Shown here piece after piece: positions 1-64,000 of a stretch of DNA of 64,000 nucleotides. The notes under the pieces were generated by a model. The model was not told where the DNA came from and ran no database searches. It saw nothing but the letters and a program-made list of their open reading frames with translations. Both the position numbers and the translations under genes were made by a program. The stretch is from a virus (Duplodnaviria; Caudoviricetes), in the IMG/VR virus record IMGVR_UViG_3300006620_000007, one strand, 5' to 3'. Position 1 is the stretch's first letter, and each line of letters opens with the position of its first letter.

Positions 1-456
1 CACTCTATACCAACCCCAATTACGTTTCGTCTTTGGGTATTTGTAATTCTCTAAAATCCAACTACTTGAATTTATTTTGTCTGTGCCGCCTACTCCATAT
101 ACAAATTCTATTTTGTCACCATATATAGCATACTCAGGTACGTTACCATCAACCCTGTCACCACCGTTGGCAAACACATACTCTCCTACAGTAGTAGCCA
201 TTAGTTTGTAGATTGCCCCACATGCTGTACCATCACTGTCATCAAAACTTATTACGTTGTCAACACATTCAAGTTCACGTATGATAGCAAGGCGTTCTGC
301 AAATGGCATGAAAGGTTGACCCTTCTTTGCTGTCAACCACTCATCACTGTTTAGTCCAACAATCAATTTGTCACCAAGTTTCTTTGCCGCTTTAAAGTAC
401 GCCAAATGACCTGAGTGTAGTGGATCGAAGCCACCTGTAACCAACACATACTTCAT
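1..456 (-). CDS. Cytidylyltransferase-family nucleotidyltransferase fused to the start of a cupin domain (runs off window start)
   Basis: Not in the ORF track. Manual translation from ATG 456 gives MKYVLVTGGFDPLHSGH (HxGH motif)...GLNSD...FANGGDR...GVGG...SSS, then KTKRNWGWYRV, typical of the start of ManC-type cupins. Confidence 0.8.
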   Translation of the reverse strand, partial: MKYVLVTGGFDPLHSGHLAYFKAAKKLGDKLIVGLNSDEWLTAKKGQPFMPFAERLAIIRELECVDNVISFDDSDGTACGAIYKLMATTVGEYVFANGGDRVDGNVPEYAIYGDKIEFVYGVGGTDKINSSSWILENYKYPKTKRNWGWYRV

Positions 457-518
457 AAATGTATTTAATTTAGTGCCAGATAACATTGTTTATTCCTGGT
501 TGCTCAATAAGTAATTAC

Positions 519-1112
519 ATGGACACATTGAATTTATTTGTTAATAGTATCAGTAGAGTTACGTTTTCAAAACACAAAGATATCAAAAAATTATTTGATA
601 GAGTTGTTGAAGACTACCAAAAGCAAACCAACAATGTTAATATACAGCATATTAATACTTGGCAGAGCAAGGATAACTTTCACACTAATAACGCTTTCAA
701 ACACATCAGCGAGAGTGATGATGTTAAGGGTTTTGTTAAGTCTATTACTGAAAAATTTGAAGTTAAACAAGGACAGCATATTGCTATTACAAGAGCATAC
801 ATTCAAACAGTATTGCCAGGTGGTTGCTTAACTAAAACAAAAAACACAAATAGTTTTTATTCAGGTATGTACTTTGTAACCAGCGATCCAAAAAGTGGCG
901 GACTTGTAATTGACAATCCTGTAAGTGAATATTACTTCAGTAAGATTCCAGTTGAAAATAAAAACGCATACAATAGTTGGCAAACGTATTTGCCAATGCC
1001 AGAAGGCGAGATGTATTTTATTCCAGGATATTTAGACGTTAGTACTACACCTAACTTGAGTAAAACTAATTTGGATATTATTACTTTTGATCTCGAAATA
1101 ATCAAAAAATGA
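519..1112 (+). CDS. 2OG-Fe(II) oxygenase-fold protein (TIGR02466-like), apparently lacking metal ligands
   Basis: SFYSGMYFV...SGGLVIDNP...PEGEMYFIPGYL...ITFD pattern; ATG 519 chosen because it lies 5 nt after a TAAGTA box. Confidence 0.6.
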   Translation: MDTLNLFVNSISRVTFSKHKDIKKLFDRVVEDYQKQTNNVNIQHINTWQSKDNFHTNNAFKHISESDDVKGFVKSITEKFEVKQGQHIAITRAYIQTVLPGGCLTKTKNTNSFYSGMYFVTSDPKSGGLVIDNPVSEYYFSKIPVENKNAYNSWQTYLPMPEGEMYFIPGYLDVSTTPNLSKTNLDIITFDLEIIKK

Positions 1113-1534
1113 CAAACGAAGAAGTTCTAACACTAATCGAGAACTCAAATCAAAATAAGTTTAGCAATGTACTGTTGTTACCCTTAGGTGATGATGTGTT
1201 AGACAACCATATAGAACAATGGTTATTGGAACGTGTAAACGTGGTTAAAATGCCCGTGTATACCCCTGAATCATTAGAGTATGCTGTTGCCCGTGTAGAC
1301 TATGCTTTGTGTACTGTAGGGCCCTTAAAATGCGTCTTAGACGCCAGTATACCTATGTTTATCAACATGCATGATACTGAGTTTGACATAGTAAATAAAG
1401 ATAACAGATTTGTATTTGATCCTTTTAGAAATGAAGACAAAACCAAAATTGATTATACAACTGTATTAGATTTAGCAACCAAATGTTTAAAGAAAGACTT
1501 GGATAAACACTGGATACCATATTATGAAATGTAG
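1109..1534 (+). CDS. Hypothetical protein
   Basis: 141-aa ORF overlapping both neighbours, consistent with translational coupling. Confidence 0.6.
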   Translation: MTNEEVLTLIENSNQNKFSNVLLLPLGDDVLDNHIEQWLLERVNVVKMPVYTPESLEYAVARVDYALCTVGPLKCVLDASIPMFINMHDTEFDIVNKDNRFVFDPFRNEDKTKIDYTTVLDLATKCLKKDLDKHWIPYYEM

Positions 1535-2462
1535 TGCATTTTGGAATCACACCAATATAAGAAGTGGCAACAGAGTCTACCCTTGTTGTAGATTCAAACG
1601 TTCTATTGCTACATTCGATGGAGACATTGACAACGTATTACACAGTACAGCCTATCAAGACCTACGTGAACAAAGTGCTAAAGGTGAATTCATTAAAGGC
1701 TGTGAAAAGTGTTTCTATGAAGAAAAGATAGGACACAAAAGCCTACGTGAGGAGTTCAACGAAAAATATTCAATGGACAAAGTTGAACTAAAGTTTCTTG
1801 AAATTGGTTTTGATAACTTGTGTAATTTAACTTGTGATGGTTGTAATTCAGAGTTTAGTACAAGTTGGATTGTAAAAGAAAAAGAAATTTACGGAGCACC
1901 TAAACACAAGTTAATGGAGATCGATGACGTTACAAACGTACCAGACACTCTTGACAAGATATTGTTTCTTGGAGGAGAGCCATTAATTACTAACAGGCAT
2001 TTGAAACTGTTACGTCAAATAAAAAACAAAAGCCATGTTGAAATTATATACAACACTAACGGAACGTTTATACCTAATGATGAAGTTGTTGAAGAACTAA
2101 GGCACTATAAGAAAGTAACTTTTATCTTAAGTATTGATGGCATAGGCGAACTTGGAGAACGTGTACGTGGCGGAACTAAATGGCCTGATGTTGTTAAATT
2201 TATTGATTGGGTTCACGACAATATGTATACATTAGAATTTAATTCTGTGCTACACAAAAACAACTACATGGGTCTAAAAGACTTACATGACTTCTGTACA
2301 AGATTTACAAACACACGTTGGTATATTAACGTACTGACATTCCCTTTTGATTTAGATATCAATGTACTTGATGCTGATGCTAAGAATAGTATTATTAGTG
2401 ATGCAGAAAGATTAAACTTACCTAACAAAGATTTTATTATTAATCATTTACAAAAGAATTAA
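1524..2462 (+). CDS. Radical SAM protein with N-terminal twitch/SPASM-type auxiliary Cys motif
   Basis: CNLTCDGC (CxxxCxxC), LGGEP, YNTNG, SIDG; N-terminal C...YPCC...GCEKC. Confidence 0.9.
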   Translation: MKCSAFWNHTNIRSGNRVYPCCRFKRSIATFDGDIDNVLHSTAYQDLREQSAKGEFIKGCEKCFYEEKIGHKSLREEFNEKYSMDKVELKFLEIGFDNLCNLTCDGCNSEFSTSWIVKEKEIYGAPKHKLMEIDDVTNVPDTLDKILFLGGEPLITNRHLKLLRQIKNKSHVEIIYNTNGTFIPNDEVVEELRHYKKVTFILSIDGIGELGERVRGGTKWPDVVKFIDWVHDNMYTLEFNSVLHKNNYMGLKDLHDFCTRFTNTRWYINVLTFPFDLDINVLDADAKNSIISDAERLNLPNKDFIINHLQKN

Positions 2463-3594
2463 TCTTATGTAGTAATTCAACAGGCTGTTTTTGTTGAAAC
2501 AAATTAAGATAATGTTCTCTATTATATTCTAATATAGTTGTAAGTTCGTTGTACATGTCTTGTAGTTCATGTATGTTATAACTGTTTAGTTTATCAACTT
2601 CACCCATTGCCATTGCAAGTCTTGTTGAAGGATCTTCTTCGTTGTCATATGATTCATCTATAATTTGGCTAAAGGTCATAAAGCCAAGTTCACGCAATAG
2701 TGCTAACGTTCCTTTCAATCCAACAACAATAAACGGGTGCTTATATAAGAAACACTTCAATGCTTTTTCTGTAAATGCTTGTCTATTATTATCCCAAAAG
2801 TCTCCTTCGGTAACAATGCTAAAATAACTTTCTTTGTAATAATCATCTGCACTTGGCAAACTTCTTGACATTGATTTATATGTAACTTCGTTCAAGTCTA
2901 ATTCTACAGGCAAGTTGTCTTGTAATAATGTTACAAATTCTTTTGGTAAATTAGTATCTAATAAACTTTTATCAAGATACTTTCTGTGTTCTTGTTGTGT
3001 GCTATCGCCGTTGAATACATGTTCATATGCACCAAGCGGACAACTTAGGTATGTATGTTTAGCAATGTCATTCTTCAACAAATGGTGTGTTACTTGTAGT
3101 CTGTGCATACGTTCTTGCCTATTCAAACACAAGAACTTTTTCTTACGTAAGTTAGTGTTACCATTCCAATCTTTGTTGAGATGATTGCGTATATCAATGC
3201 CGTCATATCTATCAAGATGTAATTGTACATTAAAATATATTTTGTTATTTGTGTTAAGAAGTTTGTTGTTTGTTAGTATAACCCAGTCAACAATAAAAGG
3301 ATTGTCCTGTACAGTTTTTTCTACCAACGCAAGAAATGCATCGTCTGTAAGCCCCTCGTATGAGTCATCGATAACAAGAAAGGTCGGTATTTTATACGTT
3401 TTAAAAAAGTTAGTAAATGTTTCAAATGTGTAATCATTGTCTCCTACATATTCAAAGAATACTACAAGTTTATCTTGGTTCTCAAGTACCTTATCATTAT
3501 GTCCTTCAAATTCAATAATACCTTTGAAGTTCTCGATAAACGTACCAAGGCTTCTGGAATTACTATCCATTGTTATTAAAGGTATTTTCTTCAT
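2440..3594 (-). CDS. Putative GT-B glycosyltransferase-like protein (GT10-like C-terminal motif)
   Basis: KKFLCLNR..R.HR; YFSIVTE...FTEKALK...HPFIVVG resembles the GT10 FxLxFEN...TEK motif. Confidence 0.45.
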   Translation of the reverse strand: MKKIPLITMDSNSRSLGTFIENFKGIIEFEGHNDKVLENQDKLVVFFEYVGDNDYTFETFTNFFKTYKIPTFLVIDDSYEGLTDDAFLALVEKTVQDNPFIVDWVILTNNKLLNTNNKIYFNVQLHLDRYDGIDIRNHLNKDWNGNTNLRKKKFLCLNRQERMHRLQVTHHLLKNDIAKHTYLSCPLGAYEHVFNGDSTQQEHRKYLDKSLLDTNLPKEFVTLLQDNLPVELDLNEVTYKSMSRSLPSADDYYKESYFSIVTEGDFWDNNRQAFTEKALKCFLYKHPFIVVGLKGTLALLRELGFMTFSQIIDESYDNEEDPSTRLAMAMGEVDKLNSYNIHELQDMYNELTTILEYNREHYLNLFQQKQPVELLHKINSFVND

Positions 3595-4454
3595 AGTAAT
3601 TTTACATTCTTAACCACTGCTTCTTCTTGTGGTTTTAGTTTTGGATTAGCAGGACACATTGCACAAATGCTGTGTGGTTTGAAAATATTTTTAACAAATT
3701 CTTCAAGTTCACTTTCTTGTACATCAATGTTAAGTCCTTTGTAATCTACATATGGTTTCCAATCAACATCATCTATTTGTCCTGCTTTGCTCAAGTATGT
3801 ACGCACCATACTAATAGGAGGACACTTGTATAACTGTCCTTTGTATATTATAGGATATATGTTTACACCACATGCTTTATAACTTGCTTCTGGATCTTTG
3901 TCAGTCCAAGGCTTTAGTTTGCCGTTGATTGTTTGTCTATAATCATACCAGCCACCTTCTGTAGGATCAGTAACTTCTACTTCAACATCATCTTGCTTAT
4001 GTGCAATATCACTAACCATACTCCAGTTGCCTTTGCTGTAAAAAGCATTCCATAAATTAGTTTCTACCATTTCTCTAACCTTAGGATTTTTATTATGCAA
4101 ACTACAACTAATTTTTGCTCTGCCTATTTTCTTAAGAACTTTTAGTATTTCTGGACGCTTAGGTAATAAGAATCCGTTAGTATAAACTTCAATGACTGCA
4201 TGATCGAATATACGTCTTGCTTCTTTTAATATATCGTATATGCGTGGGTGTAACAACGGCTCACCACCAATTATAGTTACATGGTCTGGGTCAAGTCTTT
4301 TACCCCATGCTTCCATATTCTTAATGATGTCTTCAAATGATTCTACGAATGGCAAGTTGTGATCAATAAACCTATCGCAACCCGGACACGCCAGATCACA
4401 ACTTGTCGTAATCATGTATTCAAGATTTGGTATATGATAACCGCGTTTACTCAA
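3591..4454 (-). CDS. Radical SAM protein
   Basis: CDLACPGC, IGGEPLLHP, YTNG; C-terminal C...YKCP...CAMC auxiliary Cys. Confidence 0.9.
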   Translation of the reverse strand: MSKRGYHIPNLEYMITTSCDLACPGCDRFIDHNLPFVESFEDIIKNMEAWGKRLDPDHVTIIGGEPLLHPRIYDILKEARRIFDHAVIEVYTNGFLLPKRPEILKVLKKIGRAKISCSLHNKNPKVREMVETNLWNAFYSKGNWSMVSDIAHKQDDVEVEVTDPTEGGWYDYRQTINGKLKPWTDKDPEASYKACGVNIYPIIYKGQLYKCPPISMVRTYLSKAGQIDDVDWKPYVDYKGLNIDVQESELEEFVKNIFKPHSICAMCPANPKLKPQEEAVVKNVKLL

Positions 4455-5508
4455 AGTAACTTTCCAATGTGCCTTTACGTTTCGTATCTAAAGTAACACA
4501 ATGGAAGCCACCACTCAATGTACGTGCTTGACGCATCGGTAATGCTATACTTTCAATTCCCCATTTATCTAATTCTTTACGCAGGTCTTCTTGATTCTCA
4601 TCACAAATTACAAGTTTCTCATTAACACTCATAAAGTTCAAACCAATATACTTACTGCATGGCGAAACGTTGTTAGGCAAGTTAGTGCCGATATCATGTA
4701 CCTTATCACCTGGGAAGAAAATCTTATCCCAGTTTTTAAAGATAGGTGGATACCAGTCAGGTGTAATTCTATCTCCGTTAAACAATACAAGTCCAGGACG
4801 TAATGGAATTACTGTGCTGTCAAAGTGTGAATAACTATAGAATTTTTCAGCAAGATGAATTTTGTATCCTAAAGGTTCAAGGATAGTTTTTAACCACTGT
4901 CCTCCTAATAGTGTACCACTGTTGCTTACTTGATAGATTAAATCCTTACCAAGTCTTACTACGTTAGGTGCATCAAATACAATTTCTTTATTAACAAGTG
5001 TAGGAATACTTAGGTCTTCAAGTTGATAACTTTCATCAAGTAGTCTTGGGCGAGGCGCACTAATCCATTGCGATCCACCTGCCATTGCTTCATATAAAAA
5101 TTCTCTATATGCTGTTGTTTCGTATTGTCTTGCTCTCATTGCACCTGGACAATCAATAATAAGATTGTTAAGTGGCAATAATAAATCTCTTGGACAGTAT
5201 GTATACCAACCTGTAGTTTTCCAATCTGGAGAACCAAATTCTACGCTGTGATCAATTGACTCTGGGCGTCTAACTTTAACTCCAAGGTTAGTTAAAAGTT
5301 TGGCAAGGCCATCAAGGTCCTCATTTGCTTCGTCAATTACCCACTCAGGACTTGGTCCTTCTAAGTCTTTGATGTGTTCATATTTGCAATCTGCAAATCC
5401 AAAACTGTGCGTTGATTTATCTACTGTTGGTATTCTTGCATGATCGGCGATACCCACAAAACATTCTTCTAATGGATCCCAATCATTGTGACTGCTTACT
5501 ACTGTCAT
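4447..5508 (-). CDS. Amidinotransferase (glycine / inosamine-phosphate amidinotransferase family)
   Basis: SHNDWDPLEE start, CPRD, FDA, SHFDST, and catalytic GGFHCVT. Confidence 0.92.
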   Translation of the reverse strand: MTVVSSHNDWDPLEECFVGIADHARIPTVDKSTHSFGFADCKYEHIKDLEGPSPEWVIDEANEDLDGLAKLLTNLGVKVRRPESIDHSVEFGSPDWKTTGWYTYCPRDLLLPLNNLIIDCPGAMRARQYETTAYREFLYEAMAGGSQWISAPRPRLLDESYQLEDLSIPTLVNKEIVFDAPNVVRLGKDLIYQVSNSGTLLGGQWLKTILEPLGYKIHLAEKFYSYSHFDSTVIPLRPGLVLFNGDRITPDWYPPIFKNWDKIFFPGDKVHDIGTNLPNNVSPCSKYIGLNFMSVNEKLVICDENQEDLRKELDKWGIESIALPMRQARTLSGGFHCVTLDTKRKGTLESYFE

Positions 5509-5555
5509 ATTAATCTCCTTGGTTAGTTAGTCATATTTAAATGGCTATTGTGAGA

Positions 5556-6431
5556 TTATGTGCCAGAACTGGTATTGACTATTTCGCCTATTAGTTCGCT
5601 AATACACACTCTATTGACGTCACTGCCTCGGTTCCAATCCTTCCATTTGTCGTCTCCGATGCCAAACATAATGCAGTCTGTGGGTAGTAAGTTCTTATCT
5701 TCTATTGCTTGATTGTAAGCAGTTGCATACTGTTGCCAGTTCCAATCTACAGAAAAGTTTTGTATTAAACTATTTGCAATGCTTATATCAATTCTGTTAT
5801 TCATTTCTACAGAATTAAACACATCAATGCCGTCATCTGTATCTACACGTTCACAACGTACACCTACACGTAAAAATTCAGCACCATAAAATGCTTTGCT
5901 AATACTAAATGTAATAGTTTCTACACACTTCCATTGTGCTAAATTTACATTAATATTCTTTGTACAAGGATAATATGCAAAGTCAAGTAGCACAGGAATC
6001 TCCAAAGCATTACAGTTATGCAAGTAATACTCAAGGTCAACATGCTGTCTACCATAGTCACTAAAGGGAACACTTGTGATAAAAACATCGTCCCATTCAA
6101 GTGGTGCGTCTTCAAGGTATTCCCAATCACAACCATGTTTCAGACATGCACTATGATACATAAATTCACCTTTGTGAAATCTAAAACGTTTGTTCTTGTG
6201 TCTAAAATAAAAATGATCAAAGGCTTGTACAGTACCACAAACTAATTTTTGGCTTGGAAATAAATCAAGTCCTGTTAGTTTATTGTTACCGCTATCGCTT
6301 ATCCATTTCATAAATGTTTTGATAAACGTAGATGGTAATTCTTCGTTGTACAAATCATTTACAGGATTTAATTCTGTAATAAACTTTTTAATTTTGTTGT
6401 CTGTTACAGGTTTAGCGCCTCTTAAATTCAT
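5556..6431 (-). CDS. PLP-dependent fold-type I enzyme (aminotransferase/lyase-like)
   Basis: LLDFAY (PLP Asp) and TFSISKAF (Schiff-base Lys) followed by LRVG. Confidence 0.65.
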   Translation of the reverse strand: MNLRGAKPVTDNKIKKFITELNPVNDLYNEELPSTFIKTFMKWISDSGNNKLTGLDLFPSQKLVCGTVQAFDHFYFRHKNKRFRFHKGEFMYHSACLKHGCDWEYLEDAPLEWDDVFITSVPFSDYGRQHVDLEYYLHNCNALEIPVLLDFAYYPCTKNINVNLAQWKCVETITFSISKAFYGAEFLRVGVRCERVDTDDGIDVFNSVEMNNRIDISIANSLIQNFSVDWNWQQYATAYNQAIEDKNLLPTDCIMFGIGDDKWKDWNRGSDVNRVCISELIGEIVNTSSGT

Positions 6432-6930
6432 TCTTTACTCCAGTTACTTGCATAGTATACTTAGGCCTCATTCCGCTATTAGCACTTAAATGCGGCTCAT
6501 CTTTTTGAATAATAATTGCATCACCACGTTTCCATTTTGTGATAGGTGTATTGTTTATTTCAAAATAATGTCCACTCTGCCAGTCTTCTAAAAAAATATT
6601 AATACGGCAACATTCGTCAGGATCAACTCCGTAGTTCTTTGATATCATATAAAACGTATCAACGTGCTCTGGTAATACTTGTCCTGGTGCTTGTTGCATT
6701 ACTGCTACAGTACATCTGTCAAATAACGACTTACCAAAGTTAATAAAATGTTCATTATCTGGAAATGCTTGTTTATATTGTGTGTTGTCTTTTGTATAAC
6801 CTGCAAGATGATATTTTTTATTTTGTGATTCAAATGCAGTTGCTCTGCCTTGATCACTTACGTTATCTTTATCATCATAAAGAAGTTGTTTGTAATTAAG
6901 TTCTGGTATATCTAATTTTATTTGGTCCAT
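6412..6930 (-). CDS. Cupin / 2OG-Fe(II) oxygenase (Asp/Asn beta-hydroxylase-like)
   Basis: PGQVLPEHVD (HxD), distal PHLSAN, KYTMQVTG. Confidence 0.7.
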   Translation of the reverse strand: MDQIKLDIPELNYKQLLYDDKDNVSDQGRATAFESQNKKYHLAGYTKDNTQYKQAFPDNEHFINFGKSLFDRCTVAVMQQAPGQVLPEHVDTFYMISKNYGVDPDECCRINIFLEDWQSGHYFEINNTPITKWKRGDAIIIQKDEPHLSANSGMRPKYTMQVTGVKNEFKRR

Positions 6931-7664
6931 GGTTTGTCGTATGCTACTTTCTCTTTATCATCAAACCAATACAAACTTCTGTGTGGAGGATGTTTAGAGT
7001 CGTGTTCTGCGTTACTAACATAATAGAACAAACGCAATGCTTTTCTACTTGTACCTTCCGGGTTTGTCATTGGTTCAGGGTAACCGTGAAATGCAAAGTT
7101 ATCATAACTCCATATAACGGCATTACCTGCACCTACAGGAACTTTGCTGTGTATAGTTTCTCTTTTTCTATCGTAAAACTGTAACTGTCCACCCCAATCT
7201 TGATCCCAATCTTCATTAAGATAGATTACTAAACTTACCATTCGGTGTAATCTAAGTTGTTCATTCCAATTGAAATCGCTGTGTACTTTTAAACTATCAC
7301 CTGTTAATGACTTACAATATCCTGCACCTATAAGATGAGGATCAGGTATTAGATCAACTGTGTCAGTAACCTCTTGTAACCATTTAATAAACTTTCCACT
7401 GTGTAGTGCATGTATAACTGCATCTTGTACAGGTGTCTTATCAACATTATTATATTCATACATACATGAACCTGCTCTTGTAAAATGCTTACAGTCTTCA
7501 AGTGGAACTTCTTCCAACTCTTTGGCCATTGCTTTTACAAGTTCATTAGGAACAAGATTGTCTATAGTTAATAAACTATAACTTGGGTGACTACGATACT
7601 TTTGTTGTAGTTCGTATGTGTTTGGAAAATTCTTTTCAATGTGATCTAAAAGTTGTTGCTTCAT
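6918..7664 (-). CDS. 2OG-Fe(II) oxygenase (prolyl-4-hydroxylase-like)
   Basis: LKVHSDFN (HxD), YLN..W....GGQL, FHG, RKALRLFYY. Confidence 0.88.
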   Translation of the reverse strand: MKQQLLDHIEKNFPNTYELQQKYRSHPSYSLLTIDNLVPNELVKAMAKELEEVPLEDCKHFTRAGSCMYEYNNVDKTPVQDAVIHALHSGKFIKWLQEVTDTVDLIPDPHLIGAGYCKSLTGDSLKVHSDFNWNEQLRLHRMVSLVIYLNEDWDQDWGGQLQFYDRKRETIHSKVPVGAGNAVIWSYDNFAFHGYPEPMTNPEGTSRKALRLFYYVSNAEHDSKHPPHRSLYWFDDKEKVAYDKPWTK

Positions 7665-8362
7665 TTTTTTATTAATTCAAAACCTTTTCTATCTATATCT
7701 AATTCTTTAATGTAGATATCAACGTACTTGTCAATGATAGACTTGATTTCGGATTCAGTTGCAATGTCTTTCTTGATCATAAAACCTGTCCACGAAGTTG
7801 CAGTCTTTAGCAAATACTCGTCATGTGTTTCGTACAACTTGGGTTCAAGTTTGTCATAACCATATTCTTCAGGTTTTTCTGCATCATGAAATATCATAAC
7901 ATCAGTTACACCTGTTAAACAATCAACTGTTGATTTCCTACAAGAAGCAAAGCCGTCTGTAAAAATTAAACTTGACTTATACGGCATTATTTTAATTTCA
8001 TTTGCAAGTGATGTGTAGTAATTGTCAATAGCAGTTTTCTGTGATTCGTTAAGTTGGCTTGGCAAAATTTTAATGCTTTCAATACCAAGTGGAGCAATAT
8101 CGTGATGCCTCCATTCACTCTTACTTGTAATAGCACCTAAGTTTTCTTCTTTGACTAAGTCTAACCATCCTTGTTCGCTTTCAACATGAATAATCTTTTG
8201 TGCAGGAAATCTAACAAATAAAGGTGTTGAATAACGTCCTACTCCTAATTCAAGTATTAGTTCGGGGTTAATTAATTCAACCATTGCTCTAACTACTGGT
8301 TGATGTGTGCTCCATCTATAATGGAAGTTTTTTCCGAATTTCTTTGCACTTTTAATTCTCAT
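7661..8362 (-). CDS. Class I SAM-methyltransferase-like protein
   Basis: ILELGVGRYST motif I, IFTDG, IFHD. Confidence 0.6.
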   Translation of the reverse strand: MRIKSAKKFGKNFHYRWSTHQPVVRAMVELINPELILELGVGRYSTPLFVRFPAQKIIHVESEQGWLDLVKEENLGAITSKSEWRHHDIAPLGIESIKILPSQLNESQKTAIDNYYTSLANEIKIMPYKSSLIFTDGFASCRKSTVDCLTGVTDVMIFHDAEKPEEYGYDKLEPKLYETHDEYLLKTATSWTGFMIKKDIATESEIKSIIDKYVDIYIKELDIDRKGFELIKK

Positions 8363-9344
8363 TGTTTCTCTCTACAGTATATACTTCTTTTACATTTTCA
8401 AAACTTTTGATTGAAGGTGTAATCAAAGGCTTTGATTTATTATTCTTCTTTACTTCTTTACGTGTTTGCCCAATTAACTCCATACTTGGCGTTACAAAAA
8501 ACACTACATCAACATCTGGATAATATTCCAAACCTCTGTAATCAAAAAGCACAAACTTGTCAATATTATTTAAGTCCGCTACGTCAATTCTTGTGTTTTC
8601 TTGGCCCTTAATAGGATCAAGTAGCAAGTCGTCTACAAGAGTAAACTTATGTTCTAACTGTTGTAAATGCTTTCTAATATAAGTTTTTCCTGAAAATGAT
8701 TTTCCTACTACTGCAATTTTATCATATTTGCTATTAACAATAGCCTGTATAGCATCGTCAATCTTCATCTTTTCCCTTGTACATCTAAAGAAAGGTCTAC
8801 TTACAGGTGTGTTACCCATATATTTGATTTCTGTGAAGTCTGTATATTCAACAAGATTTTGCATATACTTGTTGTATGTTTGTTTACCATGCCCTTCAAA
8901 ATACATAACTTTGTTAGTTTTGCGACATGCTTTGCTTAAAATTCCGTATCTATTTTCAAGTTCAATAGTATCAATAACTGCAAGAAACATAACAACATCA
9001 AAGTTGTCTATGCTTGTCCAAAGAAAATTACTGTCTAAATCATCTACAACAAACTGTACATTTTCAATATCCAATTGATCTTTAATTTCATTTGCATTGT
9101 TTACTGCATTAGCATCATATTCAATACCCACAACATTTTTTGCACCCCAAGTTGATGCTTGAAAACTCATCTGTCCCATGTTGCACCCTAAGTCAACTAC
9201 AGTAGCATCTTTGAAATCGTTTGGATCATAGTAAGCAATTCTACTGTTAAGATCACGTTTACCTTTAATACCCAATTGTGGTATTTCATGATAGTCATCA
9301 AACCAATTATCTCTTTTTACTAAATTTTTATTTTTTTTGCTCAC
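8352..9344 (-). CDS. SAM-dependent methyltransferase fused to a P-loop domain
   Basis: VVDLGCNMG, GIEYD, FDVVMFLAV; C-terminal AVVGKSFSGKT Walker A. Confidence 0.75.
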   Translation of the reverse strand: MSKKNKNLVKRDNWFDDYHEIPQLGIKGKRDLNSRIAYYDPNDFKDATVVDLGCNMGQMSFQASTWGAKNVVGIEYDANAVNNANEIKDQLDIENVQFVVDDLDSNFLWTSIDNFDVVMFLAVIDTIELENRYGILSKACRKTNKVMYFEGHGKQTYNKYMQNLVEYTDFTEIKYMGNTPVSRPFFRCTREKMKIDDAIQAIVNSKYDKIAVVGKSFSGKTYIRKHLQQLEHKFTLVDDLLLDPIKGQENTRIDVADLNNIDKFVLFDYRGLEYYPDVDVVFFVTPSMELIGQTRKEVKKNNKSKPLITPSIKSFENVKEVYTVERNNEN

Positions 9345-10041
9345 TCTTTGCTCCTAAATTCCTTGTTAAACTTTCTGAGTTTATGTTTATACCAATAGAG
9401 TAGAATGGATGTAAACGTGCCACTGGTACATTTGTTGATGTTAGTTCTAATAACTTAGATCCAATTTGTTGGTCGGCCGCTACAACATATCCGTGTTCAG
9501 AAACAAAGTCTAACAATCTTTGTGCGCCTTGAGGTTTGATAATGTAACTCCATGCACCTCTAAAATAATTACCTACGTAGTTTAGAGTACGTTTACCTTT
9601 TGCATGTATGTTATGATATGGTCCTACTACAACATCTTCTTTCATGCTTTGTTCAACTGCATGATTGTACGAACCACTATAAGGGTCAAACGGATCTAAC
9701 TTACATACATGCTTAAATTTTGTAAGTATGTCTTTGGGCAAAGGTCTAATAAAATATCCGTCATGTTCAAGAATAAGATATGGAATATTTTCTTCAACAC
9801 ATTCTTTCCATAGTCCGTAATGACTTAGAAAGCAACCAAGTACACCTAAGCGACCTTTTTTAACTTTGCTTATGGATTGAATACCATACTTTGCACAAGC
9901 AATATTGAAGTCATTGCCATTAACTGCATTGAAGTATTGTATAGCAACTCCATTTCTATAACCTTGTGCAACACACTCAGATGCCATTTGCACACTGTGA
10001 GCGTTGTCTTTTAGACATATAATCTTTGCTTTATAATCCAT
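9328..10041 (-). CDS. Glycosyltransferase family 25
   Basis: FNAVNG, GCFLSHYGLW, LILEHD, GAWSYIIKP.GA..LL. Confidence 0.85.
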   Translation of the reverse strand: MDYKAKIICLKDNAHSVQMASECVAQGYRNGVAIQYFNAVNGNDFNIACAKYGIQSISKVKKGRLGVLGCFLSHYGLWKECVEENIPYLILEHDGYFIRPLPKDILTKFKHVCKLDPFDPYSGSYNHAVEQSMKEDVVVGPYHNIHAKGKRTLNYVGNYFRGAWSYIIKPQGAQRLLDFVSEHGYVVAADQQIGSKLLELTSTNVPVARLHPFYSIGININSESLTRNLGAKSEQKK

Positions 10042-10813
10042 TTGCTACCTGATACTTAAATGTTTCTTCCCATGCAGTGCCGTTTTCATATTCTTCTCGA
10101 CTAAACTGACTGTGTGCAATATGTTCCAGCATAGGTGTTCTATCAAAACCAAACTGTCCTTGCCAATGTTCAACTGCACTTTGTCCTAACACTTCAATTG
10201 GCTTACCTAAACACAATGCTTCAACAACTGCCATACTATGATATGTAATAACCTTTTTAGCATTATTCATCATAGGTATTATTTCAGCAAATCTGTGTCT
10301 ACGTTTACCGGTTTTCTCCCTTACTACTAATGGCACATCTAAACTTTCATAATGTGCAATAGTTTGTTTACGCCATTCGTCATAATCTTGTCCCAAGTAT
10401 TTAAAGATATTTGTGTTCCTTGGCATCACTAATAGGTTGTACTCACCCTTGTCATTCCAATCTTTATAACGATCATCTAATTCAAGTGTGTGTATTCTAC
10501 TATTTTTAATAGGCCCTGGTTTGGTATTTTGTAAGGAATTGTAACTAATTCGATAATACATAGGGCGTTTGTAATTCCAATTGCCTATGTAACCGTTGTC
10601 TAAATGAAAAAAATTTATGTTTTTGTTTTCTTGTAATGCATCAAATACCCAATCACAAAATGGGTGACTAAATGCTAAAATTCTATCTTCTTGGATTTGT
10701 TCTTTGGACTCAATAATTATTGTGTCAAAGTTATCAATAAGGTAAGGAAATAATTGTCCTCGTAGTTCGTATGATCTTTTAGGTATTTGGAAAGTTGGTT
10801 TAAATTGTGGCAT
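10031..10813 (-). CDS. Putative GT-B / capsule polysaccharide biosynthesis-like protein
   Basis: LDNGY, VVREK, VITYHSMAVVEALCLGKP motif; ATG 10813 overlaps the uvsY stop. Confidence 0.5.
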   Translation of the reverse strand: MPQFKPTFQIPKRSYELRGQLFPYLIDNFDTIIIESKEQIQEDRILAFSHPFCDWVFDALQENKNINFFHLDNGYIGNWNYKRPMYYRISYNSLQNTKPGPIKNSRIHTLELDDRYKDWNDKGEYNLLVMPRNTNIFKYLGQDYDEWRKQTIAHYESLDVPLVVREKTGKRRHRFAEIIPMMNNAKKVITYHSMAVVEALCLGKPIEVLGQSAVEHWQGQFGFDRTPMLEHIAHSQFSREEYENGTAWEETFKYQVANGL

Positions 10814-11264
10814 CTTCCATACCAGCCACACGTAACTTAACAATATTAGTAATTTGCCATTGCTTCTGATCTAAGCCTTTGGTAATGCCTAACCATTTAT
10901 TACGCATTAGTGCAAATTCATTAATGATCTTTTCCATATCAACTACGTCTGCTTCACCGTCAACATACTTCTCAACATCACGACTTGACAATGCTCGTTG
11001 ATAATTTTCAAGATACTTCTTAAAAAACGTACTACGTAATCTACGTAATTCGATGTTAAGATATTCTAATATTGCTTCAAGTTCTTGCAACTGATTGAAA
11101 CGTTGTTCGACAAGGCCGGGCATTTCTGCCGCGGCCTTCTCAAGACTTCCGAATATACGGATCTCTTTTTTAGCCTGTAATAACTGATCGTTATAATAAT
11201 CTAACGCCTCAGGTATTTTACTAATATCTTTTGATATTTGGCTATACCACATAGTTAATCCCAA
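10800..11264 (-). CDS. uvsY: UvsY recombination mediator
   Basis: Helical protein with KYLENYQRALSSRDVEKYVDGE and KQWQITNIVKLRVAG, near uvsX. Confidence 0.8.
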   Translation of the reverse strand: MGLTMWYSQISKDISKIPEALDYYNDQLLQAKKEIRIFGSLEKAAAEMPGLVEQRFNQLQELEAILEYLNIELRRLRSTFFKKYLENYQRALSSRDVEKYVDGEADVVDMEKIINEFALMRNKWLGITKGLDQKQWQITNIVKLRVAGMEDATI

Positions 11265-11488
11265 TCGTCATCATCAGCAGTCAATTCCTCATCAATATCA
11301 AGATAATAGTTAATTGCCGCATCAAGATGATCATCTGTACCCAAACTCTCTTTAAGTGCTTCGTCTGACACACCATAGTCTGCAAGTAAATCAACAAATC
11401 TCTCTGCTAACGTTTCTACTTGTTTTTTATCTGTGTGTTCCTTAAAAAGATTCCAGGTATCTACGATTTGTGAACTATCCATACTCAA
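11255..11488 (-). CDS. Small acidic hypothetical protein
   Basis: 77-aa ORF coupled between uvsX and uvsY. Confidence 0.6.
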   Translation of the reverse strand: MSMDSSQIVDTWNLFKEHTDKKQVETLAERFVDLLADYGVSDEALKESLGTDDHLDAAINYYLDIDEELTADDDDWD

Positions 11489-11489
11489 C

Positions 11490-12575
11490 TTACTCCTCTG
11501 TGACTGGTTCGATTGTTTCGGGTGCCTCTTCCTCTACATCAGTAATTACCTCTGACTGAACTTCACTGAACTCGTTCATGACTCTGTCAAGTAAAGGTCC
11601 GCCGGCTTCCCATGCTTTACGATATTCCTTAATTTCTTCTCCATCTTTGGATACAAATTTAAGTCTGTTACCGTCTTTCTTAAGCATATCTTTTTTCTCA
11701 AACAAATCAACAAGTCCACTGTAAGGATTCATTCCTGTTTCATATGGAATTTTAACTTGTACACCTTCGAACGGTTTTGCGTAACGTGTCTTCATTACTT
11801 TACAACCTGCTCTAATACCACGTACTTCGCTAATCTTATTACCTGCTTCATCTTCTTTTAGTTTCAATTTCTTCATTGCTACTACAATAGATGACGCATA
11901 GATAAATCCTTGTCCACCACTAATTTTATCATCAGGGTCAAACATATCTTGCGATGCATACGTATGGTTAGTACATACAAGTCCTACATTGTGTGAGCCA
12001 ATCATGTTAACTGTGTTTCTTACAAGTGATGTAAGTGCCTTAGGTTTTCTACCCATGTCACCCTTCATATCACCTTTGTTAAACTGGTCAACATCAGTTG
12101 GTGTTAACAACATACCTAAACTATCAATTACAAATAATACTTTAGGACGTTCTTCTTCATCCATTTCTTTGTAATCTGCCATAAACGTTGATACTGTTTT
12201 AGCAACATCATCAATCATTGACATATTAAGTTTTAGTAATTTGCTTTCGCTTGTATCAACATCAAGTGCTTGTAGCCAAGTTTCATCAAGTGCATTTTCA
12301 CTGTCAATTAGTACAACAAAGATACCTTGATCTTGTGCCGCCTTTACAATGTTACCTGCACAGATATAACTTTTACCTGCTCCTGACTCGCCTGCAAATA
12401 CAGTTACCTTACCTAATGGAACACCTTTTTTGAAGTCACCACTAATAAGATAATTTAAGGCATAGTTTCCTGTACTAATCCAATCCGTAGGGTCATTGAA
12501 ACCACTACTCATGCCTGTGATCGACTTAGTCAAGTTTTTACGAAACTTGGAAACGTCAAATGCTTTGTTAGCCAT
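11490..12575 (-). CDS. uvsX: UvsX / RecA-like recombinase
   Basis: ISTG..ALN, AGESGAGKS Walker A, IDSE, IDSLG, TNH, GG. Confidence 0.95.
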   Translation of the reverse strand: MANKAFDVSKFRKNLTKSITGMSSGFNDPTDWISTGNYALNYLISGDFKKGVPLGKVTVFAGESGAGKSYICAGNIVKAAQDQGIFVVLIDSENALDETWLQALDVDTSESKLLKLNMSMIDDVAKTVSTFMADYKEMDEEERPKVLFVIDSLGMLLTPTDVDQFNKGDMKGDMGRKPKALTSLVRNTVNMIGSHNVGLVCTNHTYASQDMFDPDDKISGGQGFIYASSIVVAMKKLKLKEDEAGNKISEVRGIRAGCKVMKTRYAKPFEGVQVKIPYETGMNPYSGLVDLFEKKDMLKKDGNRLKFVSKDGEEIKEYRKAWEAGGPLLDRVMNEFSEVQSEVITDVEEEAPETIEPVTEE

Positions 12576-12596
12576 ATTATCTCCTTATTCAGATAA

Positions 12597-12618
12597 TGTG
12601 TGGGGTTGCCCCCACACA
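12597..12618 (-). terminator. GC-rich hairpin with GCAA tetraloop between gp32 and uvsX (attenuator or mRNA stabiliser)
   Basis: Perfect 9-bp stem TGTGTGGGG-TTGC-CCCCACACA; weak U-tract. Confidence 0.5.
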
Positions 12619-12631
12619 CTGTACTGCTATA

Positions 12632-13609
12632 TTAGTTTTGACGTGAACGGATCATTGCAAGAATGTCTTCCGCACTATTGTCTGCTTTAGGTTCTGCCGC
12701 TGGTGCAGTTGTTGCCTCTGCTGGAGCCGCTTCTGCTACTGGAGCCGGAGTTGCCTCAGGTGCCGGAGCAGTTGTTGCCGCTGGAGCAGTTGCCGGTGCT
12801 TGTGGATCACCTGTTCTTGCCTTCATTCCCGCTGGACGGAAATATTGACCAAAACGTTCTGCGTCATATGCTTCACCATCTACAGATGCTTGGAACATCT
12901 CTTGCATTACTTTCACTTCAACCTCTGAAGGTTTCTTAGGAAGGAAGTCTGACAAGTTGTATAGACCATTCTTTTCAACGGCCGCAGTTTCAACTTCTGT
13001 CAAAGGACGCTCTCTACGTGACCAGTTACTTGTAGAATAATCTGCATAACCACCTTTAGAAGTTTTTACAATTCTAAAGTCTACACCTGAAGTGTAATCA
13101 GTTGGCAGTTCTTCCATATCTGGATCCATTAATGCACTTTTGATAAGTTGGAAAATTTGTGGACCAATAATAAAACGTCTAATTGGATTTTCTGGAGTAC
13201 CATCTTCAGTCAGTCCGTTTTCAGTTACAAAGCCTTGGAACACGTATGAACGCTTCTTCCAATACTTACGACCCATATCTTCTAAAGTAGGATCTTTAAA
13301 CCAACCTCGAACTTCGTTTAAGATTGCACATGACTCGCCATACATTTCCATGCAAGGGATTTGCACTTGTACTGGTCTTGAGTCAGTTTCGCCTTTCACA
13401 CCTGCGAAAGGTAGTTTGATCATCAAACGTTCTTTCCAAAAGAAAGTGTTTGTGTCGTCCCCATCAGGTAAAAAACGGACAGTTGACTGTTCGCCTTCCT
13501 TTAAGTTCCAAAATGGGTAAATTGCGTTATCGCCGCCGCTTGATTGTGAACCACCTGTGCGTGATTCTGCTTCTTTCAGTTTTGCTCTGATTTCTGCTAA
13601 TGTTGCCAT
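12632..13609 (-). CDS. gp32: Single-stranded DNA-binding protein (T4 gp32-like)
   Basis: VRFLP, IRRFIIGPQIF, GVDFRIVK..KGGYADYSTS, Ala/Pro-rich C-terminal tail. Confidence 0.9.
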   Translation of the reverse strand: MATLAEIRAKLKEAESRTGGSQSSGGDNAIYPFWNLKEGEQSTVRFLPDGDDTNTFFWKERLMIKLPFAGVKGETDSRPVQVQIPCMEMYGESCAILNEVRGWFKDPTLEDMGRKYWKKRSYVFQGFVTENGLTEDGTPENPIRRFIIGPQIFQLIKSALMDPDMEELPTDYTSGVDFRIVKTSKGGYADYSTSNWSRRERPLTEVETAAVEKNGLYNLSDFLPKKPSEVEVKVMQEMFQASVDGEAYDAERFGQYFRPAGMKARTGDPQAPATAPAATTAPAPEATPAPVAEAAPAEATTAPAAEPKADNSAEDILAMIRSRQN

Positions 13610-13677
13610 TGTTAAGCCTCCTATATAATTTGCCTTTGGCTGTTATTGTATTGCCTTGATTGTGCAGTACATTTACT

Positions 13678-13706
13678 ATAATACACAAACTTACTTATAA
13701 AGTCAA
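13678..13706 (-). promoter_or_regulatory. Sigma70-type early promoter for gp32-uvsX-uvsY
   Basis: TTGACT-17 nt-TATTAT on the minus strand; GGAGG SD before the gp32 ATG. Confidence 0.7.
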
Positions 13707-13730
13707 GTGAAACTTTGTCAAAAAAGTGAA

Positions 13731-15881
13731 TTAGTTAGCCAAACCTGCTAAATGTTTGATTCTTTCCATCTCACCATCTTGGTTAGTAACTAACTTTTTC
13801 ATAATGACTGCCGCAGGAGCAAGACTTTCGTCTCCATATTTTTTCTCACATGCTGTAAGTACTGCTGTTTCGCCTTTTGGAAAATTGTTAGTTGTGTAAT
13901 CAAAATGACCTTTGATGAATTCATCTAAGCCAAGTTCTTTCTTCTCACCTCTTTCTTCTGCGTCCCCATCTGCTTTTGAAATTGAACCATCTGGACCAAT
14001 TTTAACATCCATGGTGTCATCGTCAGTGGGTTCTTTTTCGGCCATCAGTTCATCTGCTGTCCAAAAATCTTCTACTCTAAGTCCTGCCATTTTGATAGCA
14101 TCTTCAAGTGTGTGTTCTTCACCGTCTGGTGTTTTGAACTTATCACCTTTTTTCATACCTGCCGCTTTTGCTTTTTTTACTGCTTGTGCAAATGCGTTAC
14201 CTTCAAAAGTTGTTGACTCGTCTTGTATTAATTCTCTTTGATGTTTTTCAAGTTCTTCAATTGAATCAAAAGTACCTGTTTCCTTACCGTCTTTGTAAGA
14301 AATAAATTTACCATCTTTGTGTTTTGCCGCAAGTCCGTATTTGTTCATGCCCATGCTTGATACTTCATTTGGACCTTGCTCATGTTTTGAATTAGCAACT
14401 ACGTTGTCTAAGTGTGAAGCAAAGTCGCCATGCATGTCCATGCTTTCATCTTCAGTGCCATTGTAGTTGTCATAAAAGTCTGCATTTTCTTCGCCATGCT
14501 TTGCAATAAATTCTTCTTTGCTCATGTTTTCTGCATCGGCTTCCATTGCTCTTTTAACTCCGCCTTCTTTTACAGAGTCTATTACATCTGATATTCTATG
14601 ACATTCATCTTCGTCTGGCATACCTTTAAACATTTTAAATAAGTCATCTCTAAACTTTACAGTAATAGGAAAGTTTTCAGGTTCTTGATCTAATACATCC
14701 ATACCAGGAAATTCTTCGTCTGGATTACGCTCAACCCATTTGTTCCATTCACCTTCTTCAATGCTGTCCAATGGTACACCAGTGTTGGTCATGTATTGTA
14801 TGTAACCACCTAATAATGAATCACCGTTACCACCTTCGTACTGTTTGTATCTATCTGCTAAAGCCAATATTTCTTCATCAGTAGGTTTTTCATCTTCACC
14901 TAAAAAGTTTTCTGGAGTAAGTGCTTCTGATTTAGTTCCTTCTTTAACAAGATTGTAAATGTAAGGAAATACACCTTTCAAGTCTTCGTTAAACTGACGA
15001 ATAGTTAATTCATCAATCCAATTTGAACTTACATCTTCTGGTACTTCTTCCATTACTGTTTCTTGGAAGTTTTCTAATGCTTCTTTGTAATAACTATTTC
15101 TTTGTAACTTATGTACAGTTTCTTTTACAGTGTCAATTCTGTTATTAACAATGTCCATGTAACCAGCAAGACCCTCTGCCATTACATTTGATCTGTTCAT
15201 GTATGTTTTGAAAGTACGTAACTTAGAAAGTTCTTCGCTGAGTGAAACGATATGCTTTCCAAAGTTGTCGTATTGATTTCCGCCTTCGCTAACATGTTGT
15301 GCCATTGCTCTTGCACCGTTTAGGTGTTTGAAAGGATATTTGTATCTTTCGCCTTCTGGGCTCTCTACATATATGCTATGAATTCTTTGTGTTCTTCCTG
15401 CAGGATTTTCAAAATCAACTGCCTCATTATGTTTAACAATGATCTTTGCATTGCCAACATCTTGGAAACTTGTTTTAGAAGTTCCGTATAGTTTCGATTC
15501 ACTCATTTGGTTTTCTCCGGGTCTGTTTTTTGAGAGGTAATCGTAATCTCTCTTGTCTAAGTTACTTTTAGTTATATCTCTTGTATCAAAATTAAGCATT
15601 CTCTTTTTAGCAAACTGTCGCATCTCTTTCATAAAAGCGTACCAGTTTTGCTTAATAGACTCTGTAGCATCTGTAAGCAAATCGTTATTGTAAAGCATAG
15701 TTAGACTCTTTTCGTCTAAGGTTACGTTAACTTTGTTGCCGTTGCTAAACTCAAAATCAAAGAAACGTGCTTTTTCAGGCACATTTGTAATGGTACTTGC
15801 TTCATCACCAATAGTAATCTTGGGATATCTACCTCTGATCTTGTTAAACAGTTCTTCTGCAATTTTTTCCAAGTTTATCAT
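13731..15881 (-). CDS. Large acidic virion (probably internal head) protein
   Basis: 716 aa, acidic, many hydrophobic-X-E sites, C-terminal ERIKHLAGL; late box upstream; next to terminase. Confidence 0.5.
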   Translation of the reverse strand: MINLEKIAEELFNKIRGRYPKITIGDEASTITNVPEKARFFDFEFSNGNKVNVTLDEKSLTMLYNNDLLTDATESIKQNWYAFMKEMRQFAKKRMLNFDTRDITKSNLDKRDYDYLSKNRPGENQMSESKLYGTSKTSFQDVGNAKIIVKHNEAVDFENPAGRTQRIHSIYVESPEGERYKYPFKHLNGARAMAQHVSEGGNQYDNFGKHIVSLSEELSKLRTFKTYMNRSNVMAEGLAGYMDIVNNRIDTVKETVHKLQRNSYYKEALENFQETVMEEVPEDVSSNWIDELTIRQFNEDLKGVFPYIYNLVKEGTKSEALTPENFLGEDEKPTDEEILALADRYKQYEGGNGDSLLGGYIQYMTNTGVPLDSIEEGEWNKWVERNPDEEFPGMDVLDQEPENFPITVKFRDDLFKMFKGMPDEDECHRISDVIDSVKEGGVKRAMEADAENMSKEEFIAKHGEENADFYDNYNGTEDESMDMHGDFASHLDNVVANSKHEQGPNEVSSMGMNKYGLAAKHKDGKFISYKDGKETGTFDSIEELEKHQRELIQDESTTFEGNAFAQAVKKAKAAGMKKGDKFKTPDGEEHTLEDAIKMAGLRVEDFWTADELMAEKEPTDDDTMDVKIGPDGSISKADGDAEERGEKKELGLDEFIKGHFDYTTNNFPKGETAVLTACEKKYGDESLAPAAVIMKKLVTNQDGEMERIKHLAGLAN

Positions 15882-15886
15882 ATTAA

Positions 15887-15892
15887 TATTTA
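15887..15892 (-). promoter_or_regulatory. T4-late-like promoter TAAATA, 5 nt before ATG
   Basis: Minus strand GGA-TAAATA-TTAAT-ATG. Confidence 0.7.
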
Positions 15893-15894
15893 TC

Positions 15895-17484
15895 CTAATA
15901 GACGCCTGTTACAAATATAGGCATAGGCCTCTCATAATCCTGATCTGCATCCAATTGCCTAAATGTATTGTACACTCTTGGATCCCAATCCTTTAAAACT
16001 TCCATCATACGTAGGTTCAATAGCACTGCACTTACAAGATCGTCAGTTTCACCTGGCTTTGCTTTGAAACTTGTACCTGATGCTACATAGCCTTTCATTT
16101 CTGATATCAATGCTTTGCTGTTTATCTGCATTTTGTCATTCTCAACCATGTTCTTGAACTTAGAACAAGCACTGATTTTACTCCTATGTGTAGTGTTAAA
16201 TCCTTTACGGAACTTTCTAATATGTCCTTTACGTATTGGTTCACTTACAAATAGTCCTGGTATGTTTTCTTCACCTACATCATTTACAACTAACAATGCC
16301 GCTTCACCAATGGTATTGTTTTCAATGCTCCAATAAATGTTATTTGCATTTGGTGCCCTACATTCAGCATTGATATAGTCTGCTATATCTTTTAAAACCC
16401 TAATCTGTCCTGGTATAGGTGTAGTGTTATGCCTCCACTCTGCAACTTGTTTGTAACTTGGTAATTCAAATACTTGTATCGCGGCATAGTCTCCACCTGT
16501 ACCCATGCTTGGATCTAAACTAATACAATATGTTTGATCACGTTCAAGTTTTTTGTACCATCGTGTTTGCCCCATATTTTCGATAGGTTCATTACCTTCA
16601 AGTCCTGCTAACTTAATACTATTAATAAGTGTTTCGTCAAATACTAAGAATTCACAACCATACTCACGTCTGAATCTTTCTTCGCCAATACGACCAATTT
16701 CTTGTTTCTTCCATTCTTCATCTCTGTCTGGATGTTCTTCCCATTTAACAGTAAAGCCATGGAAGCCGTTAATACCTACATCACTTTCATTGCCATGTTC
16801 ATCAAATTTGTTTTGACTTTCTTTCCATATAGTAGCAAAGGTGTCCTCGTCTGAGTTAGGTGTGCTTGTTATAATTGCACGACCACCTGTTGCAAGTGTT
16901 GGAGATATTGAAGTCCAAAAGTCGTCAGCAACATTAGGTTGCACAAACGCAAACTCATCACAGTACAGTAATGATATGGACATACCACGTCCCGTGTTTC
17001 CTGTTGTAGTAGCACTTACAATTCTACTTCCGTTTTCAAATTCAATTGAACCTTTGTTGTAGTTTGTAACACCTGCCCTAATATGATCAGGACACATTTC
17101 GTAAACGTATCTAATACGTTGCATAATTTCTTGAGCACCTGTATACTTGTGTGCCGCAATAAGAATAGTTTGGTCTGGATGAAACATTGCGTACCAGGCA
17201 AGGTACACAGCCGCACAGGTTGTCTTACCTGTTTGTCTTGGTAACATATTAACATTAAATCTATGATTGTGATAACTGTGCATCAATCCTACTTGATACT
17301 TGTAAGGATCAAACAACAATTTTCCTTTTACTGGATGTTGGATATATGCAAAGTTACTTGCGAAATGTAAGTAACCTGCATTATCATCAGTACAAAGCAT
17401 CAGATCGTTGATCTGTTCGTTTGTATATGTTTCTCTTGTATTAGCCTTTTTGGTTAATACGCCATCTAAACTTTTATTTGCCAT
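15895..17484 (-). CDS. gp17: Terminase large subunit
   Basis: LPRQTGKTT Walker A, GRG.S, LYCDEFAF Walker B, ITSTPN, nuclease LDPSMG.GGDY, TDDLV; start taken at MANK downstream of a TAAATA box. Confidence 0.96.
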   Translation of the reverse strand: MANKSLDGVLTKKANTRETYTNEQINDLMLCTDDNAGYLHFASNFAYIQHPVKGKLLFDPYKYQVGLMHSYHNHRFNVNMLPRQTGKTTCAAVYLAWYAMFHPDQTILIAAHKYTGAQEIMQRIRYVYEMCPDHIRAGVTNYNKGSIEFENGSRIVSATTTGNTGRGMSISLLYCDEFAFVQPNVADDFWTSISPTLATGGRAIITSTPNSDEDTFATIWKESQNKFDEHGNESDVGINGFHGFTVKWEEHPDRDEEWKKQEIGRIGEERFRREYGCEFLVFDETLINSIKLAGLEGNEPIENMGQTRWYKKLERDQTYCISLDPSMGTGGDYAAIQVFELPSYKQVAEWRHNTTPIPGQIRVLKDIADYINAECRAPNANNIYWSIENNTIGEAALLVVNDVGEENIPGLFVSEPIRKGHIRKFRKGFNTTHRSKISACSKFKNMVENDKMQINSKALISEMKGYVASGTSFKAKPGETDDLVSAVLLNLRMMEVLKDWDPRVYNTFRQLDADQDYERPMPIFVTGVY

Positions 17485-17504
17485 TGTATAGTATTTACTC
17501 AAAA

Positions 17505-17528
17505 AAATAGGCCCCTGAGGGCCTATTT
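17505..17528 (-). terminator. Rho-independent terminator
   Basis: AAATAGGCCC-ctga-GGGCCTATTT stem followed by a T7 run on the minus strand. Confidence 0.8.
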
Positions 17529-17560
17529 GAGTTTACTTGAGTAAAAGTAATTTTATATTA

Positions 17561-17947
17561 TTATGTTGCTACTAATGTAGCCGCGTCAGTAACTAATGTA
17601 CCGCTTGTATCAATATTATTTGGTCCTACTGCTGTTACTGTGCTTGTTGGATAGTTTGCCGCTTTACCAATTAGTCTAATACGTGCTTGTAAGTCTGCCG
17701 CCGTTGCACTATTATCACACACAACAGTCATTGTGCCACTTGCATCGTCAGTTATACTATAAATTAAAGGATTAATTTCTTTGCAAATTTGTTCAACTGT
17801 TTCATCAATAGCATCGTCTTCACCTCTAAGGTCAACTGCTGTACCGTTTGCAATTTTTACTAAAATTTTAAAAGCAAATGCACCTGGGCTAAAAACATTT
17901 CCTGCTGTTGAAAGTCCTGATCCGTGTACTCTTGTTATTCCTGCCAT
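17561..17947 (-). CDS. Small probable virion protein (possibly head decoration)
   Basis: 128 aa, Ala/Thr-rich, AGGAG SD, last gene before a terminator in a late operon. Confidence 0.45.
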   Translation of the reverse strand: MAGITRVHGSGLSTAGNVFSPGAFAFKILVKIANGTAVDLRGEDDAIDETVEQICKEINPLIYSITDDASGTMTVVCDNSATAADLQARIRLIGKAANYPTSTVTAVGPNNIDTSGTLVTDAATLVAT

Positions 17948-17958
17948 CTTCTATCTCC

Positions 17959-18789
17959 TTACATGCAACTTGATGCATACAGTTTTTCAAGTTGTTTTGC
18001 TTCACAACCCATTTCAGTATACTTCTTCATGATATCTGCTTTAGACATACCGTCGTCTTTGCATTTTTTCATTTCTTTGCCGCTTGGTAATTGTACTTTT
18101 TTACCTTTGCCTTCTTTAACACTTTCTTTTTTAGCATCTTTATCTTTGATTGCTTTTTTCATTGGCTCTTTTTTATCGCCATCTTTGTCCATATCTAAGA
18201 AGTCTGGTTTTGCTTTTGCTTCAGCAACATCTTCATCACAATGACAATCGCTTTCACACTGTCCATGATCGTCATGTTCGTCACAACCACAATCATCACC
18301 TTCTTTCATGAACTCTGAAAGTTTAGCAGAAAGTTCTGCTCTTAATTCATCTTCAAGTGCCATTGGATTATCACCACCTGATACTGGACCATGTGATTTC
18401 TTCTCTGCACCATCGTGTCCTGAAGCAATGTCTTTTGTCATAAAGTTATGGTCTTGATATTTTTCATCTGGTGAATTATCAAAGCCACTTGCTTCATTGT
18501 CAGTGTCATCACAAGCCATGTCGTCCATTGGCTTTGGTTCGTCACTTACAAGACTCATCATTGATTTCATGTCATCATGTGGATCCATTGGACCCATCAT
18601 AGGTGCTTTAGGTTTGATTGCAGTTGGAATGTCTGCAATATCACTTGCACCTTCTTTGCCTTTTAAAGCATTCATTAATTTAATTACGTCTTCGGCATTA
18701 TCGCCTGACATATTAATTGACGCCGACGCCGCTTCATTCATCGCTTCGTCCAACGCTACAATTTTTTTGTAAATTTCGTTTAGTTTCAT
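17959..18789 (-). CDS. Acidic low-complexity prohead core/scaffold-like protein
   Basis: D/E/K/M-rich; KPDFLDMDKDGDKKEPMKKA (DxDxDG); many x-x-E sites. Confidence 0.5.
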   Translation of the reverse strand: MKLNEIYKKIVALDEAMNEAASASINMSGDNAEDVIKLMNALKGKEGASDIADIPTAIKPKAPMMGPMDPHDDMKSMMSLVSDEPKPMDDMACDDTDNEASGFDNSPDEKYQDHNFMTKDIASGHDGAEKKSHGPVSGGDNPMALEDELRAELSAKLSEFMKEGDDCGCDEHDDHGQCESDCHCDEDVAEAKAKPDFLDMDKDGDKKEPMKKAIKDKDAKKESVKEGKGKKVQLPSGKEMKKCKDDGMSKADIMKKYTEMGCEAKQLEKLYASSCM

Positions 18790-18791
18790 AA

Positions 18792-19373
18792 TTAACTCCC
18801 TATTGGACTTTTGGTTCCGATATCAGCGGTTGCGTCCATCTGTTTTTTATCTGTAGCACCTTCTTCAGGTAATTCAATTGCTTTACCAACAACTCTTTCC
18901 TTAGATGCAGTTTCTAACTCTTTAAGAAGATCCATAACTCTGTTTCCACCTACTTCTTTTTGTACTGAAGCATCTGCTGGAGACATTTCTTCTTTAGTTA
19001 GTTTTGTTTCATATGGTGTATTCTGATCAACCTCTTGATATAACTCTTGAGGTTCATTAGGATTACGTACTACTATGTGTGATTGCGGAATACCTAATTG
19101 GTAACCTAAGTACTCTTGTAACATTTCAGTGTGTGTAGGGTATGTTACTTCGCACTCGTAATAAGTTACTTCTGTATTTTGCAATGCAGGAAAGTCCAAC
19201 GGACGTTCTTGAATTGGTGTCTTCTTACCTGGCGTACAATTTTGCACACCAAATTTCTTTAGAGCAGTTTCTAACTTATCTGCTATACCTTCGTTATCAC
19301 CAGCAATACCAATTTTAAAAGGATAAACTTTACCATTGTATGCTTCTGTTAAATAATCGCTATATTTTTTCAT
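18792..19373 (-). CDS. Hypothetical virion protein
   Basis: 193 aa, starts MKKYSDYLTE (T4-type LxE processing motif); late box upstream. Confidence 0.5.
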   Translation of the reverse strand: MKKYSDYLTEAYNGKVYPFKIGIAGDNEGIADKLETALKKFGVQNCTPGKKTPIQERPLDFPALQNTEVTYYECEVTYPTHTEMLQEYLGYQLGIPQSHIVVRNPNEPQELYQEVDQNTPYETKLTKEEMSPADASVQKEVGGNRVMDLLKELETASKERVVGKAIELPEEGATDKKQMDATADIGTKSPIGS

Positions 19374-19394
19374 AATTGTGTTTTCCCTACTAAA

Positions 19395-19892
19395 CTATTT
19401 ATCCATGTTCTTGAGTTTTTCTAACAAACTATTACGGTCTGTAACTACATATCCTTCGCCTGAAACAACACCATCTGGTGTATCTCCACCGTCTTTGTCC
19501 TGTTTTTCCTTCTTAAGTTGTAGTTCTACCATCTTAAGTTTCTTATCTAATTTTGCAACCTTAGCGTCAAGGTTAGTTTTAAGCATATTACCTGCTACTT
19601 CAAAAACCCTACCACTATATCTGCTTTCAACGTTCATACCCAAGTCCATTAAATCTTCATATGCGTTCATAGACTTTTCAGCAACTTCATTAAGTTCCTT
19701 ATCAGCCATTTCGCCTAAGCCTTTTACTTGAGGTAATGCCGCACTAATTTTATCCAACTCAGCAATACTGCGTTGAGTTTCTTCATGCTCTACAATAGCA
19801 TGTTTCTTTTCTGCTTTAGCAGACTGTTCCTTGTCTTTCTGAACAATCTCTTTGCTGTCTGGCATATTAAGTAATTCTTCTAATTTCTTCAT
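19395..19892 (-). CDS. gp16: Probable terminase small subunit
   Basis: Helical; LMDLGMNVESRYSGRVFEVAGNMLK resembles the gp16 E.PRAYEV..QL.K motif; C-terminal DRNSLL. Confidence 0.6.
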   Translation of the reverse strand: MKKLEELLNMPDSKEIVQKDKEQSAKAEKKHAIVEHEETQRSIAELDKISAALPQVKGLGEMADKELNEVAEKSMNAYEDLMDLGMNVESRYSGRVFEVAGNMLKTNLDAKVAKLDKKLKMVELQLKKEKQDKDGGDTPDGVVSGEGYVVTDRNSLLEKLKNMDK

Positions 19893-19922
19893 ATTTTGGA
19901 TTCCATTAAATGCTACTATTAT

Positions 19923-20363
19923 TTAGCCTTTGCGTTGACCAGAGTGGAACATATCCTTCTCTGTAACGACCCTAAAAAAGATGCCTTTATCCTTGCACCA
20001 TGCCCTTGCGGCCTGCCATTTAGCCATGTTTAGTGCAACAGCCATTTGCTTTTGTTTATTTCTGCCTGCACTTTCCATAGTTGTTTGATTGTCTGGCTTA
20101 ACTTCTATAACTTCTGCACGTTGTTTGCCATTCTTATCCATGTAACTAATAAAGAAGTCTGGTACATACACTGTTGCTTTTCCTGTGAAAGGATTTACAT
20201 AAGGTATCTTTACTGCTTCACTTGCCCACTTGGCAACATTAGGATTTTCATCGCAGAATTTCATAAATGCAAATTCCCAACTTGATCTATATAATGGTGT
20301 TTTGCGACCGATATACTTGTCTGGAAACTTTAAGTTGTAACGTCCTTGGGCGTACTTGGCCAT
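19923..20363 (-). CDS. gp4: Head completion nuclease (gp4-like, TnsA fold)
   Basis: KYIG...YRSSWE..FM.FCD, WASE..IPY, YVPDF, IEVKP, KW.AA..WC, F.VVTE. Confidence 0.92.
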   Translation of the reverse strand: MAKYAQGRYNLKFPDKYIGRKTPLYRSSWEFAFMKFCDENPNVAKWASEAVKIPYVNPFTGKATVYVPDFFISYMDKNGKQRAEVIEVKPDNQTTMESAGRNKQKQMAVALNMAKWQAARAWCKDKGIFFRVVTEKDMFHSGQRKG

Positions 20364-20364
20364 G

Positions 20365-20730
20365 TTACACTCCTATGTTTCGTGCTTCAGTCCTGTTTTG
20401 TATGTCAACTACTCTGTAACCTAATGTACTAATTTTTTCTCTGTTATAGTTTAGCACTTCTGTTACAACACTACTCAACTGAACACTGTCTGTTTTCTTT
20501 AGAGTATCAAGTAATTCAAAAACATTTACGTCATCAAGTTTTGCTTGTTGTAACATTACTGTTCCCACAGCAATGGCAGAAGTTTTTTCAAATCCTCTGC
20601 TTGTAAAAAATCCTATTACAGCATCAACTTGGTTAGTAGGAAAATTAATAAAGTCAGTAAAATACTGATTGTAAAATCTCTTTACATCATTTGAACTATC
20701 TTCTTTTACTACTTTAGGTAGGTTGCTCAT
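20365..20730 (-). CDS. Hypothetical protein (tail/baseplate region)
   Basis: 121-aa ORF coupled between the tube-like gene and gp4. Confidence 0.6.
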   Translation of the reverse strand: MSNLPKVVKEDSSNDVKRFYNQYFTDFINFPTNQVDAVIGFFTSRGFEKTSAIAVGTVMLQQAKLDDVNVFELLDTLKKTDSVQLSSVVTEVLNYNREKISTLGYRVVDIQNRTEARNIGV

Positions 20731-20731
20731 T

Positions 20732-22096
20732 TTATGTCCTTACAATGTTAGGCAAGTCAGCAAGAGTCTTGCTATTTGCCGCTTCTTTATATGCCGCACT
20801 TGCACTGTCCCATGCGGCGTTAATGGCATTTACACTTGCATCACCACCTGCGGCTAAATGATCTTTTTTATGTGTTGTTGATTTAGATAAGTCTGCTAAC
20901 TTGTCTGGATTGTCTATAAGTTCTTGTGTAACATCTGCAAGGCTTGTACTTTGTACTGCTTTTTGTATTGCCGCCACAGCACTTACACCAGCAACTGCCG
21001 TTGCAACATCTTTTAGTGAACCACTGCCACTACCTTTAGGAAAAAATGTATTTGCAACACCACCAACATTTATACCACCTACATCTCCAATGGCACCTTT
21101 AATAATTCCAAAGCCTTCTTGTCTAATTCCGTCTTTAGATAAATCCTTAACATTTCTTGCAGTGTTGGCCGCTTTTAAAACTGTACCTAACAATGCCCCT
21201 GGTGACTTAAATGCATCGCCTGATGTAATATCTCCAAACACATCTGCCGCACCTGATGCAACACCACCAACACCAAATAGACTTGATGTTCCGCCACCAC
21301 CTAATGAAAGTGGACTTGGTGTTTTATCATAATGTTCAGTTGCAAATCCTTTTGGTGCTGTACCTTCTGACACTGCACCTCTTGTGTACCATACTGTTTC
21401 AAATTGAACACTCATTGTACTTTGTGCAACACCGGCACCATCTGTTTGATCCATTGTGTCATGTTGCCAACTATTAATAATAGGATTGACAAGTGTAAAT
21501 GCAGTATAACGTTTACGTGACATTTGATATACAATAATGCTATCAAAGAAAGGATCTATACTATCGTTATCAAATCCATATCTATATTTTGACTGTATAG
21601 AGTTTGCATCAGCAAAAGTATTTGCTCTGTTGTATGCAGAAGCAGTTGTGTTAGGACTTCCTGCTGTATCAGTCGATGCATAGTTTCCATCTTTAAAATA
21701 ATATCTGTAGTATGCTTCCCACATTGCAGTTGTAAGACCGTAGTTGTCATCGTGGAAAGTAAAATTACAAGGACTATAGTCTATGCGTTTTTGTAAAATT
21801 CTTTTTCTATTGTATTGATGTTTTACTTCTGTAGTAACATCAAACTTAGGCAAGTCAACACTCTTAACTAACATATTAATAGTGTTACTATGTTTCTCTG
21901 ATAATTGTGGAATAATTGAAGAAGCCTTTCTATTAATGTTGAATGCAACATGATAAAGAAACTTGCTCTTAGGTGCATACTTAAATGCATCATCTACATA
22001 TAATCTTGAAGCATGTTGATAGTCTGCAAGATTACCTTTTGGACTTAATGCTCCAGATACTAAATTGTCAAGAAATGGGGTTAACTTATTTGCCAT
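20732..22096 (-). CDS. Tail-tube-fold protein with C-terminal extension (gp54/gp48-like tube initiator)
   Basis: VKSVDLPKF...YNRK...YSPCNFTFHDD...FTLVNPII.SW.HD.MD...MSVQFE, a gp19-like pattern. Confidence 0.6.
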   Translation of the reverse strand: MANKLTPFLDNLVSGALSPKGNLADYQHASRLYVDDAFKYAPKSKFLYHVAFNINRKASSIIPQLSEKHSNTINMLVKSVDLPKFDVTTEVKHQYNRKRILQKRIDYSPCNFTFHDDNYGLTTAMWEAYYRYYFKDGNYASTDTAGSPNTTASAYNRANTFADANSIQSKYRYGFDNDSIDPFFDSIIVYQMSRKRYTAFTLVNPIINSWQHDTMDQTDGAGVAQSTMSVQFETVWYTRGAVSEGTAPKGFATEHYDKTPSPLSLGGGGTSSLFGVGGVASGAADVFGDITSGDAFKSPGALLGTVLKAANTARNVKDLSKDGIRQEGFGIIKGAIGDVGGINVGGVANTFFPKGSGSGSLKDVATAVAGVSAVAAIQKAVQSTSLADVTQELIDNPDKLADLSKSTTHKKDHLAAGGDASVNAINAAWDSASAAYKEAANSKTLADLPNIVRT

Positions 22097-22101
22097 ACTA
22101 A

Positions 22102-22107
22102 TATTTA
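22102..22107 (-). promoter_or_regulatory. T4-late-like promoter TAAATA, 5 nt before ATG
   Basis: Minus strand AGA-TAAATA-TTAGT-ATG. Confidence 0.7.
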
Positions 22108-22135
22108 TCTAAAAAATAAAGTGGGTATAGAATAA

Positions 22136-22158
22136 AAAAGGCGCACTCGGCGCCTTTT
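22136..22158 (-). terminator. Rho-independent terminator after tail tube
   Basis: AAAAGGCGC-actcg-GCGCCTTTT hairpin with U-tract on the minus strand. Confidence 0.8.
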
Positions 22159-22188
22159 CTACGTTTATTTTAAAACTCTTAAACTTGA

Positions 22189-22818
22189 TTATACTGCGCC
22201 ACCGCCAGTAACAAGTGTGTTGATAGTTCTGCCTACAGCAGTACCAATACCTGTTCCTTGTGGTGTTTGTATCGCATTATCGTATCTAATACTTAATGCA
22301 ACACTAACTACTTCTGATGTCGCGTATGCTAATTGGTTGTAGTTTGCACTTTCTAAATAACAACCGTATAACTCAAATGTTTCAAGCACATTAACTGTGT
22401 TTGCACCGTTACCACCATCTAAAATTTCAATACGTGTAACGAATTTGTAGTCCGCGCCTGATGCCGCACCTGATTGTTCAAAGAAATCAAACTGTTTCTG
22501 CAACTGCTCGCCAACAAGTTTCTGTACGTTGTTACTAACGTCTTCACGTAAGTTCAATGTAATTGGTTCCCAAGTATGTTTTCCTGCAAGGAATACTTTT
22601 GAGTTGTATACATCAAGTGTAATCTGTTCAAAAGTTACGTTAGGTCTACTTACATCGACAACCTGTTTAGTTAACTCTGTAGTTGGTGTTGACACTCCAA
22701 AATTTTCCAGTGACACCCTGAAGCGGTACTGCAATTTTGGCATTAACAAACCTTGTGAACCTGCACTCGCGTTGCTGTCCAAAGGTACTGTTAGTCTTGA
22801 AAGTGATGAAATTGCCAT
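22189..22818 (-). CDS. gp19: Tail tube protein
   Basis: PKLQYRFRV, RPNVTF, AGKHTWEPITL, FELYGC, LSIRYDNA; directly downstream of sheath. Confidence 0.88.
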   Translation of the reverse strand: MAISSLSRLTVPLDSNASAGSQGLLMPKLQYRFRVSLENFGVSTPTTELTKQVVDVSRPNVTFEQITLDVYNSKVFLAGKHTWEPITLNLREDVSNNVQKLVGEQLQKQFDFFEQSGAASGADYKFVTRIEILDGGNGANTVNVLETFELYGCYLESANYNQLAYATSEVVSVALSIRYDNAIQTPQGTGIGTAVGRTINTLVTGGGAV

Positions 22819-22849
22819 TTATTTGCTCCTATTACTTTTATTTATCATA

Positions 22850-25800
22850 TTATAGGCCCGCTATTTCTCCAGTGTTTTTAAGTCTCAATGGAATGTAAAT
22901 AAACTCCACTGCCTTCACTGGTTCAATTGCAATGTCTACATAAAGTTCGTTTCTATCAATTCTTGATGGAGTGTTGTTACTTTCGTCACACACTACTAAG
23001 AAATCATATAACGCTCTTTGTCCTACAAGCTCAAGCATTAAACTATCTGCTTGTTGTTTGATCTCGTCTCTTGTGATCTTATCGTTAGGCTCAAAAATGT
23101 AAGGCTTAGCAAGTTTGTTTAACTGTCCACGTAAGTAAATTACTAAACGTGCAACGTTAATTCTATCTAAAGAACTTGCATTTTTCGCTCTTGTCTTTTG
23201 ACCAAAGTTAACAAGACCTGCACCAGTTAAGAATGTTACTGGGTTAACCTTGTTGCTGTACAATGTATCTCTTTGACCTTCGTTAAGAGCAACTGTTTTA
23301 AACTCGCCTTCATTATCAATAAAGCCTGCACTTGAAGCGTTAGTAATTCCACCACGTCTTGTTCCTGCTGGAGCAAACCATGGGTAACTAACCTGATCAC
23401 TTAATGCAATAGTTCTAAGTATACCATGTGATGCTGGAACAACTACGTTGTTACCGCTGTTATCACTTGTGAATAAACTTGGATAAAACACACCTAAGTA
23501 TTCGTCACTTGTTACTAATCCATTATCGTTATCTTCAACAGCACCGTTAACGTTTGTTGCCCAGTTGTTAATTCCTGTGGCATCACTTGCTAATCTCATT
23601 GGAGAGTCACCAACAACAAATGCTGTTAAGCCTCTGTCATTGTTCAATGTAACCATTTCACCAATTAGTTCTGGATAACCAGGTGTTGCTAATAAGTTAA
23701 AGATTCTTGATTCGTTATCTCTAATGTCTTGGTTGCTGTTCATCATTGCCTGTAATGCTTGTACAACAACTTTACGCTGTGCCTTACGACCGAATGTACC
23801 TGAACCATCTGCTTGGTTAGCACTTTCAGTTACCCATCTGTGTGGATAGTAAGCCGCCATTGACTCGTCGCCAGTACGTGCATTATCTTCTGCAAGATCG
23901 ATTGCGTTACGTACAAATTTCTTAACGTTAAATCCAGAACGTCTTAAGTTCCATAACAACATACCTTTTGGATATAGTGCTGGATCTGGAGCATCTGGGT
24001 CTAAGTAGTTACTTGCCGCTAAATCTGCAATAGTACCTGCTGATCCGCTGTTAACACCTGAAGTGTTATAACGTGCATCTGCAAACAACACACCATTCTC
24101 TGTAGTCTGGTCTGTGCTATCTCTTAATACCCATTTCAATGTAGTTCCATTGTATTGGTAAATTACTGGATAGTTTTCTAAGTCTGCTGTACTAACCCAA
24201 AGGTCGCCATTTACAAGTGCTGAACCATCTGATTGTGTAGTTGGTTCTGTTGCACTAACAATTGGACCATTTGGTGAACTGTTTGGATATCCTGAAGCAC
24301 TGTCTTGGTAACCTACCCAAGTAGTACCGTTGTGTAACATAATATCAACTTCGTCAACTACTGAGTTGTACCATAATTGACCATCAAGTGCTAATGCACT
24401 CGGTGCATCATCGCCTGCTGTGTATGATAGTACTTGCCAGTTTGAAGCCATATACTGCTTAGGATTAGTTCCACTGTCTGTTCCTGGTACATAGTATAAG
24501 TTTGCTGTACCTGTGTTTGCATCAACATAAGGAGTAAATCCTGCTAATGTTAATCCACCATCTGTATCAACAATTCTAATTTCTCCACCATCGTTGTGTT
24601 CAATAACAATTCTGTTTGAAGCGTCTACACTTGCTACAATGTTAGTAAATCCAGCACTGTTAATGTTTCCTGCAATTTCTTCAGCGTCTGCCGCCGCGCC
24701 TGTTGCATTAACACTCACTGTTACTGCCGCACTCATTGTTGCTGAGTTTGTAGTTGACTCACTCATTGTAAATGTGTAAGTACCGCTTGAAACTTGATCT
24801 GCGATAATTGCTGATGTAATCTTAGTAGATCCAGTAGCAACTCTTTTAAAGATTTTAAAGTCATACTCAACATCTGCTGATTCAGTAACGTTTGTTTGTG
24901 CATAGTAAGTATCAACTGAAAGGTTTACACCTCCGCCTGTTGAATCTAAGTTTTTCAATGCTGTTGCGTTATCTGCATATAATGGAACACTCTTGTTGTC
25001 CCATAGTTCAGTAGTTCCATTCCACTCTTTAACAGAAAGTTTAGCACCTAAGTTTGCGTCAGTAGTTTTAAACCACACACTTCCGCTTGGTCTTGGTGTT
25101 GTGTCTGTTGATTTGTATTCTGGAACACCAGTGTGAGGTGCTATTTCTAATTTAGGTGCATTGTAAGTTCCTGCCGTTAAACCTAATTCAGCCGCTAAAC
25201 CTGTACCGTCTGCAATTACAAGAGCAACACCAGTTGAGAAAATGTTCAATCTGCTGTTTACTGCACTTGCTGTTACGCCTGCGATACCTGCACCATTAAT
25301 ATCACTAACAACATCTGCTAATGCTGTGCCTGATGCTGTAATTGTGTTACTATTAATAGTTAAAGTCTTACCACCTGTTACAGTTGGATTGCTTGTTGAC
25401 GCAACTGCTGATGGCCAACTTGCCTGCCATGCGTCAGTTCCAACTTTAACCCAAGTACCACTTGTGTTTTTGTAGTACGTTTTGTTAATTGTAGTTGTTG
25501 CCACTGTTGCATAGTCACCAATTTTACCAACTGATGCTAAAGGAATACCAGTTGCTTGTCCGCCTACTAATTTAGTTGCGTCTGTAATTACTGTTGGTGT
25601 TTTTAATGTAAATGTTTGACCACCTGTTGCTGTAGCAGGATTGCCATTCCATTCAAAAATGCCCATTCTACTAATTTGCGTATCAAACCAGTAAGTTCCA
25701 TCAGCCGGATCAGCCGCTGGTGCAGTAGCAGTTGCTTGAAGTTCATTCAAGTCAATGTCTGCTCTTACAACAAAAGCTCTGTTGGAAACTCCTAAGTATG

Positions 25801-26098
25801 AGTAAGCCGCTTGTAGTCCATATTCATTAATTTCTGATCCATGAATTGGATTGTTGTTGTTATCTGTATAAAACAAAGGATCTCCGAAAGTTTCGGATAA
25901 ATCTCTTTGTGATGTAAGCAAGAACGGAACTCCAGCGTTTGCTTTCGTTGTTCCCCTTGCTGTACCTGTGCCACTTGCGTTCGCTTTGTCTTGCGCCGTA
26001 GCAACAAAAATCATTGGGGTAGTGCCTGGTTCAGCAGGTGTATAGAAACTTTCATCTATAACGCTGACCTGTACTCCGGGTGATACTAAGTTTGCCAT
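22850..26098 (-). CDS. gp18: Tail sheath protein with large central insertion
   Basis: LVSPGVQVSVIDES, FGDP, EYGL, PWFAPAG..RG, RDTLY..KVNP, GQKT, LDRINVARL, FEPND, VVCDESNNTP..IDRNEL; ATG 26098 has an AGGAG SD. Confidence 0.95.
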   Translation of the reverse strand: MANLVSPGVQVSVIDESFYTPAEPGTTPMIFVATAQDKANASGTGTARGTTKANAGVPFLLTSQRDLSETFGDPLFYTDNNNNPIHGSEINEYGLQAAYSYLGVSNRAFVVRADIDLNELQATATAPAADPADGTYWFDTQISRMGIFEWNGNPATATGGQTFTLKTPTVITDATKLVGGQATGIPLASVGKIGDYATVATTTINKTYYKNTSGTWVKVGTDAWQASWPSAVASTSNPTVTGGKTLTINSNTITASGTALADVVSDINGAGIAGVTASAVNSRLNIFSTGVALVIADGTGLAAELGLTAGTYNAPKLEIAPHTGVPEYKSTDTTPRPSGSVWFKTTDANLGAKLSVKEWNGTTELWDNKSVPLYADNATALKNLDSTGGGVNLSVDTYYAQTNVTESADVEYDFKIFKRVATGSTKITSAIIADQVSSGTYTFTMSESTTNSATMSAAVTVSVNATGAAADAEEIAGNINSAGFTNIVASVDASNRIVIEHNDGGEIRIVDTDGGLTLAGFTPYVDANTGTANLYYVPGTDSGTNPKQYMASNWQVLSYTAGDDAPSALALDGQLWYNSVVDEVDIMLHNGTTWVGYQDSASGYPNSSPNGPIVSATEPTTQSDGSALVNGDLWVSTADLENYPVIYQYNGTTLKWVLRDSTDQTTENGVLFADARYNTSGVNSGSAGTIADLAASNYLDPDAPDPALYPKGMLLWNLRRSGFNVKKFVRNAIDLAEDNARTGDESMAAYYPHRWVTESANQADGSGTFGRKAQRKVVVQALQAMMNSNQDIRDNESRIFNLLATPGYPELIGEMVTLNNDRGLTAFVVGDSPMRLASDATGINNWATNVNGAVEDNDNGLVTSDEYLGVFYPSLFTSDNSGNNVVVPASHGILRTIALSDQVSYPWFAPAGTRRGGITNASSAGFIDNEGEFKTVALNEGQRDTLYSNKVNPVTFLTGAGLVNFGQKTRAKNASSLDRINVARLVIYLRGQLNKLAKPYIFEPNDKITRDEIKQQADSLMLELVGQRALYDFLVVCDESNNTPSRIDRNELYVDIAIEPVKAVEFIYIPLRLKNTGEIAGL

Positions 26099-26192
26099 AT
26101 TTGTTCTCCTGTTGAACTTATTATATGTATTTAGCAACGTAGACGTAAAAGTATGCTAAACAACGTGTCAAAAAGGGCATCAAAAGGGTAGG

Positions 26193-26198
26193 TAAATA
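26193..26198 (+). promoter_or_regulatory. T4-late-like promoter TAAATA, 5 nt before ATG; divergent from the sheath promoter
   Basis: GG-TAAATA-CTAAC-ATG. Confidence 0.7.
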
Positions 26199-26203
26199 CT
26201 AAC

Positions 26204-26542
26204 ATGAGACCTTTATGCAAATGCGGTAAAAGACCTGTTGCTGTTAACTACAGAAAAGGCAACAAGACTTTTTATAGAACCAAGTGTGATGTATGTATTC
26301 GTAACAAGGGTAAAGAACTGGGTGAACCTAAGTGGTACCAATCAGGTTATAGGCAAAAAACACATTGTGAGAAGTGTAACTTTAAAGCCACGTTTAGAGA
26401 ACAAATGAGAGTGTTTCACATAGACGGTGATCTAAACAACAATCGTCCAAGTAATATGAAAACTATCTGTGCTAACTGCCAGATTGCTATACAGAGAGAA
26501 GGTTCCCGCTGGAAACAAGGTGATCTTGAACCTGATTTTTAA
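26204..26542 (+). CDS. Zn-finger / HNH-like protein
   Basis: CKC, CDVC, CEKC, FHIDGDLNNN.PSN..TICANCQ. Confidence 0.75.
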   Translation: MRPLCKCGKRPVAVNYRKGNKTFYRTKCDVCIRNKGKELGEPKWYQSGYRQKTHCEKCNFKATFREQMRVFHIDGDLNNNRPSNMKTICANCQIAIQREGSRWKQGDLEPDF

Positions 26543-27098
26543 GATCTAACAACGTACCGTTATTATCAATAGTGTGTGTAAACTTTGTGTGTGCCCATGC
26601 CCATTCAGATGCATGTACATCTTTGGGTTCAACACCAACATCTTGATATATTCTAAACCAAATAGGATCTTGCCCACGTTTTACACGCCAAACTTGTCCA
26701 CCAACTTCATATAGCATTTTTGCTTCATTTGGAAAACGTACATCTGGAATAACAAAGTGTGTATTAGGATTATCAATAATATGCTTTTTAGTAAGGCTTA
26801 CCCAGATACCATCATAAAAGCCTTCACGCATACATTCTGTACCAAATTCTTGTAGTACAAGTCTTGGAGTAATTTCTCTACCAGTTTCTTGTGACCAATA
26901 ACTGTCTACTTGCTCACGCCATGCTCTTGATTTGTCAGTTTTACCATCAAGCAGTTCTCTATCCCAACTGAACATTGTTGCTACTGCATCTTTAAGTTTG
27001 TCAGCAAATGATATTTTTACAAAGTTATGGTTATCTATTAGATTTTGAGCGACTGTGTCTTTACCAGATCCGATTAATCCGCAAATGCCTATTAGCAC
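26487..27098 (-). CDS. Deoxynucleoside monophosphate kinase (T4 gp1-like)
   Basis: IGICGLIGSGKDT, SFADKLKD, TPRLVLQEFGTE, IPDVRFPNE, HASE. Confidence 0.92.
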   Translation of the reverse strand: MLIGICGLIGSGKDTVAQNLIDNHNFVKISFADKLKDAVATMFSWDRELLDGKTDKSRAWREQVDSYWSQETGREITPRLVLQEFGTECMREGFYDGIWVSLTKKHIIDNPNTHFVIPDVRFPNEAKMLYEVGGQVWRVKRGQDPIWFRIYQDVGVEPKDVHASEWAWAHTKFTHTIDNNGTLLDLKNQVQDHLVSSGNLLSV

Positions 27099-27133
27099 AA
27101 AGAATACTCCTCTATAAGTTTAATTTAAGTTAT

Positions 27134-27162
27134 AGTATAGTATAAATTTATGCTTTTGTCAA
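27134..27162 (-). promoter_or_regulatory. Sigma70-type early promoter for dNMP kinase
   Basis: TTGACA-17 nt-TATACT on the minus strand. Confidence 0.8.
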
Positions 27163-27169
27163 GTACTTT

Positions 27170-27928
27170 TTAACCAATACTGAAACCGTAGCCTTGACCG
27201 CCTGCAACTTGTAATTTTAGATCTTCTTCAAGTTTTTCCATTTCGGCTTGTGCTTCTGCTTTGAGAGCGTCACCATTAAGTGTTGATCCGCCCTGTGGAC
27301 CTGCGATTGTGGCAAACTTACTTCTTGCTTCTCCAAGCATAAACTTACATTTAGCAAGTGTATAATCTTTGATCCACTGCTTTGCAAGATAGTCTGTAAG
27401 TATTTGGAAGTCTGGTCTGTAGTTATATGCTTGTAACAAAACTTGTTCGCCTGTTCTTGGTCTTTGTAGAACAGTTAATTTCTTAGTTGCAGTGTTCCAA
27501 GTAAATTCAATAAATGAACCAAACATTCTTCCTACAAGTTCTTGGTAACCAGCAAATAAATTGTATGTTGCTAAACCACCCATGTTAGAACTTGCTAACA
27601 GGTAAGTGTTTGTATATGCTAAATTGAATGGTTCAAATAATGTTCCACCATCACCGCCACCTGTTCTTGATCCAATTGAACGTCTAAACATCTGTCTAAC
27701 TTCTACTACTTCATCTGGTAGTATATATTCATTTTGGTCGAGCACTAACTCAAGAAACATATATGACTCTTCAACAGAATTATCACTTCTTTGACGGAAT
27801 TTGTCAAATGATGCTCTAATTGCTATTTCGTAATGTTCTGGATCAAGTTCAACATCAATCATGCCTCCGCCAAGCATAGCGTTTACATAATCGAATACTT
27901 CTTGTTTTGCTGTTGTTATATTGGCCAT
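27170..27928 (-). CDS. gp13: Neck protein gp13-like
   Basis: LGG..IDVEL, YILPDEVVEV, WIKDYTLA..K..LG..RSKF..I.GP.GG..LNG. Confidence 0.85.
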   Translation of the reverse strand: MANITTAKQEVFDYVNAMLGGGMIDVELDPEHYEIAIRASFDKFRQRSDNSVEESYMFLELVLDQNEYILPDEVVEVRQMFRRSIGSRTGGGDGGTLFEPFNLAYTNTYLLASSNMGGLATYNLFAGYQELVGRMFGSFIEFTWNTATKKLTVLQRPRTGEQVLLQAYNYRPDFQILTDYLAKQWIKDYTLAKCKFMLGEARSKFATIAGPQGGSTLNGDALKAEAQAEMEKLEEDLKLQVAGGQGYGFSIG

Positions 27929-27976
27929 AATCTTTCGTCTCCATTAGTATTTATGCGTTCGATAAATACAAGTACT

Positions 27977-29140
27977 ATGCCGAGAATAAGTTTATATAAA
28001 CCCGAGAAGGGCAAAGACTACGATTTCCTTGATAAGACTATTACAGAGATGTTTACAGTCGGGGGAACCGACGTTTTTGTACACAAATACTTAGGTCCTA
28101 AGAATCCTGATGAAGCAGATGCTACACCTTCTGCTCCAAGATATGATGCTGTAAAAGAAACTAATATTCAAGACATGCTTTTCATGGAAAACCGTGATAG
28201 AAAGTATGATCCAGATATTTACGTTTTGCGTGGGATCTACAATGTACAAGATGTTGACTTTGATATGAGTCAGTTTGGTTTATTCTTAACCAACGACACA
28301 TTGTTTATGACTATTCCAATCAACTATAGTGTAAAAACACTTGGTAGAAAAATTATGCCAGGTGACGTATTTGAAATGCCACACTTAAAAGATGAACATG
28401 CATTAAATGATTACCAAGTAGCACTAAAACGTTTCTATGTAGTTGAAGATGTAAACAGAGCGGCAGAAGGATTTTCACAAAGTTGGTATCCACACTTGTA
28501 CAGAGTCAAGATGAAGCAAATTGTTGACTCACAAGAGTTCAAGGATATACTTGATTTACCAACAGAAGAAGGTAGTTCACAAACATTACGTGATGTACTT
28601 TCTACATACGATAAAGAAATGCAAATTAACGATGCTATTCTTAATCAAGCAGAAGCAGACTCACCAGAATCTGGTTATGATACAACTTCATTATACACGT
28701 TACAAACAGATGCACAAGGTAAACCAGAACTTGTAACTGCCGACGAAGCAACAATTGATGCAAGTGTTAATGCAGGAAACTTAGATGCAAGTAGAGTAAA
28801 TCAAACACCAGACAGAGAAGGTTACAGTGGTTACTTACTTGGTGATGGTATTCCACCAAATGGAGAAGCATTTGGTCATGGTATAGGTTTCCCAACAAAC
28901 ACAGTTAAAGGTGATTACTTTTTAAGGACTGATCTTATGCCAAACAGATTGTTTAGATTTGACGGACAACGTTGGGTCAAAATGGAAGATAAAGTACGTA
29001 TGACATTATCTAACAAAGATAATAGAAATACACACAAAACTGGATTCATTAATAATACTAATTCAGGTAGCATTGGTGGAGAAACAGTAAAAGAAAGACA
29101 AAGTTTAAGTAAAGCAATGAGACCTAAGGCAGATAATTAA
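27977..29140 (+). CDS. gp14: Neck protein gp14-like (head closure) with C-terminal extension
   Basis: Divergent from gp13; GGTDVFVHKY, SQFGLF, MPGDVFEMPH, FYVVEDV; start MPRISL after a TAAATA box. Confidence 0.65.
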   Translation: MPRISLYKPEKGKDYDFLDKTITEMFTVGGTDVFVHKYLGPKNPDEADATPSAPRYDAVKETNIQDMLFMENRDRKYDPDIYVLRGIYNVQDVDFDMSQFGLFLTNDTLFMTIPINYSVKTLGRKIMPGDVFEMPHLKDEHALNDYQVALKRFYVVEDVNRAAEGFSQSWYPHLYRVKMKQIVDSQEFKDILDLPTEEGSSQTLRDVLSTYDKEMQINDAILNQAEADSPESGYDTTSLYTLQTDAQGKPELVTADEATIDASVNAGNLDASRVNQTPDREGYSGYLLGDGIPPNGEAFGHGIGFPTNTVKGDYFLRTDLMPNRLFRFDGQRWVKMEDKVRMTLSNKDNRNTHKTGFINNTNSGSIGGETVKERQSLSKAMRPKADN

Positions 29141-29349
29141 TGAATAAAGTTAGACATAACATTGCAGGATTTATATTTGCAGTTTTAGGATTGTATTTTT
29201 TAGTGTTAGATGTAAATGCACATCATCATGGACACGGGGGCAACACATTACTTGGCGTTGGTGAAATGACATGGATGTGGTTCACGATGGCAGTTGTACA
29301 TTTCTTTTTAAATGATTGTCAATGTAGCACATGCAAAGGTAAAGAATAA
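29140..29349 (+). CDS. Small two-TM membrane protein with His/Cys motifs
   Basis: Two hydrophobic stretches flanking HHHGHGG; C-terminal CQCSTC; 1-nt overlaps with both neighbours. Confidence 0.6.
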   Translation: MNKVRHNIAGFIFAVLGLYFLVLDVNAHHHGHGGNTLLGVGEMTWMWFTMAVVHFFLNDCQCSTCKGKE

Positions 29350-30767
29350 TGCAACATTTTTATGACGGACAGATTAGAAGATACATTACTCAGATGATTA
29401 GACTCATGAGTAATTTTTCTTACAAAGACGGTGATGGTAAACTTACACAAGTTCCGGTAATGTATGGAGACATTACACGTCAGGTTGGTCATATTCTTAG
29501 AGATAACAGTGAAAACAAAATTCCAAGTGCGCCACGTATAGGTGTTTACATTACAGGATTAGAATTAGATAGAGATAGACTTGCAGATGCTTCATTTGTA
29601 GGTAAAGTACACTTGCGTGAAAGAGATTATGACGAAACAAATAACGAATATTTAAACACACAAGGTAAGAATGTAACAGTAGAACGTTTAATGCCTACAC
29701 CTTACAAGTTAACTGTTGCCGCTGATATATGGTCAACTAACACAGAACAAAAATTACAAATTATGGAACAGATATTAATGCTGTTTAATCCAAGTTTAGA
29801 AATACAAACGACAGACAACTATATTGACTGGACAAGTTTAAGTGTAGTTGATTTAGAAAGTGTTAATTTTAGTAGTAGGTCAATGCCTACAGGTACTGAA
29901 AGCGAAATTGATGTTGGTTCATTAACTTTTACAACACCTATATACATATCGCCTCCGGTCAAAGTTAAAAAACTTGGTGTTATAACAAATATTATAATGA
30001 GTATGTTTAACGAAGACACAGGTAATGTTGACCTTGGTGCTACAATGCCAGAACTTAAACGTTACAATGACGAATTTGCTGAAGGTGTGTTTATGGAAGA
30101 CAAAGACGGAACTACTGTACGTAAAGATAGTGCAGGACTTGCCATTACAGCATACAATGATTACGATTTACTTGTGTTAGGTAACACTGCACAACTTATA
30201 CATAGAGGTGTTGTTGGTAATACTAACTGGAATGGTTTCTTTGAAGCATTACCAGGTACATTTAGATCGGGTCTAAGTCAAATACAATTAACAAGATTAG
30301 ATATTAATCAAAGTGTTAATGGAACTGTTGCAGTTAATCCAACAGACGAAACAACATTAATTATTAATTGGGATGAAGATACTATTCCAAGTGATATGGT
30401 CCTTACTGGTTCAACAGGCGATAGAAATAAGATAGATTATATTATTGATCCACTTAATTTTAATCCAAGTACTATTAAATCAAGCGGTATTAGAATATTA
30501 TTGTTAGGTGCTATTGGTAGTACAACAAATACTGATGGTGCTGATGCTTGGAAAAACAATGATGGTACAGATTTTGTTGCAAGTGAAAACGATATAGTAG
30601 AATGGACTGGTACAAAATGGCAAATATTGTTTGATTCAAGTACAGTATCAGACATCAAATTTGTAACTAACCTAAATACAAGTATTCAATACAAATGGAC
30701 AGGTACAGAATGGGTCAAATCCATTGAAGGCGAGTACCGGAATGGAGCGTGGCGCATACAATTTTAA
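29349..30767 (+). CDS. gp15: Tail sheath stabiliser/terminator gp15-like with C-terminal extension
   Basis: HFYD.QIRRY, VPVMYG, PTPY.L...DIW..N.EQKLQIMEQIL.LFNP. Confidence 0.85.
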   Translation: MQHFYDGQIRRYITQMIRLMSNFSYKDGDGKLTQVPVMYGDITRQVGHILRDNSENKIPSAPRIGVYITGLELDRDRLADASFVGKVHLRERDYDETNNEYLNTQGKNVTVERLMPTPYKLTVAADIWSTNTEQKLQIMEQILMLFNPSLEIQTTDNYIDWTSLSVVDLESVNFSSRSMPTGTESEIDVGSLTFTTPIYISPPVKVKKLGVITNIIMSMFNEDTGNVDLGATMPELKRYNDEFAEGVFMEDKDGTTVRKDSAGLAITAYNDYDLLVLGNTAQLIHRGVVGNTNWNGFFEALPGTFRSGLSQIQLTRLDINQSVNGTVAVNPTDETTLIINWDEDTIPSDMVLTGSTGDRNKIDYIIDPLNFNPSTIKSSGIRILLLGAIGSTTNTDGADAWKNNDGTDFVASENDIVEWTGTKWQILFDSSTVSDIKFVTNLNTSIQYKWTGTEWVKSIEGEYRNGAWRIQF

Positions 30768-30779
30768 ATAATTACTTGT

Positions 30780-31220
30780 ATGAGCGACAAAATCAATTGC
30801 AGTGGTGCATTATTTTATGCACTAAAAACTAAACGTTTTTTATTCTTACATAGAACTCAAAGCAAACAGAATAATGTTTGGGGTTTGGTAGGTGGCCGTG
30901 GTGCTGTTGACGAATCGCCTATTGATGCTTTACATAGAGAAATCAAAGAAGAAATTGGTGCTACACCAAAATCAGTAAAAACTATACCTTTAGAAACTTT
31001 TGTCAGTACTGACGAGAAGTTTAATTTTCATACATATCTAATAGTTGTTAAAGAAGAATTTATTCCTGATTTAAATGAAGAACATGATGGGTATTCTTGG
31101 GCAAGTTTTAGTAAGTATCCAAAACCCTTGCATCAGGGATTAAGAAACACACTACAAAACAAAACTAATATTACAAAGTTGCAGACAGTGTTTGAGTTGA
31201 TTGACATATTAGAGAGTTAA
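30780..31220 (+). CDS. NUDIX hydrolase
   Basis: WGLVGG....DESPIDALHREIKEEIG Nudix box; LNEEH.GY.W. Confidence 0.88.
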   Translation: MSDKINCSGALFYALKTKRFLFLHRTQSKQNNVWGLVGGRGAVDESPIDALHREIKEEIGATPKSVKTIPLETFVSTDEKFNFHTYLIVVKEEFIPDLNEEHDGYSWASFSKYPKPLHQGLRNTLQNKTNITKLQTVFELIDILES

Positions 31221-31221
31221 C

Positions 31222-32472
31222 ATGGTAAAAGTTTACGGCGACATAATGCTGGACAGTTGGATTATTGGGAAAGCCAGTAGAATTAGTCCTGAAGCACCTG
31301 TACCAGTACTAAAAGAAATTGAAAGAAAAAACAGCATAGGTGGTGCGGCTAATCTTGCACTTAATCTTAGCAATATTATTGACAATGTTTCTTTGTTTGG
31401 TGCAGTAGGCATGGACGATGAAGGGTTTGATGTTTTAAAAATACTTGAAGCAACAAATAATATAGATTGTAGCATACAATCAGATGCAGAAATTACAACT
31501 ACTAAAACAAGATTAGTAGGCCAACGTGGACAACACATCATGCGTTGGGATAAAGAGAAAAAATACAAAGGCAAAGCACAAGCAAGATTCCTTGAAAGTG
31601 TTAACGAAGAAGATATTGTATGTTTAAGTGATTATAACAAAGGTACTATTGGTGCACATTTAGTAGAAAAACTTAATAATAAAAAATGCAAGGTTTTAGT
31701 TGATCCTAAACAAGGACCAGAAGTATACAAAGGTGCATTTCTTGTAAAACCAAACATGAAAGAATACAAAGCATGGTTTGGAAAGTTTAATAGAGAAGTT
31801 GCTTTCTTTGCAATCAAAGAACATGGTTGGAAATATCTTGTAGTAACAGACGGTGCTAATGGTATACACGTTTTAAGTGATGAATTACAATATCAACACT
31901 ACAAAGAACCTGTAAGAGAAGTTGCAGATGTAACCGGTGCTGGTGATACTGTACTTGCCGTTATTGCTTATGGTATTAAAAGAGGTATGGATGTGTTTGC
32001 CGCATGTAAGTTAGCCTGTTATGCTGGTGCAAGATCAGTAGAACACAGAGGTGTATATGCAATACAAACAGAAGATTTAAAAAGACAAGTAGTTTGGACC
32101 AATGGCGTGTTTGATATACTACATGAAGGACATTTTAGACTGTTACGACACGCAAGATCAAAAGGTAGAAAACTTATTGTAGGTATAAACAGTGATGCAA
32201 GTACAAAAAGACTTAAAGGAGAAGGAAGACCTATTAATAATCAGTTACAACGTAAAATGAATCTTGAACTTTTACCATGGATTGACGAAGTTGTAATATT
32301 TGATGAAGATACTCCCATTAATTGTATTGAAAGATTTCAACCTGACTTAATTATTAAGGGTGGCGATTACACTGTTGACACGGTTGTAGGTAATGAACTT
32401 GCAGAAGTAGAAATTTTTCCAACAGTAAAAGACCAATCAACAACAAATATTATAGAGAAGATGAAAATATGA
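31222..32472 (+). CDS. hldE: Bifunctional D-glycero-beta-D-manno-heptose-7-P kinase / heptose-1-P adenylyltransferase
   Basis: GDIMLD, RISPEAPVPV, GGAAN, LSDYNKG, VDPK, DVTGAGDT (PfkB); NGVFDILHEGH, GINSDAS, KGGDY, STT. Confidence 0.95.
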   Translation: MVKVYGDIMLDSWIIGKASRISPEAPVPVLKEIERKNSIGGAANLALNLSNIIDNVSLFGAVGMDDEGFDVLKILEATNNIDCSIQSDAEITTTKTRLVGQRGQHIMRWDKEKKYKGKAQARFLESVNEEDIVCLSDYNKGTIGAHLVEKLNNKKCKVLVDPKQGPEVYKGAFLVKPNMKEYKAWFGKFNREVAFFAIKEHGWKYLVVTDGANGIHVLSDELQYQHYKEPVREVADVTGAGDTVLAVIAYGIKRGMDVFAACKLACYAGARSVEHRGVYAIQTEDLKRQVVWTNGVFDILHEGHFRLLRHARSKGRKLIVGINSDASTKRLKGEGRPINNQLQRKMNLELLPWIDEVVIFDEDTPINCIERFQPDLIIKGGDYTVDTVVGNELAEVEIFPTVKDQSTTNIIEKMKI

Positions 32473-33293
32473 GAATTTTAGTTACAGGTTATCAAGGATT
32501 TATTGGTTCAAATGTAGCATCATACCTAAAAGCAAAAGGACATGATGTAGAAGGCTTTCCTTGGGAGTTAAACAAGTATCCAGATGCTCAACAATATGAT
32601 AGAATTATACATTTAGGTGCAATTTCAAGTACAACTGAGCGTGATGTTGAAAAGATTATGCAACACAACTATGAATACACAATGAAGTTAATTGAAATTT
32701 GTGATATGATGGGTACTTCTTTACAATATGCAAGTTCGGCAAGTGTATATGGAGAACTAACACACTTTAGAGAAGACTTAGAATTAGATCCTCGCAGTCC
32801 TTATGCTTGGACAAAGTATCTTGTTGATAGATTTGTAACACAACACCTAAATGATTTTAGAGTTACCATACAAGGCTTTAGATATTTCAATGTTTATGGT
32901 CATGGAGAAGAACATAAAGGCGATATGATGAGCCCTGTTAGTAAATTTACTAAACAAGCCAAAGAAACTGGTGTTATAAAAGTGTTTGAAAACAGTGGTA
33001 AGTTCAAACGTGATTTTATTTGTGTTGAAGACGTAGCAGTAATGCATGAAAAAATGCTTGATGTTGATAAAAGTGGTATTTGGAACATTGGTAGTGGTGT
33101 TGCTACTTCATTTTTACAAGTTGCCCAGGTAATTGCAAACAAGTATGGAGCAAAAATTGAAGAAATACCAATGCCAGAAAACATTAAGGCACAATATCAA
33201 AAATATACGTGTGCTGACAATGACAAATTAAAAGAAACTATTGAACATAAGTGCTTTAGTGTAGGAGAATGGGTAAATGGCCAACCAAACTGA
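32469..33293 (+). CDS. hldD: ADP-L-glycero-D-manno-heptose-6-epimerase
   Basis: VTGYQGFIG, HLGAISSTTE, YASSASVYG, YAWTK, RYFNVYG.GE.HKG.M.S, RDFICVED, YQKYTCAD. Confidence 0.9.
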   Translation: MRILVTGYQGFIGSNVASYLKAKGHDVEGFPWELNKYPDAQQYDRIIHLGAISSTTERDVEKIMQHNYEYTMKLIEICDMMGTSLQYASSASVYGELTHFREDLELDPRSPYAWTKYLVDRFVTQHLNDFRVTIQGFRYFNVYGHGEEHKGDMMSPVSKFTKQAKETGVIKVFENSGKFKRDFICVEDVAVMHEKMLDVDKSGIWNIGSGVATSFLQVAQVIANKYGAKIEEIPMPENIKAQYQKYTCADNDKLKETIEHKCFSVGEWVNGQPN

Positions 33294-33978
33294 TTGTAAA
33301 GTTGAATGGTGGAGCGTTGTTCCTGGACTTACTAAAGTCGAACCAATCAAAGATGCAACAAAATTCATGCCTGAATGGTTCAAACATGCACCTAAGTACT
33401 TAACTGAAGACTTTGCAGACAAAGGTACTATTAAAAACTGTCCAGGTTTCATAGATTTATATAAAAATGCCTATGTTGTACCTATGTGGTGTGACTTTCA
33501 CATCAAAACAGACAGCAAAGAATTTGCATGGCACTCAAGTAACGAAAACTTTACTATGAGTTTGCATACTGACAAGCAATTTTTAGATCATGCACCGCAA
33601 AATGCCAAAGATGACTTTGTATGTGTTGCAAAAACCGATTGTCCTTGGCGTGTGCGTACAAGTCCTGGTTGGGCAATGATGCAATTACCAATGTTTTATG
33701 ATTTTAATGAATATTTTACGTGTATGCCTGGTATAACACACACGGAATGGAGTCATCAGATTAACCAACAACTGTTAATTAGAAAAGAAGGTGAATTTTT
33801 GCTTGAAAAAGGCACTCCATTAGCAATGTACGTACCAATAAAGATTGCAAACCTTGAAACTACGGTACAAGATGAAGATGAAGAGAAATATCGTGCAAGT
33901 TTTGTAAGTAATCTAATATTTCAAAGTAAGTTTAAAGGTGCTTACAAGAAATTCAAAGAAGCATGGAGTAAAAAATGA
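33277..33978 (+). CDS. Conserved phage hypothetical protein (DUF6065-like)
   Basis: PEWFK, TIKNCPGFID...YVVPMWCD, PW.VRT.PG, KGTPLA. Confidence 0.5.
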   Translation: MANQTDCKVEWWSVVPGLTKVEPIKDATKFMPEWFKHAPKYLTEDFADKGTIKNCPGFIDLYKNAYVVPMWCDFHIKTDSKEFAWHSSNENFTMSLHTDKQFLDHAPQNAKDDFVCVAKTDCPWRVRTSPGWAMMQLPMFYDFNEYFTCMPGITHTEWSHQINQQLLIRKEGEFLLEKGTPLAMYVPIKIANLETTVQDEDEEKYRASFVSNLIFQSKFKGAYKKFKEAWSKK

Positions 33979-34379
33979 GTAGACTTGAAGGTAAAGTAGA
34001 AAAAGGTTGGGGCTACGAACTAATATGGGCAACAACTGACAAGTATTGTGGCAAACTTATGGTATTTGAAAAAGCAGGCAAGAAATTTTCCATGCATTTT
34101 CATAAAGAGAAGGATGAATCATGGTTCGTTAATTCAGGACGCTTCGAAGTTAAATGGATTGACACAAAAGACGCTGTGTTATACAGCAAAGAATTAAATC
34201 CTGGGGATACATGGCACAATCCACCACTACAACCACACCAGTTAATTGCTCTTGAAGACAATAGTAGTATTAGTGAAGTTAGTACTGCTGATTCAGTGGA
34301 AGATAATTACAGAATTATACCTGGTGATAGTCAAAAAGAAATAATTAAGAAAAATTCTCCGCCACCCACACTGCCTTAG
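33975..34379 (+). CDS. Cupin (sugar-phosphate isomerase-like)
   Basis: VEKGWGYE, SMHFHKEKDESW, PHQL, EVST.D..EDNYR. Confidence 0.8.
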   Translation: MSRLEGKVEKGWGYELIWATTDKYCGKLMVFEKAGKKFSMHFHKEKDESWFVNSGRFEVKWIDTKDAVLYSKELNPGDTWHNPPLQPHQLIALEDNSSISEVSTADSVEDNYRIIPGDSQKEIIKKNSPPPTLP

Positions 34380-37300
34380 GCTTGTGCTTCAGACCATCTA
34401 AGAATAACGTTACCAGTAATTGCCGCACCTGACGTTTTATACACGTTAATGGCTAACACGTCTGGTCCATTCGGGAATGTACCCCTACCACCTAATGTAG
34501 TATTTGTAAGTTCTTTAATAAATGCAAGATCCAGTGTTGATCTTTCTCCAGGTTGTGCAATAAATGAGAAGATTGTTTCACCCGGTTGTGCATACGGTGG
34601 ATTTCTAAATATAAATGTTATAGTGCCAGCGGCATTAATCGTAGTATTAGCGGACTGTGAGAAGTTAACCTTATAATAAGTAGTTCCTGACGATCCAAAA
34701 CGTTCTTCTGTAATACTTGTTACCTGTGTACCTGATGGCCAGTTAGTATCTGTAGACGCAACCTCTGTACCTGGTGTAACTCCTGCACTATTTAAACTTG
34801 TTGCATCTAAGTATAAGAAGTTAGAGTTAACAAACGCATCACCTTGGTTGGATACTGTAAATGTAGTTGCGTTTCTGTTAATGTTTGCATTAGTATTGTT
34901 ACTAATTCTAATATAACCGTACTGTGATCCACTTGGAGCATATACCTGTGTTACTGTAGAGTTAGCAGGAATACTTGTACCTGAAATAGGTGCACCAAGA
35001 ATATCACTTGGATTATCAAATGCATCGTCAATGTTTGGTGAAGGTCCATTGTTACTACGTGCAATAAAGATGTAATTTCTATTACTTCTGTTGTTATAAA
35101 TTGTACTTGATAAGAATGTTGCTGTTTGTTCGTCTTCTACTGTAACTGCTGTTGTAGTTTCTTGTGTATCTGAAGACCAGTTAACAGAACCACCTGGTGC
35201 AATCTGTGCGAAACTTGGTTGTCCACCCTGTGCAACACCTGAAATACCTGCCCAACCAATATCATTTGGATTCAATGGATAGTTTTGTGGGTTAAGCACA
35301 CCTTCAATAACAATACCACCTGTGTCTGAACTTGCTGGTTGATCCGTTGTAACCTCAAGTCCTTCAAGTAGCAACTGTGCTCTGTTTAAAAGTTCTCTTT
35401 CTCCTAAGTCACCAACAAGTGCGTTACTAACACTCGGTGCCAATCTAATCAAGAAAGACGTATATCTTGTAGTACTAATACTAACACCTGTCGCTTTGTA
35501 ACTGAATAAGTATCCTCTATCACTGTCAAAGCCACCGTCTGTAATAAACGCTGATCCCCAGTGTGATATGTTTGGACTAATTGTGTTACTAATTAACACA
35601 ACACCTGTGTTTCTATCGTGTGCCGTCGCCGCGCCACCAGTGTATGTTCTTGTTGCACCTGATGCAAAGTTTGTCATTGGACTTTGTCTTGTACAACCTG
35701 TTAAATTTTTACCATCAACACCTGTGAAACGTATCATCTCAGCATCAATGTAAACAATTCCACCTTCGGGTGGGAAGAACGAAGCATCTTGTAATGGTAT
35801 AGTTTGCTGTGAATCTGTAATATCACTTGCTAATTTACCACTTGGACCTTCGTTTGTAATTTCATAACGTACAGGCATGTTACCTGTTCTCATAAATGCT
35901 TCTGTGTTAACGTTACTGTTACGCATTCTGTGACAGAATACAAAGTTACCATCAGCACCACGTAGCATGTAGTCAATAAAACCAGCACCATACCATGAAT
36001 ACTGTATACCTACCATCTGCATTTTTGATATATCTAAGTTGTATCCACTTGGACCAGTACCGTCCATTCTATCTCTATTAAAATCTTTCTGTTCTGTTTT
36101 CTTATCTTTAACTAAACAAATCTTACTTGCTCGTACATCAGTAACACCTCTAAAGTCCGGTGTTAGATACATTGTTGTATTGTTAACAACTTGTGATACA
36201 ACGTGTGTCATACCTTTAAGCACAATTCTATCACCTGCTTTTAGTTGTTCTCTAAATCTTGTATTAGTACCTGTACATGTGTTTGAATCAACATTAATAT
36301 CAACTGTACCTGCTAACTGTAATGTTGCAGTTCTTTGTACAGCACTAAATTGTGTTCCATCATATTCAAAGAAAATACCGTTTTGATCATCAAATGCTCC
36401 TGAACGTACAGTTGCACCGTGGAACTTGTTAACCGAAACTTGACATTCTGATGTAAGTTCTGGTGTTGTACTTCCTAATGCCCCGTTAGCAACAATCTCA
36501 AATGTATTTTCATCGTTGATATCTGTAACTGTATATGTGCCATTATAGCCTACAGTCTTAACACCAATGATTCTAATCACACCACCAATTTGTAATCCAT
36601 GTTCTGTTTCATCTGTTGTTACTGTAATAATTGAACCTTGAGCAGTACCTGCCGATGTAATATTAAGAATATTATAACTTGGAGCAAATAACGCACCCGT
36701 TGTATACATGATACCTTTACCTGACTGATATCTAATATACTTTTTACTCTGTCTAATTGCTTGTGATCCGTGTTGTGGTCCACCTGTTCCTAACTGCACA
36801 CCACCATCATATGGTCTGTGTATAAAGAACGAATCTGGTCTTGGATAAACGTTACCAATAATAGGTTCATCATTATTAGTACCTGTGTCAATGTTTCCTG
36901 GTGATCTACATTGGTATTCAAGTTGTGTTAAACTTGGAACTGCTGTAGCACTAAATGGTCCTGCGGCAAGTTCGTGGTTGTTTACTCCATCACTTGATGT
37001 TGTTGTAACTGCAAAAGAGTTACCTGGAACAAGTCCATGTGGTGTTTGGAATGTAATTCTAATACTTGCTAATGCACTGTAAGTAACAACGCTTGAGCCT
37101 GCAATAGGTGCTGTTGTTTCTTCTGACATTGTAACAGCACTGTAAGTGTTTAATACTTCACCTGAAACTGCTGTACCACTAACATTAATACCAACAAAAT
37201 CACCTTCTGTTGATTCTTGTGTACAACGTAATGTTAAATCGTTTGTAGGAGTAGCACCACCAAGTTGGTCACCTGGAATAACAATTCTGTTACCTACTTC

Positions 37301-40300
37301 ATAACTTGAACCGTCATCGGTTGCTACAACAAGACTGTACGCTCCGCCGCTTCTTGTAACTGTAAAGATTGCACCCGAACCTGAATTCTCTTGATTATTA
37401 CCTTGGATTGCTGTAACACTACCACTTCCTGTAGCACCAGTACCAGTAAATGAAACTCCTGTTATTCCTCCACCTGAGTCTACACTTGTAACAGTAATTG
37501 TTAAATCGTTTGTTGGACTTGCACCACTTAAATTAGTTCCGTTAATTACAATCTCTTGATCAACACCGTAATTAAATCCTGCATTGTCAATGGTAACTGT
37601 GTAGTTACCACTTGCTAATCCAATTTGGAATTGTACACCGTTACCAACTACTCTTTGAATGTTAGTTACGTTTGGATAAGATTTAGTATTAACTGCTGTA
37701 CCTGAAATACTTGTTCCTGTAATAGCACCGTTAACATCAACAGTTGAAATTGTAATTGTTAAATTGTTTACACCGTCAACACCACCTAACTCCGAACCAA
37801 GTATTGTAAAGTTCTCTGCCGCCAAGTAACCTGAACCTGCGTTAGTAAGAGTAACTGTATAAACTGTACCAATTCTCTGTACGTTAAATGAAGCATCAAC
37901 ACCATTAACTGTTGTAGAAGTCATTGCAGGATTACTGTAACTTACATCTGCGTCAACTGCTGTACCTGTTGCACTTACACTTGTAATTGATCCGCCTGCA
38001 CCAATAGCCGTAACTGTCATAATACAATCGTTTGTAGTATCTGCACCGCCTAAGTCGAAACCACTAATCTTAATTTTATCACCAACAGTATAACCTGTTG
38101 ATGTATCCGGTGATGCCATTGAAACTGTATAAGCATTGTTAGTATATACAACATCAAAATTACCATCACTACCAAGTCCTCCTGATAAGTTACCTTCTTG
38201 TCCAAAGAATGTACCATTACCGTCAAAGCCTGTTCCTGATTCTGTAAATGTTAATACTTCTCCAAGAGTGTCAACAGTATCAATAAGAATTATTAAATCG
38301 TTTACACCGTCAGCACCTCCAAGTTGTTGACCACCAATTTGTATTCTATCTCCAACTTTATAATCTGTACCACTTGCATTTAGTACTGTTGAATATACAC
38401 CATTTGTTCTTGTAACATCAAAACTTGCACCGTTACCAATTGAAGTATCATTATTACCCTGAACTCCTACATAGTCTACAGTGTTACCAACAAGTATTCT
38501 TGTTGTTGCTTCTGATAATGTTAAGTCATTACCTGCAACGTTTGTTACGAAAGTTGCTGTACCATCACCTCTGTCAAGACCTGATCCAATTTCAACTGCA
38601 CTTGCATCTGCAACTGTAATTGTTGTAGAACCTTGTGCTACATCTGATGTCAATGTAGGTGTATCAATGATTGCTCCTGAACCAGTTACACCAGTAACCT
38701 GAGAACCTAATGGTATACCGCCTGGTACTGCTACAAGTGGAGCACCAAGTGCCGGTACTGCACCAGTAAATGTAATTCTATCTGCACCAGTAGCCGCCGC
38801 TAACGGTAAAGTAAATGATCCTGATGAACCTTGTGTAGTAACTTCAAACGTTGGTGTGTCACCTTGGATACTTGCACCTGTGTAAAATGCCGCTTGTCTT
38901 AAAATTGTATAGAACGTTACAAGTGATGTACCTGGTGTTATTCCAACTTTAGCCTTTGCGTAATATGTAAAAGTTGTGTTATCAACAATACTGTTAATAA
39001 TAAATGTACCTTCAGCACGACCGTTACCTGCAACTTGTCCTGCTAAACCTCTAATAGTAATTGGATTACCTTCTTCAAAACCATGTGGTGCAGTTGTTGT
39101 TACAGTAATTAAGGATTGACCAACTCCGCTACTTCCTGATGATGCATCAGTAGTAACACCTGCAACATTTGTATCCGTACCTGGTACTTCGTATGTTGAT
39201 GGATAACCACGCATTGTACCAATTGCTTGCCACTTGGTAGGCTGTAGTCCGTACTCAAAGTCAGCGTCAAGCATTGATAGAGCGTTTGCAACTCTGTGTC
39301 TTTCAATTGCGTCAGTACCAAAGTCATATGGTCTAACTTTTAAGTCACCTTGATCTACAAAAATTTGTAATGTATCTGTGTCTGACCACACAGTAACTTT
39401 TTCTTCTGATGGTAAAAATGCAAGTCCACCTGTAATTACATCTGTAAGTATTTTTGTTAATTCTGTAATACGAGTCTGAGCACCTAATTCGCTATCCGCA
39501 CCTAAGAAATATTGTGTAGTTTCCGGAGTACCTGTTTGTTTTGTTGTATATACTGTTTTAGTTAAGATGTAATTGTTAATTAAATCTCGCATAAAGTTTT
39601 TAGCGGCAATTTCTTGCTCACGTGTACCATCAATCTGTGGTGTAGGACCTACCCAATATTTTGATGCTGTATCTCTGACATGTTCATTACCACCGTAACG
39701 TAAATCTTTTAAAATTGCATCAATGTTATATCCTGTATCTCTTTCACACTTAGGTGAATTGTAAGTATAACCTTGCCATATACTTCCTGCTTCTGCGTTT
39801 GTAACTTGGTCTACAATCCAAGCACGTACTTCGTCTTTAATAAATTCTTTGTTATTTGTAATTAATGCTCTTGCACCTGTAAGAAATTCTGTGTTTGTTG
39901 TATCAGTGTCAAATAATACTTGTGTAATTGTATCAGTATTTTCAAGAAACTTTTGAAAGTAAAAAAATGTTGGTGTAAATTCTACTGACTCATATGCATA
40001 TCTTACTCCTGCACCTTTACCTGGATCACTAAAATTAAATAGAACCTGGTTAACAGTTGTGTCAGTAATTAATAGTAAATTGTCCTGTGTAACTTTTGTT
40101 GGAAAAATTGCTCTACTAATTTCTGCTCTATGAAAGTCTGGCATTGCATCAAGACCTGAAACAATAACAGTACCAATAGTATCAACAAGTACCTTTTGTA
40201 CCTGTGCCGCCGCAGTTGATTCTGCAACGTATTCATCATTTTTATATTGATAAGTTACTGCTGGTGATTGTTTGGTTGTGTAATCAGTATTTGTTAAAAT

Positions 40301-40990
40301 GTAGTTGTTAATAATATCAACACACTTTGCCTTTGCCGCTTTCTCTGGTAACCTATCGCCGTCAATTTGTGGTAATGCTCCGTCCCAATATGTTGAAGCA
40401 AGATAACGTGCTTGTTCGTTACCGTTATATCTTAAATCGTGTAATAATCCTCCTGGTTGATCTTGTACAGGATTATAAGTGTCACCACCAATAAGGTTGT
40501 AACCCATATCTCTTTCACACTTGTCATCACTGTCGTTTGTGTAACCATACATCACACTCTTTGTACCGTCTGCTAATGCACTTTGGAATGTGTGTGCTAA
40601 TTGATTTGTACTTGTACCTGCGTTAATTGTAATTGTGTTTGCATCTGGAACAGCATCAACTTTAATGACATCAGGAGTATTTGAATGAGGAATTGCTTGT
40701 TGATCAAAAGTAATTGCACCTGTTTCAAACTTAATATAGTCGCCTACTTGATAAGGGTGACCTGTAATAGTAAGTGTCATTACACCTGTTGTAGGTTCGT
40801 AAGTTGCACCTGTTGGTGTATGAACTCCTGCTGTTACTTGTCTTGTAATTGCATCATTAATCCAAGCACGAGTTTCGTCTTTTAAAAACTCAACGTTTTG
40901 TTGGATTAGGTAGTAAGCATTTGGGTGATAGTTTCCACTAATAGGAATTCCTGTATGGAAAATGTAATCATTAATTTTAGTCTTTGCCAT
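34376..40990 (-). CDS. Giant virion structural / tail fibre-baseplate protein (2204 aa)
   Basis: G/T/S-rich repeats, helical KCERD modules, RQSKKYIRYQSGKG region; located in tail cluster. Confidence 0.75.
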   Translation of the reverse strand: MAKTKINDYIFHTGIPISGNYHPNAYYLIQQNVEFLKDETRAWINDAITRQVTAGVHTPTGATYEPTTGVMTLTITGHPYQVGDYIKFETGAITFDQQAIPHSNTPDVIKVDAVPDANTITINAGTSTNQLAHTFQSALADGTKSVMYGYTNDSDDKCERDMGYNLIGGDTYNPVQDQPGGLLHDLRYNGNEQARYLASTYWDGALPQIDGDRLPEKAAKAKCVDIINNYILTNTDYTTKQSPAVTYQYKNDEYVAESTAAAQVQKVLVDTIGTVIVSGLDAMPDFHRAEISRAIFPTKVTQDNLLLITDTTVNQVLFNFSDPGKGAGVRYAYESVEFTPTFFYFQKFLENTDTITQVLFDTDTTNTEFLTGARALITNNKEFIKDEVRAWIVDQVTNAEAGSIWQGYTYNSPKCERDTGYNIDAILKDLRYGGNEHVRDTASKYWVGPTPQIDGTREQEIAAKNFMRDLINNYILTKTVYTTKQTGTPETTQYFLGADSELGAQTRITELTKILTDVITGGLAFLPSEEKVTVWSDTDTLQIFVDQGDLKVRPYDFGTDAIERHRVANALSMLDADFEYGLQPTKWQAIGTMRGYPSTYEVPGTDTNVAGVTTDASSGSSGVGQSLITVTTTAPHGFEEGNPITIRGLAGQVAGNGRAEGTFIINSIVDNTTFTYYAKAKVGITPGTSLVTFYTILRQAAFYTGASIQGDTPTFEVTTQGSSGSFTLPLAAATGADRITFTGAVPALGAPLVAVPGGIPLGSQVTGVTGSGAIIDTPTLTSDVAQGSTTITVADASAVEIGSGLDRGDGTATFVTNVAGNDLTLSEATTRILVGNTVDYVGVQGNNDTSIGNGASFDVTRTNGVYSTVLNASGTDYKVGDRIQIGGQQLGGADGVNDLIILIDTVDTLGEVLTFTESGTGFDGNGTFFGQEGNLSGGLGSDGNFDVVYTNNAYTVSMASPDTSTGYTVGDKIKISGFDLGGADTTNDCIMTVTAIGAGGSITSVSATGTAVDADVSYSNPAMTSTTVNGVDASFNVQRIGTVYTVTLTNAGSGYLAAENFTILGSELGGVDGVNNLTITISTVDVNGAITGTSISGTAVNTKSYPNVTNIQRVVGNGVQFQIGLASGNYTVTIDNAGFNYGVDQEIVINGTNLSGASPTNDLTITVTSVDSGGGITGVSFTGTGATGSGSVTAIQGNNQENSGSGAIFTVTRSGGAYSLVVATDDGSSYEVGNRIVIPGDQLGGATPTNDLTLRCTQESTEGDFVGINVSGTAVSGEVLNTYSAVTMSEETTAPIAGSSVVTYSALASIRITFQTPHGLVPGNSFAVTTTSSDGVNNHELAAGPFSATAVPSLTQLEYQCRSPGNIDTGTNNDEPIIGNVYPRPDSFFIHRPYDGGVQLGTGGPQHGSQAIRQSKKYIRYQSGKGIMYTTGALFAPSYNILNITSAGTAQGSIITVTTDETEHGLQIGGVIRIIGVKTVGYNGTYTVTDINDENTFEIVANGALGSTTPELTSECQVSVNKFHGATVRSGAFDDQNGIFFEYDGTQFSAVQRTATLQLAGTVDINVDSNTCTGTNTRFREQLKAGDRIVLKGMTHVVSQVVNNTTMYLTPDFRGVTDVRASKICLVKDKKTEQKDFNRDRMDGTGPSGYNLDISKMQMVGIQYSWYGAGFIDYMLRGADGNFVFCHRMRNSNVNTEAFMRTGNMPVRYEITNEGPSGKLASDITDSQQTIPLQDASFFPPEGGIVYIDAEMIRFTGVDGKNLTGCTRQSPMTNFASGATRTYTGGAATAHDRNTGVVLISNTISPNISHWGSAFITDGGFDSDRGYLFSYKATGVSISTTRYTSFLIRLAPSVSNALVGDLGERELLNRAQLLLEGLEVTTDQPASSDTGGIVIEGVLNPQNYPLNPNDIGWAGISGVAQGGQPSFAQIAPGGSVNWSSDTQETTTAVTVEDEQTATFLSSTIYNNRSNRNYIFIARSNNGPSPNIDDAFDNPSDILGAPISGTSIPANSTVTQVYAPSGSQYGYIRISNNTNANINRNATTFTVSNQGDAFVNSNFLYLDATSLNSAGVTPGTEVASTDTNWPSGTQVTSITEERFGSSGTTYYKVNFSQSANTTINAAGTITFIFRNPPYAQPGETIFSFIAQPGERSTLDLAFIKELTNTTLGGRGTFPNGPDVLAINVYKTSGAAITGNVILRWSEAQA
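37170..38435 (-). repeat. Five tandem ~75-aa beta-rich protein repeats
   Basis: Consensus F.V......Y.V.....G..Y.VG..I.I.G..LGG....NDL.I.V..VD..G repeated five times; boundaries approximate. Confidence 0.7.
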
Positions 40991-40995
40991 TTACG

Positions 40996-42027
40996 TTAAA
41001 CTCCTAATGCAATAGCCAACGCTGTTGCTGTACTATCTACGTATGCTTTATTTGTCAATTCTTTTTCAGTCACCGGTCTTTGTTGTCCTATTGCTTTTGT
41101 GAACGTTGCGTCCGCAGGAGTTACATTTCCTATTACAGTACTATTTAACCCATTTGAGGCATTCAACGCTAAGAACGAACCATCTCTTGCAGTAGTTTGT
41201 CCTATCGACATGTTATTTATTGATCCTGCACTACCTGTGTTTAGTGTTAATACTCCTGTTCCGCTTGGGCTAATTGTAACATTTTTATCCTCTGGACTTA
41301 ATGTTACTGTATCTGTAGCACTTAGAGTCAATGCATTTACATACATATTGCTCATTGTACCTTGTCCTACAGGATTAATCAATACTGAACTATATGCACC
41401 CTGTGGAGCAATCTGAATTTCTGCATCTTGTCCTGTAAATGTAACGTCACCGATAACATTCAAACTACTAAATGCACCAACACCTGTAATAGTTGGATCT
41501 GCTGTAGTTATTGTTCCGTAAATAGTACCATCACCAGTAGCATAATACAGCGTATCTGGTGCAAGTGCTGGAACCTTAAATGTTACAATACCATTGTTTT
41601 TACCTTGTGCCGCTACACCTTCTAATGTACCTAATACTGCATCTTCGTATGTTAGTCCCTCGCTATAAAATATAACAGGAAGACCGTTAATAGTTGTTGA
41701 TGAAAGTCCGGCTGGATCAGCATAAAAAATATTAAAAGTTAAGAAAGGAAAGTTTGCTAAACTAAAAGAATACTCTGCTCCTCTTACTAAACTAAATGTA
41801 GGATTTTCTTGTTGAATCTGTGTACCAGTTGAGTATGTTGTATTCTCAATAAATGCAGATGAATTTGCTTCACCTTGTTGTCTCATGTAGAATCTATTAT
41901 CAACGATTGCTTCTTCAACAACAGAATATGTTAGACTTTTAAGTGTAACGTTACCTTCAGCATCAACACTAAATCCAGGACTCTTAAATCCGTGTTCTGC
42001 TTCGAACGGTATGTAGTTTACAGCCAT
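40996..42027 (-). CDS. Virion structural / fibre-associated protein
   Basis: Degenerate cupredoxin-like module (LVRGAEYSF...VPALAPDTLYY), GSINNMSIG repeats, C-terminal TNKAYVD...ALAIALG fibre motif. Confidence 0.6.
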   Translation of the reverse strand: MAVNYIPFEAEHGFKSPGFSVDAEGNVTLKSLTYSVVEEAIVDNRFYMRQQGEANSSAFIENTTYSTGTQIQQENPTFSLVRGAEYSFSLANFPFLTFNIFYADPAGLSSTTINGLPVIFYSEGLTYEDAVLGTLEGVAAQGKNNGIVTFKVPALAPDTLYYATGDGTIYGTITTADPTITGVGAFSSLNVIGDVTFTGQDAEIQIAPQGAYSSVLINPVGQGTMSNMYVNALTLSATDTVTLSPEDKNVTISPSGTGVLTLNTGSAGSINNMSIGQTTARDGSFLALNASNGLNSTVIGNVTPADATFTKAIGQQRPVTEKELTNKAYVDSTATALAIALGV

Positions 42028-42042
42028 ACTATATGCTCCTCA

Positions 42043-42462
42043 TTATGCAGGTACCAATACGTTTTGTGTTTGATAATAGTTTGCACTGAATACGCATTTT
42101 GCACCACGTCCTGGTGCTGAATCATCTAATGGTTTTGCGTTAACAATAACGTTTACATAACTGTCATTAACTGTAGCAGTTACATCAAGAATTTGATTTC
42201 CTAAGTTACTACGTCCATATACAACTAATTCTGCTGTGCTTGGACCAGCAACTACTAAACACTTAACAATCTCTTTTTGAAATGTGCTATGATCAGCAAC
42301 GATAGTGTATTCTGCCGCACAAAAATCACCTACAAGCCATCTATCAAGCAGTGTATCTTCTGTGATTTTCTTCCATGGTCCGTGATAACTTAAATTAGTA
42401 CCGTTTTTCATTAGTACTGTGTTCTTTAAGCCTTTACCGAAAAATTTACCAATATCAAACAT
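42043..42462 (-). CDS. Small beta-rich virion protein
   Basis: 139 aa; late box and SD upstream; AAEYTI...LVVYG pattern. Confidence 0.5.
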   Translation of the reverse strand: MFDIGKFFGKGLKNTVLMKNGTNLSYHGPWKKITEDTLLDRWLVGDFCAAEYTIVADHSTFQKEIVKCLVVAGPSTAELVVYGRSNLGNQILDVTATVNDSYVNVIVNAKPLDDSAPGRGAKCVFSANYYQTQNVLVPA

Positions 42463-42499
42463 AATAGTCCTCTTTAGTATATTTATCGCTTAAGAAGAT

Positions 42500-44314
42500 T
42501 TAATTTTTGACTGTAATAAGTTTAGAATATTCGGGCAAATATAGGTATTCTACGTCGGATTTAGCAAGTGTACGTACAGCATCATCCAGTGTTTCAACTA
42601 AAGGTTCACCACCTAAATTAAAACTTGTGTTAAACACCATAGGAACACCTGTTTTTTCTTTAAATGCTTTAATTAAATTATAGTAGTTTTTGTTCTGCTT
42701 TTCGTTCACCGTTTGTATACGGCAAGTTCCGTCTACGTGTATAATAGCAGGAATCTTTTGTTCAATGCCCGGTTGACAATTTACAGCATACATCATTGTA
42801 GGCGAACTTTTCATACCACGTAAGTCAAACCATTCATGTACATCTTCTTCAAGAATAGTTCCAGCAAATGGTCTGAAATATTCTCTGCGTTTTACTTTGT
42901 TTACATGATCCTTACCATCTGGATCTGTTGGATCATATAGGAAACTTCTGTTACCTAAAGCACGTGGCCCGTTCTCACTTTGACCTTGGAATACAGCAAC
43001 AATGTTTTTATCAGAAATTAAATCAACGATATATCCATCTGAAGTATCAAATACTTCTGCTTCATGGTTCTTTGCTATGTTGTTAATTTGTTCATCAGTG
43101 TAATTGTATTGTGGTCCGTTGTATAATGTATCAACTGCTTCGTGTCTACTGCTGTCATTTGTAATAAGTCTATGCTGAATCATTGCCGCACCCATTGCCG
43201 TACCAGCGTCATTACTAACAGGCTCAACATATAAATTAATGCCTTCGTCTTTTAGTTCTTCTAAGTACCAATAATTTGCAACACAGTTTAATCCATAACC
43301 ACCACTAAGAACAATATTCTTATTCCCAGTCATCTTCACTGCTTTTCTAATTAAGTCAGCAACTTGTTTTTGCGTTTGTGTTTGCACAGCATACGCCATA
43401 TCTCTTCTGTTGTCTAATTTTGTAACATCTTCTTCTTGACCTTCACGATCTCTTGTTTCTTCAATAAAGTTTTTATTAACATAAGCACCATTAGGGTATG
43501 TTGGAATAATTACATTTCTATTTGATAACGGATTTGTTAAATCTTCTGTAAACAATTTAGGAATATTATTGTTTTCTTTACCATATGGAAATAGTCCCAT
43601 AGTCTTACCTGCTTCAATAAAACTAAAGCCACAGTATTCGGTTACTGCTTCATATGTTTTTACAATACCTGCTGTTTCACTAATAACAATTTCGGGTATA
43701 GTTCCGTCACCTTCACCGAAAAAGTCTGCGTTAAATTTTGGATATTCAGCACCAACAAGTGGACCATAAGTACCTAAATGTTTGTACACTGTTTTAATAG
43801 TTGCAGGATATTCACAAGTATAAATGCTTTCTGTTTCCCAAAGTGTAGTTGGATTGTTAGGATCACCGCCCATGTTTGCAGTAAAGAAAGTTCCAGCACC
43901 ATCTACGATAACTGCTGTTGCAGTTTCAAAACCTGAATTATAAAAACTTAATCCAGCATGTAGTTTGTGATGAAAATAACTTAGGTCAATTACTTGTGGG
44001 TGTTTAGGAAGTAACTTAGGATTTCTATCAATAAGTCCTAATTTACGTGCAATACCTGTGTAAACATCGTCGCCTGTAAAGTCAACTTGACCTGCTGTTG
44101 CTTCTAAACTTTGTGTATGTGCAATACAAAGATAATCTAACTTGTCAGTATAATCAAGTATTTTCATCATAGATGCATACGGACCTCCGTCATACTTGTG
44201 TCTACTTAAACGTTCTTCTTCAATAGAAAATACTACTTCTCCATCTTTAAGTAAACATACTCCTCCGTTATGTCCTCTGGCTATTCCTGCTATCCACAAT
44301 GTTGGTTTTTTCAT
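42500..44314 (-). CDS. O-carbamoyltransferase (NodU/CmcH/TobZ family)
   Basis: GHNGG, IEEERLSR.K, HH..HA, IVDGAG, GKTMGL.PYG, SGG..LNCVAN, DAGTAMG, E.GPRALGNRS, RE.FRPFA, HVDGTCRIQTV, NTSFN..GEP. Confidence 0.96.
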   Translation of the reverse strand: MKKPTLWIAGIARGHNGGVCLLKDGEVVFSIEEERLSRHKYDGGPYASMMKILDYTDKLDYLCIAHTQSLEATAGQVDFTGDDVYTGIARKLGLIDRNPKLLPKHPQVIDLSYFHHKLHAGLSFYNSGFETATAVIVDGAGTFFTANMGGDPNNPTTLWETESIYTCEYPATIKTVYKHLGTYGPLVGAEYPKFNADFFGEGDGTIPEIVISETAGIVKTYEAVTEYCGFSFIEAGKTMGLFPYGKENNNIPKLFTEDLTNPLSNRNVIIPTYPNGAYVNKNFIEETRDREGQEEDVTKLDNRRDMAYAVQTQTQKQVADLIRKAVKMTGNKNIVLSGGYGLNCVANYWYLEELKDEGINLYVEPVSNDAGTAMGAAMIQHRLITNDSSRHEAVDTLYNGPQYNYTDEQINNIAKNHEAEVFDTSDGYIVDLISDKNIVAVFQGQSENGPRALGNRSFLYDPTDPDGKDHVNKVKRREYFRPFAGTILEEDVHEWFDLRGMKSSPTMMYAVNCQPGIEQKIPAIIHVDGTCRIQTVNEKQNKNYYNLIKAFKEKTGVPMVFNTSFNLGGEPLVETLDDAVRTLAKSDVEYLYLPEYSKLITVKN

Positions 44315-44315
44315 A

Positions 44316-45248
44316 TTAAAATCCTACGTATCCTATGTGATTATAATCAACTACCTCTTTTAAAATTGCTTCTTCGAAACTTAAAAGGTCGCGATTTTCA
44401 TCTTTTAGTTTATCTAATAGTTCAACTGTACTATGTTGTTTATCGTTATTTTTGCTTTTAAGACCCAAACTTGGACGAACTACTTCGTTCAAATAATCAT
44501 AATGTTGCCAATGACTTGGGTGTGGTTCCATCCAATCTTCATTTGTATTTGGGTCGTAAAAATCATAATGTTTTTCTTTACGTTTCCAAGCAAACAAACC
44601 TAAAGGTTCTAACCAATTTGTTTTGTCTATGTTTTCGTAAACTTTTAATTCAGGTCTTTCTTTATATACATCAACAGTATCAGTTGGTGTTTCTCCAAAG
44701 TCATTTATGTTTGGCATGTCTGTACCTAACTTATTCATGTGTCCAATGCTTGTCATACGCCATGTACAACCTGTGCTTTCTAATAATCCTTGTGTAAGTA
44801 TTATTGCATTTTGTCCATGCATATAATAACTATGTTCGTCCCAGAATGTATTAATCCAGTTGTCATCATAGCAAACTTCTCTATTCATGTAATTAAAAAT
44901 ACTGCCTTTAGTTTTCCAACCTATTTCATCAGTGTTTCTAATTGCATCTCCACGTTTACCTTTAAACTCTACAGTTCTAAAAGTATGCCAGTCGTTACGT
45001 GTATGTGTACTCCATTGTACAATTACTGTATCGTCTTTTGTGAGATTATTTTTTACGTGGCATTCTGCAACACGTTCTGCAATAGCACGATTGCCTAAAC
45101 CAGGAAAGCCCCAGTTCTCATAATGATCGAATTCGTAACCTAAGAAATCAGCATACGTTGGCCACGCATACATAGTAAAACTACAACCAAATACAAATAG
45201 TCTATTCTTTTTGCTCTGGTGCTTCTGGGATTTCAACTCTTGTTCCAT
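44316..45248 (-). CDS. SGNH/GDSL-like hydrolase or acyltransferase
   Basis: FVFGCSFT (block I Ser), G.PGLGN (block II), IVQWS, C-terminal PHPS..QH. Confidence 0.55.
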   Translation of the reverse strand: MEQELKSQKHQSKKNRLFVFGCSFTMYAWPTYADFLGYEFDHYENWGFPGLGNRAIAERVAECHVKNNLTKDDTVIVQWSTHTRNDWHTFRTVEFKGKRGDAIRNTDEIGWKTKGSIFNYMNREVCYDDNWINTFWDEHSYYMHGQNAIILTQGLLESTGCTWRMTSIGHMNKLGTDMPNINDFGETPTDTVDVYKERPELKVYENIDKTNWLEPLGLFAWKRKEKHYDFYDPNTNEDWMEPHPSHWQHYDYLNEVVRPSLGLKSKNNDKQHSTVELLDKLKDENRDLLSFEEAILKEVVDYNHIGYVGF

Positions 45249-46185
45249 CTTTAACCATACTGTTCACTGACTTAACAACTAAATCTTCTATAGTGTCATT
45301 CATTGCCATGATACCTTCATTAGTTCTGTCAGACCATTCATCTATTGTAATTCTAATAGGACTATAAACTCTTGCCCCTTCGCCCATGTCAAGGATGTCA
45401 AACTTAGGATTTTCAGGATAAGAAATATTTTCTTTGAATGTTGATCCAACAACAATAGTTGCTGAACAATCTAAAGCATTAACAATATGTCCGCCTACAC
45501 TATCACAACCTAAGAAGTGATCTGCGGCTTGAATAATTCCACACCAGAATCTTAAATCAATGTTTTGTGGAATAGCAACAGGTGCTTTTACACCATGCTT
45601 TTGGAACTCAATAGCAATTTCACTCATAAAGATTACACCAAAGTCTTTAGAAAGTTTTTTTACAATGTTTACTACGTTCTCTGGGTCAAAACTTCTTCCG
45701 CTTGGATCGCCAATCATTCCATTTTCGTTAACTGTTCCTCTACCAAATGGTTGGAACACAACTACTTTATCTTTTTTAGTTTTTTCTTTTACTTCTTGGA
45801 TTAACTTAACACCTGACATTGCTTCTTGTTGGCTAAGTTTAATTGTAGGTCTTGGTAAATCTCTTACACCTTTATTATTAATTTCAATGTCATAACACTG
45901 TCCTAAAGACGCTTTCTGATTATAATATTCCCATACTCTATATGGTTCAGGTGTTTTTAATTCACGGTCAATTAACTTATCTTCGAATAAGTTTTTGTGA
46001 AATACATCGTATGCTTTTTTGTGTAGTACAGGGTGTCCTTTATAAAAGTCCATTCCGCCTTCGCACACGATAATAAAATCGTCATCTGGGTTTTCTTTAT
46101 GATAGAGTTCTAAAGCAGGAATACTTGTAATAACTCTGCCTGCTCCACCGTTAATAAAAAATGCTGTGTTTCGTTTTGTTGACAT
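45202..46185 (-). CDS. GT9-like glycosyltransferase (heptosyltransferase-like)
   Basis: N-terminal INGGAGRVI.SIPAL; VVFQPFG; LR.W.GII..ADHFLGCDS...HI..AL, matching the GT9 G.DSG..H.A motif. Confidence 0.7.
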   Translation of the reverse strand: MSTKRNTAFFINGGAGRVITSIPALELYHKENPDDDFIIVCEGGMDFYKGHPVLHKKAYDVFHKNLFEDKLIDRELKTPEPYRVWEYYNQKASLGQCYDIEINNKGVRDLPRPTIKLSQQEAMSGVKLIQEVKEKTKKDKVVVFQPFGRGTVNENGMIGDPSGRSFDPENVVNIVKKLSKDFGVIFMSEIAIEFQKHGVKAPVAIPQNIDLRFWCGIIQAADHFLGCDSVGGHIVNALDCSATIVVGSTFKENISYPENPKFDILDMGEGARVYSPIRITIDEWSDRTNEGIMAMNDTIEDLVVKSVNSMVKDGTRVEIPEAPEQKE

Positions 46186-46215
46186 TATATTTTATAGTTC
46201 CTTTTATGCAATTAC

Positions 46216-47049
46216 TTATTGTGTAGTTGGTTTTGTTTCGTCATTCGTGACATAGTCCCAAAAGAAATGTTGTTGTCCTGTGCGTGGCACTTGTACTACC
46301 CATTCACCGTCAACTAATACTCCACTTGGACTACTTGTTGGTAAGTCTTCTCTTTCACCAAACTTATCACAGCAACTATCGACAGTAATAATAGGAATAC
46401 CATATTGTGAACTCATCATACGTAGGTGTACGTCATGCCATTCCATCCATAAACTGTCTTGACTGTTTCCTCTATCTCCATTTGTAGCATGTAATATAAC
46501 TTCTACTTGATGTATACTTGCCATTAATGGTAGACTTGGTGCGTTAAATCTAAATCCATTACCCCAAAAATCATTACATATCATTCCGCATGTTCTTACA
46601 CCGTCAAGATAATGTGTTTTAGTTGTTCCTGGTGGATCTGCTAATACTTGGTCCCAACTATGATGTGGACTATCTTCTCCACCAACGATATATTGTTTGT
46701 TAGTTGCTCCAAGTAATTCGCCTTGTTTATCGTAATATCTAATTTGATTTTTTCTAATACTTCCTCTATGCTCGACATCAACCCATAATGTACCAAGTGC
46801 AATACCCATTCCTTTTGAGTTTGCATGTGTAATTACTTTGTATGCAGATTTGGCTAAATCAGGCATACCATTTTCTAATACTAAATCAAAGTTTGGAAAA
46901 TAACCTGATAGCGAACCTTCAGGTGTTAGTAACCAGTCGCAGTTATTTTCTGCGGCCCAGTCAATTGCCTTAATGATACTTGCTTCATTCTTTTCAAGAT
47001 TCTGTGTTACAGGTATTTGAGCACCCGCAAATCTAACTGTATTACTCAT
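46216..47049 (-). CDS. Carbon-nitrogen hydrolase (nitrilase superfamily)
   Basis: Glu-Lys-Cys triad: LTPEGSLSGY, TNKQ, GMICND; SPSGV. Confidence 0.85.
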   Translation of the reverse strand: MSNTVRFAGAQIPVTQNLEKNEASIIKAIDWAAENNCDWLLTPEGSLSGYFPNFDLVLENGMPDLAKSAYKVITHANSKGMGIALGTLWVDVEHRGSIRKNQIRYYDKQGELLGATNKQYIVGGEDSPHHSWDQVLADPPGTTKTHYLDGVRTCGMICNDFWGNGFRFNAPSLPLMASIHQVEVILHATNGDRGNSQDSLWMEWHDVHLRMMSSQYGIPIITVDSCCDKFGEREDLPTSSPSGVLVDGEWVVQVPRTGQQHFFWDYVTNDETKPTTQ

Positions 47050-47054
47050 ACAAT

Positions 47055-47060
47055 TATTTA
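47055..47060 (-). promoter_or_regulatory. T4-late-like promoter TAAATA, 5 nt before ATG of the nitrilase-GT9-SGNH-carbamoyltransferase operon
   Basis: Minus strand CG-TAAATA-ATTGT-ATG. Confidence 0.7.
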
Positions 47061-47094
47061 CGTATTGGGTATAGTGTTTAGTGTGAGATTTGGC

Positions 47095-48054
47095 TTATGC
47101 AGTACCGCATGGCGAACGTGGAACATCTACTTTCCAAGCCGCATAACGTTGGCATTTGTGAACTTTAAATGTAGCACCTGTACCAGCATCAGCACCGCCG
47201 TCTACTGCTTCGTACGTGAATGTAGCACCAGCAAATTCTTTTGCCGCTCTTCCTTCTACAATATCTTGACCATCGTTGATTGCTTGGTTACTACTTAAAG
47301 TTAAAGCAGTAATAGCACCACTGTTAACTGTTTTTACTGTAGCAATAAGATGATCAGCAATGATAAAATTGTCTAAGTCTGCTTTTGCAAATTTAATTTT
47401 GTCACCTACTTCGTAATTAGAACCGCCAGCAGTAATATCAACAGCAAAACTATCTCCAAAACTTACTGGAATATCTCTTAATGCTTGTCTATATGTTGCC
47501 CATTCTGCTTTAATTCCTGCAGGCATATCTGAAGTTGTTTTATCGTCTGACCAACCTAACAAAGATGTTCTGTGTCTACGTAAGTGAGCCCAAGTAATGT
47601 GTGGTTTTTTCCAAGGATAGTGTGAAGTACCACCTTTAATTGAACTTGCAACTTTAATAAATTCATCGTTGTTGTTACATTCGATATCAAATTTTTCGTA
47701 TGTGTGATGTGGATCTGGATCAACGTATGTAACATACTCTACACCATTTGGCAATGTTTCTGTAATAGTTTCGTGTTCATCTTCTTCAACATCTGCTTCC
47801 ATTAGTGAACAAATAATTGGATACTCTCTACAATCTACTAAAACTTTTCTTAGGTTTACAGGTGCATTGAAGTCCATTCCATCTTCTTCTTCCATGTATC
47901 CTGCAGGTGCAATCTTGTTTGTTGCTTTATCAATGAACACCCACATAGTCTCAGGACCTTCGTAAGTGTGTGTACCTTGTAACTGTTCGTTATCAAACTG
48001 ACCCAGGTATTCATCTGGTTTAGGATAGTTAAATGTGTGTCTAATATTTGCCAT
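47095..48054 (-). CDS. Tail fibre assembly chaperone-like protein with inserted fibre repeat
   Basis: W..LR..R..LL..SD......P.....W..YRQALRDIP chaperone motif; paralog of 49548-50252. Confidence 0.7.
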   Translation of the reverse strand: MANIRHTFNYPKPDEYLGQFDNEQLQGTHTYEGPETMWVFIDKATNKIAPAGYMEEEDGMDFNAPVNLRKVLVDCREYPIICSLMEADVEEDEHETITETLPNGVEYVTYVDPDPHHTYEKFDIECNNNDEFIKVASSIKGGTSHYPWKKPHITWAHLRRHRTSLLGWSDDKTTSDMPAGIKAEWATYRQALRDIPVSFGDSFAVDITAGGSNYEVGDKIKFAKADLDNFIIADHLIATVKTVNSGAITALTLSSNQAINDGQDIVEGRAAKEFAGATFTYEAVDGGADAGTGATFKVHKCQRYAAWKVDVPRSPCGTA

Positions 48055-48067
48055 GTTTTTTTCCTTA

Positions 48068-48790
48068 TTAGTAGTAAACTACGTAAACTAAGCCTCCTGC
48101 TCCTGGTGAACCACAACAACAAACTTCGCCGTATGCTTGTGCAGACATACCGCCGCCACCTGGAAATAATCCAAAGCCTTGCGATCCGCCCCAACCACAA
48201 CATCCGTTTGGTCCGTTTCTAAATCCGCCTCTACCATATGAATCAGCAACCATCATGTTACCTCTATCATGGCAGTATTGACTTAATTGTGAAGTAGATT
48301 GTGTAGCACCAATACCAAAGTCCATTCCTGAGTGTCCATGTCTACAGTATCTCATTCTACAACATGAATAACATGTTCTGTACATGAAACATTCTGTACG
48401 CATAACTCTTCCTCCACATGCTCTTGCACACCATTGACCGTCTCTACATACATATGAATCACAACCTTGTTGACAGTTTCCTTTTTGTCTACAGCAAGTT
48501 GAACCTGCCGCACAAATTGTTAATTGATCTCCTGGAGCCACCTCAGAAGCCTTTTGACCATAACTTCCACCAGTTGATGGATATCCCATTTGGCAACAGC
48601 AACCACCGTCACCAGCCGCGCCACCGCCCCATATTTCAAAAGTTGCATATGAAACGCCTGCCGGTACAGTCCACAAACAACATCTTCCGCCGTTGTTTGG
48701 AGAAGTAGTACTTGTGTTATAGACTGCAAGTTCCTGTGGAACCGCTTTGGCCTCTTCATAACCGAATAAAAAATCTCTTAATGTTGACAT
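48068..48790 (-). CDS. Cys/Gly-rich tail-tip (adhesin-like) protein, paralog 1
   Basis: NGGRCCLWTVP..TFEIWGGG...CCC...FPGGGG...G.GGLV; 24 Cys in 240 aa. Confidence 0.7.
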   Translation of the reverse strand: MSTLRDFLFGYEEAKAVPQELAVYNTSTTSPNNGGRCCLWTVPAGVSYATFEIWGGGAAGDGGCCCQMGYPSTGGSYGQKASEVAPGDQLTICAAGSTCCRQKGNCQQGCDSYVCRDGQWCARACGGRVMRTECFMYRTCYSCCRMRYCRHGHSGMDFGIGATQSTSQLSQYCHDRGNMMVADSYGRGGFRNGPNGCCGWGGSQGFGLFPGGGGMSAQAYGEVCCCGSPGAGGLVYVVYY

Positions 48791-48805
48791 ACTACTATTT
48801 ACTCC

Positions 48806-49546
48806 TTATGTTGCAGTGTAGTAAACTGTTACTAATCCGCCCATTCCTTTCGCTCCGCAATAACATGTTTCGTTATGTGTTACACCTGAAGCGCCACCGC
48901 CCCCTGGGAACACGCCATGATCACCTTGACTTTGTCCATGTGTTTTATAACAGCCTGAACGTGACATTCTTGTAACTCCTGTAAATGGTGCACTTGGCAT
49001 AAACTGGTGCATGTCTGATGCACAGTGAGCTGAGCCATGTCCGCCACCTGTTGTACCACACATTGCCAATGTAGCACCGTTAACACAACCGCAATTAAAC
49101 ATTTGACATCCACTGTATGAACAGTTTTGACTCCAAAAACATTTTGAAGCCGCTTCTGATCCACCTGATGAACACATACAAAAACCACTTGGTCCACATA
49201 CGTAACTTGGAAATCCTCTACAACTGTAACATCTTGAGTGACAGCATGTACTACCACCTGCACAAATTGTAAATGTTTCGCTTGGCGCTACTGTAATAAT
49301 TCGTCTACCATAAGAACCTGATCCACCTGACCAACCTTGTTGGCAACAGCACACTCCAGCACCTGGACCACCGCCACCCCAAACTTCAAAAGCCGCCCAT
49401 TCAGCACCTGCTGGTACTGTCCATTGGCAACATTTACCACCGTTGTTTTGATCGGTAACGTTTGTAGCGTATACTCTTAATGAAGTTAATGGAGCAGATG
49501 CTCCTGAAGATGTTCCGTATTGTAATAAGGTTCTTAAACTTGACAT
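48806..49546 (-). CDS. Cys/Gly-rich tail-tip protein, paralog 2
   Basis: Same scaffold; 23 Cys in 246 aa. Confidence 0.7.
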   Translation of the reverse strand: MSSLRTLLQYGTSSGASAPLTSLRVYATNVTDQNNGGKCCQWTVPAGAEWAAFEVWGGGGPGAGVCCCQQGWSGGSGSYGRRIITVAPSETFTICAGGSTCCHSRCYSCRGFPSYVCGPSGFCMCSSGGSEAASKCFWSQNCSYSGCQMFNCGCVNGATLAMCGTTGGGHGSAHCASDMHQFMPSAPFTGVTRMSRSGCYKTHGQSQGDHGVFPGGGGASGVTHNETCYCGAKGMGGLVTVYYTAT

Positions 49547-49547
49547 A

Positions 49548-50252
49548 TTATTCGTCGTCCTCTACTGATGCAATATCTGCGCCTGGTTCTACTGGAAAGT
49601 TTACCATATGTGCTGGAAACTCATCTGCTTCGCCATGTTTGAATAATGCTGGTAAATCACGTAATTTTTGTCTGTAATCTGTCCAAAGTGCTTTAGTAGC
49701 CGCTGGCATATCATCAGCAATCTTACTGTCTGATCCTGCTAACATATTGTTTCTTACAATAATTAACTGATCCCATGATGTCCAAGGTTGTTTCCATTTC
49801 ATAGTCCATGTACCGCCAGTATATTTTCCGTCAGTTAATGTACCATCTTGATTGTAAACACACTCGTCTAATTCGTATGTATGATCAACATCAGTTGGGT
49901 CTGGTCTTTCGTATGTAGTACCATCTGGTAAGTCTACAACAATGTTTGTTTGACCAACTACTGTATCCCACTCTGTTTGTGCATCAAACAATGAACAAAT
50001 TACTGGATCAGCATTGCAGTCTACTTCAACTTTATATTGATCTTCTGGTACAGGAAAATCTGCACCGTTTTCTTCTTCTGTTAAAACAAGACGTGATGTA
50101 TCACTACGCCCTGTATCTTTATCTATAAAAATCCAAATCTTGTCCGGCCCGTTGTACTTTGCATTTGCGGTGTTGCCGTCTGCATTTGTTTGGGCAAGAT
50201 AGTCATCTGGAAGATTATAACTAAAGTCTTTTTGTATAATTGTATTTGGCAT
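49548..50252 (-). CDS. Tail fibre assembly chaperone-like protein
   Basis: W.QL...RN.ML..SD....DMP......W..YRQKLRDLP. Confidence 0.7.
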   Translation of the reverse strand: MPNTIIQKDFSYNLPDDYLAQTNADGNTANAKYNGPDKIWIFIDKDTGRSDTSRLVLTEEENGADFPVPEDQYKVEVDCNADPVICSLFDAQTEWDTVVGQTNIVVDLPDGTTYERPDPTDVDHTYELDECVYNQDGTLTDGKYTGGTWTMKWKQPWTSWDQLIIVRNNMLAGSDSKIADDMPAATKALWTDYRQKLRDLPALFKHGEADEFPAHMVNFPVEPGADIASVEDDE

Positions 50253-50272
50253 TATATTTTCTCCATTATCCT

Positions 50273-51004
50273 TTAACTATAACTAACTTTTACCGCACCT
50301 GCTTGTCCCCAGCCGCCCCAGCAACATGGTTCTCCGCAAGCCGCTCCACCGCCGCCGCCTCCGCCTGGGAAAGCCGCTAAACAGTTGAAACATGAACCAG
50401 TGTTTGTAAAGTTACCCGCACACCAGTCTTTAGTTCTTCTTGACACACCAAAATGAGCAGGACCTGTTACAAAGTTCCACATTTGGTTATGACAATACTG
50501 ACTTCTTTTTGAACTTCCTGTAATTTGTGGAAGTCCCCAATCTCCTGTACCACACTGCCATACAAATGATGGGTGACAAGTGTATGCATCAGTAAAGCAA
50601 CATGCTTTACCTCCACAACCACCTGGTGCACAAGTTGTTGGAATACTTGAACCAGTAACAAAACTTGGATAGCCGTTTCCGCCTATACATCCGTGACAGC
50701 AACATACTGTTGAACCGCCTGCACAGATTGTATATTGACAGCCTGCCGTACTTTGAATTGTTCTGATTGCGTAAGACCCGCCTGCCGCCGGTCTATTAGG
50801 AAACTGACAACAGCAACCTCCATGGCCTCCGCCACCACCGCCCCATAACTCGAAAGTTATGTTAACTTTGTTTGCTGGTAAGGTCCAAAGACAACATCTA
50901 CCACCGTTACCGATGCCCGTATTATCATTCCATACCCAAAAGTTTCTGAGAACTCCTGCTTTCGCTGGTTCCACGTCTGAAAGAAAATTACGTAGTGTTG
51001 ACAT
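50273..51004 (-). CDS. Cys/Gly-rich tail-tip protein, paralog 3
   Basis: Same scaffold; 24 Cys in 243 aa. Confidence 0.7.
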   Translation of the reverse strand: MSTLRNFLSDVEPAKAGVLRNFWVWNDNTGIGNGGRCCLWTLPANKVNITFELWGGGGGGHGGCCCQFPNRPAAGGSYAIRTIQSTAGCQYTICAGGSTVCCCHGCIGGNGYPSFVTGSSIPTTCAPGGCGGKACCFTDAYTCHPSFVWQCGTGDWGLPQITGSSKRSQYCHNQMWNFVTGPAHFGVSRRTKDWCAGNFTNTGSCFNCLAAFPGGGGGGGAACGEPCCWGGWGQAGAVKVSYS

Positions 51005-51024
51005 GTTATTCTTTTCCTATTATC

Positions 51025-51351
51025 TTACGTTCCACTAATAATCCAGCCGTAAGTTGCACCTGTGTAAACAAGTGTTACTGCCGCATTATTAATATCTAAT
51101 GTTAAATCTTCGCTTAAATTCTGGATTTTCGCGCCGTTACGTCCTACAGTTAAGTTTGAGTTTGCAAACGCTCCTGTTACGTCAACAATCTGAACTGTAT
51201 CGTTTTCTAACAAACTTGTGCTAAGAGGTAGAGTTACCGTAAAGCCTCCACCTGTACATAGAATTCTGTCATTAACTTCAGCATTGTATGTCGTACTAAC
51301 GGTTCTGAGTACAGTACCAGCGGTTCCAGTTGTAGTTATGTATCTTCCCAT
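51025..51351 (-). CDS. Small fibre/baseplate adaptor protein
   Basis: FTVTLP....D.V.IVD..G.F..NLTV.RNG.KI...EDL.LD....TLVY....GW, a common phage tail module. Confidence 0.65.
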   Translation of the reverse strand: MGRYITTTGTAGTVLRTVSTTYNAEVNDRILCTGGGFTVTLPLSTSLLENDTVQIVDVTGAFANSNLTVGRNGAKIQNLSEDLTLDINNAAVTLVYTGATYGWIISGT

Positions 51352-51373
51352 TGTTTTATCCTTCTATATGTAT

Positions 51374-51691
51374 TTATGCCGCAGTCTCAATACCGAACGC
51401 GACTGCACTAACATTTCCTGAACTTGATCTAACGACCAACTTCTTCCCTGCGTCCATTACTATCCCCGATCTCTCAAGTACACCGTGTGCCAAGACTTCC
51501 GTCTCCCACTCTATATACTCTGCGCCTGTTGGGGTATCAGCCGCCGCAACTGCCATTTGCACACCAATTGCTTGATTTCCTCTATTACACACCGAACACG
51601 TTACAACTGCATAGTTGTCAGTTGGCACAGTATATACGGTAGTGTTAGTTCCAGCGACCAAATCGCTCGCTCCTAATCTTCCTGTTGCCAT
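51374..51691 (-). CDS. Small virion structural protein
   Basis: TTVYTVP...VCNR...YIE...LERSGIV...KLVVRSS...AFGIE. Confidence 0.6.
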   Translation of the reverse strand: MATGRLGASDLVAGTNTTVYTVPTDNYAVVTCSVCNRGNQAIGVQMAVAAADTPTGAEYIEWETEVLAHGVLERSGIVMDAGKKLVVRSSSGNVSAVAFGIETAA

Positions 51692-51704
51692 GGTTTAATC
51701 TCCT

Positions 51705-54700
51705 TTATCCCATCAAAAACATATTTAGCGCCACAGGTGCACCATCAACTCCACCTTGGAAATTGAATTGTGCTTTTACGTTAATCGGAACTACTGTGGT
51801 TGTAGTGATTTCCTGTCCGGAAATTTGTACAAGACCTGCAATAATTTGGTTAACGTTAAGAGTGGATGCACCACCACCAATCTGTGACGTGATATATGTT
51901 CTAATTGCTCTTTGTGTTGGTACAATACTGTCGCTGTTTGCGGCAAATGTACCATCGGTGCTAAATTCGTTGACTGTTGCGCCTGTGTTACCAAGTGCAA
52001 TGTTACCCAATGACAGTTCTTGCAATCCACTAATGTTAAATGCATCAGCGTTAAGTGTCGCAACACCTGTTGACTGTTCAACGTTAAACAGTCCACCTAC
52101 TCTAAAGTTACCATCTTGGTCTGTTGACGTAAAGAATACTCTTCCGCCACCGCCCTCAACGGCTTCACTTGCTGGAACTGGGTCCTGCAATGGTAAGTTT
52201 GGATAATTTGTTGTAGTAAAGTTACCTGTACCAATGTCTAAGAAGTCATGTCCTGTTAGACGTACTTGTGAGTATCTTAATCTAATCTCTGAACTTTCTG
52301 TATGCACTGGTGCATCATCTACTGGAATGTCTGGACTTACTTGCAACTGTGCAGTAAATGGTCCATCTGATCCGCCTAATAAATTTGTAACAGCAACAAG
52401 TTTGTAAAACACTGTTGGCTGATTTGAAAACACAACGTTTGAACCTGCTCTTGGTGTTGTTTTTAATCCTGATACCTGTACAAACTTACCACTTTGTAAG
52501 TTGTCCATAAATCCACCACCATATGTTACTTTACCACCGGTAGTGTATGTACCTTGTGTTGTTGTATCAATTGTGTCTGTTAAGTTAGGATCTGAGTAAA
52601 GATCAAAATTGTCTGCATCAATAACTTTTACATAGAAAGTTGTTGGATCAAATAATCTAATCATTCCTAATACTTCTTTGATGTTTACTTTAGTTCCATC
52701 TAATGTAATACCATGTGCTGTTGCTGTAACTCTACATGGATTAGATTTAGCAACACCTGTAATATTCTTCTCAATTTTTGTTGCAGTAACAAGTGCAGTT
52801 GCAGTATCAAAGCCGTCACCTCTACCTCCGTTAGTTGCACCAGCAAACGTTGGCTGACCTAATACACCGTCACCAACTCTAATTTCAAATGGTGCTTCAA
52901 TAGTATTGTTTGGATCAGTAATTGTCATTGTTACTGAACTGTCATAACCTTGTCCTGGCTCAATAATTCTAACCTGATTAATTTTTCCGTCTTGTACTCT
53001 ACATCTACCAATTGCTTGTACACTTGTACTTGAACCGTCACCAGTTGGTGTACTAAAAGTTAGTCTTGGTTCAATTTCATAAGTTGTTGTACTGTCAAGT
53101 AATGGTACAATCGCTTCACCAATGATGTTATCCCAACCTGGAGTACCATCACTGTATTTTCTTACAGTTGCAACTTTTGTACCTGCATTGTAAGTGTCGA
53201 TGTAAGCATATTGTCCTGTACCTAATCCTGATACAATCCAAATAGCCATTCCAGCAAGTTCACCTGATGTATTTGTATCCGTGTTTGAAATTGTAATCTG
53301 TGTTGTGTTACCAATCTGTGCCGCGTTACCTGCTGTGTTATAATCCTTACCACCGAAGTTATCACTTGTATTAAGTAATCTTACTTCCATGATTCCGGCT
53401 GTTCTGTATGTTGGTGTTACAGTTCCTAAACCAAAACCGTCGCCAGTAATAGTAATGACTGCATTACCGCCGTTAGTATCATAATCTCTACCAGCATTTA
53501 AATACTCCACTGCTATGACTCTTGATGCATCAGTCATTACCTGAGCAATCTGAGCCTGTTTATCTTTGTTATCTGTGTATGCAATGATAGGTGTTTCTGT
53601 TGCGTCAACACCTTCTGCAACTGTACCAAATGTACCATATGAACTGTTACCGTTCGTAGCACGTATCTTACCGCCGTTCTCTGCAAGGTATCCAATGTGT
53701 CCGTAGTATGAGAACACGGAAACAAGTTCTGTTCTACCTAAGTTTGTACACCATACACCAATACCATCTGATAGTACCTGTGTAAAGTCGTTAGCAACGA
53801 TAGAATCGTTACCACCTGCGTGTAAGTCACCGTCAATTTTTAATCCTACACAACCTGTACCAAAGTTTGTTACGTTTTGTACATAACAAGATTTGTTAAT
53901 AATCCAAACATCTTTGTGTGCAGTACCCCAACCTGGATCCAACGATACATAAGCACCAGCACTTGGACGTTTAGTTCCATAAGTGTTTACTGAACCAAGT
54001 ACACCACTTAATCCAGTTAGTGTCATGTTTCTAATACCTGTACCATTACGTACATAGTACATGTCATTTAGTGTTGAACCGTTTGCAGAGTTAATATATA
54101 ATTCTGCGGCTCTTAAACCTTTGTAGTTTCCTGTGTAAATTATGTCATGTTGTATTGCTTCAATGTAACGTCTAACATCACGTTTACAAGAATTTTTAAG
54201 TGCAGTTGTAAAAGAGTAAGCAGGATAATCAATTGAAATCTTACTAACTACTTCTTCAACTAAGAATTCTTTGTTTGCTTCAAGTCTAATAACTGCGTCA
54301 GTGTAACCTGCTGTCTTAACAGGATCGTTAACACCTGCAAAAGCAACATCTGAACCGTTTGCATTTAATACAAAGTCAATTTTATTTTTTATCGCTGTAG
54401 CAACTGCCGCCGCTGATGCTCCAGCCGCCGCCGAACCTGCCGGTACTGCTGTGTCTTGTGCTTTAACTGCTGGATATACTTTAGTACCTAATGAACAAGT
54501 CCAAGTAATGTTAGCAACTTGTACAACGTCAGTTGCCACTGCACCGTGTGCCGCGTCTGTTGTTATTGATACTATACCTGTAACATTATCGTAAGCGGCC
54601 GCTGTAACGTTTACAGTAGTTCCGCTAAATGTAACTGTACCTCCACTTGTATAAGTGTGAGCATAACTGTTTGCACCTGTCATTATATCTAAAGTAGTTG

Positions 54701-57047
54701 CTGATGCATTAGATGCAAGTACAACAAAACTATTTTGCGTACTTGTTACTGCTGAGTTTGTAATAACATCATCTACAATGCTTGCCAAGTGTGTAAGTCC
54801 TGCTAATGAATAAACACTATCGCCTGAATTTGTTAACTGTCCTGCTGGTGAAACTTTAGTTGAACGTAGTTCGTCACCAACCACAGCACAACCTTCTGGT
54901 ACAACCATTGGAAGTACTTCGTTAAATTGACCTGTCTTAACAAAAAGTGTGTCGTTTGCAATTAATTGTGCTGGGACACCAGTTGTGTTACCTGCGGTCA
55001 AAGCCGCTGTAGCAATAGCTCTAAGAGCGTTTAAGATGCCTTGTGCTTCAGGTTCTTCAACTCTTGTAGAATCTGTTACACGTAAAGTTGGAGTAGCAAC
55101 ACTTCTTAATGCTTGGTAATCGTTTGATGGTGCATCTTGTGTAATTACATCGTCAAGTAATTCTGTAACGAATGTAAGTGTTGCCGCAAATTCAGCAGTG
55201 ATACCATCATTACTTACATAGTATTGATCTGCCGCACTGTCAAAATATGCAAGTGTTTCTAATCTTGTTTTCTTATTACCACCATGTGATAAATCCCAAA
55301 TAAGTGCATCAACAAATGTACCTATGTCTCTACGCCAGTTAGCCGCAGTGTATGTAAATGAACCTGTGAAAGGAGCAATTGATCCAACAATCTGTGTATC
55401 AACCCAACTTAACACTTCATCTTGAATGAATGCTTTGTTAATTTTTATTAATTGTGTTGCGTTAGGTTTTCTTGCACCTTTTTCAATTTGCTGTAAACCA
55501 AATTGTACAGTTCTAAAAGGTTTGTCAAGTGTAACACCTGCCGCTGGAACATCACTATCAACTCCATCAAGTGCAGTATAATAAACTGCATCAAGTTGAC
55601 CAAAGAATGACCATTCTGGATCTGTTCCCGATTCGTTAACTTTTAATACTTGTCCTGGTTGACCAACTGGTAATCTTGTTGGACCTGATCCACCATAGTA
55701 AACAAGGTCACCACGTGTAGTTAAGTTACCTGCTTCAGCACCACCGTTTAATAAATTCCAAAAGTTTCCTGCTGTGTCTTGGTCTGGTCTATTTTGTCCT
55801 GCACCAACTTGCTCTGAAGTGTGTGGAGCAACACAAACATATGAGTTAACATCGTTAATACCTCTAACAACATCACCTTTGTCATAGTAAACTGCATTAG
55901 TCCATGCACCTTTCCAGTATAAACCTTCATTAAGTTTATCCCAGTATACGTTGTCTGGTGGTCTGTTACCTGTACCATCTGCAAGTGCAATAAATGTCCA
56001 ACCTCCAAGTCTAACTACATCGCCGATCTTATAAGCCGTTGCGTTATTGTAATCACCCTTGAAAGAAAATCCTGTTGTAAATAAATCCCAATCACTTGCG
56101 TTGTTGTATGGAATAATATTAAAGTTGTTTGTTTTTGAAACATAAGTGTAACCACCATAAGTAACAACGTCACCTGGTTGGAAGTTTACATTGTTCTGCC
56201 AACTGTCTTCAAATTCTAATCCTGGAATAAAGATAGACCATTTTGCTTCGTCAGCCGCAAGTGTTGCACCTGCTGTGTGGAACGTTCCACAAATCCATAA
56301 GTCTGAACCATACTTAACAACATCATTGTTTTTGTATCTTGTTCCTGTAGTCCAATCACCTAAGTATTCAATACCTTTGTGTAAGTAATCCCACTTGGCT
56401 TGATCTGCTTCAAGTCCTGCTGTATTGTCAGCGCCTGCTGTATGTCCAGTGTTACAAACATAAACTTGTCCACCGTAACGTACAACGTCACCTTTCTTAT
56501 ATCTTGTTGTTGCAATCCAAGCGTTTAACCAAGTTAAACCATTTGCAAATAAATCCCATTTAGATTGATCTAATTCTAATCCGTCACCTACTGTTGCGCC
56601 AGATGTGTGTGCTTCTGTACACAAGTACATAACGCCACCATAACGAACAATGTCATTAACTTTATATCTTGTTGAAACACCCCAATCACCTAACCAGTCA
56701 AATCCTTCACAGAATAAATCCCATTTAGATTGATCTAATTCTAAGCCATCTGATGTAGTTGTTGCAGAAGTATGACCTGTGTTTGCAACATATAGGTACC
56801 CGCCGTACTTAACAATGTCATTAGGTTTGTAAACTGTTGATAATGCCCAGTTACCTTTCCACTCAGTACCATCTGCCATCTTGTCAAAGTTAGCAATATC
56901 TGAGTCGAAGTTAGAACTTGTGTGGCCAGTATTAACAATATATGTACGACCACCGTAGCGGACTACATCGTCTTTAAAGTATTCTTTGGCTGAGATCCAA
57001 GATCCCTTCCAAATAAACCTAATTCTACCTAATTTAAACTCTGCCAT
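51705..57047 (-). CDS. Giant tail fibre/spike protein (1780 aa) with carbohydrate-binding-like repeats and pectin-lyase-like region
   Basis: About 8 N-terminal W....Y...D.V.YGG..Y.C...H repeats; VGDELRST and IVANDFTQ beta-helix motifs; C-terminal EFSTD..F.ANS..IVPTQ.AI. Confidence 0.75.
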   Translation of the reverse strand: MAEFKLGRIRFIWKGSWISAKEYFKDDVVRYGGRTYIVNTGHTSSNFDSDIANFDKMADGTEWKGNWALSTVYKPNDIVKYGGYLYVANTGHTSATTTSDGLELDQSKWDLFCEGFDWLGDWGVSTRYKVNDIVRYGGVMYLCTEAHTSGATVGDGLELDQSKWDLFANGLTWLNAWIATTRYKKGDVVRYGGQVYVCNTGHTAGADNTAGLEADQAKWDYLHKGIEYLGDWTTGTRYKNNDVVKYGSDLWICGTFHTAGATLAADEAKWSIFIPGLEFEDSWQNNVNFQPGDVVTYGGYTYVSKTNNFNIIPYNNASDWDLFTTGFSFKGDYNNATAYKIGDVVRLGGWTFIALADGTGNRPPDNVYWDKLNEGLYWKGAWTNAVYYDKGDVVRGINDVNSYVCVAPHTSEQVGAGQNRPDQDTAGNFWNLLNGGAEAGNLTTRGDLVYYGGSGPTRLPVGQPGQVLKVNESGTDPEWSFFGQLDAVYYTALDGVDSDVPAAGVTLDKPFRTVQFGLQQIEKGARKPNATQLIKINKAFIQDEVLSWVDTQIVGSIAPFTGSFTYTAANWRRDIGTFVDALIWDLSHGGNKKTRLETLAYFDSAADQYYVSNDGITAEFAATLTFVTELLDDVITQDAPSNDYQALRSVATPTLRVTDSTRVEEPEAQGILNALRAIATAALTAGNTTGVPAQLIANDTLFVKTGQFNEVLPMVVPEGCAVVGDELRSTKVSPAGQLTNSGDSVYSLAGLTHLASIVDDVITNSAVTSTQNSFVVLASNASATTLDIMTGANSYAHTYTSGGTVTFSGTTVNVTAAAYDNVTGIVSITTDAAHGAVATDVVQVANITWTCSLGTKVYPAVKAQDTAVPAGSAAAGASAAAVATAIKNKIDFVLNANGSDVAFAGVNDPVKTAGYTDAVIRLEANKEFLVEEVVSKISIDYPAYSFTTALKNSCKRDVRRYIEAIQHDIIYTGNYKGLRAAELYINSANGSTLNDMYYVRNGTGIRNMTLTGLSGVLGSVNTYGTKRPSAGAYVSLDPGWGTAHKDVWIINKSCYVQNVTNFGTGCVGLKIDGDLHAGGNDSIVANDFTQVLSDGIGVWCTNLGRTELVSVFSYYGHIGYLAENGGKIRATNGNSSYGTFGTVAEGVDATETPIIAYTDNKDKQAQIAQVMTDASRVIAVEYLNAGRDYDTNGGNAVITITGDGFGLGTVTPTYRTAGIMEVRLLNTSDNFGGKDYNTAGNAAQIGNTTQITISNTDTNTSGELAGMAIWIVSGLGTGQYAYIDTYNAGTKVATVRKYSDGTPGWDNIIGEAIVPLLDSTTTYEIEPRLTFSTPTGDGSSTSVQAIGRCRVQDGKINQVRIIEPGQGYDSSVTMTITDPNNTIEAPFEIRVGDGVLGQPTFAGATNGGRGDGFDTATALVTATKIEKNITGVAKSNPCRVTATAHGITLDGTKVNIKEVLGMIRLFDPTTFYVKVIDADNFDLYSDPNLTDTIDTTTQGTYTTGGKVTYGGGFMDNLQSGKFVQVSGLKTTPRAGSNVVFSNQPTVFYKLVAVTNLLGGSDGPFTAQLQVSPDIPVDDAPVHTESSEIRLRYSQVRLTGHDFLDIGTGNFTTTNYPNLPLQDPVPASEAVEGGGGRVFFTSTDQDGNFRVGGLFNVEQSTGVATLNADAFNISGLQELSLGNIALGNTGATVNEFSTDGTFAANSDSIVPTQRAIRTYITSQIGGGASTLNVNQIIAGLVQISGQEITTTTVVPINVKAQFNFQGGVDGAPVALNMFLMG
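56548..56744. repeat. Exact 32-bp direct repeat, 165 bp (55 codons) apart
   Basis: AATAAATCCCATTTAGATTGATCTAATTCTAA at 56548-56579 and 56713-56744, encoding LELDQSKWDLF. Confidence 0.85.
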
Positions 57048-57086
57048 TGTTATTTCCTAACGTTACATTTGTATTTATCATATCTG

Positions 57087-60000
57087 TTATTTCCCATGTC
57101 CCATTTCTTGTGGTGTAGTAGGTTCGATGAGATTCTCATCATGGTCAAGTCCGAAGTTTGTACCTGCTACAAACATACTGTGAGCCGCCATATCACCGTC
57201 TATTGATTTTTGGAAGTTCATTTGGGTAGTAACATTGATTTTTCTACTTGCTTCAGAACTAATTGCTCTACCTTGTATTCTAACTTCACCAGCGATAACT
57301 GCGTTAACGTTAACGTTTGTGCCACCGCCGCTAATTCTACTATCTACATATCCTGCAATAGCCCTTTGTGTAGGCACAATTTCGTTACTATTTGCTGTAA
57401 ATGTTGTATCAGTACTAAATTCTCTAATAACAGCATTTGTACCACCAAGTGTAACTCCGCCCAATCGTAATTCACTTAACCCATCTAACTCAAAGTATGA
57501 TGCGTTTAGTGTAACAATACCAGTTGCCTGTTCAACTGTAAACAATTCACCAACCCTAAAGTTACCATCTTGGTCAGTACTTGTGTAGAATACTCTACCA
57601 CCGCCTTTGTTTTCAGTTTCTTGGAATTCTCTTACGTCATAACCTTCAATTGGTGTTAGTAATGGATACTGTGAATTGTATAAGTTACCTTTACCAATTT
57701 CTAAGAAATCATGTCCTGTCAATCTTACCTGTGAATATTTCTGTCTAATTGTTAAAGTAGTTTCATGTTCTGGAGATTCTGCTCTATCAATGCTTGGAGT
57801 AATACCAAGTGTTGCTGTAAGGTTTGGCTCACTTCCTGTAACATTTGAAATAGTTTGTACAGCATAGAACACATCATTAATACCATCAATGTATAAGTTG
57901 TCACCTGGTCCAGGTTCTCTTGTTAAATCTTTAACTACAATGCTTGTACCAATTTGATACATGTCTGCATAACCGTCACCTTGAACTGTAACACCAATGT
58001 TAATGTATCCTGTACCTCTGTTTGTAAATTCAACTTGTCCAACACAACCATCTGCCATTCTAACATCATAGTAAACGTCTCTTGTGTTATCTGGATCAAT
58101 AATTGTCATTGTTGGAGGTGTTGATCCGTAACCTGATCCTGCTTCTTGTATGTAGAACGTAAGTAATTTACCACCACTTGCTCCTAACACAGTTGCTCTT
58201 GTTGTTGCACCTGTTTTTAAAGTTGCTAATGATGAAATAGATCCGTTTGTTGTTGGATAAAATATCGGACCTGTTGATGTTGCACTTGGTATCATACCAT
58301 TAAACGATCCGCCTAATGAAGTTTTACTTGTCCAATAAACACCATCGTCTGATTGAACAACTCCACCACTTGCTGAAATTCCTAAGAACACACCTTGATT
58401 GTATGCAAGGTAAATGTTATCTGAAACTTCTGTGTTATTACCTGCAATCCATACAGTACTTGCAGTCGCTATTGAAGCGTCTGTGAAACTGTGGAAGAAT
58501 TTATTATTTACAGTTGATAAATCGTTTGGTGAATCAAAAGTTGAAGCAACAAATTTACCTGCGCCGAACACAAGGTCACAAACATCATGTTGTACATCAC
58601 CAATGTCTGGTCCAGCAGTCCATGTAACACCATCGTCAACACTTTCCCATGTGTCGCCTGCTTCGTTACAAATTACCCATTTGCCATTTCCATAAGCCAT
58701 AAATTCTGCGTTACTTACACCTGCTGTAACTTCTGTCCAGTTAGCACCATCGTCTGCACTTCTATAAATTTTATCTGTTCCAGGACCAATAGCACATATA
58801 ACATTGTTACCAACTTCTATCTTAGTAAATGTTTGACTGTAACTTAATAAGTTAGTTGCAGAATCGCCCCAACTTGTTCCGTCATTGGATTGTTTAACTC
58901 TACCATTACCGTCAACTGCAACATATTGTGATGCGCCTCTAACAACTCCAATGTAAGTTAAATCTTGATATGAACTTGCTTCAGTAAATGAAGTTCCATC
59001 ATCTGTCCAAACAATGCTATTGTTACCAACAAGAACTGTTCTTTTGTTATTACCAATCTTAGCAGTAGCACTATCAATAGCCGCACTGTTACTTGGAAGT
59101 GTTGCACTGTTCTGTGTGAAACTTGGCGAAGTAAATGTAAGCCTTGGTGTAATCTCATAACGTGTAGTTTCGTCTAATACTGTTGCAATAGGTTCGCCTG
59201 GTAAATGATGTTGCCAACCTGGCAATCCATCTATAGGTCTTGCAACTGTCATTGTTTTATCACCAGCAGTAACACTGTCAATAGTAAATGTAACGTTACT
59301 ACCTGTGCCACCAATCGCCGCCGCTTGTATTGTTATAATATCTGCAACTTGGTTTGCTGTACCTGGATCTGTAATTGCTATTTGTACTAATCCAGTAGCA
59401 TCAACTGAAACTGTTACTGTTGGAGGTGTTGTATCTGCTCTACTACTTGTACCAACTTTACCTGTGTAAGTACCTTCAGTAAGTGCCGCATCTTGACCAC
59501 TTGTTACTGTTGTTGTTAATGCACCACCGTTGTTCCAGTCGTAACTTGTAATATAAGCGTATTGTCCTCTACCTTCACCTTCAATAATTGTAATTAATTT
59601 GTTTAAGTAATATTCCTCATTGTTAACATCTTGGTTAGCAATTTGTATGCTTGTTGCGTTACCACTTTGTGCTCTGTTGTTTGCGTATGTATATCCGTCA
59701 CCACCTGCAAAACTTGAGTCACCTGGATCAGTAACTCTAATTTCTTGTACTGCACCATCTCTAAATTCTGTTAATAAACCTGCCGCGTTAGCACCTGAAC
59801 CAGTAATATCTACTGTACCAGTTGTGTAATGCGTACCTGTTGTAGTATAACCAACTGCAAATAATTTGTTTTCATCGTTGTATACTTTACCTACTGTTGC
59901 TTCTGTTGAGTAGTTGTCTACCTTAGCACTGATAGGTGTTTCGTTGTTGTCAAATCCTAATGCAACTGAACCGTATTCACCATATGAGTTGTTACCATTT

Positions 60001-63000
60001 GTTGCACGTACCTTACCACCGTCAGTACACAAGTAACCAATGTAACAATAATATGTAAACACTGATACAAGTTCTGACAAACCATCTGCGTTACACCAGT
60101 AACCGATACCGTCTTGTATAATTTGTGTAAAGTCGTTAGCAACAATTGATTTGTTACCACCGTTATGTAATGTTCCATCAACTTTCATACCAACACATTT
60201 CGAACCAAACGTTGAACAGTTTTGTACGTATGTTGATTTAGTTGTAACCCAAACAGTTTCGTCGTCTGGTCCTGCACCTGGATCAAGTGCAACAAAAGCG
60301 TTACCTGGAGTTACTCTTCTAATTAAGTTTTCATCTGGATCTGTAAATTCACCTTCAAGTCCTGACATTGTTAAGTTTCTAATACCACAACCGTTTCTAA
60401 CACGGAACATGTCATTGCCTTTAGTTTGAGCAGTTGCTACTACTGATGTTGAACGTAATTCGTCACCTACAATAGCAACATCTTTTGGAACAGTAATCGG
60501 ACAAATTTCTTCGTAACGTCCTGTTTTAACAAGTATTGTTGCTGGTGCTCTTGTACCTTCATCTTCTAAAATATATTGTGTAGCATACTTAATTGTTTTA
60601 AATGGAGATGTTGCTGATAGTCCTCTACCTGCACTGTTACTGTCAACACCGTCTGGAGAAACAAAGTAAACTTTTTGTGTTTGCTCTAATGATTCCCAAT
60701 TTAAATCTGTGTCTGCCTTAACTTTTAGTGCATCACCCGGATTGTTAATTCCTAATCTTGCAGTACTTGTTGAACCATGTGTTCTGATATCACCATAGTA
60801 TTGAAGTACGTTTGTGTTACCGCCTTCAACAACTGTTTGCCAAAAATCTTGTTGTGTATAATCAATATCTAAGTCTGGTCTTGAACCTGATGTACTTGCA
60901 CTGTGTCTCTTAATACAACGATAAAGTGTTCCAACGTATGTTACAATATCACCTAACATATATTCGTTTGTTACTGGAGAAGCATTTACCATTACTGTTT
61001 CTGACCAGTTACCTCTAAACTTATCTCCGTCAATTAATGTTTGCCAGAAGTTATCTGAGTATTGTGTTGTTAGGAAACTTTGATCATACATACCACTATG
61101 TGCGTTACAAACAAGATAGTTTTTCTTGTATGCATCTCTTGGTACAATGTACTGTACATATCTTTCAGTTGCCGCGGCAAATCCTGAAACGTATGCCGCC
61201 AAGTCTGCAACTTGAACACCGTCTAACCACCATGTTTGACCATTGCCAACATAGTTATATTGTCCACCTGTATGATGACCATTTTCGCTTGTACTAATAT
61301 ACAATGCATGTGTAAGATTAGATGAATCGTTTTGATAAAACTTATAAGTGTTACCTTCTTTTAATGTTAATGCACCTACAAGTACGCCATTAACGTAATA
61401 TTTGTTTCCACTTCCTGGATTACCAACTGTAATTGTAACGTTTTCAGTTGACTTTGCATCATCTGGTTCGCTACCTACGTTATCTCTAAGTGCATGATAC
61501 AACCAACCGCCAAATCTTACAATGTCACCTGTTCTGTAAGCGGTAGCGGCATTCCAATCTGTTGCAGTTTCTCTTAAGTCTGGGTTTTGATTATATTGTG
61601 AACCTAATCTGTAACCTTGTACAGTTAATTCCCAGTCGCCTGTGTCTTGAGTAATGCCGTTTGCACTTGGTATACTGTTAGTACTAATTTGTAATGCAGT
61701 ATAAGTGTAACCACCGTAACGTACAATGTCGCCCGGTTGATAAACTTCTGATTCATTCCATTGTGTTTCATATTCATAACCTGGTAACCAGATAGTAAAG
61801 AAACTTTCTGCGAATGTTACATCTGAATTATGTCCTGTAGAACAATACCACATTGTAGGACCAAACCTTACAATGTCACCAACTTTATATTTTTCTCTTT
61901 TAGAAAGTGTTTGGTTACCTGTTCCGCCTTCTGCAAGTCTATTGTTTCTATTTGCAAGAGCATCATCTTTTTCAAAGTATAATTTAATACTATTACCGTC
62001 AACAAGTCTTACATAATAATAAGTGTTGTCAACAAGGTTGTCTGCCGCTGTTCCATCTGATGTATATTGAACTAAATCACCATCTGATAGTCCATGGCTT
62101 GTTGCTGTGATAACGCCGCCTACAACGGATTCAACTGCTATATCTGCTTTACTAACCCAATGTCCTTTATACTCAATACCTGAAAGGAAAATTTCCCATT
62201 TAGTTTGATCTTCTTCAAGACCAAGTCCATCATCGTTAGCACTAAAATGTCCTGTAGTACAACGATAAGTTATACCACCATAGCGTACTAAATCATCTTC
62301 TACATATCTTACTCTTGGTTTCCAAGTATCTTTCCATTGATCTGCTCTTGTAACAATTTCCCATTTTGTAATGTCTGCTTCAAGACCTGCAATAGTAGTT
62401 GAACTTGTATGTTCCTGTGTTGCAATATAAACTCTACCACCGTATTTTACTGTGTCTCCGATTGCATAGTTTACTTGTGGTAACCATTCGTATAACCAAT
62501 TTTGGTCTGCTACCATTAACTTCCAGTTACCAAAGTCGCTTTCACCTAACACACCTTGTTCTTGAATATTAATGTATGCACCTTTGTCTTCACTGTCTAC
62601 AGTTCTGTCAAAGTAATAAATTTTGTCTGGAGCAGTCATAGGAACTGTCCATCTAATTCTTCTGCTTGATGCTGACGCAAATCCACTTAGATAAGATGAA
62701 AGCGGTGCTTCAATACCATCAAGATAATATGTAAATCCTTCTGTGTAATAATCTACTAATGCTGTTTCATGCTTGTCTCCATCTTCATACTTACTAAATG
62801 CAAGTGGATGAGTTTGACTTCCAAACGTTGCGTTAGTTGCATCGTCTTGATTAAATTCGTATGTTGATCCTTTATTAAATGTTAAAATATTTTTTTCAGT
62901 ACCATTTAAATAAATTGTACCTGTAGCAGATTGTCCTCTACCTGTTGGAAAAATACTACCAGAATCGTAATCTATTGTAACTGCAACTTCTGTTGCACTT

Positions 63001-63320
63001 TCTGGCACTGAATATGAGGAAGAAGTATGTCCAATAATTGCCGCATACACTTGTCCGCCATAACGTACAATGTCGTTAACTCTGTAATAATAATTAGGTT
63101 TCCATGCATCAAGCCACTCATAACCGTCTGACATTTGTGTCCATTTAGGTAATGTAGCATTTAAGTAGTCTACGTAAAAGTCCGGATCAGATGTGTGACC
63201 ATTTAAGCAAACAAACGTTTTACCACCATATGATACTATATCGTCTTTAATATATTGTTTGGCCGTTTGCCAAGGACCTGTCCATCTAAAGCGGATTCTA
63301 TCAAGTTTAAATTCAGCCAT
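57087..63320 (-). CDS. Giant tail fibre/spike protein (2077 aa), paralog of 51705-57047
   Basis: Same MAEFKL.RIRF.W start and SQVRLTGHDFL...TSTDQDGNFRVG end; extra cupredoxin-like and Asp-box (S.D.G..W) domains. Confidence 0.75.
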   Translation of the reverse strand: MAEFKLDRIRFRWTGPWQTAKQYIKDDIVSYGGKTFVCLNGHTSDPDFYVDYLNATLPKWTQMSDGYEWLDAWKPNYYYRVNDIVRYGGQVYAAIIGHTSSSYSVPESATEVAVTIDYDSGSIFPTGRGQSATGTIYLNGTEKNILTFNKGSTYEFNQDDATNATFGSQTHPLAFSKYEDGDKHETALVDYYTEGFTYYLDGIEAPLSSYLSGFASASSRRIRWTVPMTAPDKIYYFDRTVDSEDKGAYINIQEQGVLGESDFGNWKLMVADQNWLYEWLPQVNYAIGDTVKYGGRVYIATQEHTSSTTIAGLEADITKWEIVTRADQWKDTWKPRVRYVEDDLVRYGGITYRCTTGHFSANDDGLGLEEDQTKWEIFLSGIEYKGHWVSKADIAVESVVGGVITATSHGLSDGDLVQYTSDGTAADNLVDNTYYYVRLVDGNSIKLYFEKDDALANRNNRLAEGGTGNQTLSKREKYKVGDIVRFGPTMWYCSTGHNSDVTFAESFFTIWLPGYEYETQWNESEVYQPGDIVRYGGYTYTALQISTNSIPSANGITQDTGDWELTVQGYRLGSQYNQNPDLRETATDWNAATAYRTGDIVRFGGWLYHALRDNVGSEPDDAKSTENVTITVGNPGSGNKYYVNGVLVGALTLKEGNTYKFYQNDSSNLTHALYISTSENGHHTGGQYNYVGNGQTWWLDGVQVADLAAYVSGFAAATERYVQYIVPRDAYKKNYLVCNAHSGMYDQSFLTTQYSDNFWQTLIDGDKFRGNWSETVMVNASPVTNEYMLGDIVTYVGTLYRCIKRHSASTSGSRPDLDIDYTQQDFWQTVVEGGNTNVLQYYGDIRTHGSTSTARLGINNPGDALKVKADTDLNWESLEQTQKVYFVSPDGVDSNSAGRGLSATSPFKTIKYATQYILEDEGTRAPATILVKTGRYEEICPITVPKDVAIVGDELRSTSVVATAQTKGNDMFRVRNGCGIRNLTMSGLEGEFTDPDENLIRRVTPGNAFVALDPGAGPDDETVWVTTKSTYVQNCSTFGSKCVGMKVDGTLHNGGNKSIVANDFTQIIQDGIGYWCNADGLSELVSVFTYYCYIGYLCTDGGKVRATNGNNSYGEYGSVALGFDNNETPISAKVDNYSTEATVGKVYNDENKLFAVGYTTTGTHYTTGTVDITGSGANAAGLLTEFRDGAVQEIRVTDPGDSSFAGGDGYTYANNRAQSGNATSIQIANQDVNNEEYYLNKLITIIEGEGRGQYAYITSYDWNNGGALTTTVTSGQDAALTEGTYTGKVGTSSRADTTPPTVTVSVDATGLVQIAITDPGTANQVADIITIQAAAIGGTGSNVTFTIDSVTAGDKTMTVARPIDGLPGWQHHLPGEPIATVLDETTRYEITPRLTFTSPSFTQNSATLPSNSAAIDSATAKIGNNKRTVLVGNNSIVWTDDGTSFTEASSYQDLTYIGVVRGASQYVAVDGNGRVKQSNDGTSWGDSATNLLSYSQTFTKIEVGNNVICAIGPGTDKIYRSADDGANWTEVTAGVSNAEFMAYGNGKWVICNEAGDTWESVDDGVTWTAGPDIGDVQHDVCDLVFGAGKFVASTFDSPNDLSTVNNKFFHSFTDASIATASTVWIAGNNTEVSDNIYLAYNQGVFLGISASGGVVQSDDGVYWTSKTSLGGSFNGMIPSATSTGPIFYPTTNGSISSLATLKTGATTRATVLGASGGKLLTFYIQEAGSGYGSTPPTMTIIDPDNTRDVYYDVRMADGCVGQVEFTNRGTGYINIGVTVQGDGYADMYQIGTSIVVKDLTREPGPGDNLYIDGINDVFYAVQTISNVTGSEPNLTATLGITPSIDRAESPEHETTLTIRQKYSQVRLTGHDFLEIGKGNLYNSQYPLLTPIEGYDVREFQETENKGGGRVFYTSTDQDGNFRVGELFTVEQATGIVTLNASYFELDGLSELRLGGVTLGGTNAVIREFSTDTTFTANSNEIVPTQRAIAGYVDSRISGGGTNVNVNAVIAGEVRIQGRAISSEASRKINVTTQMNFQKSIDGDMAAHSMFVAGTNFGLDHDENLIEPTTPQEMGHGK

Positions 63321-63359
63321 TGTTTCTACTTTCCTGCATGTTCATATTGTATTTAACCA

Positions 63360-63728
63360 TTATGGAGATACCCCATTTGGAAAATCGTAATTCTGATTAA
63401 TTCTAACAATTAAGTTACCCTCTTCATCAACATAATAAATTAGGTTTCTATCGTCCCATCTAAACTGTTCATATCTCAAATTTGGATATGATGTGTTATG
63501 TTCTTCATCTCTACCTTCAAAAAATTCAATTCCTCTTTGAAAATCTGGATAATTTTCTGTTGGATCTCCAGGCTTGTTTAATTGTACACCGTCAGTTGCT
63601 TTCAACTGATCTGATTTAATTAGGTACAAATCTCCTTCGTCTGTTCGACGTAATCCGTAAAAGAATCTACTTCCTTTTACTGTTTTTAGTAGTGTTCCTA
63701 CTTCTGTACCTTGATAAAAACTTGCCAT
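63360..63728 (-). CDS. Hypothetical tail-region protein
   Basis: 122-aa ORF with SD; FFYGLRR...YEQFRWD...YYVD..GNL. Confidence 0.6.
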   Translation of the reverse strand: MASFYQGTEVGTLLKTVKGSRFFYGLRRTDEGDLYLIKSDQLKATDGVQLNKPGDPTENYPDFQRGIEFFEGRDEEHNTSYPNLRYEQFRWDDRNLIYYVDEEGNLIVRINQNYDFPNGVSP

Positions 63729-63737
63729 TATAAATCC

Positions 63738-64000
63738 TTACGAAATGTTAATTGTATTCCCCATGTTGCTGTGTGCAGTACATTGATAATACAATGTGCT
63801 TGGTGCGTCCATTGGTACAGTAAAAGTAATAACACCACTTGATGCACCATTGTTTGCTACGCCACTTGAGTAAGCGCCGCCACCGTTTGAAACTCTAATT
63901 TGTAAAGGATGTCCGCCACCACTATTATTAACAAAGTAATAAGTTTGTCCTTTTTTCAAATATAAAACTGGATCATTAGTTGTGTTTGGAAAACCTGGAC
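63738..64000 (-). CDS. C-terminal cupredoxin-like domain of a virion protein (5' end outside window)
   Basis: Frame open to window edge: NDPVLYLKKGQTYYF...HPLQI...VPMDAPSTLYYQCTAHSNMG. Confidence 0.7.
   Translation of the reverse strand, partial: PGFPNTTNDPVLYLKKGQTYYFVNNSGGGHPLQIRVSNGGGAYSSGVANNGASSGVITFTVPMDAPSTLYYQCTAHSNMGNTINIS

Follow-up and report, generated by a model that had tools for sequence, protein, structure and literature searches.

A virus-specific amidinotransferase module in a marine jumbo myophage may make a guanidino unit for a glycoconjugate

Results

The window analyzed here is a 64,000-nucleotide stretch of IMG/VR virus record IMGVR_UViG_3300006620_000007. The carrier is a marine jumbo myophage, and the cluster adjoins genes for UvsY, UvsX, gp32, terminase, tail tube and tail sheath, which bears out its description as phage-borne. 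Positions 519-10813 are filled by 13 contiguous ORFs, as the initial annotation stated, with 3 on the + strand (519-1112, 1109-1534 and 1524-2462) and 10 on the - strand (2440-3594, 3591-4454, 4447-5508, 5556-6431, 6412-6930, 6918-7664, 7661-8362, 8352-9344, 9328-10041 and 10031-10813). Nearly all of them overlap by a few bases; the sole gap is 5509-5555. The 13 genes are real: dozens of viral contigs keep them, with dN well below dS. The 141-aa product of 1109-1534 matches no family and occurs in 22 of 40 related loci, among closer relatives only. Transmembrane-like segments were found in 0 of 16 proteins, including all cluster proteins, and a cytoplasmic acceptor, for instance virion protein or DNA, fits this. 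No exporter or resistance gene was seen.

The cluster does not stop at 519: it belongs to an island that is truncated at the left end of the window and runs on beyond it. Positions 1-486 (- strand), at this truncated end, cover the first 162 aa of a sugar-phosphate nucleotidyltransferase (PF01467, E 1.8e-16). Its full-length counterpart in the near-identical locus L002 (15023-15811) is 262 aa long, carries a PMI-type cupin at its C-terminus, and matches PF01467 plus PF01050, RfaE domain II and the GMP_PMI C-terminus. The island holds this nucleotidyltransferase-PMI fusion together with GT8, GT25 and GT-B enzymes. The carbamoyltransferase gene reported at 42.5 kb was located at 42500-44314, in the same window as HldE/HldD-like genes and likewise among fiber genes. 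The search for a cyclitol synthase was negative both for the cluster and for five related records, all partial, and the window cluster has no StsC-type aminotransferase or obvious kinase or phosphatase.

The gene at 4447-5508 (- strand) encodes a StrB1-type L-arginine amidinotransferase. The protein matches StrB1 (PDB 1bwd) full-length and collinearly with 303.7 bits (E 1.7e-89), compared to 180-200 bits each for AGAT, SxtG and HsvA. Insertions near residues 163-172 are present in AGAT, SxtG and HsvA and absent from the phage enzyme and StrB1. The bit scores and the missing AGAT insertions place the enzyme with the StrB1 type and not the AGAT type. Residues D108, H228, D230, H336 and C337 are invariant, and Cys337 within the GGFHC motif is the intact catalytic Cys described initially. 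This is the slowest-evolving gene of the module (dN 0.04-0.09 versus 0.14-0.52 in its neighbors), and within the sample examined its clade contains viral sequences only. Elsewhere, amidinotransferases are fused to GT2, APH kinase or aaRS-like domains.

A TAAATA promoter-like box lies at 5534-5539 (- strand), 26 nt upstream of the amidinotransferase start, and a TAAGTA box at 508-513 (+ strand) precedes the + strand operon. Both had been called late boxes, and both sequences are present. TAAATA occurs 3-40 nt upstream of gene starts in 15 of its 41 occurrences, mostly before virion genes, which supports that call; TAAGTA does so in 4 of 59 and shows no enrichment. Only 97-100% relatives retain the TAAATA box that precedes the amidinotransferase. 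The lack of TAAGTA enrichment and the poor conservation of TAAATA weaken the earlier argument that late promoters favor a virion target.

Both predicted radical SAM enzymes have a CX3CX2C motif and invariant auxiliary Cys residues. The protein from 1524-2462 (+ strand) has an N-terminal twitch (auxiliary-cluster) domain and matches PF04055, PF13186 and the twitch radical SAM family NF033640 (213 bits; cut-off 170); its invariant residues are C100/C104/C107 plus C3/C21/C22/C60/C63. The 287-aa protein from 3591-4454 (- strand; PF04055, E 9.6e-16) has C19/C23/C26 and, at its C-terminus, C195/C211/C264/C267, four Cys that mark a candidate second cluster. The suggested likeness to BtrN was not borne out, as neither enzyme has specific similarity to BtrN, and DesII-specific similarity was also not found in the two.

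The count of two intact and one degenerate 2OG-Fe(II) oxygenases was confirmed. The first intact enzyme is a small, 172-aa Fe(II)/2OG-type cupin oxygenase (6412-6930, - strand) assigned by its invariant PGxxxPxHxD...H147 motif and an Atlas lead to PF05118. Its gene is the one most tightly linked to the amidinotransferase and adjoins it in L001, L052, L062, L069 and other loci. The second is a prolyl-4-hydroxylase (P4H)-type oxygenase (6918-7664, - strand; PF13640, E 1.6e-14) with invariant H128-x-D130...H193 and R207; its PDB sequence matches to prolyl hydroxylases are weak. The degenerate member (519-1112, + strand), with ATG 519 as its likely start, matches phrog_81 (E 5.7e-12) and, below their cut-offs, PF13759 and TIGR02466. 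Across 16 homologs it shows no conserved HxD...H motif. Among the large virion proteins, none stood out as an obvious hydroxylation target, whether collagen-like or otherwise.

The 291-aa protein from 5556-6431 (- strand) has no Pfam family match, and none of its 745 metagenomic homologs is named. Structure prediction alone confirmed the PLP enzyme of the initial annotation: the AF2 model (pLDDT 87.7) has a fold-type I, class I/II aminotransferase fold, with Foldseek matches to HisC and CobD at E 5e-12 and VIA-align Z scores of about 22 to enzymes of this fold. The invariant residues are S176-x-S178-K179, D150, Y153, R188 and R274. The fold resembles amino-acid-type class I/II enzymes and not the DegT sugar type, which does not support the aminoglycoside analogy first proposed. 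Tied structural neighbors (Z 21-22) include GntC and the arginine-modifying enzymes MppP, RohP and Plu4, but the ties cover the entire fold family and thus carry no substrate information.

The enzyme classes originally named were recovered, except that one methyltransferase is a weak lead and one glycosyltransferase is unproven. The 384-aa protein from 2440-3594 (- strand) lacks a Pfam match, and its AF2 model (pLDDT 85.7) has a GT-B glycosyltransferase-like fold. Foldseek matched it to GT4/SenB/BshA at E about 5e-4, and the best VIA-align match was α1,3-fucosyltransferase 2nzx (Z 13.2, rmsd 3.9, 274 aligned), tied with other GT-B enzymes. The GT25-family glycosyltransferase is clear (9328-10041, - strand; PF01755, E 4.7e-17). 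The 260-270-aa protein from 10031-10813 (- strand) is possibly glycosyltransferase-like, with a weak Capsule_synth match (E 0.11); its gene overlaps the end of the UvsY-like gene (10800-11264), and relatives carry a 25-30% paralog left of the window. The clear SAM-dependent methyltransferase is 8352-9344 (- strand; PF13847, E 8.6e-13), with a C-terminal P-loop-like extension and a GKSFSGKT motif in its translation. The 233-aa protein from 7661-8362 (- strand), the first gene of the cassette described next, has no Pfam match and is possibly class I methyltransferase-like by a weak Atlas lead (Methyltransf_24 in 11% of one cluster).

Gene linkage was determined in 40 related viral loci, each flanked by 5 kb or more to the left and to the right. 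The amidinotransferase is accompanied by the cupin in 37 loci, the PLP enzyme in 36, the GT-B protein in 36, the twitch radical SAM in 34, the P4H-like oxygenase in 34 and the second radical SAM in 33. This linkage is still present at 50-66% amidinotransferase identity, also where gene order is rearranged. The proposed linkage of PLP enzyme, amidinotransferase and radical SAM is thus kept across diverged viral loci and not randomly assorted. In more distant variants the 291-aa PLP protein is replaced by an unrelated short DegT/StrS-family PLP protein, so a PLP step travels with the amidinotransferase. Asp/Asn-hydroxylase-family proteins lie on either side of the amidinotransferase in L062, and a B12-radical SAM enzyme follows it in L065. 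Each gene of the methyltransferase/GT25 segment (7661-10041) occurs in 8 of the 40 loci, and the alternative cassette encodes a GT along with an FkbM methyltransferase and a TupA-like ATP-grasp enzyme. Methylation and glycosylation had been counted as part of the cluster logic; the segment is instead a swappable cassette outside the conserved core. The core is seven enzymes: amidinotransferase, cupin, P4H-type oxygenase, PLP enzyme, two radical SAMs and GT-B transferase.

Discussion

Our preferred reading, tentative at a probability of roughly 0.4, is that a conserved virus-specific module within an approximately 20-kb island of soluble sugar enzymes makes a guanidino unit for a glycoconjugate. 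What follows is our inference at every chemical step, in the sequence of steps and in the choice of substrate and acceptor. A sugar phosphate or nucleotide sugar, for which the adjacent nucleotidyltransferase/PMI-cupin fusion is a possible source, would first be oxidized by the radical SAM enzymes, the Fe(II) oxygenases or both. The PLP enzyme would introduce an amino group, which the amidinotransferase would turn into a guanidino group, the donor being L-arginine. The GT-B enzyme and the cassette transferases and methyltransferases might then incorporate the unit into a glycoconjugate carried by an acceptor that the phage makes and that lies in the cytoplasm; virion proteins are the leading candidate.

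The intact active-site motifs, StrB1-type features, conserved linkage and DegT replacement support this reading, as do the glycan-enzyme island, the HldE/HldD-like and carbamoyltransferase genes and the solubility of the proteins. The amidinotransferase-GT2 and amidinotransferase-APH kinase fusions and the TAAATA box of the virion-gene kind point the same way. Preparations of purified virions of cyanophage S-SCSM2R proved to include a second amidinotransferase and a neighboring 2OG oxygenase (PMC12801897). However, the cluster follows and overlaps uvsY/uvsX/gp32 and not virion genes, most relatives do not keep the TAAATA box, and hydroxylation targets were not evident in the large virion proteins. 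The aminoglycoside-like logic of the initial annotation is plausible; the missing cyclitol synthase, the non-DegT PLP enzyme and radical SAMs without specific similarity to BtrN or DesII count against it and against the glycoconjugate reading.

The amino-acid likeness of the PLP enzyme suggests a different order of events, unlikely but the strongest of the alternatives. A diamino acid would be amidinated, hydroxylated by an Fe(II)/2OG enzyme, then cyclized, oxidized or transaminated by the PLP enzyme, and the product put on a glycan or protein. This route follows the logic of capreomycidine/enduracididine synthesis. The class I/II fold typically acts on α-amino acids, the arginine enzymes RohP, MppP and Plu4 and GntC are among the top-tied neighbors, and the conserved C-terminal Arg is of the carboxylate/phosphate-binding kind. 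The amidinotransferase and cupin oxygenase form the tightest gene pair, and the L062 flanking genes, the TupA-like ligase of the alternative cassette and the amidinotransferase-aaRS-like fusion also agree. Against this, the ties in structure reach across the entire fold family and are uninformative on substrate, distant variants carry a sugar-type DegT protein, and the amidinotransferase is nearest to an aminocyclitol enzyme, StrB1.

It is distinctly unlikely that infected cells make a free product, a soluble aminoglycoside-like compound or guanidino glycoside that serves as an antibiotic, a signal or a means of host takeover. The authors of the S-SCSM2R study labeled the equivalent genes 'antibiotic synthesis genes' (PMC12801897). 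A StrB1-type amidinotransferase with PLP, radical SAM, glycosyltransferase and methyltransferase enzymes is the usual content of an aminoglycoside cluster, and the B12-radical SAM of L065 would suit one, but a cyclitol synthase, an exporter and a resistance gene were none of them seen. The many glycosyltransferases, swappable cassettes and LPS-type sugar genes more closely resemble surface-glycan loci.

Co-orientation and overlap of the cluster with the uvsY/uvsX/gp32 block raise the improbable case that the product is placed on phage DNA bases to evade restriction. Every enzyme is soluble, thymidine hypermodification pathways with PLP and radical SAM enzymes are known, and the GT-B fold is common to the T4 α- and β-glucosyltransferases, although at a generic Z of about 11-12. 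Yet no hydroxymethylase, TET/JBP, base kinase or DNA-binding domain was found in or near the cluster (a dedicated TET search was uninformative), and the record containing L062 encodes an ordinary thymidylate-synthase-family protein with a high score.

Still more doubtful is a role in changing the LPS or capsule of the infected host, for instance for superinfection exclusion. The LPS-type sugar genes (HldE/HldD-like here, KdsA/KdsB in S-SCSM2R) and a cassette diversity like that of O-antigen loci fit it, but a membrane-embedded transferase, flippase, polymerase or ligase was not found, and transmembrane-like segments are absent from all 16 proteins. Surveys of ocean viromes list 'creatine biosynthesis' genes as virus-enriched (PMC11360552), and the cluster has both an amidinotransferase and a methyltransferase, but guanidinoacetate or creatine-like products are highly improbable for a StrB1-type enzyme without AGAT insertions whose conserved partners belong to the radical SAM, PLP, oxygenase and glycosyltransferase classes, with methyltransferases confined to a variable cassette in 8 of 40 loci.

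The closest characterized enzyme is StrB1, the Streptomyces griseus L-arginine:inosamine-phosphate amidinotransferase of the streptidine branch of streptomycin synthesis. Its Cys, His and Asp align with those of the phage enzyme, and PLP, glycosyltransferase and tailoring enzymes surround both. Unlike StrB1, the amidinotransferase here is phage-encoded, in a cluster without a cyclitol synthase. Chloroviruses, mimiviruses and some mycobacteriophages encode glycan synthesis and glycosylate their virions. They share with the module soluble nucleotide-sugar enzymes and glycosyltransferases, pairings of P4H-type hydroxylases with GT25-type enzymes, and variable tailoring genes; we know of no amidinotransferase or paired auxiliary-cluster radical SAM enzymes in them. 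Virion glycosylation, known in those viruses, is a proposal for the window phage. The capreomycidine/enduracididine pathways (VioC/VioD; MppP/MppQ/MppR; GntC) act on a guanidino substrate with an Fe(II)/2OG hydroxylase and a class I/II-fold PLP enzyme, a likeness to the module at the level of fold alone. To our knowledge, they begin at arginine and need no amidinotransferase, radical SAM or glycosyltransferase.

Similar modules are already known, unexplained, from Campylobacter phages and S-SCSM2R. In phages CP220 and CPt10 such a module, phage-borne as here and interchangeable, combines several radical SAM genes with an amidinotransferase and nucleotide-sugar transferases, and it is where these otherwise similar phages chiefly differ (Timms et al. 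2010, PMC2853527). Their host and phage lineage differ from those of the window phage, their amidinotransferase is 29% identical to the one in the window, on a very long branch, and homologs of the 291-aa PLP enzyme and 172-aa cupin were not detectable in them. In S-SCSM2R, the equivalent genes ORF305-310 received their antibiotic label in 2025 as annotation-based speculation (PMC12801897). This phage is a T4-like cyanomyovirus and the window phage is a jumbo phage, and its short DegT-family PLP protein, close by, is not homologous to the 291-aa enzyme. Its radical SAM (ORF306, 27% identical to 3591-4454), cupin (36%) and amidinotransferase (39%) are adjacent and sit among glycosyltransferases and 2OG oxygenases.

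The amidinotransferase is predicted to be a StrB1-type enzyme

The amidinotransferase (4447-5508, minus strand) is collinear end to end with Streptomyces griseus StrB1 (1bwd; E = 1.7e-89, 303.7 bits, residues 2-351). The corresponding comparisons with HsvA, SxtG and AGAT gave E values of 1e-52 to 1e-58 and 180-200 bits. The catalytic residues C337 (GGFHC), H228 and D108 align with those of StrB1 and AGAT, and 10 diverse viral homologues share D108, H228, D230, H336 and C337 without exception. AGAT, SxtG and HsvA carry insertions of 5-13 residues near query residues 163-172 that are missing from the phage enzyme, whereas the StrB1 alignment has no insertion at this position, as in the phage enzyme. 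By sequence, the protein is a pentein-fold member of the StrB1/AGAT family with StrB1-type architecture, and arginine-dependent transfer is predicted.

In a maximum-likelihood tree of viral, MAG-contig, sampled proteobacterial and actinobacterial fusion sequences, 13 viral and three MAG-contig proteins formed one clade (support 97/93) apart from the sampled proteobacterial homologues and two actinobacterial fusion proteins, and the amidinotransferases of the cyanomyovirus S-SCSM2R and the Campylobacter phage CP220 lay outside the viral clade on long branches. The enzyme keeps 90-95% identity to that of relatives (91-95% in loci L018-L031) in which the neighbouring module genes share no more than 42-81%. 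Its dN against relatives is 0.04-0.09 with a dS of 0.7-1.1, and a low dN with dS near 1 indicates strong purifying selection rather than recent transfer. Homologues were present in 16 of 401 Pseudomonadota genomes, with 31-41% identity among those examined. The module partners were absent around the sampled Pseudomonadota homologues, so these genomes gave no sign of a bacterial source for the module as a unit. Amidinotransferases also occur as natural fusions (proteins P0121, P0122 and P0123): in Streptomyces the partner is an APH-type phosphotransferase, in a Trebonia MAG an aminoacyl-tRNA-ligase-like domain, and in a metagenome GT2 glycosyltransferase domains.

Partner enzymes of the cluster

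The 291-residue protein encoded at 5556-6431 (minus strand) has no DegT match. Its structural model (pLDDT 87.7) has the class I/II aminotransferase fold, with HisC and CobD as Foldseek matches (E = 5e-12) and a VIA-align score of Z = 22.1 (rmsd 3.3, 276 residues aligned). Invariant positions in the family include the S-x-S-K179 motif, with the predicted Schiff-base Lys, D150, the Asp predicted to contact the pyridine N, as well as Y153 and two Arg. As modeled, the protein is a fold-type I PLP enzyme of class I/II, the amino-acid type, and the 291-residue proteins are a new PLP family without a Pfam model. No fused forms were found, and tblastn against cultured phages gave no match. The distant locus L065 and cyanophage S-SCSM2R have a short DegT/StrS-family PLP protein in place of the 291-residue enzyme. 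No homology between the two was detected by hhalign, and the exchange looks like a non-orthologous replacement of the PLP step. The same method found no homology of the PLP and cupin families to the S-SCSM2R 'AHBA synthase' or to CP220 gp082/gp085. A Verrucomicrobiales MAG (G004) encodes the 291-residue PLP family on three separate contigs (L069/L077, L079 and L080), one of which carries the whole module with an amidinotransferase that nests within the viral clade. This suggests that they are binned phage contigs or prophage-like elements.

Two radical SAM enzymes are encoded in the cluster. The first (1524-2462) has an N-terminal twitch domain (NF033640, 213 bits; cut-off 170), and its C100/C104/C107 and five N-terminal Cys (C3/C21/C22/C60/C63) are invariant. 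In the second (3591-4454; PF04055), C19/C23/C26 and the C-terminal C195/C211/C264/C267 are invariant. With a CX3CX2C motif and conserved extra Cys, both sequences fit the auxiliary-cluster (twitch/SPASM) class. Neither gave a BtrN-specific match; tetraether synthase and SkfB were the nearest solved relatives, with E-values that were weak. The only tblastn matches to the twitch enzyme in cultured phages were from two Vibrio phages, at 26%.

The P4H-type 2OG oxygenase (6918-7664; PF13640) has an intact H128, D130, H193 triad plus R. The small cupin (172 residues; 6412-6930, minus strand) has an invariant PGxxxPxHxD...H motif with the triad H89, D91, H147, and an Atlas lead connects it to the Asp/Asn-hydroxylase family. 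An oxygenase-like protein (519-1112) lacks a conserved metal triad. The 384-residue protein (2440-3594, minus strand) has no family match by sequence; its AF model (pLDDT 85.7) has alpha1,3-fucosyltransferase 2nzx as top match (Z = 13.2), a score that further GT-B enzymes equal, and the model identifies it as a GT-B transferase. Sequence-only PDB searches with this protein and the 291-residue protein gave nothing usable. The remaining genes include a GT25 transferase (9328-10041; PF01755, E = 4.7e-17) and a SAM methyltransferase (8352-9344, minus strand), and the proteins at 7661-8362 and 10031-10813 have weak assignments. The methyltransferase has a C-terminal extension of ~130 residues with a Walker-A-like GKSFSGKT sequence and no family match, possibly an appended small domain of the kinase or NTPase type. 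This P-loop-like sequence is the only kinase or phosphatase candidate in the cluster. The domain calls of the initial annotation for the cluster genes are upheld.

A six-enzyme core is retained around the amidinotransferase

An IMG/VR scan with the amidinotransferase returned 67 loci, and the 40 with at least 5 kb on each side were used for counts. Among these 40, which are non-independent because many are close relatives, the 172-residue cupin was present in 37, the 291-residue PLP enzyme and the GT-B transferase in 36 each, the twitch radical SAM enzyme and the P4H-like oxygenase in 34 each, and the second radical SAM enzyme in 33; the 233-residue protein, methyltransferase and GT25 transferase were each found in 8. 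The genes had been proposed to work as one biosynthetic cluster, and the linkage of PLP enzyme, amidinotransferase and radical SAM enzyme is indeed kept at 50-66% amidinotransferase identity, with gene order varying. Rearranged orders are found in loci L054, L057 and L062 and in MAG contigs L069-L071, which nest in the viral clade, and the cupin adjoins the amidinotransferase in nearly all rearranged loci. L065 gains a B12-radical SAM enzyme, and two Asp/Asn-hydroxylase-family proteins lie beside the module in L062. In L062, a 217-kb distant viral record, a protein with an Mtd-like (major-tropism-determinant) N-terminal domain of the receptor-binding type also adjoins the module (L062:12682-13953, minus strand).

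The cassette at 7661-10041 contains the 233-residue protein, methyltransferase and GT25 transferase in the window. It is replaced in five loci (L002, L005, L007, L008 and L053) with flanks 99-100% identical to those of the window, and the replacement consists of an FkbM methyltransferase, a TupA-like ATP-grasp enzyme, a Methyltransf_24 protein and a glycosyltransferase (L002:5038-7837). These sequences point to recent exchange of the cassette between near-identical flanks and to diversifying pressure on the product. The island runs on leftward past the window edge. The edge-cut gene (1-486) joins an RfaE-domain-II-like nucleotidyltransferase to a PMI-type cupin, and to its left are a GT8 transferase and then four further ORFs, including a paralogue of 10031-10813.

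Phage setting and candidate late promoters

The window belongs to a jumbo myophage, and its interval 519-10813 is filled by 13 closely packed ORFs. Genes on the minus strand upstream of the cluster encode the tail sheath, tail tube, large terminase, a virion protein, a gp32-like SSB, a UvsX-like recombinase and a UvsY-like mediator. Counterparts of the UvsX-like protein in Atu_ph07, Phosso, CBB and Vibrio phage 2.275.O share 60-67% identity with it, and an 11.5-kb megablast query had no match in the phage collection. CheckV estimates for related IMG/VR records (91 kb = 26% and 217 kb = 59% complete) imply a genome of ~350 kb. The window holds two more sugar-handling gene sets: NUDIX, HldE-like and HldD-like genes and a cupin (Pfam) follow the neck genes (30780-34379), and among the fibre genes (42500-47049) Pfam confirms the carbamoyltransferase noted in the initial annotation and a CN-hydrolase.

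The window has no copy of the T4 late-promoter octamer TATAAATA (~6.9 occurrences expected), so a late box of the T4 type is not used in that form. TAAATA lies 3-40 nt upstream of gene starts, mostly of virion genes, in 15 of its 41 occurrences, and one copy is 26 nt ahead of the amidinotransferase gene. Late boxes had been proposed both here and before the plus-strand operon; the enrichment of TAAATA upstream of gene starts upholds the first, and the TAAGTA at 508-513 belongs to an unenriched sequence (4 of 59). TAAATA is a candidate late-promoter core of this phage lineage on the basis of its distribution. The copy before the amidinotransferase is kept only in relatives of 97-100% identity; elsewhere the PLP gene runs directly into the amidinotransferase gene. 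Scans for sigma-70-type promoters and terminators showed no enrichment.

Discussion

The best-supported reading, in which we infer every chemical step, is that a guanidino group is delivered to the glycosyltransferases. A virus-specific module would place this group on an aminated, oxidised sugar-like precursor, which would then be passed to the glycosyltransferases, and swappable tailoring cassettes would diversify the product. The acceptor would be cytoplasmic, with a virion protein as the leading candidate; collagen-like repeats were not found in the large virion proteins. The link to sugar chemistry is drawn because amidinotransferases are fused elsewhere to GT2 and APH-type kinase domains, because DegT proteins replace the PLP enzyme in distant variants, and because sugar-nucleotide genes are present both in the island and in other parts of the window. 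Several findings speak against a strict analogy to aminoglycoside synthesis. Domains of cyclitol synthases (myo-inositol-1-phosphate or 2-deoxy-scyllo-inosose) are missing from the cluster and its left extension, five related viral records (25-59% complete; searched with positive controls) contain neither PF01761 nor PF01658, and the PLP enzyme of the window belongs to the amino-acid type. The close pairing of cupin and amidinotransferase also fits a different and possible route, in which the product is a guanidino-amino acid.

The destination of the product also has possible alternatives to a virion protein. The target may be DNA, or the product may be a free metabolite. Remodelling of the host envelope is likewise possible; the cluster and left extension have no Pfam domains for the initiating transferase, flippase, polymerase or ligase of undecaprenyl-phosphate-linked O-antigen or capsule synthesis, and transmembrane-like segments were found in 0 of 16 proteins (maximum 19-residue Kyte-Doolittle hydropathy ≤1.46). 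An ocean AMG survey reads related annotations as creatine synthesis (PMC11360552). This pathway (AGAT plus GAMT) is rejected here because the enzyme is StrB1-type and the methyltransferase is not conserved (only 8 of 40 loci). A RiPP reading, from weak YhhB/YhhC-type matches, is set aside: a precursor gene would not fit into the cluster, and sugar enzymes make up its surroundings.

A wider and tentative proposal, with a probability of roughly 0.3, is that abundant marine jumbo phages would use a StrB1-type amidinotransferase to make a guanidino sugar or streptidine-like aminocyclitol unit, and that cyanophages and Campylobacter phages would do so by convergence. The unit would coat virion proteins or be freed during infection as an aminoglycoside-like compound. 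A virion coat of cationic glycan or a released compound of this kind would be chemistry that is not known from viruses. A guanidino glycan on virions would be a new phage surface chemistry that bears on host range and on immune or defence recognition, and a free aminoglycoside-like molecule would change the view of marine sources of such compounds.

Phage clusters of radical SAM and amidinotransferase genes have been on record, unexplained, since 2010. According to Timms et al. (2010), Campylobacter phages CP220 and CPt10 differ mainly in an interchangeable module of 10-12 genes, five of them for radical SAM enzymes and one for an amidinotransferase (PMC2853527). The 2025 paper on S-SCSM2R applied the label 'antibiotic synthesis genes' to those for the DegT-like, radical SAM and amidinotransferase proteins and detected a second amidinotransferase and one neighbouring 2OG oxygenase in virion preparations (PMC12801897); the function of these modules was established by neither study. 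The second S-SCSM2R amidinotransferase is divergent and is immediately followed by 2OG oxygenases, beside KdsA/KdsB (L076:10354-13337, ORF266-269). Set beside these systems, the module in the window is a compact, well-conserved and environmentally abundant version with a clearly delimited core of six partner enzymes.
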